DNA of 32,000 bases from Parasynechococcus marenigrum WH 8102. GTDB taxonomy: Bacteria; Cyanobacteriota; Cyanobacteriia; PCC-6307; Cyanobiaceae. The stretch's first letter is position 1, and each line of letters starts with the position of its first letter. Shown piece by piece: positions 1 through 32,000 of the stretch. The notes below the pieces were generated by a model. The model was not told the DNA's origin, searched no databases, and saw nothing but the letters and a program-made list of their open reading frames with translations. A program made the translations under genes and the position numbers. The DNA lies in NCBI RefSeq assembly GCF_000195975.1, contig NC_005070.1, forward strand, positions 2,100,001 through 2,132,000, written 5' to 3'.

Positions 1-673
1 GATCGTCCACCAGACGCTGCAAGGCGGAAAGATCGCAAACCATGCCCGTGCGGGGATCGATTGCACCACGCACGGTCACATCCACGAGGTAGTTGTGACC
101 ATGTCCATGGGGCCTGGCGCACTTGCCGTAGATGGCTTCGTTCTCCTCCTGACTCAGTTCTGGGCGGGCCAGTCGGTGAGCAGCGGCGAAATGGGTGCGG
201 ATGGTGAGGAAGGCGTCCATGGGATGTCCGAGGTAGTCGGCCCAAAGGCCCGGTTGTTCGTAGAGGCGCAATGCCGTGATCGGCAGATGCGGGCTGAGGC
301 GCTGCCAGATCACCCGCACCAGGGCTTCGGTGGTGGGCAGACAGCCAGAGGGGCCAGACACATCGAATTCCGGCCAGGCCTCGTTGAGGAAGCGGAAGTC
401 CAGCTGACCCGTTACTTCCTGGCGGATGGCGTGCTTCACCTCTGAAAGGTTGAGCACCATCCCATCGGCATCGAGGCCGCCGGCCATGGACACGATCAGC
501 TCGTAGTTGTGGCCATGGCCAGGGGCGATGGCACAGGGCCCGAAGCGAGCCGCGTTGTCGTCAGCGGACAGCTCAGGCAGCCAATAACGATGACTGGCAC
601 TGAAACAGGCCCGCCGTGTGATCACACAGCCGCGACCCTGGCCGTGGCGTGGTGGTGACTTCATTTCAGTCAT
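1..673 (-). CDS. 6-pyruvoyl-tetrahydropterin synthase (PTPS/QueD) family protein, tandem two-domain form; 3' end runs off the window
   Basis: Absent from the ORF track because no stop lies inside the window. My reverse-strand translation from ATG 673 (alternative ATG 664) reads MTEMKSPPRHGQGRGCVITRRACFSASHRYWLPELS..APGHGHNYELIVS..IRTHFAAAHRLARPELSQEENEAIYGKCARPHGHGHNYLVDVTVRG. This gives two copies of the PTPS-type His motif set. ORF 95..445(+) is its antisense. Confidence 0.75.
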   Translation of the reverse strand, partial: MTEMKSPPRHGQGRGCVITRRACFSASHRYWLPELSADDNAARFGPCAIAPGHGHNYELIVSMAGGLDADGMVLNLSEVKHAIRQEVTGQLDFRFLNEAWPEFDVSGPSGCLPTTEALVRVIWQRLSPHLPITALRLYEQPGLWADYLGHPMDAFLTIRTHFAAAHRLARPELSQEENEAIYGKCARPHGHGHNYLVDVTVRGAIDPRTGMVCDLSALQRLVDD

Positions 674-724
674 GTGACGTTTCGGCCGCGAGGCATCCTA
701 ATGAGCTAACGGCGATCTCGAGCC

Positions 725-1300
725 ATGTCGGACGCAACTCTCTCCTTGAAGCAGCGCCTGGGCGGCCGCAGCCTGTACCTGGTGGGAATGATGGGCAGCG
801 GTAAAACCAGCACCGGTCGCCCCCTGGCGGAACAACTGGGTTACGGCTTTGTGGATGCCGATGCCGTGATCGAGCAGGCCGCAGGCTGCAGCATTCCTGA
901 GATTTTTGAGCGGGACGGTGAAGCAGGATTCCGGGCCCTGGAAAGCCAGGTGCTCAACGCCATCGGCCAACGTCACTCCCTAGTGGTGGCCACCGGCGGC
1001 GGTGTGGTGACGCAACAGGAGAACTGGGGGCTACTGCACAGCGGCATCGTGGTCTGGCTGGATGTGGTGCCAGAGCAGCTCATGCAACGCCTCAGAGCGG
1101 ACAGCACGGTGCGGCCACTGCTCCAAACCGAAGATCCAGACGCTGCGCTCAACGCGCTGCTCAACCAACGCAGGCCCCTTTATGCCGAGGCCGATCTCAC
1201 GGTGGTGATTAATCAAGAAACACCCCTCGCCGTCGCCGACGGGATCCTGCAACTTCTGCCAAGCCTGCTGAAGGATCCAACCCAGCGCCGAACCGACTGA
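725..1300 (+). CDS. aroK: shikimate kinase
   Basis: P-loop [11 protein letters not shown], followed by the shikimate-kinase pattern [27 protein letters not shown]. Size of 191 aa is typical. Confidence 0.9.
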
Positions 1301-1302
1301 GT

Positions 1303-1566
1303 TCAAGCCGTTGGCGGCTCCAACCGCACCGCAAACCACTGCAAAGTGATCCCAGGGCTGATCTCCAGATCACAGGCGGTATCGATCAACCGCTGAGCAG
1401 CTGCATCAAGATCGGGTTGACCCGCCAGATCGGCCGGCAACTGATCCAGGCTCCGCAACCAACCGCTCAGCCATGTCAACGTGTCGGCTGCGCTGAGCAG
1501 CTGTTCCGGCTTGCCGGGCTCCAGCACCACGTAGTCATCAAGGGCACGGATCAGGGGATCAGACAT
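1303..1566 (-). CDS. conserved hypothetical protein (small, acidic, soluble)
   Basis: ORF 1303..1605. I prefer the internal ATG at 1566 (MSDPLIRALDDYVVLEPG..) over ATG 1605. Codon usage is consistent with neighbours. No recognisable motif. Confidence 0.45.
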   Translation of the reverse strand: MSDPLIRALDDYVVLEPGKPEQLLSAADTLTWLSGWLRSLDQLPADLAGQPDLDAAAQRLIDTACDLEISPGITLQWFAVRLEPPTA

Positions 1567-2242
1567 GGAACGGCGCGTGTGGATGCTGCTGATCGGCCTC
1601 ACCATCCTGCTCAGTGGCGGCCCCGCCTGGGCAGAAAGCAGCCTGGAACAGCGGTTGAACAGCTGGCCCGACTGGAGCCTGCCGGCACCATTGCCGCGGC
1701 CCTCGAATCGGGACGATCTGATCTATCCCGACTGGTTTGAAGGGCTCTGGCAGGTGGAGAGCATCGATCTTGATGCCCCAGGCGATTCACCGCTGCTGCA
1801 CCAGGCACGGTTCGAAACGGATCGCCGCGGCCGGCTCGTTGGCGATCGCAGCTTCAATGCCACCGCCATCGGCCGCGCCCTGCTCGGCGACCAATTGCTG
1901 CGGGTGGAGGACGACCCCGATTCCGCCAACCGTCAGATCGCCCGACTCAAAGGAGATCTTTACCTCGAAACCACGGTGACGGGCCGCCGCCAGGACTCCC
2001 CGACGACTGACACCTTCCTGTCCGATGAACTGGTGCTGCAGATCCTGCACACCCCCGGAGCACCCCGACTCAGCCGGATCGAAACCCTCAGCCGCTACAG
2101 CCGCTGCGATGACGACATCTGCGCCGAGCAATGGCAGGGGCGCTACGCCTCCCCCGGCGAAAGCCTGCGGGATCAGGCCATCGCCCATCACCACTACCGC
2201 CTGCGTTTCACACTTCTTCCAGGGTCCGCTCCATCAATTTGA
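1565..2242 (+). CDS. secreted/periplasmic protein of unknown function
   Basis: N-terminal signal peptide MERRVWMLLIGLTILLSGGPAWA|ESS, then a soluble domain (WPDWSLPAPLPRP..YPDWFEGLWQVES). Looks like a cyanobacteria-restricted DUF family; I cannot name it reliably. Confidence 0.55.
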   Translation: MERRVWMLLIGLTILLSGGPAWAESSLEQRLNSWPDWSLPAPLPRPSNRDDLIYPDWFEGLWQVESIDLDAPGDSPLLHQARFETDRRGRLVGDRSFNATAIGRALLGDQLLRVEDDPDSANRQIARLKGDLYLETTVTGRRQDSPTTDTFLSDELVLQILHTPGAPRLSRIETLSRYSRCDDDICAEQWQGRYASPGESLRDQAIAHHHYRLRFTLLPGSAPSI

Positions 2243-2948
2243 GTTCGATCTGATCACGCCACTGGAACAGCGGCTGCAGCTTGGGGTGATCGCTCAGGCC
2301 CGGAACCCCCTTGCCAGCAAGAGCCGCACCGGCGGATGAGGGGAAGCGCAGCAACGACAGCTGAGCAGCCACAGCGATATCTGCCAGGGTCATGCTTTCG
2401 CCCACCAGCCAGGGGGACACCTCAACCGAGGCCGCCAACTGGTCCAGGCTCGCCAGCAGATCAGCACGCTCCCCTTGGTTCACCAGTTCGGTGACGTTGT
2501 TCACCCAGCCGCCGGGGATGGCTCCCATCACCGACCGCACGGGGTCGGGCAGGTCATCGGGAAGCAGCGCCACCCGCAGCTCTGGATCCAGCGCCGCCGC
2601 CTGCACCAGGGCCGTGCGACCGGCCATGGCCAGGGTGGTGTCAGCCCAGTCTTCGATCAGATGCATCTGAGCCGCCTGACGCGGATCGGCAGGAATCAGC
2701 GCCGGATCGGCTTCGCGCTGTTCCAGATGACGGGCAACTGCAGAAGAATCGGCAATCACCTGGTCGCCATCAACGAGCACCGGCACCTGCCGTTGTCCCG
2801 AAAGGCGGAACACCGCCACCTGACCGATGCCCGGCGTCACCTCCACGGTGCGGAAGCTGAGCCCTTTGGCCTGCAGCACCATCCGCACCTTTAGGCAGAA
2901 GGCGGAGTGGCTGAATTGATGGAGCTCCAGCATGGCCAATGGATCCAT
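2208..2948 (-). CDS. glutathione S-transferase family protein
   Basis: Thioredoxin-like N-domain [47 protein letters not shown] plus a helical C-domain. Start is taken at ATG 2948 ([11 protein letters not shown]); ATG 2933 is equally possible. The track start at 3017 would collide with the divergent gene at 2992. Confidence 0.8.
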
Positions 2949-2991
2949 GGGCCCGGCAGAGTAGCCAGCAGATTGCACCAGTCGCCAGCAC

Positions 2992-3198
2992 ATGCGGGAG
3001 TTCTTCCTCAACGTCACCCGCTACCCCCGCTATCTGGTGGCGTTCACCCTGGGCGTGATGAATTCCGTAGCGGAGCCCCTGGCCCGGCGGCGCAGCAATC
3101 CCGTCACCGCCGTGGCCTTGATCGGTGCCCTGATCAGCGGTTTCATCAGCCTGAGCCTGGTGCTGCGTGCCATGGTGACCTCAGCACCGATGGCGTGA
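2992..3198 (+). CDS. small membrane protein, DUF751-like
   Basis: 68 aa reading [22 protein letters not shown].. with two hydrophobic helices. From memory, the F..V.RYPRY N-terminus matches the cyanobacterial/plastid DUF751 family. Its stop TGA shares one nt with the rbfA ATG (gTGATGg at 3196-3200). Confidence 0.55.
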
Positions 3199-3602
3199 TG
3201 GCACAGGGGCGTCGAGTCGAGCGGGTGGCGGCCCTGATCCGCAAGGAAACCAGTGAACTGCTGATCAATGGCATCCGCGATGAACGGGTGCATCAGGGGA
3301 TGGTCAGCATCACCAACGTGGAGGTCTCCGGAGATCTGCAGCACTGCAAGATCTTCGTGAGCATCTTTGGCGATGAGGCCAGCCAACTACAGGTGATGGA
3401 AGGGTTGCAGGCCGCCAGCGGCTACCTGAAGGGAGAACTCGGCCGGCGGCTGCAGATGCGTCGCGCACCGGATGTGGTGTTCCAGCTGGACCGCGGCATC
3501 GAGAGGGGCACCTCGGTGCTGGGTCTGCTCAACAAACTCGAGGACGAGCGCAAGGAGCGAGGGGAGATTCCGGCGGGAAGCGATGAGCTGCCAGCCGAGT
3601 GA
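3198..3602 (+). CDS. rbfA: ribosome-binding factor A
   Basis: Internal ATG at 3198 of ORF 2907..3602 gives [52 protein letters not shown]. This is the classic RbfA pattern. Confidence 0.85.
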
Positions 3603-5184
3603 TCCTCTGCAGCGGCAGGTGGCAGAGCTGCTGGTGGTGCGCGCCAGTGGCCACCTCGATGATCAACATCGTCGTTATCCCCAGTGGGAGCTCAGCAATG
3701 GCGATCTGCAACGGCTGCTGAACGCCGGAGTTGGCGGGGTGATCCTGTTGGGGGGCAGCGCTGTGGAACTGCAGCAGCGCACCCGGAAACTCCAAAGCTG
3801 GAGTGATCAGCAGCTGCTGCTTTGCGCTGATGTGGAGGAAGGCGTCGGTCAGCGATTTGATGGCGCCAGCTGGCTGGTGCCACCCCTGGCCCTAGGGCGA
3901 TTGCACCAGATCGACCCAGAACAAGCCATCACCCTGGCGGAACGCTACGGCTACTGCACCGCAGACCAGGCCAGGCGCTGCGGCTTGAACTGGGTGCTCG
4001 GCCCGGTCTGCGACGTCAACAACAACCCGGCCAACCCGGTGATCAACGTGCGGGCCTGGGGTGAGGAGCCCACCACCGCCGGCGCCTTGGCCGCTGCCTT
4101 CCAACGGGGCCTGGCCCGTGGCGGCGTGTTGGGCTGCGCCAAGCACTTCCCTGGCCATGGCGACACCGCCAGCGATTCCCACCTAAACCTGCCCGTGCTG
4201 CCCCACTCCCGTGAACGGTTGGAGCAGGTGGAATTCCCGCCCTTCCGCGCAGCCATCGCCGCCGGCGTCGACAGCGTGATGACCGCTCACCTGCTGCTGC
4301 CGCAGCTTGATCCCCAGCAGCCCGCTACTTTGTCAAGCGTCGTGTTGAGCGATCTGCTTCGGGGAGCGTTGGGCTTCAACGGCCTGGTGGTGACGGACGC
4401 CCTGGTGATGGAAGCCATCACAGCCCGCCATGGCCCTGCGGATGCTGCCGTGCTGGCCTTTGAGGCCGGCGCTGATCTGATCCTGATGCCCGCCGATGCC
4501 GATGCCGCCATCTCCGGCATCAGTCAGGCCATCGCCCAGGGACGCATTCCCATCCAACGGCTGCATGCCGCCCTCAGGCGGCGGCGCGAGGCGCTGGCCC
4601 GGGTGCAGCCGTCATCGCCTGGGCTTCCCTTACCCACCCCAGCGGAACGGGAGCTGGAACAGCGCTTGGTGACCGCCAGCCTGGAACAGTCATTCACCGC
4701 TCCCATTCCTCCAGGCGAAGGCATCAACCTGATCCGAATCGATGCCGCCTGGCCCTGCCCAGCTTTGAACGGTGCAGCCCCAGCGCTGCATTTGCCGCAA
4801 CAGCATGGATTTCGCAGCGTTGTGATTCACGGCCAGGGGGTCTCCCCCTGGCAGGACGACCCAGAGGCCCCCTTGGCGCTGGAGCGATTGGGCGATGGCC
4901 CGGTGTTGCTGCAGCTGTTTCTGCGGGGGAATCCCTTCCGCGGTGAACGCGACCGGCAGGAACCCTGGCGCGCTGCAGTGCAACAGCTGCAGCGGCTGGA
5001 TCGGCTGGCCGGCCTGATCGTGTACGGCAGTCCTTATCTCTGGAGTGAGTTGCGCTCTGTGTTGGCCCCCTCGATCGCGGCAGCCTTCAGCCCAGGGCAG
5101 ATGCCAGAGGCCCAGCGCCAGCTGCTCAGCAGCCTGCTGCAACACCCGTCAGACAGCCTCCAGAGCCGCGACTTCACCGACTGA
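3583..5184 (+). CDS. nagZ: glycoside hydrolase family 3 protein (beta-N-acetylhexosaminidase, NagZ-like) with C-terminal extension
   Basis: [18 protein letters not shown] motif and the GH3 N-domain pattern (GGVILLG.., VVTDAL.M.A). Start is taken at ATG 3583 ([23 protein letters not shown]), overlapping the rbfA 3' end by 20 nt. Confidence 0.8.
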
Positions 5185-5219
5185 GCGGCCTAACCTCCCG
5201 CCAATCCGAGCCGCCGGCG

Positions 5220-6422
5220 ATGCTCAGTTTCTCGATGATTGTGCGCAACGAGGAGGCGCGGCTGGCGGGCTGCCTGGCCTCCGTGAGGGATCTTGCCGAC
5301 GAGATGGTGGTGGTGGACACCGGATCCACCGACGCGACGATCGCTGTGGCTGAAGCGGCCGGCGCTCGGGTGGAACAGGTGGAGTGGCCAGGTGATTTCG
5401 CTCCCGCCCGCAACACCGCCCTCACCTTCCTCAACGGCGACTGGGTCCTGGTGCTGGATGCCGATGAACAGCTGCGACCGGAGGTCATCCCCAGCCTCAA
5501 GGCCCTGATGGCACAACCCGATGTGCTGGTGATCAACCTGCTGCGTTACGAGGTGGGAGCCGCCATGGCGCCCTACTCCAGCGTCAGCCGTCTGTTCCGC
5601 CGCCATCCCGCCATCCGCTGGAGCCGGCCATATCACTCGATGATCGACGACAGCGTTGGGGAGCTGCTGGCCAGCGAACCCCAATGGCGCATCGCTGACT
5701 GCAGCGAACCAGCCATCCTTCACGACGGCTACCGGCCGGAACTTCTCGCCGGTACCGATAAAGCCGAGCGTTTGCGCCAGGCCATGCAGAGCGAATTGGA
5801 CCGCCATCCCGGGGACCCCTACGCCAGCGCCAAGCTCGGCGGCCTGATGATCAGTGAAGGGCAGCACGACCAGGCGATCCCACTCCTGCGCCGCGGCCTG
5901 GATCAAGCCACAGGCGACAGCACGGAACGCTACGAGTTGCTGCTGCACCTCGGTTTGGCCCTCAGCCCCAGCGATCCAATCGGTGCCGTGGCCTGTTACC
6001 GGCAGGCTCTGGAGATTCCCCTCGATGCCCGGATCAGCCTCGGGGCACGCCTCAACCTGGCGGCCCGGTTGATGGAACAAGGGGAACTCGATGAAGCCAT
6101 TGCCCTGACCCAGACCGCCACCCAACGGGCCCCGGAAGTGGCGTTGGGTTGGTACAACCTGGGTTTGATGCTGCGCCGCCGCGGCGACATCGCGGCGGCC
6201 CTTGAGGCCTACAGCCGCGCTGTGGAGCTCGACCCCAACAACGCCGCCTGCCATCAGAACCGTGCTGTTGCCCTGCTGCTGGGGGGCGACATCGAAGGCT
6301 CCCGAGCGGCCTTCCGCACCGCCATCACCCTGCTGGAGACCCAGGGGCGACCAGTCGACGCCCAGGCCTTGCGCACCAAGGCCCAGGGCATCGTCAAGCT
6401 GGACCTGGAGCCCATCGCTTGA
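5220..6422 (+). CDS. family 2 glycosyltransferase fused to C-terminal TPR repeats
   Basis: N-terminal GT-A signature SFSMIVRNEE..VVVDTGSTDAT..LVLDADEQL. The C-terminal half has repeated A..Y...L...P motifs (AVACYRQALEI, WYNLGLMLRRRGDIAAALEAYSRAVELDPNNA). Confidence 0.8.
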   Translation: MLSFSMIVRNEEARLAGCLASVRDLADEMVVVDTGSTDATIAVAEAAGARVEQVEWPGDFAPARNTALTFLNGDWVLVLDADEQLRPEVIPSLKALMAQPDVLVINLLRYEVGAAMAPYSSVSRLFRRHPAIRWSRPYHSMIDDSVGELLASEPQWRIADCSEPAILHDGYRPELLAGTDKAERLRQAMQSELDRHPGDPYASAKLGGLMISEGQHDQAIPLLRRGLDQATGDSTERYELLLHLGLALSPSDPIGAVACYRQALEIPLDARISLGARLNLAARLMEQGELDEAIALTQTATQRAPEVALGWYNLGLMLRRRGDIAAALEAYSRAVELDPNNAACHQNRAVALLLGGDIEGSRAAFRTAITLLETQGRPVDAQALRTKAQGIVKLDLEPIA

Positions 6423-7207
6423 GCCAGCCTCTGCAGAACTGCACGGTGGTGGTGACCCGCGCCGCCGACCAACTGGGGGAAGCCAGGCGACTGTTGGAAA
6501 CCCAAGGCGCACAGGTGCTCGACCTCCCCGCCTTGGTGATCGGCCCTCCCGACGACTGGGGACCGCTGGATGATGCCCTCTCAGAGCTGGAGGACTTCCA
6601 CTGGCTGGTGGTGTCGAGCGCCAATGGCGTGCAGGCGGTGGAGCAGCGGTTGCAACGCCTCGGCCGCAGCCTGCTGCGGCGTCCCGCCAACCTGCGCATC
6701 GCCGCTGTGGGTCGCAAAACCGCCAGAGCCCTGGAAGACCTTGGCGCCACAGCCGATTTCGTGCCGCCAAGCTTCGTCGCCGACAGCCTGATCGACCACT
6801 TTCCCGTCTCCGGCTATGGCCTGAGGATGCTTCTGCCACGGGTGCAGAGCGGCGGCAGAACCGTGCTGGCGGAAGCCTTCGGGGAAGCTGGGGTGAGGGT
6901 GGTGGAGGTGGCGGCCTACGAGTCCCGCTGTCCCGACGCCATGCCCGAGCGCACCGCCGAAGCCCTTGAGGCTGGAACGGTGGACGCCATTTTGTTCAGC
7001 AGCGGTAAGACGGCCGCCCACACGGCACAACTGCTGCTGCAGCGCTTCGGTCCTGGCTGGGAGCAACGGCTGGAGACTCTGAAATTGGTGTCCATCGGCC
7101 CCCAAACCAGCCGCAGCTGCCGCGAATGGTTCGGCCGCATCGATGCGGAAGCTGACCCCCATGACCTGGAGGGCCTGGTGAGCGCTTGTCGCTCGCTACT
7201 GCGCTGA
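6419..7207 (+). CDS. hemD: uroporphyrinogen-III synthase
   Basis: VVVTRAADQLGE..L...GA.V...P...I, then WLVVSSANGV and ILFSSGKTA; this is the HemD two-lobe pattern. It has an apparent TTG start embedded in the upstream stop (cgcTTGAgc). Confidence 0.75.
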   Translation: MSQPLQNCTVVVTRAADQLGEARRLLETQGAQVLDLPALVIGPPDDWGPLDDALSELEDFHWLVVSSANGVQAVEQRLQRLGRSLLRRPANLRIAAVGRKTARALEDLGATADFVPPSFVADSLIDHFPVSGYGLRMLLPRVQSGGRTVLAEAFGEAGVRVVEVAAYESRCPDAMPERTAEALEAGTVDAILFSSGKTAAHTAQLLLQRFGPGWEQRLETLKLVSIGPQTSRSCREWFGRIDAEADPHDLEGLVSACRSLLR

Positions 7208-7211
7208 CAGA

Positions 7212-7790
7212 TCAGCTGAGGCAGATCTCCTCCCGCGGCTCTCTGTCCTGCGCCAACTGCAGGCAACCGCGTTGCACATCGATGCCCAGCACCGACCAGG
7301 TCTCCGGCAACACCGGCAGATCATCGGCCGTACAGCGCCCATCCGCGCCGATGCACAGCACAGCACTTCCGGAGGGAGACTGAACCAGAGCACGGCGCTG
7401 CTGACCCACCAGCATCACGCCGGTCAACGTCAGACCGGAGGAGGGGTCGATGGCTCCATCGGCATCAGGTGCAGTGCCATCTCCGGGTAGCCCTGGCAAC
7501 GGTTGAAACGGATCCGGGCGGCCAGCCGGTGACGCCTCACGGACCTGCTGAACAGACGGCAGAGGGATGAGGCCCAGATCCGGAGCTGCGGTTATGAGCG
7601 GAACCTCTGGCTCCACCTCTGGGGCCGGCACGTTGGGCGGCGTGATCGTTGCCGCCGGAGGGTTGTCGCCGCTGCAGGCAGCAAGGGCCAGCAATCCCAC
7701 CAGCAGGCACGTGTTCAGGGCTTGTTTAGCCCCCCTTCTCCACCAGATCCCGGAAACGGTCAAGGTTGGCCTGCAGTTCCTTCGTGACAA
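7212..7790 (-). CDS. putative lipoprotein, function unknown
   Basis: Lipobox LLVGLLALAAC|SG after a basic n-region, then a Pro-rich linker and a C-terminal beta-rich domain (LTLTGVMLVGQQRRALVQSPSG). The start is uncertain: TTG at 7790 or in-frame TTG at 7763. Either overlaps the upstream gene's 3' end. Confidence 0.5.
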   Translation of the reverse strand: MSRRNCRPTLTVSGIWWRRGAKQALNTCLLVGLLALAACSGDNPPAATITPPNVPAPEVEPEVPLITAAPDLGLIPLPSVQQVREASPAGRPDPFQPLPGLPGDGTAPDADGAIDPSSGLTLTGVMLVGQQRRALVQSPSGSAVLCIGADGRCTADDLPVLPETWSVLGIDVQRGCLQLAQDREPREEICLS

Positions 7791-8163
7791 TCCCCCCCAG
7801 GATGCTGGGCTCCATCAACGGTGCCAAAACCCTGGGCAATTCATAGCTGACGCTGAGCTTCACCAACGTGCGCTCAGCCGACTCGGGATAAAAGCGCACA
7901 GCACCTTTTGTCGGAAGCCCACCGACGGACTCCCAGTGCAGTTGCTGGGCCTCCACCCGTTGGGTGATCCGCGCTTTCCAGTGGAACCGAAAACCCTGGG
8001 CCGCCAGGGTCCAGTCGGTGAGATCCGGATCATCCAGGGTTTTCACCGATTCGATCCAGCGCATCCACTTGGGCATGGCCTCAAGATCGCTCCACACCGC
8101 CCAGACGTCCTCGGCCGGTGCCTGAACCTCAGTGGTGACGGAGTGGTCTAGCCAGCGTCCCAT
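7726..8163 (-). CDS. SRPBCC (cyclase/dehydrase, START-like) superfamily protein
   Basis: Typical pattern V.AP.E.VW.VWSDLE.MP.WM.WI.SV, ~145 aa. ATG at 8163 shares one nt with the crtQ stop (TGATG); the track's TTG at 8166 is the alternative. Confidence 0.7.
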   Translation of the reverse strand: MGRWLDHSVTTEVQAPAEDVWAVWSDLEAMPKWMRWIESVKTLDDPDLTDWTLAAQGFRFHWKARITQRVEAQQLHWESVGGLPTKGAVRFYPESAERTLVKLSVSYELPRVLAPLMEPSILGGIVTKELQANLDRFRDLVEKGG

Positions 8164-9629
8164 CAAGCCACTGCAGCATTCGTGGCGAGCCTAACGGGCT
8201 GATCCAGGATGGCGGCCGCCGCCAAATGACCACTCATCGTGGCGCCTTCCATCGAATCGATGTAGTCCTGACGGGTGTAACTGCCGGCCAGGAAGAAGTT
8301 CTGGATCGGGGTGCGTTGATCCGGCCTGTAGGGCTCCATGCCGGGAGCCTCGCGGTACAGCGATTGAGCCAGCTTCACCACATTGCTCCAGGTGAGCTTG
8401 AGATCCCGGGCTGACGGGAACAAGGCACGCACCTGGCGATCGGTGTGGGCCACGATCTCGTCAACGGATTTGGGAATCCAGGGATCACCGGGCGTCAGCA
8501 CGCACTGCAGCAAGGAACCTTCTCCCTCCTTGCGGTAGTCCTCCGGGCTTGCCAAGGCCAGATCCGCAAAACAGCTGAAATCGGCATCGGCGGTGTAAAG
8601 CAGGTTGTTCAGCCCCGTAGGCGTCGCCACATCCCGGCGCTGCGCGTCCTGGGACTCACCCAGCTCCGTCACCCAGCCGTCGTAACGCAGCTGCACAGTC
8701 GCCACAGGAACCGCCTCCAGTTGGTGGATGGCATCGAACTGGGGGAAACGGCGCCAGTCCTCCGGCAACAACTTCTGAATCCCGGGCACATCACAGGCGG
8801 CGAGATAGGCATCCGCTTCAACGCGGATGTCCCCCTCCGGCGTGCCCAGATGCAGGCCCGTCACTTCGGGGGACTCGCCATCGCTGAATTCCACCTGCTT
8901 CACCCGGTGGCGCAGGTGCAATCTGCCGCCGCGCTGCTGGATGTACTCCAGGATCGGGCCAGTGAGCCAGCGATGCGGTGATCCCTTCAACAGATTGAGT
9001 TTCGAGGCCTCGGTCTTGGCCGCAAACATCATGAAAATGGTGAGCATGCAGCGGGCCGAAATGGCCTCGCAATCAATGAATCCCAGCGCATAGGCGATGG
9101 GATTCCACATGCGGCGGATGCTTTCCGGGCTGCCGCCATGGCCCACAAACCAATCCTGGAAACTGACGGAGTCCAGGGCGCGGATGGTGCGCATCGCCCC
9201 TTCGTAATCCACCAGACCCCGCACGATCGGACTGGTGCCCAGGGCCAGGGCATTGCGCAACTTATCGATCCAGCTCAGCTGCGGCGTGGTGAAGAACGCC
9301 TTGAGGCCATTGAACGGGGCTCCGATCGGGAAGCGGAAATCCAGTTCCCGCAGATCACCGCCCTCATTCACAAACAGATGGGTGTGCTGCTTGGGCAACA
9401 GATTCTCAAACGCACCCACTTTCCGCATCAGCGCGAAGAGATTGGCGTAGTTGAAGAAAAACACGTGCAACCCCATTTCGATGTGGTTGCCGCCGTCATC
9501 CACCCAGCTGCCCACCTTGCCGCCCATGAACGGACGGGCCTCGTAGAGGTTCACCTCATGGCCAGCATCCACCAGGTCCACCGCAGCGGAGAGGCCCGCG
9601 AGACCGGAACCGACAATCGCGACCCGCAC
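8163..9629 (-). CDS. crtQ: zeta-carotene desaturase
   Basis: GTG start. Rossmann fold [33 protein letters not shown]. Full-length colinear resemblance to plant/cyanobacterial ZDS ([34 protein letters not shown]). Confidence 0.9.
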
Positions 9630-9701
9630 CTTCTGGTGTGCAACTGATGGCGACTCTATGTATCAGGCTCCATAAAGTGAGGGAACGAGCCTGCGTCACC
9701 G

Positions 9702-10094
9702 ATGACCTCAACCACCAGCCCAGCGCCGGCCCACACCGCCAAGGACGGCAAGGGCATCCTGATCACGGAGCCTGCGATGCAGCAGCTGGCGAAGCTCTGC
9801 AGTGAACAGGGTGATCAGCAGGTGTTGCGGGTGGGTGTGCGCTCCGGTGGCTGCAGCGGCATGAGCTACACCATGGATTTCGTGCCCGCCTCTGACACCC
9901 TCGAGGACGATGAGACCTACGACTACGTGGCCGCCAACGGCCAGGGCTTCCGCGTGATCTGCGACCCCAAGAGCCTGCTTTACATCTACGGCATGCAACT
10001 GGACTTCAGCACCGCCCTGATCGGTGGTGGGTTCAACTTCACCAACCCGAACGCCAGCCAGACCTGCGGTTGCGGCAGCTCCTTCACAGTCTGA
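9702..10094 (+). CDS. IscA/HesB-type iron-sulfur cluster insertion protein
   Basis: LRVGVRSGGCSGMSY motif and C-terminal CGCGSSF motif. Confidence 0.85.
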   Translation: MTSTTSPAPAHTAKDGKGILITEPAMQQLAKLCSEQGDQQVLRVGVRSGGCSGMSYTMDFVPASDTLEDDETYDYVAANGQGFRVICDPKSLLYIYGMQLDFSTALIGGGFNFTNPNASQTCGCGSSFTV

Positions 10095-10143
10095 CCCCAA
10101 AGCGCCGCGTGGGAATCTGAAGAGGTGTTCAGCACGCCTCGCC

Positions 10144-10563
10144 ATGGAGTCCAGCCAGGAGAACCTGTTCGACCAGGCCATGGCCCGCTACCAGGCCGGA
10201 GCCAGCGCCGCCGAGATCCTGCCCGACTTCCTCAAGATCACTGAAATCGCTCCTCGCCAGGCGGCGGGCTGGACCTGCCTGGCCTGGTTGCAGCTGCTCT
10301 GCGACCAACCCGAAGAAGCCCTGCGGTCAGCCCGGTTCGCGGTGAAGCTCAGTCCCCAGGATCCCCAGGCCCGTATCAACCTCAGCCTGGCACTGCTGGA
10401 GACGGATTCCAAGGGTGTGCGCGATCAGATCCAGATGGTGCAGCAGGTGCTGACCATGGCCCCCCAGATTTCCGATGACCTCAAAGGGGCTCTCGAGGAC
10501 GGCCTGGTGCGGCGCCCGGGCTGGAAAGCGCTCGAAAAAGTGAAGTCCTGGCTGAACCTCTGA
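10144..10563 (+). CDS. TPR-like repeat protein
   Basis: Internal ATG 10144 of ORF 10024..10563 (MESSQENLFDQAMARYQAG..). It has a helical repeat pattern (GWTCLAWLQLLCDQPEEALRSARFAVKLSPQDPQA). The portion upstream of 10144 overlaps the preceding gene and looks non-coding. Confidence 0.55.
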   Translation: MESSQENLFDQAMARYQAGASAAEILPDFLKITEIAPRQAAGWTCLAWLQLLCDQPEEALRSARFAVKLSPQDPQARINLSLALLETDSKGVRDQIQMVQQVLTMAPQISDDLKGALEDGLVRRPGWKALEKVKSWLNL

Positions 10564-10591
10564 ATCCATCACACAGCAGCACATCCGATCC

Positions 10592-11761
10592 ATGGGACAG
10601 ATCCTGCTGCTCAGCAATGGTCACGGTGAGGACGTCTCCGGTGCCCTAATCGGCCAGGCCCTGCGATCCATGGGGCACAGCGTGCAGGCCTTGCCACTGG
10701 CGGGGCTGGGCAGTCCCTACCAACAGGCCGGGATACCCCTGCTGGGACGCAGCCATGAATTCAGCACCGGAGGCATCGGCTACACCAGCCTGCGCGGCCG
10801 GCTGACGGAACTGGTTCAAGGGCAGATCCTTTACTTGTTGCGGCGCCTGCTGCGTCTGCTGCGCCACGGTCATCGCTTTGATCTGATTGTGGTGGTGGGG
10901 GATGTGATCCCGGTGATCGCCGCCTGGCTAACCCGCCGGCCGGTGGCCACCTATCTCGTGGCTTACTCAAGCCACTACGAGGGACGGCTGCGCTTGCCCT
11001 GGCCCTGCGGCGAACTGCTCGCCACCCGTCGTTTCAAAGCGGTGTTCAGCCGGGATCAGCTCACGGCGGACGACCTCACAGACCAGCTGCAACGCCCGGT
11101 GCAGTTCATTGGCAACCCTTTCATGGACCCGGTGCTGACGCCGGATGATGCGTTGCCAACCGCCCGTCGCCGCATCGGACTGCTGCCCGGCAGTCGCCGG
11201 CCGGAACTGGAGGAGAACCTACTGCTGCTGTTGCAACTGATCGAGCAGCTCCCCCGCGATGCGGATCTGAGCCTGGATCTGGCCCTGGTCTCCAGCCTTG
11301 AGGATGCGGCACTGCAGACCCTGGCCGGCCGCGTTGGCTGGCATCTGGAGCGAGGGGTCCTCAGCCGAGAGGGAACGCTGCCGCTGAAAGTGCAGCGAGG
11401 GGCTTTTCAAGCCGTGCTTCAGCACAGCGATCTGATCATCGGCATGGCTGGCACAGCGATCGAACAGGCCGTGGGTCTCGCCAAACCAGCCCTGCAACTC
11501 CCGGGCAAGGGCCCCCAGTTCACCGCCCGATTCGCGGAAGCCCAGCGCCGCTTGCTGGGGCCGACCGTCTTCTGTGCCCCCGGCAAGGCCGCTTCCCGCG
11601 ACAATATCGAAGCCACGGCCGCTCTGGCGCTGGACTTGCTGGAACGCTCCCGCAATGATCACGAGCTGCAGGAGCAGTGCCGACGGGAGGCCAGCCGTCG
11701 CCTCGGAACGTCGGGAGGTGGCACAAGAATGGCCGCAGCCATCAGCGACCTCCTGCCATGA
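10592..11761 (+). CDS. lipid-A-disaccharide synthase-related protein (GT-B-like, cyanobacterial family)
   Basis: N-terminal LLLSNGHGEDVSGALI motif and a C-terminal GTA.EQA.GLGKP-like block. From memory, this matches the LpxB-related family conserved in cyanobacteria. Confidence 0.6.
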   Translation: MGQILLLSNGHGEDVSGALIGQALRSMGHSVQALPLAGLGSPYQQAGIPLLGRSHEFSTGGIGYTSLRGRLTELVQGQILYLLRRLLRLLRHGHRFDLIVVVGDVIPVIAAWLTRRPVATYLVAYSSHYEGRLRLPWPCGELLATRRFKAVFSRDQLTADDLTDQLQRPVQFIGNPFMDPVLTPDDALPTARRRIGLLPGSRRPELEENLLLLLQLIEQLPRDADLSLDLALVSSLEDAALQTLAGRVGWHLERGVLSREGTLPLKVQRGAFQAVLQHSDLIIGMAGTAIEQAVGLAKPALQLPGKGPQFTARFAEAQRRLLGPTVFCAPGKAASRDNIEATAALALDLLERSRNDHELQEQCRREASRRLGTSGGGTRMAAAISDLLP

Positions 11762-12030
11762 GCGCGTTCTCGGAACCGACCTGGAAACGCTGGTTAGATC
11801 GGCTGCTGATGCTCAACGTGCTCGTGGTGATCCTCGGGGCCGGCTTCTTCGGGGTGGCCGTCGCGGCCCAGACCCAGGGGCGCAGCGCACTGATGGATCT
11901 GTTTCAAGCCCTCTGGCAGCCGCTGTTCACCCCAGCCATCAGCCTGCTGATCATGGCGGCCCTGCTCAGCGGAATTCTCAGCTGGTGGCAGCGGCGAGTG
12001 CTGAAGACAGATCGGGATAGCGGAAGCTGA
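11758..12030 (+). CDS. small two-helix membrane protein
   Basis: ATG 11758 overlaps the upstream stop as ATGA. Reads MSAFSEPTWKRWLDRLLMLNVLVVILGAGFFGVAVAA..ISLLIMAALLSGILSWW. Confidence 0.45.
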   Translation: MSAFSEPTWKRWLDRLLMLNVLVVILGAGFFGVAVAAQTQGRSALMDLFQALWQPLFTPAISLLIMAALLSGILSWWQRRVLKTDRDSGS

Positions 12031-12907
12031 ACCCAAGGCTGTCCAGCCGCTCCGATTGCACCTGCTGACCCTCCAGCACCACCTTGGCGCCATCCCCCAA
12101 CAGCACCTGCAGCACCGGACCGGGCACAGGCAACAGGCTGGGACGCCCCAGGCTGCGGCCCAGCTCCCGCGCGAACTCATTCATCGACACCGGCTGAGGG
12201 GCGACACCATTCACCACACCGGTCCAAGTCGGATCCTCCAGACCGCGCTGAATCAGGGCGCAGAGATCACTGCGATGGATCCAGCTCATCCACTGCTGCC
12301 CCGAACCGATGGGTCCGCCAAAGCCGGCGCGGAACACCGGCAGCATCTTGCCCAGCGCACCACCACCGGCGGCAATCACGATGCCGATCCGCACGGTCAC
12401 CAGGCGGGTGCCGGTTGGAACCGCTGCTGCCGCGGATTCCCAGCGTTCACACAACGAGGCCAGGAAATCGGAACCGGCGGCACTGGACTCCTGGAAACAG
12501 GCCTCGCGACTGGTGCCGTAAAACCCGATGGCGGAGGCATTCACCAGCACCTGAGGTGGCGTCTTCAGATCCGCCATCGCCTCCACCAACAGGCGCGTGG
12601 TCTCCAGTCGACTGTTCTCGAGAATCTTCAGGTGGGCAGCGGTCCAGCGCTGCTCGGCGATCGGCTCACCGGCAAGGTTCACCACACCATCCGCATCACT
12701 GAGGGCGCCTTGAAGGGAAGAGTCCTGCCAGCTGGCGGCCTGTGCCGGGTCAAGCTGCAGCCAGGTCAAGCGACCATCGCTCCGTTCAGCGTCGTAACCC
12801 CTGGGCAGGCGACGGCTGACCAGGGTGAGCTGATGGCCGGACTGGATCAACTGGGGAACCAGCTCCTTGCCCACAAATCCAGTGCATCCCAGCAGCAGCA
12901 GTCGCAT
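11978..12907 (-). CDS. NAD-dependent epimerase/dehydratase-like protein (YfcH/TIGR01777-type, with DUF1731-like C-terminus)
   Basis: MRLLLLGCTGFVGKELV Rossmann motif. The C-terminus ..VLEGQQV.SERL..LGFSFRYPDL..AL is typical of the family. Confidence 0.75.
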   Translation of the reverse strand: MRLLLLGCTGFVGKELVPQLIQSGHQLTLVSRRLPRGYDAERSDGRLTWLQLDPAQAASWQDSSLQGALSDADGVVNLAGEPIAEQRWTAAHLKILENSRLETTRLLVEAMADLKTPPQVLVNASAIGFYGTSREACFQESSAAGSDFLASLCERWESAAAAVPTGTRLVTVRIGIVIAAGGGALGKMLPVFRAGFGGPIGSGQQWMSWIHRSDLCALIQRGLEDPTWTGVVNGVAPQPVSMNEFARELGRSLGRPSLLPVPGPVLQVLLGDGAKVVLEGQQVQSERLDSLGFSFRYPDLSSALAAATS

Positions 12908-13020
12908 GGGTCCTCGAAATCCGCGTCGGGGAGGCTAAGGCGAATCTCCAGCCACTGAAGAGACCAGCCTGGATCGATCGTCGATGGCATTTAGCCTTTT
13001 GGAAAGTTCTGCTAGCCCAG

Positions 13021-13275
13021 ATGGCCGAAACCGACAGCAAGGCCCCCGCCAAGGCCAAACCGGCGGCCCTGCGCAAGGGCGCCCTGGTGAAAGTGAACCG
13101 TTCGGCTTACAACGACAGTCTTGAGGCGGCCGCCAGCGACCCCACTGCACCGGATTACATCTTCGAGGGTCCTGGGGAGCTGCTGCTGGTGAAAGGTGAC
13201 TACGGCCAGGTGCGTTGGAACCGGCCCGTACCGGATGTCTGGCTGCGGATGGATCAGTTGGAATCCTGCGGCTGA
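13021..13275 (+). CDS. ndhO: NAD(P)H-quinone oxidoreductase (NDH-1) subunit O
   Basis: 84 aa with [17 protein letters not shown]...P.YIF.G.GE...V.GDY..VRW..P.PDVWLR.DQLE. Colinear with cyanobacterial NdhO as I remember it. Confidence 0.8.
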
Positions 13276-15299
13276 CTCAAGGCGCCCTCCACCATCTCCA
13301 CCGCCTTGGGCACGCTGCTGATGGCTGAGGGCAAACGCCAGACGGCACCCCCGAGAACACCACTCAGATCGGCCAGCGCCATCAGAACGGGATTGTTCTG
13401 CTCGAACATGGCCTGATCTGCCACGGCCGATGCCGACCAGGGCATCCAGCCTGCGAGGAGCACCACGCTGCGATACGCCGCAGGCCAGGGACTCTGTGGC
13501 TGCAGCCTCTGCAACACAGCGAATTGTTCAGCAGCGGCAGCCGGGCGGTTGGCCAGCACCGCCAGCAGCGCCAGGCTCCAGCGAGCCTGCGCATGGTCAG
13601 GGTCTGCGGCGAGATGCTGCCGCGCCTGACGGTCCACCTGCTGGCGGTAGCTGAAATGGCCATCCAGCATGTGCTCCACCGCCACAGCGGAAAACACCGG
13701 ATCCAGGCCGGCGGGCCCCGCCGCCAAGCCCTGCGCCAGGGCGGGAAACGCGTCGGCGAAACCCACCGATACCGGTCGGTCCGAGCGGCGCCGCCAGAGG
13801 GAATAGCTGCCATCCTTCGGACGCGGGAAGCGCTGCACTTCCTCAAACACCCCGCTGCTGCGAACGGCACGGTCGAGCTTGCGCGCTGCCTTGCGAACTG
13901 ATCCCTGATCCCCCTCGGCCAGCACCACCCACTCCGCCCGGGCCAACACAGGGGTCCGATCCCGGCGGCTGCCCCCCAGCTGACGACCGACCAACCGACC
14001 GCCACCCCGACGGCCGTAATAGCTGACGTTGTGCTGGTTGAGATCCGGTGTGCTGGGCACCACGATCAGAGTGCGGGGCTCCACCGCGGGATCGGCACCA
14101 CCGGCAGCCTGCACCAGGGCCTGCAGCGGCCCCCGCGGCCGATCCTGCAAGCGCTCCAGTTGCAGGGTCCAACCCGCTGGAACACAGGCCAGAAGCCCCA
14201 ACCCCAGGATTGGGGTGGTCCAGCGAGAACGCCACTGCTGCAACCAGAGGCCCCACTGCCACCAACCGCGGCTGAGCAGCAGCAACAACGCCGGCAGCAG
14301 AGGGGCGATGTAGCGGTCGCCTTTATTCGGACTCAGGCTGGTGAGCAGCCAGGCCGCCAGCAGGTTGATCACCAGCCAGCGCCAGCACCAGCCGTCATCA
14401 CCAGCCGTCCTGGACCGCTGAGCGCACCAGAGAATCAGACCGGAGACTCCCACCACCAGCAACACAACCCCCAGCTGCTCCGGCAACAGCCGCGGATACC
14501 ACAACCAACTTTCCAAGCTCAGCAGGCCGGGATCTCCTTCACGGGCGGCGGACTCGAACACCGCGCGGTTCGTGCCCCCCAGGCTTGTGATCCAGTTGTG
14601 CCTGAGCCAAGGCAGAATTAGGCCTGACGCGAGCAACGGCAGCACCAGAGCTTGTCTCAACCAGGCTCCCCGGCGACGCAGGGCAATCCAGGCAGCCCAG
14701 CCCCCCGCCGGTGCCAGCGCCAGCAGGGCGCTCTGCTTCACCAGCACTGCTGCCAGCGCAACGACGGTTGCCCAAACAACCTGTCCCCAACGTCCACCGG
14801 TCCTGGGGTCACACCAGACGGACATCCTCCACAGAGCCAGGGTGACCACCGCCGCCAGCGGCATTTCCAGCACGTAGTCCGTCCGCAGATCCAACAGCGC
14901 CGGAGCCAGGGCCGTCAACAGACAAGCGAGCAGCGCCAGGCCTTCACCACGAAGCCGTAGCCCCCAACCGGCCACGGCCAGCAACAGCAACCCATGCCAG
15001 AGGCTGAGGCTCCAGGCGGCATTCGCCGGAGCATCACCGCTGATGGCCATCACGGTGCCATTCACCAGAGAGGCGAGCGGTGGAATCTTGGGGGAGAGAT
15101 CCAGCAGCGCTAACCAACCGTTCCAATCGCCACCGGGCAGCAATCCCAGGGCCCGGCCATGGTCGAGGGCACTGTTGAGGTAGTCCGCCTGATCCCAGGC
15201 GGGAACTCCGGACTGCTGCGTCCACCACAGACGATCCACCGCCGTGGCCAGCAGCCAGATCACGACCACCCAAAACCAAAACCGCCAGCGCCGGTTCAC
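13254..15299 (-). CDS. GT39/PMT_2-like (ArnT-type) polytopic membrane glycosyltransferase with C-terminal soluble helical domain
   Basis: GTG start overlapping the upstream stop (GTGA). Roughly 400 aa of repeated hydrophobic helices carry an early-loop acidic motif ([12 protein letters not shown]). After that comes a ~280 aa soluble, TPR-like tail. Confidence 0.65.
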
Positions 15300-15970
15300 G
15301 CGATCTCCAGGCGACGGCGCTCATCCTGCAAGCGCTTGCGCCGCTGCTTGGCTTCCAGCAACATCTCCCGACCGTCGTGGAGGTAATTGTCCACATAGCC
15401 CATGGTGTAGCGCTCCAGCTCCGCCAGGGCGTCCTCCACCTCCGAGAAGCAGTGATACACGCTCAACCCGAACCCGCGGGCCGCTGCAGGGGTGGGCAGA
15501 CTCTGGAATAGGTCCTTCACCCGCTCCAGACGACGGCCGCTGCTCTCCAGATAGCTGCAGAAATCCTCCATCAGTGCGTCGTCGTAGGGGTCTGCAGAGA
15601 GGGCTTTGAGCTCTTTGGGGAAGGGATTGATCACCTCACCGAGAAGCCGATCGATGGGGCCATACACCTGTCGCAACCAGCGCACGAGGGCGTCATCGGC
15701 CTCCACGGCGCGGTCATGCTCCGTTGCCGCCCGGCGTCGATCCCGGGCTGCTGTTCCACCGTCTGATGAGGCGGGAATCCTGGTTCGATCGTGGGCTCGG
15801 CGCCGCTCGGGATCACCGAGCACCTCCCAGGCGGCATTGAGGGCGAGCATGCGCTGGTCATCGCCACCGGCATCGGGGTGGTGTTGCTTCACCAGGCGTC
15901 GATAGGCGGCCTTGATCTCAGCAGCGCTGGCGCTGCTGCTCACCCCAAGCTCGGCGTAGGGATCGGCCAT
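15296..15970 (-). CDS. J-domain (DnaJ-like) protein
   Basis: DPYAELGV....[22 protein letters not shown] with the HPD motif. The C-terminal ~130 aa domain is unrecognised. Confidence 0.8.
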
Positions 15971-15994
15971 CGGTTCCCGTCTCTGCCTCCATCG

Positions 15995-16963
15995 TCACAG
16001 CATCGGGTCCTGACGTGCCGGCGAAGACGCAACGCCACTGAACATCGGTGTGGACAGATACCGCTCGCCGTAACTGGCCAGCATCACCAGCACGCGCCGC
16101 CCCTGCCACTCGGAGCGTTGACCAAGCCGCAGAGCCGCAGCCACCGCAGCACCGCTGCTGACGCCGCAAAGCAGACCCTCCTGCCGCGCCAGACGACGGC
16201 CCACATCCATCGCCTCCTCATCCGAAACGGTCATCACCTCATCGATCAGATCACGCTCAAGCACAGCGGGAACGAACCCCGCACCGATGCCCTGAATGCG
16301 ATGCGCACCCGGCGGCCTGCCCGACAGCACAGCACTACCCGCCGGCTCCACCGCCACCACCTGCAGTTGAGGATTGCGCTGCTTCAGCAAACGAGCACAG
16401 CCGGTGATGGTGCCGCCGGTGCCGACGCCAGCCACCAGGGCGTCCAGGTGGCCGTCGCAGTCGTGCCAGATCTCTTCAGCGGTGGTGCGTTCATGCACCG
16501 CAGGATTGGCGGGGTTGTCGAACTGCTGCAGCAGATAAGCCTCCGGGATTTCCTCAACCAATTCATTGGCGAGAGCAATCGCTCCGGCCATGCCCTGAGC
16601 ACCGTCGGTGAGCTGCAGCTCAGCTCCGTAGGCACGCAGCATCGAACGGCGTTCCGTGCTCATCGTGTCCGGCATGGTGAGGATGAGCCGGTAGCCCCGG
16701 GCAGCCGCGACCATTGCCAGCGCAATGCCGGTGTTGCCGCTGGTGGGCTCCACCAGCACCGTTCGCCCCGGTTGAATCGTTCCCTCCTGCTCCGCCGCCA
16801 GCACCATGGCGCTGGCGATTCGATCCTTCACCGACGCCGAAGGGTTGAAGCTTTCCAACTTGGCGATCACATCTGCCCCGCAGCCGGACTGCAACGGCAG
16901 GCGGTTGAGACGAACCAGGGGTGTGCCTCCGATCAGGCTGGTGATATCGGAGGCAATGGCCAT
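15995..16963 (-). CDS. cysK: cysteine synthase A (O-acetylserine sulfhydrylase)
   Basis: PLP-lysine motif [21 protein letters not shown], and the phosphate loop [10 protein letters not shown]. Confidence 0.9.
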
Positions 16964-16973
16964 GGCTGCTGAA

Positions 16974-18959
16974 TCAGAACCGGAAGACCGACTGAATCAA
17001 ACCACCAAAGATGCCGAAGGTCGATGCACCGTTCTGATCCTGATCACCGCTGAGGTTGGCGGTGTAGTGACCCAGAGGACGTGACATCCAGAACACCGAT
17101 GGCGTGATCTGAATGTTGTCGGTGACCTGGAAGGAGGCGTAGAGCTCCACGAGGTAATTGGCATCATTTGGGGAATAGCCACCGGCCAGCTCAGTCGCGA
17201 AGTTGGGCATACCGAAGCCGACACCAAGGTCGTTGCCGACATCGAACACGTCATCCCATTTGACGCCGACAAACCAGGACTGGCTGGCCACAGGGGAGTA
17301 CTTGAAGAATCCCGAACCCGTGATCGCACTGCGGGCATAGCCGACAGAGACGGAGGGAATCCATCCGGTTTCCTGGGGGACCCAATACCCGTTCAGAGCG
17401 AAGTTGTGGCTGTTGCGCTCACTGCGTTCAGCGATGTAATCGCCTTGATAAAGATCTTCTTCCGTCCAGTTCCAAACATCACGCCAGCATTCGTTGTTGA
17501 ATGAATCATCCATCATGAAATTGGTTCCACGGCGCTGGCCAGTGCCGCACTGGCCGTAGCGATACGCGAAGGCGACACCATATTCCTCGCCGCCCCAACC
17601 GGCCTGGACGAGGAAATTGCCGCGGGAATTGTTGGTGAACATGCCGCCAAGCACCGGATCACCATCACCACCGTCCTCTGCCAAGTAGTTCATCGAGACC
17701 GAGAACGCCGGATCTCCCTTGTTTTCAGTCTTCTCCTTATAAATCACACCGAACATCGCACCTGTGGCCTTGTTGTAGACATTCGGCACGCCAGCCAGTC
17801 CGGTCCAATCAAGGATGCGAGCTCCGCCACGGTTGTAGGCCGACGGCCACATCCCCAGGCTCTCAGTGTTTCTCGCCATTGGACCAACAATGAAGATCAG
17901 CGAGTGATCGATCAGTTCATCATTCTTCAGGGGGAAGCGGTAATACAAACGCCCTAAACCGAGAATATCTTCAGTACAAGGGGCGGTGCTTAGTTTTGTC
18001 AGAGACACACCGTCGCCAGCAAAGGCATTGTCGCAGAAGTTGCCTGCCGTGAAACTTGCGTAGAGGAGATCCTTTCCGGTGAATGAGGTCTTCAGGTTCA
18101 GCTTTTGCTCGTAGTTAAAGGTAAAGGCCCCGTATTGACTGTTGTAGGCGCGGGTACCACCTCCTGTGGCATCCTTTTTCCAGGATTTGTGATCTCGGAA
18201 TTTACGAGAACGAATGTCTTTGTAGTGCTTCTCGAGCTTAGTTCCCTTGATGATCTCAGTACCGCGTTTGCCGTCTTTTTCCTTCAGCGAACCATCGCGG
18301 TTGTGAACGGCTCGCCAGGCTTCACGGGTCCTCTGCCAGGAGCGACTGTTCTGCGTAGAGCCCAGGGGTGACTCACGACCGTCAATTTCAACAATCTGGT
18401 GTTTCCTATCGTAATTCCAGTAATACTTGGATCCATCGTTCGTGCCATAGGCCTTGGTGGAACCCATGGTGAAGGTGGTCTTGCCCTTCAACTTTGTCGT
18501 GGTTGAAAACTGACTGGCTTCGAGGGATCCAACGCGGTCCTCCAGCAGCATGATGCTGCCCGCCACGAAGTTGAGTTCAGATTCAAATTCCTTCAGCAGC
18601 TGCTCCACCTCTTCGGTCATCTCTGTGACACGATCGAGACAGGAGGCCAACAACGCCGCCGCTTCATAACGCGTGATTGGGATGTAGCCGCGGAAGCTGC
18701 CGTTCGGATAACCAGCCACACAGCCATAGGTTTTCACTAACCTCACCAGGGCCTGATAAGCCCAATCCGTTGGGTATACATCATTGAACTGATTAACACT
18801 GGTGACCTGCTGCAGCAGTTGCTTGGCCTGTTCAAGATCGAGGGTTGCAGAGTAATCCGCAACCGAGTCAATGTTGAGGTCCGCAGCTTGTGCCGAAAGG
18901 GGAGCAATCAAAAAAGTCAGCGCTGCTGGAGCGACCAAAAGGTGCTGGAGCAGTTTCAT
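16974..18959 (-). CDS. SLH-domain / OprB-type outer-membrane porin (Som-like), large variant with ~100 aa basic insertion
   Basis: Start is taken at ATG 18959. Signal peptide [28 protein letters not shown] motif [15 protein letters not shown]....[12 protein letters not shown]...[11 protein letters not shown] coiled-coil linker precedes a beta-barrel ending in the aromatic ..VFRF. Confidence 0.85.
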
Positions 18960-18973
18960 ACCAATCCCCTCAA

Positions 18974-18987
18974 CTTCCTGCAGGAAG
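18974..18987. promoter_or_regulatory. perfect 14-nt palindrome CTTCCTGCAGGAAG in the 5' leader of the large porin
   Basis: Read directly. It lies 15-28 nt upstream of ATG 18959, next to the GAGGGG Shine-Dalgarno-like element. It is only partly retained in the fossil copy at ~21014-21027. Confidence 0.3.
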
Positions 18988-19057
18988 CGTTTCAACAACA
19001 ACCCGAAGGTACCGGACTCAGAGAACGGCGCTAGCTCGTTAACCCATTGTTAAACAC

Positions 19058-19081
19058 AAAAAGCCCCCCTGAAAGGGGGGC
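19058..19081 (-). terminator. rho-independent terminator of porin 19133..20638
   Basis: Minus strand reads GCCCCCC-tttca-GGGGGGC followed by TTTTT. It sits 52 nt after the stop codon. Confidence 0.7.
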
Positions 19082-19132
19082 TGATCTGTGTGAGGAACAA
19101 GTCTGACAGCCAGACCGAAGTAGGGTTTTGGA

Positions 19133-20638
19133 TCAGAACTTAAAGACGGTCTGAACGACGCCACCCCACTGGGACGCATCATCCACACCCTGAGACTGCT
19201 CAGGCAGGTAGAAGACTGCTGGAATGACAGATACTTTTTTAGCAACCTTCAGCTTGAGGGAAGCTTCGAAAGCAAGTTCAGGAGCATCAGGGTCATCTCC
19301 CTTCTGAGAAACAACGTACTGAGGGGCACCGAAACCGACAGCAAGCTTGTGACTTGTGTCTGCAATCTTGTCCCACTGGAAGCCAACCATCCAACTAGCC
19401 AGTGTTTCAACGTCAGAACCCTCCAAGCTGGAGAATCCATAACCAGCGCTGATTGAGGGAATCAGGCCAGTCTCAGCAGGTTTCCAGAAGCCGTTGAAAG
19501 CAAAGTTATTGGAGTAAACGTCAGTGCCTTTGACGCAATCCTGAGCCTTATAGAAGCCAGTTCCAAAACCTGCCTTGCACTGTCCGTAGCGATAACCGAA
19601 AGCAAGACCCCACTTTTTAGATCCGTAACCGATCTGAGCAGTTGTGTTGGCACGTGAATTAGAGCCGAACATGCCACCTGCTGTGGGATCACTGTTCTCG
19701 GCTTCTCCGGCATCGGCGACGTAGTTCACAGCCGCAGTGAACTTGGGTTTGCCTTTAGCTACTTTCTGCTTCCAGATCAAGCCAACCAAACCGCCGGTTT
19801 CCTTGTTGTAGACGCCGGGAGTACCCCAGTGACCACCAAACATGTTGAGGGTCTTCACTTTGTAAGCTGTAGGTTTCATACCCAAGCTTTCAGTATTCCG
19901 AGCCAGAGGACCCGCGATGGCGGTCAGGCCTTTTGCAACAGGAAAACGATAGTAGAGACGATCAATTTCCATGGTGTTTCCAGACATTCCAGAAACATCC
20001 AACTTGCGCAGTCCGCCGGAGAAAGCAGATCCATCCTTCATGTTGCCGCCGCGCAGGCGGGTGAAGAGCAGATCTTTACCGGTGAAAGAGGTCTTAAGAC
20101 CCAAGCGGAGATCGTAAGAGAAACTCAGTGCGTCATAGACAGATTTATCTGCGTCGTCCTCAGAATTAATGGCACCTGTAACGAAGGTGGCCTTACCTTT
20201 CAGCTTTGTGGTGGTGGAGAACTGAGTGGCCGCCAGTTCGCCGACGCGAGCTTCCAGACCATCCACGCGCCCGCGGATCACAGCCAGCTCGGTTTCGAAT
20301 TCTTTGATCAGACGACGCAGCTCGTCGGTCACCTCGGTGATGCGGTCGAGGCAAGCGTTCAGCAGGGCAGCCGCTTCGTAGCGGGTCATGGCCCGGTTGC
20401 CAGCGAAAGTACCGTTGGGGTAGCCGGCGACGCAGCCGTAACGTTCGATCAGGTTGGCGAGAGCCTGGTAGGCCCAGTCAGTCGGGTAGACGTCGGAGAA
20501 CTGGGTGATGCTGGTGACCTGCTCTTCGGATGCCGCGTAGTCGGACACACCGTTGATGTTCAGGTCGGCTGCGTTGGCGCCGGAGGCCAGGAGGCCCAGG
20601 GCGGCAGGCGCAACCAGCAGTTGCTGGAAGAGTTTCAT
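19133..20638 (-). CDS. SLH-domain / OprB-type outer-membrane porin (Som-like)
   Basis: Start is taken at ATG 20638 ([23 protein letters not shown]). SLH motif [30 protein letters not shown], a coiled coil, and a barrel ending ..VFKF. GAGGA lies 8-12 nt upstream of the ATG. Confidence 0.9.
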   Translation of the reverse strand: MKLFQQLLVAPAALGLLASGANAADLNINGVSDYAASEEQVTSITQFSDVYPTDWAYQALANLIERYGCVAGYPNGTFAGNRAMTRYEAAALLNACLDRITEVTDELRRLIKEFETELAVIRGRVDGLEARVGELAATQFSTTTKLKGKATFVTGAINSEDDADKSVYDALSFSYDLRLGLKTSFTGKDLLFTRLRGGNMKDGSAFSGGLRKLDVSGMSGNTMEIDRLYYRFPVAKGLTAIAGPLARNTESLGMKPTAYKVKTLNMFGGHWGTPGVYNKETGGLVGLIWKQKVAKGKPKFTAAVNYVADAGEAENSDPTAGGMFGSNSRANTTAQIGYGSKKWGLAFGYRYGQCKAGFGTGFYKAQDCVKGTDVYSNNFAFNGFWKPAETGLIPSISAGYGFSSLEGSDVETLASWMVGFQWDKIADTSHKLAVGFGAPQYVVSQKGDDPDAPELAFEASLKLKVAKKVSVIPAVFYLPEQSQGVDDASQWGGVVQTVFKF

Positions 20639-20731
20639 GAGATTCCTCACACCTAAATTGAGGGAAGTGGACAGCAGTCCATAAGGAAAATACAGGCACA
20701 AGAAAACACTGCACAGGAGGCCGCGCTTTTA

Positions 20732-20762
20732 TGTGTCCATTACTACGCCTTAACTAATTTAA
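20732..20762 (-). promoter_or_regulatory. conserved upstream box shared with the paralog at 22897..22927 (putative promoter/operator)
   Basis: TGTGTCCATTACTAC..TAA.TAATTTAA is conserved between the two paralog upstream regions while flanking leader sequence has diverged. It lies ~95-125 nt upstream of the ATG. I cannot assign -10/-35 hexamers confidently. Confidence 0.35.
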
Positions 20763-20865
20763 GCTTAGGCTAAGAACCTAGATCGCTGATTGATGGCCAA
20801 AGACGACCAAGCTCACAAAAGGTGGGTTGAGGAAGAAAGCACAAGTGGAGATTCTTCGTTGCTAA

Positions 20866-20910
20866 TTGGAAAATTAAGTTGGACTTTACTTTAAGTAAGT
20901 ACCGTCAACA
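20866..20910 (-). pseudogene. decayed 3'-terminal stub (~15 codons) of a porin like 23030..24475
   Basis: Hand alignment of 20829-20912 with 22993-23071 gives about two-thirds identity with one 5-nt indel. The stop codon position has decayed to ttg. The preceding terminator keeps only its 3' arm (ggtgggtt at 20821). Confidence 0.45.
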
Positions 20911-20911
20911 T

Positions 20912-20999
20912 AATGTTGAGATCCTGAGCTTATGCTGTACGGGAGCAATCAAAATGTCAGGGCTGCCGGAGCGACCAAAAGGCCCTGGAGCAGTTTCAT
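20912..20999 (-). pseudogene. 5'-terminal stub of a large-porin paralog (signal peptide only, premature stop)
   Basis: The minus strand reads ATG AAA CTG CTC CAG GGC CTT TTG GTC GCT CCG GCA GCC CTG ACA TTT TGA, which translates [16 protein letters not shown]. The intact gene has [21 protein letters not shown]... A 1-nt deletion in the T-run causes the stop. The upstream leader 21000-21060 also aligns with 18960-19020. Confidence 0.6.
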
Positions 21000-21099
21000 A
21001 TCAATCTTCTCAAGCTCCTGCAGGAAGTGTCTCAACAAACCAAAGGCACCGAGAATCAGTAGTGGTGCTAAATAATTAACCCATTACTAAACGCAATAG

Positions 21100-21121
21100 A
21101 AAAGCCCCCCTTACGGGGGGC
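21100..21121 (-). terminator. rho-independent terminator of the frameshifted porin
   Basis: Minus strand reads GCCCCCC-gtaa-GGGGGGC followed by TTTT. It is homologous to the terminator at 19058..19081. Confidence 0.7.
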
Positions 21122-21171
21122 CGATCTATGTGGGGAACAATTCAGAAACCCCACCGAAGGCTGCTTAGGAA

Positions 21172-22802
21172 TCAGAACTTGAAGACCGTCTGAATAACAC
21201 CGCCCAGAACACCAACGGACTTGTCGTTGGGGGTCTCGAATCCATAAGGACGAGAGAGCCAATAGATGGCAGGGGTCACAGCAATTTTATTGGTGACTTG
21301 GAACTTGTACCAGAGCTCCATGGCATAGTTGCCATCGGCGACAAAATCACTTTCACCCCTGCGCTCAACTTTAGTCACGAACCGTGGCTGACCGATAGCA
21401 GCTCCAAGCGCGTTCTTCTTCTGGAAAACATCGTTCCAAGTGAGACCCACCATCCAAGAGGCCATTTCACGGATTTCAGTCGCACGCTCCCAGTCATCGT
21501 TGCCGTTGCTGTAGGAAGCACCAACACCTGCACTGATGGAGGGAATCATTCCTGATTCCTCAGGGCGCCAGAAGGCATGAACGGACCAGTTGTGACTATC
21601 GGCATCTGAACGAACTTCGTTGCCGTCTTTGTTTTCGACGGTGCAAGAAGTGTCGCCCTTACCTGCGAACTCTGTACCAGTACGGAATTTAGCTCCGCAC
21701 TGGCCGTAGCGATAACCAGCTGCAAGGCCCCATTTCTGGGTTCCATAGGCAATCTGGCTGGTGATGTTCGCTTCAGAGTTGTCGGTCATGAAGCCACCCG
21801 AATTGGGGTTGCTATCTTCACCTTCGCCGGAGTCAGCAACGTAGTTGGCTGCAAGAGTCCAGTAAGGATTGCCCTTGCCGGCGCTCTTCTTATTGGTGTA
21901 GATCAGACCGAAGCCACTTCCAGTTTCCTTGTTCCAGACGCCAGGAGTTCCCAGGGAACCACCGAAGAAGTCGAGAACCTTTTGACCACCCTTTGCATAA
22001 GCACTGGCTTTGTAGCCATCATCTCGGTGTTGCGAGTCAGAGCACCGACCTGAGCCTTGAATCCGTTGCCCAGGGGGAAGCGGTAATACAGGCGATCAAT
22101 CTCAACAGCGTTGCCACCGGGAGCACCAGTGTCAAGCTTGTTCAAACCAACACCTTCGCCATCCCAAGTGGAAGAACCACCTTGGTTGCCAACGCGTAGG
22201 CGAGTAAACAGCAGGTCCTTGCCGGTGAAGGAGGTTTTCAGACCCAAACGCAGGTCGTAGCTGAAAGTGAAAGCGCCCCAGTCGGCGTTGTAAGAGTCGC
22301 GCATGCCTTTGGGGTTATCACCAAGAGCATTGGTGGCACCCATGACGAAATTCGCCTTGCCTTTCAGCTTGGTGGTTGTGGAGAACTGAGTCGCCTCCAG
22401 TTCGCCAACGCGAGCTTCCAGACCGTCCACGCGGCCGCGGATCACAGCCAGCTCGGTTTCGAATTCATTGATCAGACGACGCAGCTGGTCGGTCACCTCG
22501 GTCACGCGGTCAAGGCAAGCGTTCACAAGGGCAGCCGCTTCGTAGCGGGTCATGGCCCGGTTGCCAGCGAAGGCACCGTTGGGGTAGCCGGCGACGCAGC
22601 CGTAACGCTCGATCAGGTTGGCAAGAGCCTGGTATGCCCAGTCAGTCGGGTAGACGTCGGAGAATTGGGTGATGCTGGTGACCTGCTCTTCGGATGCCGT
22701 GTAGTCGGACACACCGTTGATGTTCAGGTCGGCGGCGTTGGCGCCGGAGGCCAGGAGGCCCAGGGCGGCAGGCGCTACCAGCAGTTGCTGGAAGAGTTTC
22801 AT
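21172..22802 (-). pseudogene. SLH-domain / OprB-type porin interrupted by a single-nucleotide frameshift near 22003-22008
   Basis: ORFs 21903..22838 and 21172..21789 are the N- and C-terminal parts of one porin. Reading the -1 frame from ~22003 gives ..YAKGGQKVLDFFGGSLGTPGVWNKETGSGFGLIYTNKKSAGKGNPYWTLAANYVADSGEGEDSNPNSGGFMTDNSEAN.., which joins the two parts and is colinear with the paralog (..KPTAYKVKTLNMFGGHWGTPGVYNKETGG..). Confidence 0.75.
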
Positions 22803-22896
22803 GAGATTCCTCACACCAAAATTGAGGGAAGTGGACAAAAAGTCCCTCTGAAAGTTACTGGTGACGCAAAAGCATCCTTAAGCGGCCGCACAATTT

Positions 22897-22927
22897 TGTG
22901 TCCATTACTACTCTTTTAATAATTTAA
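22897..22927 (-). promoter_or_regulatory. conserved upstream box, paralogous to 20732..20762
   Basis: Same TGTGTCCATTACTAC..TAATAATTTAA block at the same distance from the ATG. Confidence 0.35.
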
Positions 22928-22962
22928 AAAAAGTTTAAGAGTCTAAGTAGCGATTAAAAGAC

Positions 22963-22990
22963 GAAAAAAAACCCACCGCAGAGCGGTGGG
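22963..22990 (-). terminator. rho-independent terminator of porin 23030..24475
   Basis: Minus strand reads CCCACCGC-tct-GCGGTGGG followed by TTTTTTTT. It sits 40 nt after the stop. Confidence 0.75.
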
Positions 22991-23029
22991 TTTAGGAATA
23001 AAGAACGGTTGGGAATTAACCGTTGATGA

Positions 23030-24475
23030 TCAGAAGGTGAAGGTGGTCTTCAGGTAAGCACCGTGAACATATTCACCAGTGAGGCTACCGGAATACTCAT
23101 CAATGATGAAGTAGGTCGGGGTAACGGTGATGTTGTCGGATACAGCAAACTTGTAGAAGATTTCCCACATTTTGTTGTAGTCATCTTCAACCTTAGGAGC
23201 CTGGCCGATGGCTGTACCGAATGAGTTGCCTGCTACGAACACATCAGACCACTCAAGGCCAACGTACCAGCCATGAATGTTTTCATCGGTGCCCTCAGGG
23301 TCAGACATTGACCAACCACCACTCACAGAGGGAATGATGCCAGCATCTGCAGGAGCCCATGCGGCTGCAAGGCTGTAACCATTACGGCTGTCGCCTTCCA
23401 CAGCGAAAGCTTTGTTGGTGCCAATAGTAAGGCCTACATTTTGTGCGTAGGCATAACCAGCTTGGGCCAAGAAGCTACCTTCAGCAACTTCACCTGAGTA
23501 GAAAAGCTGCCAAGAAGATGTGGATGCAGTTTCATCTTGACCGATGCTTTCTGATCCACTCCAAGCGACGTAGTTGCCGCTAAGTGAGAAGCCAGAGTCA
23601 CCAAACGAGTAAACGCCGCCCACGCCAGCACCAGCACCAGCCAAGTTGTTGGAGGCCCAAGCACCGCCGTAGGTGAAGAAGTCCAGCAGCAGGTCGGAAG
23701 GATAGAAGGTTGCATAGCCGGCGTACATACCAGCATCATCTGTCCGCACCACAGGACCAGCCGTTACGGTCAGGTTCTCACCAACTGGGAAGGTGTAATA
23801 CAAGCGACCAATCTTGACACTGCCGCCAGATGACATGGCAGTTTCAACAAATGTCAGACCTTCATCCCAGACAGAGGGACCAAAATTACCCGCCCGCAGG
23901 ACGGTGGTCAGCATGTCTTCGCCTGTGAAGGACGTCTTAAGGGCAAGACGAAGGTCGTAGTTGAAGGTGACAGCTTCACCCGCATCACCATCGAAACCTT
24001 CAGCAGCACCAAGAACCCACGCTGAATAACCCTTCAACTTGGTGGTGGTGGAGAACTGAGACGCTGAGAGTTCCCCAACGCGAGCCTCTAGACCGTCCAC
24101 TTTGCCGGCGATCATTGCGAGTTCCTTCTCGAACTCAGTAATAAGGCTCTTAAGTTGATCCGTCACCTCGGTGACGCGGTCGAGGCAGGCGTTCAGCAGG
24201 GCAGCAGCCTCATAGCGGGTCATGGCCCGGTTGCCACGGAAGGTGCCGTTGGGGTAGCCGGCCACACAGCCGTACTGCTCCACCAAATTGCTCAAAGCCT
24301 GATAGGCCCAGTCGGTGGGATAAACGTCAGAAAACTGGGTGACACTGGTGACCTGATCCTTTGAGGAAGAGGAGTACTCAGCAACACCATTGATGTTGAG
24401 CTGGGCGGCGTTAGCACCGGTGGCCAGAAGGCCAAGGGCAGCAGGAGCCACCAGCAATTGCTGGAAAAGCTTCAT
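23030..24475 (-). CDS. SLH-domain / OprB-type outer-membrane porin (Som-like)
   Basis: [23 protein letters not shown] signal peptide, SLH motif [30 protein letters not shown], a coiled coil, and a Gly/Ala/Ser-rich barrel ending ..TTFTF. Confidence 0.9.
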   Translation of the reverse strand: MKLFQQLLVAPAALGLLATGANAAQLNINGVAEYSSSSKDQVTSVTQFSDVYPTDWAYQALSNLVEQYGCVAGYPNGTFRGNRAMTRYEAAALLNACLDRVTEVTDQLKSLITEFEKELAMIAGKVDGLEARVGELSASQFSTTTKLKGYSAWVLGAAEGFDGDAGEAVTFNYDLRLALKTSFTGEDMLTTVLRAGNFGPSVWDEGLTFVETAMSSGGSVKIGRLYYTFPVGENLTVTAGPVVRTDDAGMYAGYATFYPSDLLLDFFTYGGAWASNNLAGAGAGVGGVYSFGDSGFSLSGNYVAWSGSESIGQDETASTSSWQLFYSGEVAEGSFLAQAGYAYAQNVGLTIGTNKAFAVEGDSRNGYSLAAAWAPADAGIIPSVSGGWSMSDPEGTDENIHGWYVGLEWSDVFVAGNSFGTAIGQAPKVEDDYNKMWEIFYKFAVSDNITVTPTYFIIDEYSGSLTGEYVHGAYLKTTFTF

Positions 24476-24638
24476 GGGGGGTCCTCACACAGAAAATGGG
24501 CGCAACAGCGCCACATAAACCTCATAAGGCTTTACCAAGGGTTAACCAATAATCCCTGTGCCAGCTCCCTTAATGACTGGTAACAGGTGTCACAGAACAC
24601 GCCTGAAAGCGTTCGCTACGAACATTAAATCGATTCGT

Positions 24639-24654
24639 GTGGGTGGCCACCCAC
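24639..24654. promoter_or_regulatory. perfect 16-nt palindrome GTGGGTGGCCACCCAC just upstream of the first DUF2079 gene
   Basis: Read directly. It ends 25 nt before ATG 24680. It could be an operator or a 5'-leader hairpin. Confidence 0.3.
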
Positions 24655-24679
24655 AGTGGTACGGCCCCTTGTGCGCTCC

Positions 24680-26284
24680 ATGTCCCCCCGGGTCCTGCGC
24701 GTCGCCGTTCTCTTCGCAGCCGTTCTGCTGGCGCTGCAGGCCTGGCGGTCCTGGGTGCTTCTGGCCAGTTACGACCAGGGAATCTTTCAGCAAGTGCTCT
24801 GGAACTGTCTCCAGGGTCATCCGTTTGAAAGCACCCTCTCCTCGCAGCTCTCCACGAATGTGATCCACGCCGGGGAGCTGCCTTCGGTCGATTACGAGCG
24901 GCTTGGCCAACATTTCACCCCCACTCTCCTGCTCTGGGCACCCCTTCTGGGGCTGATCGGAGGTGCCGCCCTGCCCCTGGTGCAGGTGGGACTGATCACG
25001 GCGGCTGGCCTCACATTGCATCGACTGGCCTTGGGTCTGCTGCCGGAACGCACTGCCAACTGGCTCACCTACGGCTTCTTTGCCGGCAATGCCCTGATCG
25101 GCCCCACGCTGGGGAACTACACCGACCTCTGCCAGCTGCCCCTGGCCGTGTTCCTCATGATGCTCGGCCTGGTGGAACGTCGCCGCTGGTGGATCACTGG
25201 GGCAGCCCTGTGGATCCCTTTGATTCGCGAGGACACCGGTGTGCTGCTGGTGGCTATCGGTCTGTGGCTGCTGCTGCGGCAACGGCAGCGCTGGCCATTG
25301 GCCATGGCCTTGATCGCCTGGGGTGGTGGTTGGGTGCTGATCTGCACCAGCCTGCTGATGCCGCTGTTCTCCGACGACAACGCCAAGCGGTTCATGGTGG
25401 AAAACTTCGGCCAGTACCTGGGGGACGAGAACAGCAGCTCAAGCCTCGGAATGGTGGGACACGCCCTGCGCCAGCCCCTGCTGCTGCTTCAGCAGTTGGT
25501 GGATCCACCGGGTCAAACCCTGCTGTATCTGCTCGGCCACGGCCTGCCCTTTCTGTTCGTCCCTCTCATCAGCCTCGACACCTGGCTGCTGGCGGGCCCC
25601 AGTCTGCTCGGGCTGTTTCTGGCCCAGGGGGCCAACGACCCCCTCTCGATCACCATCCGCTACACGCTGCTGGTGGTGCCGGGATTCGCCCTTGGCGCTC
25701 TGTTCTGGTGGCAGCGTCGGCCAAAACCCAACCCTGGAGCGCGAACCCGCCTGGCCTGGGGAGCTGCCCTCAGCCTCTCTCTGCTGCTGACGGTCAGCAG
25801 CAACCCTCACCGCAGCCTTTCCTTCCTGATCCCGGACAGCATTGATCCCTGGGTGTACAGCGCCCCATTGCGTCAGTGGAACCATGGCGTCACCGCTCGC
25901 CAGGCCCTGTCCGTCATCCCCGACGATGGCTCGGTGGCCGCCAATACCCCCCTGGTGCCGCTACTCGCCAGACGCGCCGTCCTCGTGCGTTTCCCATTCG
26001 CCACGGGCTATCTGGATCGATCCGGATCATCCCAGCAGGTGGACTGGATCGCCGTTGATCTCGAGCAGCTCGAGCAATACGGAGTTGCTTTCAGAGGCGA
26101 CTGGAAACAGCTGCGCAACGCTCGCCGCTGGCTGGCGGCCCACCGCGACAGCCATCGGGTGCAGGCCATCAACAGTGGTGTGGTGGTGCTGCAGCGCAAT
26201 GGGATTGAGCATCCCGACCTTGAAGCCGCACTCGATCGACAGCTGGATCGACCACTCCCTGCCGACCCACGTCGGCGTTCCTGA
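24680..26284 (+). CDS. DUF2079-type polytopic membrane protein (GT-C-like), paralog a
   Basis: About 10 or more hydrophobic helices followed by a soluble C-terminal domain. Motifs are YDQGIFQQVLWN, LGQHFTPTLLLWAPL and PLIREDTGVLL. Start is taken at ATG 24680; the track's GTG at 24656 is the alternative. Confidence 0.75.
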   Translation: MSPRVLRVAVLFAAVLLALQAWRSWVLLASYDQGIFQQVLWNCLQGHPFESTLSSQLSTNVIHAGELPSVDYERLGQHFTPTLLLWAPLLGLIGGAALPLVQVGLITAAGLTLHRLALGLLPERTANWLTYGFFAGNALIGPTLGNYTDLCQLPLAVFLMMLGLVERRRWWITGAALWIPLIREDTGVLLVAIGLWLLLRQRQRWPLAMALIAWGGGWVLICTSLLMPLFSDDNAKRFMVENFGQYLGDENSSSSLGMVGHALRQPLLLLQQLVDPPGQTLLYLLGHGLPFLFVPLISLDTWLLAGPSLLGLFLAQGANDPLSITIRYTLLVVPGFALGALFWWQRRPKPNPGARTRLAWGAALSLSLLLTVSSNPHRSLSFLIPDSIDPWVYSAPLRQWNHGVTARQALSVIPDDGSVAANTPLVPLLARRAVLVRFPFATGYLDRSGSSQQVDWIAVDLEQLEQYGVAFRGDWKQLRNARRWLAAHRDSHRVQAINSGVVVLQRNGIEHPDLEAALDRQLDRPLPADPRRRS

Positions 26285-26295
26285 ACAAAACGATG

Positions 26296-26321
26296 CCCCC
26301 GATCGGAAGACCGACCGGGGG
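26296..26321. terminator. GC-rich hairpin between operon genes 1 and 2 (weak or partial terminator, or processing site)
   Basis: CCCCCGaTCGG-aaga-CCGAcCGGGGG with one A.C mismatch. T-runs on either strand are short and not immediately adjacent, so it is not a canonical terminator. Confidence 0.35.
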
Positions 26322-26467
26322 CTCTCGCCGAGTCCGCTTTTGCCGCGGAACCGGATGATCAGTTAGAAGGCGCCGTTCAGCCGGCGTTCTCCGCGATCAG
26401 CAGACCCTGCATGAAAGAACTGGATTGCATGGACACCTCCTCCTGAAAGGGTTGATGAGCGCCGGTG

Positions 26468-28057
26468 ATGCATTCGGTGGTGTCCAGGACCCAAAGGTCC
26501 GAAGATGCCACCACACCACTGCGGTCGGGACCCTTGAACCCTAACGGAGGTGTCAAAACTTTGGCGAAGCTGCTGGATCAACAGCGCTGGCTGATGCCAC
26601 TGCTGCTCTGGCTGCTCACGCTGATGCTCTGGCTGCCGGGTCTGGGCAACCTGCCGCTGCGCGACTGGGATGAAGGGCGCGTGGCCACGGTGGCCCGCTC
26701 CAGCACCAACCTGCTGCCGATGAAATGGCAGCAGCCCTACCTCAACAAACCCCCCGGTCTTCACGCCCCCATGGGCCAGCTGATCCGTGCCCACGGAGAG
26801 CAGGACGCCCTGGTGCGACTGCTGCCGGCCCTGCTCTCCACGCTGGCGGTCCCCCTGATCGTGCTAATACGCAGGGATCTCAACGGTCCCGACCGGCACC
26901 GCCGGGCCCTGCTGGCGGGGGTGGTGTTAATGACCCTGCTGCCCATGGCCCGTCACGGCCGGCTGGCGATGTTGGACGGCACGCTGGTGAGTTGCAGCCT
27001 GCTGCTGTGGTGGAGCTGGATCCGGGGCCGTCAGCATCCCCTGGCTGCTCTGAGCGCAGGGATCGCCGGCAGTGGCGTGTTGCTGCTGAAACCACCGGCA
27101 CTGCTGGGGTTGGGCCTGATCGCCCTGGTTGTGGGCGGCCGCAACAGCTGGCCGCGCTGGCGCGGCTGGATCGGCCTCAGCCTGGGACTGCTGCCCGGAC
27201 TGAGCTGGCATCTCTGGCACTGGAGTGTGCGCGGCGACGATGCGCTGCTTATGTGGGGCGGCCAGGGACTGGCCCGGATCACCAGCAGCGTCGGCGATGG
27301 CCACGGCTGGTGGACCCCATGGGTGGAGGTGCTGGAAGGTGGTTGGCCCTGGCTGCTGCTGCTGCCCATCGGTCTGCACTGGGCCTGGCGGCAACGCCAC
27401 AACAGCGCCGGGCGCTGGGAACTGGGGCTGCTCCTCGGCAGTGCCGCCCTGGTGCTGCCGCTCCGCACCCAGTTGCCCTGGTACAGCCACCTGCTCTGGC
27501 CGCCTCTGGCCCTGCTCTGCGCCGAAGGGCTGGCTCAACTGCTCGACTCCGGGGCGCCCCGCTGGGTGGGCCGGTGCTGGCAGGTTCTCGGCCTTGGACT
27601 GAGCCTGGCTGGATTGGGCACGTTGGTGATCCGCGAGCCACAACTGCCGAGCCTCAGCCTGCTGCTGGCGGGGTTCGGGCTGTTGGCTGGAGGCCAAGCC
27701 ATCAGACATCCCCAGCCCCAGCGGCGGCGACGCGGGCTGGCGATCCTGGTGATCGCCTGGGGCCTGGCGCTGCTGGCCCTTTGGCACAGCCGCCTCTGGC
27801 TGTGGGAGCTGAATGAAAGCTGGGATCCACGGCCTGTGGCCGCTCAGGTGCGAACACTGCCGGCCGATGCGTCCGTTTGGCTGAAGGGGCCCACCCGGCC
27901 GTCCCTCGGCTGGTATGCGGGCCGAAACCTGCTGCAGTACCGCAAGAGTGAGCCACCCAAGGGGCCCTACTGGCTGGTGAGCAACAAGCCGATGCCGGGC
28001 TGCCTGCCGAGCCAGGACCCGGCCAGAGGTGAATGGCAGCTGTGGAAATGCCAATGA
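26468..28057 (+). CDS. ArnT/PMT-like (GT39/GT83-type) polytopic membrane glycosyltransferase
   Basis: The first periplasmic-loop acidic motif LPLRDWDEGRVATVARS follows the first helix, and hydrophobic helices run throughout. The start is uncertain: ATG 26468 or in-frame TTG 26561, which has GGAGG 10 nt upstream. Confidence 0.7.
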   Translation: MHSVVSRTQRSEDATTPLRSGPLNPNGGVKTLAKLLDQQRWLMPLLLWLLTLMLWLPGLGNLPLRDWDEGRVATVARSSTNLLPMKWQQPYLNKPPGLHAPMGQLIRAHGEQDALVRLLPALLSTLAVPLIVLIRRDLNGPDRHRRALLAGVVLMTLLPMARHGRLAMLDGTLVSCSLLLWWSWIRGRQHPLAALSAGIAGSGVLLLKPPALLGLGLIALVVGGRNSWPRWRGWIGLSLGLLPGLSWHLWHWSVRGDDALLMWGGQGLARITSSVGDGHGWWTPWVEVLEGGWPWLLLLPIGLHWAWRQRHNSAGRWELGLLLGSAALVLPLRTQLPWYSHLLWPPLALLCAEGLAQLLDSGAPRWVGRCWQVLGLGLSLAGLGTLVIREPQLPSLSLLLAGFGLLAGGQAIRHPQPQRRRRGLAILVIAWGLALLALWHSRLWLWELNESWDPRPVAAQVRTLPADASVWLKGPTRPSLGWYAGRNLLQYRKSEPPKGPYWLVSNKPMPGCLPSQDPARGEWQLWKCQ

Positions 28058-29460
28058 AACCACCCCGCCAGCTCTGGGGTCTTGCCGTCGGTCTGGGGCT
28101 GATCGGTTGGGGCTGCAGCGCCCTGCGGCATGCCCTACTGCACAGCAACGCCTACGACCTGGGCCTGTTTGACCAGTGGGTCTGGCTGATCAGCCAGGGG
28201 CTGCCACCGATCTCCTCGATGGAGCACGTTCACGTGCTGGCGGATCACGGTGCCTGGCTGCTGTACGGCACCGGTTTGCTCTACGAGCTGATCCCATCGG
28301 TGCAGTGGCTGCTGGCGGCCCAAGCCCTGGCCCTGAGTCTCACGGCCATCCCGATCTGGTGGCTGGCGCAGCAGGCTGGCGTCTCCAGACACGGCTGCTG
28401 GCTGGCATGCGGACTGTGGTGGCTGCAGCCCGTCGTCTTCAACACTCTGCTGTTCGATGTGCACCCGGAAACGTGGGTGATGCCCGCCTTCGCCTGGGCC
28501 CTCTGGGCCGAACGGGCCCAACGCCCGCGCCTGTGGTTGGCCCTGCTGCTGGTGATGCTGGGGGCCCGAGATGGGCTGGTGCTGGTGCTCGGCGGCATGG
28601 GGCTCGATCTGGCATGGCGCCAGCGCTGGCGGTGGAGTGCCGCCGTCAGCGGGCTGGCGGCGGGCTGGTTGCTGCTGCTGAGTCGGTGGCTCTATCCCTG
28701 GCTGCGCGATGGCGAAGGCCCCAAGGCCGCCGCTCGCATGTTCAGTCATCTCAGCGGCGGGCCGATGCAGATCCTGCAGAGCCTCGACTGGAGCGGAGGC
28801 CTTCAGTACCTGGGGCTGCTCTGCCTGCCCTGCATCTGGCTCTGGCGACGGCGATCACTGCCAACCCTGCTGATCGCCCTGCCCCTGGTGCTGGTCAATC
28901 TGCTGTCGGCCTCCGCCAGCTACCGCACCCTGGTGCATCACTACAGCCTGCCTCTGGCGCTGGTCGCCGTGCTGGCGGCCATTGATGGGGGGTTGGCAGC
29001 GGGTCGACCCCGCCATCGACTTCCCAGGAGCCTGATCTGGGCGACAGCCTGCTGGCTGGCCCTGGCCAAACCCTGGTTCTTCACAGGGCCCTACCTGCAG
29101 CGGCTGCCGCATCTGCCCTCAACTCAGGAAGCCATGGCCGAGGTGCATCCGAACGCCGCAGTGCTCACCACGAGTTACCTCGTACCGCACCTCAGCCAGC
29201 GCCGCCGGATCGCCTTCCCCAAAGCCTCCTTCAACCGTGAACTCAGCGATCAAGACTGGACGGTGCTGCTGCTGAACCCGACCGACCCAGGCTGGGGTTC
29301 CACCAGAAAGGTGCAACGGCGGCTGATCGATCAGGCTGAACGCGATGACTGGCACTGCCGGGATTGGCCCTCGGGCCTGACCCTCTGCAGATCATCGGAA
29401 CCTGAGCACGCTGAACGACTCCATGGCCTCGCTTCAGACCCCAGACCCCCGTTCAGCTGA
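28054..29460 (+). CDS. DUF2079-type polytopic membrane protein (GT-C-like), divergent paralog b
   Basis: ATG 28054 overlaps the upstream stop as ATGA. Motifs are SNAYDLGLFDQWVWL, FDVHPETWVMP, GARDGLVLVL, and a C-terminal ..VLTTSYLVPHLSQRRRIAFP. Confidence 0.7.
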   Translation: MKPPRQLWGLAVGLGLIGWGCSALRHALLHSNAYDLGLFDQWVWLISQGLPPISSMEHVHVLADHGAWLLYGTGLLYELIPSVQWLLAAQALALSLTAIPIWWLAQQAGVSRHGCWLACGLWWLQPVVFNTLLFDVHPETWVMPAFAWALWAERAQRPRLWLALLLVMLGARDGLVLVLGGMGLDLAWRQRWRWSAAVSGLAAGWLLLLSRWLYPWLRDGEGPKAAARMFSHLSGGPMQILQSLDWSGGLQYLGLLCLPCIWLWRRRSLPTLLIALPLVLVNLLSASASYRTLVHHYSLPLALVAVLAAIDGGLAAGRPRHRLPRSLIWATACWLALAKPWFFTGPYLQRLPHLPSTQEAMAEVHPNAAVLTTSYLVPHLSQRRRIAFPKASFNRELSDQDWTVLLLNPTDPGWGSTRKVQRRLIDQAERDDWHCRDWPSGLTLCRSSEPEHAERLHGLASDPRPPFS

Positions 29461-31051
29461 GTCGGCGCAACAGCGTGTCCATCTGGCCGCAGCACTGTTC
29501 GTGCTGATCGGCTGCGCCTTGCAGTGGTGGCGCATGCAATCCCTTACAGCCTCCATGGACCAGGGCATCCTGATGCAGGTGCTCTGGAACGGCCTGCGGG
29601 GGCACCCCTTTGAAAGCACGCTCTCGTCGCAGCTGTCCACCAACGTGATCCACAGCGGTGAGCTGCCCGCCCTCGGTTACCACCGGCTCGGGCAGCACTT
29701 CACCCCAATCCTGGCGTTGTGGATTCCGCTGGTGGGGCTGCTGGGGAAATGGGCCCTTCCGATGCTGCAGGTGGTGCTGATCACCGCTGCTGGGCTCGTG
29801 CTGCACCGGTTGGCGCAACAGCAGCTCAAGCCCGACCTGGCGGCCATGGTCACCATCGCGTTCTACGGCGCCAATGCGGTGATCGCGCCCTGCATGCTCA
29901 GCAACTTCACCGATCTCAGTCAGCTGCCGTTGTGCGTGTTTCTGCTGCTGCTGGGGCTGGAGCGCCAGCAGCGCTGGCTCACATGGGCAGCCGCTCTGGC
30001 CATTCCCCTGATTCGGGAGGACACCGGCGTTGTGCTGATGGGAGTTGGGATCTGGCTGGGTCTGCGCCGTAAGGGGCGCTGGCCGATGGCCGTGACATTG
30101 ATCCTGTTCGGTGGCGGATGGGTGGCCCTGTCCACCAACGTTCTGATGCCGTTGTTCAGCGCAGACAACGCCCAACGGTTCATGGTGGAGAACTTCGGGC
30201 AATACCTGGAAGGCCGCGACCAGGCCAGCAGCCTGGAGGTGCTTGGGCTGGTGCTGCGCCAGCCCCTGGTTCTGCTGCGCGAACTGGTGTCGCCACCGGG
30301 CAACACCATCACCTACCTACTGGCCCAGGGCTTACCGCTGATCCTGGTGCCCTTCATCTCGATCGACAGCTGGCTGCTGATGGGGCTGCCACTGCTGGGG
30401 TTGCTACTGGCCCAGGGCTTCAACAATCCGCTGTCCATCAGCATCCGTTACACCTATCTAGTGGTGCCGGGGCTGTTCGCTGGAGCCGTGCTCTGGTGGC
30501 GCAGCCGTCAGGTGCTGTTCGAATCTCGCCGCCTGCGCCGGATCTGGGCTGGCGCCATCGCCCTGTCCTGTTTGTTCACCGTGACGGCCAATCCAAACCA
30601 GAGCTTGTCCTGGATGATTCCAGACAGCATCCAACCTTGGATCTACCGGGATCCCGTGGCCCAGTTCCGCCATGGCCAGCGGGCCCTTGCTTTGATCCAG
30701 ACCATTCCAGATAACAGCAGCGTTGCGGCCACCACGGGCCTGATCCCCCACCTGGCCAATCGTGAAGTATTGATCCGCTTTCCTTACAACGACCGTTATC
30801 AGAATCAGGACGGCCAACCCGTTCCGGTGGAATGGGTTGCGGCCGATCTCCACAACCAACGCCTGTTTCAGACGTTTCGAAAACAGCGCAAAGGTCTGAA
30901 ACGCAATCTTCGACAGATCAATAAGTTGTCGGATCAGGGGTATGGCGTTGTTGCCTTCGACGATGACGTCGTCCTGCTGCAACGACAGGCCCAAATCAAT
31001 GCAGGGGCACAACTGGCGTTCAATGCACTCTCTGAATCTTTGAATTTCTGA
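29423..31051 (+). CDS. DUF2079-type polytopic membrane protein (GT-C-like), paralog c
   Basis: Colinear with paralog a along its whole length. Shared blocks are QVLWNGLRGHPFESTLSSQLSTNVIHSGELP, LGQHFTPILALW, IPLIREDTGVVL and MPLFSADNAQRFMVENFGQYL. It overlaps gene b by 38 nt. Confidence 0.75.
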   Translation: MASLQTPDPRSAESAQQRVHLAAALFVLIGCALQWWRMQSLTASMDQGILMQVLWNGLRGHPFESTLSSQLSTNVIHSGELPALGYHRLGQHFTPILALWIPLVGLLGKWALPMLQVVLITAAGLVLHRLAQQQLKPDLAAMVTIAFYGANAVIAPCMLSNFTDLSQLPLCVFLLLLGLERQQRWLTWAAALAIPLIREDTGVVLMGVGIWLGLRRKGRWPMAVTLILFGGGWVALSTNVLMPLFSADNAQRFMVENFGQYLEGRDQASSLEVLGLVLRQPLVLLRELVSPPGNTITYLLAQGLPLILVPFISIDSWLLMGLPLLGLLLAQGFNNPLSISIRYTYLVVPGLFAGAVLWWRSRQVLFESRRLRRIWAGAIALSCLFTVTANPNQSLSWMIPDSIQPWIYRDPVAQFRHGQRALALIQTIPDNSSVAATTGLIPHLANREVLIRFPYNDRYQNQDGQPVPVEWVAADLHNQRLFQTFRKQRKGLKRNLRQINKLSDQGYGVVAFDDDVVLLQRQAQINAGAQLAFNALSESLNF

Positions 31052-31066
31052 ACTGCGTCATTACAT

Positions 31067-31090
31067 AAAAAAGCCTCCCTTTCGGGAGGC
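31067..31090 (-). terminator. rho-independent terminator of psbD (possibly bidirectional for the convergent operon)
   Basis: Minus strand reads GCCTCCC-gaaa-GGGAGGC followed by TTTTTT. It lies 22 nt after the psbD stop and 22 nt after the plus-strand stop at 31051. Confidence 0.75.
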
Positions 31091-31111
31091 TGGTAACTAT
31101 GGTCTTTGAAA

Positions 31112-32000
31112 TCAGAGGGCGTTGCCGCGGGGCAGAACCTCTTCAGGGAAGACGAAGTTTTCGTGCGGCTGGTCAGCCGGTGCCATCCAGGCACGCAGAC
31201 CTTCATTCAGAAGGATGTTCTTGGTGTAGAAGGTCTCGAATTCGGGATCTTCTGCAGCGCGGATTTCCTGCGACACGAAGTCGTAGGCGCGCAGGTTGAG
31301 GGCCAAGCCGATGATGCCAATGGAGCTGGTCCACAGACCCATCACAGGCACGAACAGCATGAAGAAGTGCAGCCAGCGCTTGTTGGAGAAGGCGATCCCG
31401 AAGATCTGACTCCAGAAGCGGTTGGCGGTGACCATGGAATAGGTCTCTTCTTCCTGAGTGGGCTCAAACGCCTTGAAGGTGTTGGCCTGCTCACCGTCCT
31501 CAAACAAGGTGTTTTCCACGGTGGCGCCGTGAATGGCGCAGAGCAGTGCACCGCCGAGGATGCCGGCGACGCCCATCATGTGGAATGGGTTCAGGGTCCA
31601 GTTGTGGAAGCCCTGGAGGAAGAGGAGGAAGCGGAAGATCGCAGCCACACCGAAGGAGGGCGCGAAGAACCAGCTGCTCTGGCCGAGGGGGTACATCAGG
31701 AAGACGCTGACGAACACCGCGATCGGACCGGAGAAGGCGATGGCGTTGTACGGGCGGATGCCGACCAGACGAGCGATTTCGAACTGACGCAGCATGAAGC
31801 CGATCAGTGCGAAGGCGCCGTGCAGGGCCACGAAGGCCCAGAGGCCGCCGAGCTGGCACCAGCGAACGAAGTCGCCCTGGGCTTCAGGGCCCCAGAGCAG
31901 CAGCAGGCTGTGACCCATCGCATCAGCGGGGGTGGAGACAGCAGCGGTGAGGAAGTTGCAACCTTCCAGGTACGAGGAGGCAATGCCGTGTGTGTACCAA
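31112..32000 (-). CDS. psbD: photosystem II D2 protein; 5' end lies beyond the window
   Basis: The C-terminus ..[46 protein letters not shown] is diagnostic for D2. The reading frame stays open above the track's ATG 31918 (..[44 protein letters not shown]..). Confidence 0.95.

Follow-up and report, generated by a model that had tools for sequence, protein, structure and literature searches.

A conserved cluster of predicted GT-C glycosyltransferases beside the SLH-porin genes of Parasynechococcus marenigrum WH 8102

Next to an array of porin genes with SLH domains, the genome of P. marenigrum WH 8102 carries four genes for large membrane proteins, which raises the question of whether these form a single glycan-building system and, if so, what that system acts on. 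A sequence-only reading of the locus had described them as one operon of three DUF2079 paralogs and an ArnT/PMT-like enzyme, and had suggested as their target the polymer bound by SLH domains, LPS/O-antigen, or the porins. We analyzed the locus within its 32-kb window, i.e., the whole stretch of DNA considered here (Table 1). In the reading that we consider probable, the region encodes four inner-membrane GT-C glycosyltransferases, probably arranged in 2 units with a conserved gene of opposite orientation between them. The cluster is conserved and its enzymes belong to a known class; it is not a new kind of system.

Table 1. Features of the locus, in coordinates of the 32-kb window.
Feature	Position	Strand	Description
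g1	24680..26284	+	534-aa DUF2079 membrane protein, g1/g4 subgroup; PF09852
Conserved small gene/structured RNA	26286..26475	-	Convergent with g1; SD, 17-codon ORF, stem, terminator
g2	26561..28057	+	ArnT-like candidate GT-C glycosyltransferase, 498 aa from probable TTG; Pfam PMT
g3	28054..29460	+	468-aa DUF2079 protein, canonical subgroup; PF09852
g4	29423..31051	+	542-aa DUF2079 protein in a slot that varies between species; Pfam match
Fifth GT-C-like gene	13254..15299	-	681 aa, PMT-like N-terminal membrane domain; Pfam PMT
SLH+OprB (Som-type) porin array	16974..24475	-	Pfam SLH and OprB
Porin genes	16974-19001; 19133-20701; 21172-21789 + 21903-22838 (split); 23030-24475	-	

All four same-strand open reading frames (g1 to g4, plus strand, between 24680 and 31051) were found where the sequence-only reading had placed them. 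Their products are polytopic, as it had stated, with 4-9 segments each in a strict hydropathy scan and well over a dozen helices in the predicted models of both g1 and g2. The assignment of three of them to DUF2079 held as well, as Pfam profile searches matched PF09852 to g1 (E 2.2e-136) and g3 (E 6.7e-99), and the DUF2079 profile to g4 (E 8.5e-129). Two of these, g1 and g4, had rightly been called colinear paralogs of nearly equal length; they share 55% identity and have the same GC3, and orthologs of g1 show 66-98% identity. The divergence of g3 was likewise confirmed (~25% identity to g1 or g4). It carries FDVHPE, typical of the canonical subgroup that keeps D-F/V-H-P-E, and the same place is taken by NYTDLCQLP in g1 and NFTDLSQLP in g4. 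No experiments on any DUF2079 protein were found in the searchable literature.

AlphaFold (AF2) models were made for g1 and g2, and the GT-C reading of g1, g3, and g4 rests on the g1 model (mean pLDDT 76, pTM 0.79). When this model was compared to the PDB with Foldseek, the top 17 matches were all GT-C enzymes. The fold matches included ArnT, STT3/PglB/AglB, ALG9/12, and AftA, with E-values down to 2.4e-4, and the best four had TM-scores of 0.43-0.47. Conservation within the family points in the same direction: D32, P228, and R432 were invariant in 74/74 diverse DUF2079 proteins, and Q38, H78, Q102, and Y328 were at least 90% conserved among them. D32 is situated in loop 1, just after TM1, and, along with H78 and R432, is kept in g1, g3, and g4. 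An invariant Asp at this position is a hallmark of GT-C enzymes. Together, the signature of the family consists of xDLGIFDQ in loop 1, which contains the invariant Asp and a nearby Gln, a GDH motif, D-F-H-P-E, swapped for N-Y/F-T-D-L in the g1/g4 subgroup, and the invariant Arg within a PHLSHR motif.

Could DUF2079 proteins instead be polytopic envelope proteins of another kind, such as Wzy- or WaaL-like polymerases or ligases, or transporters of lipid carriers? Profile comparison detected no homology of DUF2079 to ArnT-like proteins at the sequence level (hhalign probability <3%), nor did it link DUF2079 to any characterized GT-C enzyme. Against the PDB, the DUF2079 profile gave no significant sequence match, and the sole marginal one (ALG12, E 0.02) was lost when a more diverse profile was used. 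No biochemical work on the family was found in the literature searched, and g3 also weakly matches Wzy_C. That match, however, is below threshold (19 bits, Pfam cutoff 31.7) and was found in one paralog only. Moreover, the significant structural matches of g1 were exclusively to GT-C transferases or to the GPI transamidase subunit PIG-U, which is GT-C-like, while the first transporters appeared at a Foldseek probability <0.1. With the Asp directly after TM1 also in place, we regard a non-transferase function as very unlikely. DUF2079 is best read as a large, uncharacterized GT-C family marked by a signature of its own. This assignment draws on a predicted structure of moderate reliability and has no counterpart in sequence profiles.

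The description of g2 as ArnT/PMT-like was borne out by both profile and structure. The protein scored 27.4 bits on Pfam PMT (cutoff 22.7), and its relatives are labelled as ArnT family or GT39 in source annotations. Its model (pLDDT 88, pTM 0.88) matched ArnT (5F15) over the full length, with an E-value of 7.7e-13, TM-scores of 0.71/0.70, and an rmsd of 4.6 A over 560 alignment columns, and combines a membrane part with a compact, ArnT-type C-terminal periplasmic domain. The WDEGR motif reported for an early loop was found as RDWDEGR. Within the g2 family, D66, W67, D68, and E69 each show a conservation of 90% or more. Invariant residues are K94-P95-P96, D170, R255, R270, and Y339, as well as two cysteines near the C-terminus, C512 and C528, which might form a disulfide in the periplasm. 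Structures of Emb, Aft, and PimE were also among the fold matches of the g1 and g2 models. A role as an L-Ara4N transferase was rejected, as g2 scored 17.9 bits on the NCBIfam ArnT equivalog, which has a cutoff of 567. For all four proteins, a GT-C glycosyltransferase is the best reading.

A fifth GT-C-like gene had been noted on the other flank of the porins, and its product indeed matched Pfam PMT (26.6 bits, cutoff 22.7), along with a weak, sub-cutoff match to TPR_16 at its C-terminus. Eukaryotic TMTC enzymes combine a GT-C domain with TPR repeats. The PMT matches of both g2 and the fifth protein, this weak TPR match, and the presence of the PMT structures 6P25 and 9I5L among the fold matches of g2 would fit PMT/TMTC-type protein O-glycosyltransferases, whose targets could be the porins, pilins, the motility protein SwmA, or other periplasmic or surface proteins. 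We consider this improbable, however, as g2 is far closer to ArnT than to the PMT structures (TM ~0.3, 256-273 columns) and ends in an ArnT-type domain, with no MIR or TPR domain detected in it by Pfam or in the model.

Whether the four genes form one operon depends largely on the gap between g1 and g2, which had been said to span 26285-26467 and to carry structured RNA-like elements. A structured element is present, but, judged from its sequence, it belongs to the minus strand as a gene in its own right and is not a leader on the plus strand. This RNA of ~185 nt (fold z = -3.39) runs opposite to g1-g4 and carries its own SD (AGGAGGAGG at 26444-26436, containing GGAGG), a 17-codon ORF (26430-26377, encoding MQSSSFMQGLLIAENAG followed by a stop), a long stem, and an intrinsic terminator. 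The terminator stem (26322-26295; 12 pairs, 10 of them GC) is followed by a T-run and shows compensatory changes. Both the 5.1 and the 5.2 lineage retain the element, with a 33-nt invariant core, and the 17-codon frame is kept without indels, starting with ATG or GTG. Among the 95 loci compared, 84 of which are picocyanobacterial, it was found in 55, always convergent with a GT-C gene. A covariance model matched it with 163 bits and also detected it in Prochlorococcus loci. No Rfam family was found for it.

The extent of the gap (~26285-26560) follows from the start of g2, which is most likely TTG 26561 rather than ATG 26468. The longest ORF begins at 26465/26468 and would encode 529-530 aa, but ATG 26468 sits inside the conserved element and is conserved even where g2 does not neighbor it. 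In addition, the first ~40 residues of this ORF are absent from most orthologs, the gene call in LN847356.1 begins at the equivalent of TTG 26561, and GGAGG is found 10 nt upstream of this codon.

Downstream, the reported junctions were both present: an ATGA overlap of g2 and g3 at 28054-28057, and an overlap of 38 nt between g3 and g4, given ATG 29423 as the start of g4. These overlaps make co-expression of g2, g3, and g4 almost certain. A single operon of four genes is doubtful, however, as a conserved convergent gene with its own terminator lies between g1 and g2. We infer that there are most likely two transcription units, with g1 probably on its own and g2-g3-g4 translationally coupled. 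The plus strand has no T-run after the hairpin in the gap, so that transcription may continue from g1 into g2.

Two complete NCBI genomes, as well as contigs from estuary metagenomes, share this layout and encode an identical g4 protein. More widely, local clustering of PMT-like and DUF2079 genes is kept in Synechococcus 5.1, Cyanobium, and some Prochlorococcus, and in freshwater (5.2) relatives, the fifth gene lies beside g2 and a DUF2079 gene on the same strand (order PMT5, g2, DUF2079). Fold, loop acid, and synteny, the points on which computation could have counted against the earlier reading, all came out in its favor. The composition of the cluster varies nonetheless, as different species carry different DUF2079 paralogs in the slot after g3, as expected for surface-glycan diversification. 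Some 5.2 genomes are without g2 at the site, and many carry a single DUF2079 gene. In other cyanobacteria, DUF2079 genes are solitary, have housekeeping genes around them, and lie near no porin gene, so that gene context says little on the acceptor. Elsewhere, one was found two genes from a PMT_2 GT-C gene in a distant organism (locus L082), and another between GT2 and methyltransferase genes and a gene for a PTPS_related membrane protein, near GT9 genes (locus L081).

This variability, the usually solitary DUF2079 genes elsewhere, and the unrelated convergent gene that breaks the linkage of g1 and g2 could also mean that there is no joint system, and that the genes are neighbors by descent in a syntenic core, with different acceptors or with some paralogs redundant or inactive. 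We think this unlikely: g2, g3, and g4 overlap, PMT-like and DUF2079 genes have stayed adjacent through several rearrangements and are also close in the unrelated organism mentioned above, and the invariant residues of the family are kept in all paralogs.

The porin array itself consists of four SLH+OprB genes, flanked on either side by GT-C genes. One of the porin genes is split into 2 ORFs and is intact (543 aa) in locus L093. The claim that GT-C genes bracket the porins holds in that they are present on both sides, but the bracketing is loose, with DnaJ-like and CysK-like genes separating the porins from the fifth GT-C gene. In one proposal, whose target was the leading option of the sequence-only reading, the enzymes would make or modify the pyruvylated polysaccharide that is linked to peptidoglycan and bound by the SLH domains, so that porins and GT-C enzymes form an outer-membrane tethering unit. 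Adjacency of the cluster to the porins is kept in Synechococcus 5.1, Cyanobium, and some Prochlorococcus, and mycobacterial GT-C batteries, whose Emb and Aft enzymes are among the fold matches, build wall-linked polymers. In Synechocystis, SLH porins bind such a polysaccharide, by which the outer membrane is held (bioRxiv 10.1101/2020.03.24.006684). This adjacency, however, occurs within a single lineage of strongly conserved gene order, and DUF2079 genes of other cyanobacteria have no porin nearby. In addition, the porins are transcribed divergently from g1, the array is low in GC and has a very different base composition, and no csaB-like pyruvyl transferase gene or other wall-polymer gene is present in the window. 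Beyond adjacency by common descent, no link of the enzymes to the porins or their ligand was found, and we give a tethering unit little credence.

For the cluster of GT-C glycosyltransferases, we infer the following scheme. The donor of each enzyme would be a sugar linked to polyprenyl phosphate, which is first flipped to the periplasmic side of the membrane. The enzyme would then pass this sugar on to an acceptor in the envelope, and the loop-1 Asp would take part in catalysis. Donor synthesis and flipping would be encoded elsewhere in the genome, as neither a polyprenyl-phosphate-sugar synthase nor a flippase gene was found in the window. LPS is the preferred but tentative candidate for the acceptor, put forward for its chemical plausibility. 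ArnT-family Rgt enzymes of Rhizobium add galacturonic acid (GalA) to lipid A or core. In an ArnT/Rgt manner, g2 might attach a sugar to either of these, and additional residues, differing from lineage to lineage, would come from the DUF2079 paralogs. Lipid A of marine Synechococcus (WH8102, CC9311) has no phosphate and carries GalA at C4', while the core is a glucose chain (PMC4515613). Since there is no phosphate to carry L-Ara4N, the donor and acceptor of g2 must differ from those of ArnT.

Several known systems resemble parts of this cluster. The g1 model ranks the eukaryotic Dol-P-Man mannosyltransferases ALG9 and ALG12 (GT22, 9S6S/9S6T) fourth and sixth (TM 0.40-0.46), and ALG12 gave the marginal profile match described above, but these enzymes belong to another domain of life and use another acceptor. 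In mycobacteria, several GT-C paralogs (EmbA/B/C, AftA/B/D, PimE, Mpt) assemble a single envelope polymer stepwise from polyprenyl-phosphate sugars. Their fold matches are weaker than those of ArnT, however, no carbohydrate-binding modules were detected, and the envelope architecture differs, the host being a diderm cyanobacterium. Gtr-type systems, including GT136 pentofuranose systems, consist of a GtrA flippase, a GtrB polyprenyl-phosphate-sugar synthase, and a serotype-specific GT-C enzyme (PMC11127046). As proposed for the WH 8102 enzymes, their GT-C enzyme acts post-export on lipid-linked monosaccharide donors and is the variable part that sets specificity, which parallels the DUF2079 turnover after g3. 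In contrast to these systems, the WH 8102 cluster has several GT-C genes rather than one, lies in the chromosomal core rather than on a phage, has no flippase or synthase gene anywhere in the window, and encodes DUF2079 proteins, a family different from the characterized Gtr and GT136 enzymes. RgtA-D of Rhizobium are galacturonosyltransferases of the ArnT family, with polyprenyl-phosphate-linked GalA as donor and lipid A or core as acceptor. Any likeness to g2 would lie in the chemistry, as g2 is ArnT-like and the lipid A of its host lacks phosphate and bears GalA at C4' (PMC4515613). No RgtE-like donor synthase gene is present in the window. Finally, ArnT of Cupriavidus metallidurans (GT83, PDB 5F15/5EZM) shares only 16% identity with g2, with no sequence match of g2 to ArnT in the PDB and the equivalog score far below its cutoff. 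Nevertheless, the two agree in their full-length predicted fold, in having a small periplasmic domain at the C-terminus after a polytopic membrane part, and in an acidic D-W-D-E cluster in the first periplasmic loop with K-P-P shortly after.

The gene layout on which the sequence-only reading had been built was recovered in full. There are four plus-strand open reading frames (ORFs; see table), of which g1, g3, and g4 encode DUF2079 proteins, while g2 encodes an ArnT-like enzyme. An ATGA is shared by the stop of g2 and the start of g3, g3 and g4 overlap by 38 nt, and every quoted motif was found. The flanking genes were likewise as described: porins with SLH and OprB domains, followed by a PMT-like protein, with DnaJ-like and CysK-like genes in between. 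The psbD gene comes after g4, on the minus strand. Among the DUF2079 proteins, g1 and g4 are 55% identical across ~507 residues, and g3 is 24–27% identical to either. An exact copy of the g4 protein and the order porins-g1-g2-g3-g4-psbD were also found in 2 complete NCBI genomes, CP047955.1 and LN847356.1 (the latter presumably Synechococcus sp. WH 8103, a clade III strain near WH8102), and in estuary metagenome contigs, so that the arrangement is real and cannot be put down to misassembly. A recent horizontal acquisition of g4 was considered because of its lower GC content and a best match of only ~67% among species representatives, but was ruled out, as its GC3 (0.772) equals that of g1 (0.774) and the layout recurs in the 2 complete genomes.

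Features of the g1-g4 locus and its surroundings in the window
Feature	Position (nt)	Strand	Description
Upstream envelope-related genes	3472-5184, 5220-6422, 10592-11761, 11978-12907
PMT-like gene, weak TPR match	13254-15299	-	681 aa; Pfam
SLH+OprB porin array	16974-24475	-	4 genes, one split in two ORFs; Pfam
g1	24680-26284	+	534 aa; Pfam DUF2079 full-length, E 2e-136
Small gene (conserved structured RNA, ~185 nt)	26286-26475	-	ORF 26430-26377; terminator stem 26322-26295
g2	26465/26468-28057 (longest form)	+	Pfam PMT match above threshold
g3	28054-29460	+	468 aa; Pfam DUF2079 full-length, E 7e-99
g4	29423-31051	+	542 aa; Pfam DUF2079 full-length, E 8.5e-129

Several observations concern the neighboring genes. 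The split porin gene (21172-21789 and 21903-22838, minus strand) has its SLH domain and N-terminal OprB part in one ORF and its C-terminal OprB part in the other. It is intact (543 aa) in LN847356.1, split identically in one estuary contig (L094), and split differently in CP047955.1. Either a polymorphic pseudogene or phase variation could account for this. The porin array as a whole has a GC content of 0.52–0.58 and a GC3 of 0.56–0.68, versus 0.61–0.68 and 0.74–0.83 for the flanking genes, which could reflect expression-linked codon usage, amino acid composition, or foreign origin. No mention of the adjoining locus tags SYNW2228-2231 was found in the literature. The upstream envelope-related genes comprise a GH3 (NagZ-like) hydrolase, a GT2-TPR protein, a weak LpxB-like match, and an NAD-dependent epimerase (DUF1731). 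A 549-aa minus-strand ORF at 5190-6839 is probably a high-GC shadow ORF, since it has no Pfam match and overlaps the GT2-TPR gene.

The proteins g1, g3, and g4 are full-length DUF2079 members, with scores of 456, 332.5, and 431 bits against PF09852 (gathering score 28.2 bits), each spanning profile positions 1–459. The family is large, with 7,182 representatives (50% identity) in a profile search at E up to 1e-3. When 74 diverse members were aligned, D32, P228, and R432 proved invariant, and Q38, H78, Q102, and Y328 were at least 90% conserved. All 3 proteins of the locus have every one of these residues, among them the loop-1 Asp and Gln, the His of GDH, and the Arg of PHLSHR. Of the three, only g3 keeps the D-F-H-P-E motif that is common in the family; g1 and g4 carry N-Y/F-T-D-L at this position and belong to a derived subgroup.

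The sequence-only reading had called these proteins GT-C-like, and structure prediction supports such a fold. For the g1 model (pLDDT 76, pTM 0.79), the 17 top PDB matches were all GT-C proteins (ArnT, STT3, ALG12, ALG9, AglB, PglB, and AftA), with probabilities of 0.91–1.00, E-values of 2.4e-4 to 4.6e-2, and TM-scores up to 0.47. Next came PIG-U, which is the GT-C-like subunit of GPI transamidase, followed by unrelated transporters at a probability of <0.1. D32, unchanged in 74 of 74 members, lies seven residues past the first transmembrane helix (residues 3–25 in the model), where the catalytic acid of GT-C enzymes classically sits, and arginines at N-terminal positions 4 and 7 suggest that its loop is periplasmic. 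Helices were taken from the models, as a simple hydropathy count gave too few of them. At the level of sequence profiles, no homology was detected between DUF2079 and an ArnT-like profile by hhalign (probability 2.8% and 0.7%). A PDB profile search with DUF2079 gave only a marginal match to ALG12 (E 0.02), and none with the diverse profile; no significant sequence link to a solved structure was found for either DUF2079 or g2. Neither a second Pfam domain above cutoff in 10 long DUF2079 members, nor plasmid-borne homologues with annotated context, nor any relevant publication on DUF2079, PF09852, or COG3463 in the searchable literature was found.

The relationship of g2 to a known enzyme is closer. 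Its Pfam scores are weak, with PMT matched at 27.4 bits (cutoff 22.7; partial coverage, 84–195 of 245) and PMT_2 below threshold at 23.6 bits (cutoff 26.1); precomputed matches to both are present in many of its orthologues. The g2 model (pLDDT 88, pTM 0.88) aligned over its full length with ArnT of C. metallidurans (5F15) in Foldseek (E 7.7e-13, TM 0.71/0.70, rmsd 4.6 Å; 560 aligned columns covering 529 and 541 residues), with STT3, AglB, ALG12, Emb, and AftA far behind. The model shares the ArnT architecture of a membrane domain and a C-terminal periplasmic domain. Within the g2 family, the first-loop residues D66, W67, D68, and E69 are at least 90% conserved, and no variation occurs at K94-P95-P96, D170, R255, R270, Y339, or two cysteines near the C terminus. 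Against the equivalog model of ArnT proper (NF009784, lipid IV(A) L-Ara4N transferase), g2 scored 17.9 bits versus a cutoff of 567, and it is best described as ArnT-like in its predicted architecture and not as an ArnT orthologue. A term search of the cyanophage-resistance literature gave no match for ArnT-like genes.

Two details of the sequence-only reading required revision, and both concern the gap between g1 and g2. The structured element proposed for this gap is present, but it is a minus-strand gene with its own terminator rather than part of a plus-strand operon. On the minus strand (26475 to 26286), AGGAGGAGG is followed six bases on by ATG, and the gene has a strong ribosome-binding site. 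Its 17-codon ORF encodes MQSSSFMQGLLIAENAG and a stop codon, with the peptide pattern M.SS...QGLLIAENAG*. A conserved 3' region follows, and a 12-bp GC-rich hairpin with a T-run forms a terminator that ends just past the g1 stop codon. The proposed g2 start at ATGCATTCGG lies inside this element and is conserved also in loci that lack g2 as a neighbor. The longest g2 ORF extends into the conserved minus-strand element, and its first ~40 residues are missing in most g2 orthologues. The true start is likely TTG 26561, which has GGAGG 10 nt upstream and at whose equivalent the gene call in LN847356.1 begins. A single four-gene operon is also doubtful, in that an opposite-strand gene and its terminator intervene between g1 and g2. 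Because of this conserved gene, g1 is most likely transcribed apart from the coupled g2-g3-g4 unit, as far as the gene arrangement indicates; some read-through from g1 into g2 is possible, since the gap hairpin lacks a T-run on the plus strand.

The whole element can be aligned between genomes of the marine Synechococcus subcluster 5.1 and the freshwater subcluster 5.2. Across these genomes, the small ORF keeps its frame without indels, the start codon is ATG in some and GTG in others, the peptide is variable in its N-terminal half, and the terminator stem shows compensatory changes. Over the final 33 nt of the ORF, 36 loci agree exactly. In the predicted fold, which beat all 200 shuffles (z = -3.39), this invariant half forms one arm of a long stem, which accounts for the lack of synonymous changes in it. 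The small gene may have a dual role, with activity of the RNA itself and of the encoded peptide. No match was found at the Rfam gathering threshold anywhere in the window. A known RNA family in the gap was rejected as an explanation, as a permissive Rfam scan gave only a terminator-like partial match to P15 (E 0.03). The passages of a 2005 comparative ncRNA screen that matched our search terms do not mention the element. In the gene calls of the 2 complete genomes, a 44-aa minus-strand ORF at this position is an upstream extension of the same frame.

Of 95 loci, 84 of them picocyanobacterial (80 from the g1 scan and 4 from a look-up of exact g4), fuzzy matching located the element in 55. A covariance model added diverged full-length copies from Prochlorococcus single-cell genomes, which keep the frame and stop position, and found none in loci of subcluster 5.3 or of other cyanobacteria. 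The element thus far spans loci of Synechococcus 5.1, of Cyanobium/Vulcanococcus, and in part of Prochlorococcus. It lies, in 51 of 52 placements, on the opposite strand directly downstream of a GT-C gene, be it g1, g4-like, g3, or PMT-like.

To compare gene order, the proteins of the window were mapped onto 80 related loci, all of them from picocyanobacteria. In marine 5.1 genomes, the order is epimerase, PMT-like(-), dnaJ(-), cysK(-), porins(-), g1(+), small gene(-), g2(+), g3(+), a variable gene, and psbD(-). Freshwater 5.2 genomes have porins(-), PMT-like(+), g2(+), one DUF2079 gene(+), and the small gene(-); some lack g2, and there the PMT-like gene abuts the DUF2079 gene. Single-cell genomes that group with Prochlorococcus in our analysis carry a porin, g2, a distinct DUF2079 gene, g3, the small gene(-), and a g4-like gene. 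As the clustering recurs in all 3 lineages, the proximity of PMT/ArnT-like genes to DUF2079 genes is old and persistent, while the number and type of DUF2079 genes depend on the lineage. The genes are thus not scattered in relatives, and with a GT-C fold predicted and the loop acid conserved, none of the computable grounds named against the sequence-only reading applies.

Distance-based clustering separated at least 6 DUF2079 classes, and the combination of g1, g3, and g4 occurred only in the strain group of the window (the window and L092-L095). There, the slot between g3 and psbD holds a plus-strand g1/g4-type gene; at the equivalent position in other 5.1 species (compared in L001-L019 and L053-L079), it holds one or two minus-strand genes of other DUF2079 classes or is empty. 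This slot resembles a cassette site for enzymes acting on surface glycans, and the turnover of DUF2079 genes fits enzymes that diversify a surface glycan. A further observation concerns the PMT-like gene. In Cyanobium/Vulcanococcus loci (L020-L048, L073-L077), this gene (with its TPR match), g2, and a DUF2079 gene follow one another in the same orientation beside the porins, whereas in marine 5.1 genomes it is inverted and has moved beyond dnaJ, cysK, and the porins, suggesting an ancestral run of 3 GT-C genes.

Outside the picocyanobacteria, distant DUF2079 representatives were looked up one locus at a time. In L081, the gene has a GT2, a methyltransferase, and a PTPS_related membrane protein as neighbors, with GT9 genes near; in L085, it lies next to a methyltransferase and near a polysaccharide deacetylase. 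L082 provides one independent case of proximity to a PMT_2 gene, which encodes an 819-aa protein and lies two genes downstream of DUF2079. In L090 (2721-6775), a 669-aa DUF2079 gene is translationally coupled to a 711-aa ORF without a Pfam match on record and a 641-aa ORF that runs to the contig end, which may encode further envelope proteins. These neighbors support a general role of DUF2079 in envelope-glycan synthesis. The more specific tie to SLH porins that had been proposed finds no support in the distant loci: L086 and L088, on contigs with photosystem and other cyanobacterial genes, have a solitary DUF2079 gene among housekeeping genes and no porin nearby.

GT-C enzymes such as ArnT, PglB, Gtr, and Emb/Aft use polyprenyl-phosphate-linked donors on the periplasmic face (PMC11127046). 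Since this is established for the class, we infer by analogy that each of the 4 enzymes would take a polyprenyl-phosphate-linked sugar at the periplasmic face and pass it to an envelope acceptor. Pfam scans of plausible ORFs of at least 90 aa found no donor synthase, flippase, or csaB-type gene in the 32-kb window, so that the system is incomplete locally.

As the acceptor of these sugars, we tentatively favor lipopolysaccharide (LPS), although at less than even odds. The lipid A of WH8102 and CC9311 is phosphate-free with a single galacturonic acid at C4', and neither Kdo nor heptose occurs in their core, which is an alpha-1,4-glucose chain (PMC4515613, summarizing Snyder et al. 2009). An alternative is the pyruvylated, peptidoglycan-linked polysaccharide bound by SLH domains, whose biology has been described in Synechocystis; adjacency to the SLH porins speaks for it, and nothing further. 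Proteins are another candidate acceptor, to which the weak TPR match of the PMT-like gene would point. Returning to LPS, a joint reading can be formulated, in which DUF2079 would be a large GT-C family whose paralogs in marine picocyanobacteria, together with g2, would build or decorate this unusual LPS periplasmically with polyprenyl-phosphate sugars, the variable slot after g3 would generate glycan diversity under phage or grazer pressure, and the small gene would regulate the cluster. We regard it as quite improbable that all of these elements hold together.

The atypical LPS and envelope-glycan assembly of marine Synechococcus and Prochlorococcus are largely unexplained, and the surfaces of these highly abundant phototrophs govern phage adsorption, grazing, and outer-membrane stability. 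The locus offers candidate genes, namely one ArnT-like gene and up to 4 DUF2079 paralog classes. D32, H78, and R432 provide a first residue-level hypothesis for a family of ~7,200 sequence clusters (50% identity) that has no experimental characterization in the searchable literature. As a marker of surface diversification, the variable paralog slot can be tested. Together with this slot, the more unusual by-product is the small structured RNA/ORF gene accompanying the cluster, an unannotated element common to Synechococcus 5.1, Cyanobium, and some Prochlorococcus.

Compared with known systems, the locus is a conserved cluster of a well-known mechanistic enzyme class, with no sign of a new mechanism, and our findings leave the understanding of GT-C enzyme action unchanged. 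It differs from Gtr-type three-component systems, in which a GtrB-like GT2 synthase and a flippase (GtrA, MATE, or SMR) are adjacent: neither is found at this locus, the only GT2 in the window being the cytoplasmic-type GT2-TPR protein 18 kb away, and there is no GtrA-like protein. In Rhizobium, the ArnT-family enzymes RgtA-D add galacturonic acid in a reaction of the same kind as would be needed for the lipid A of WH8102 and CC9311.
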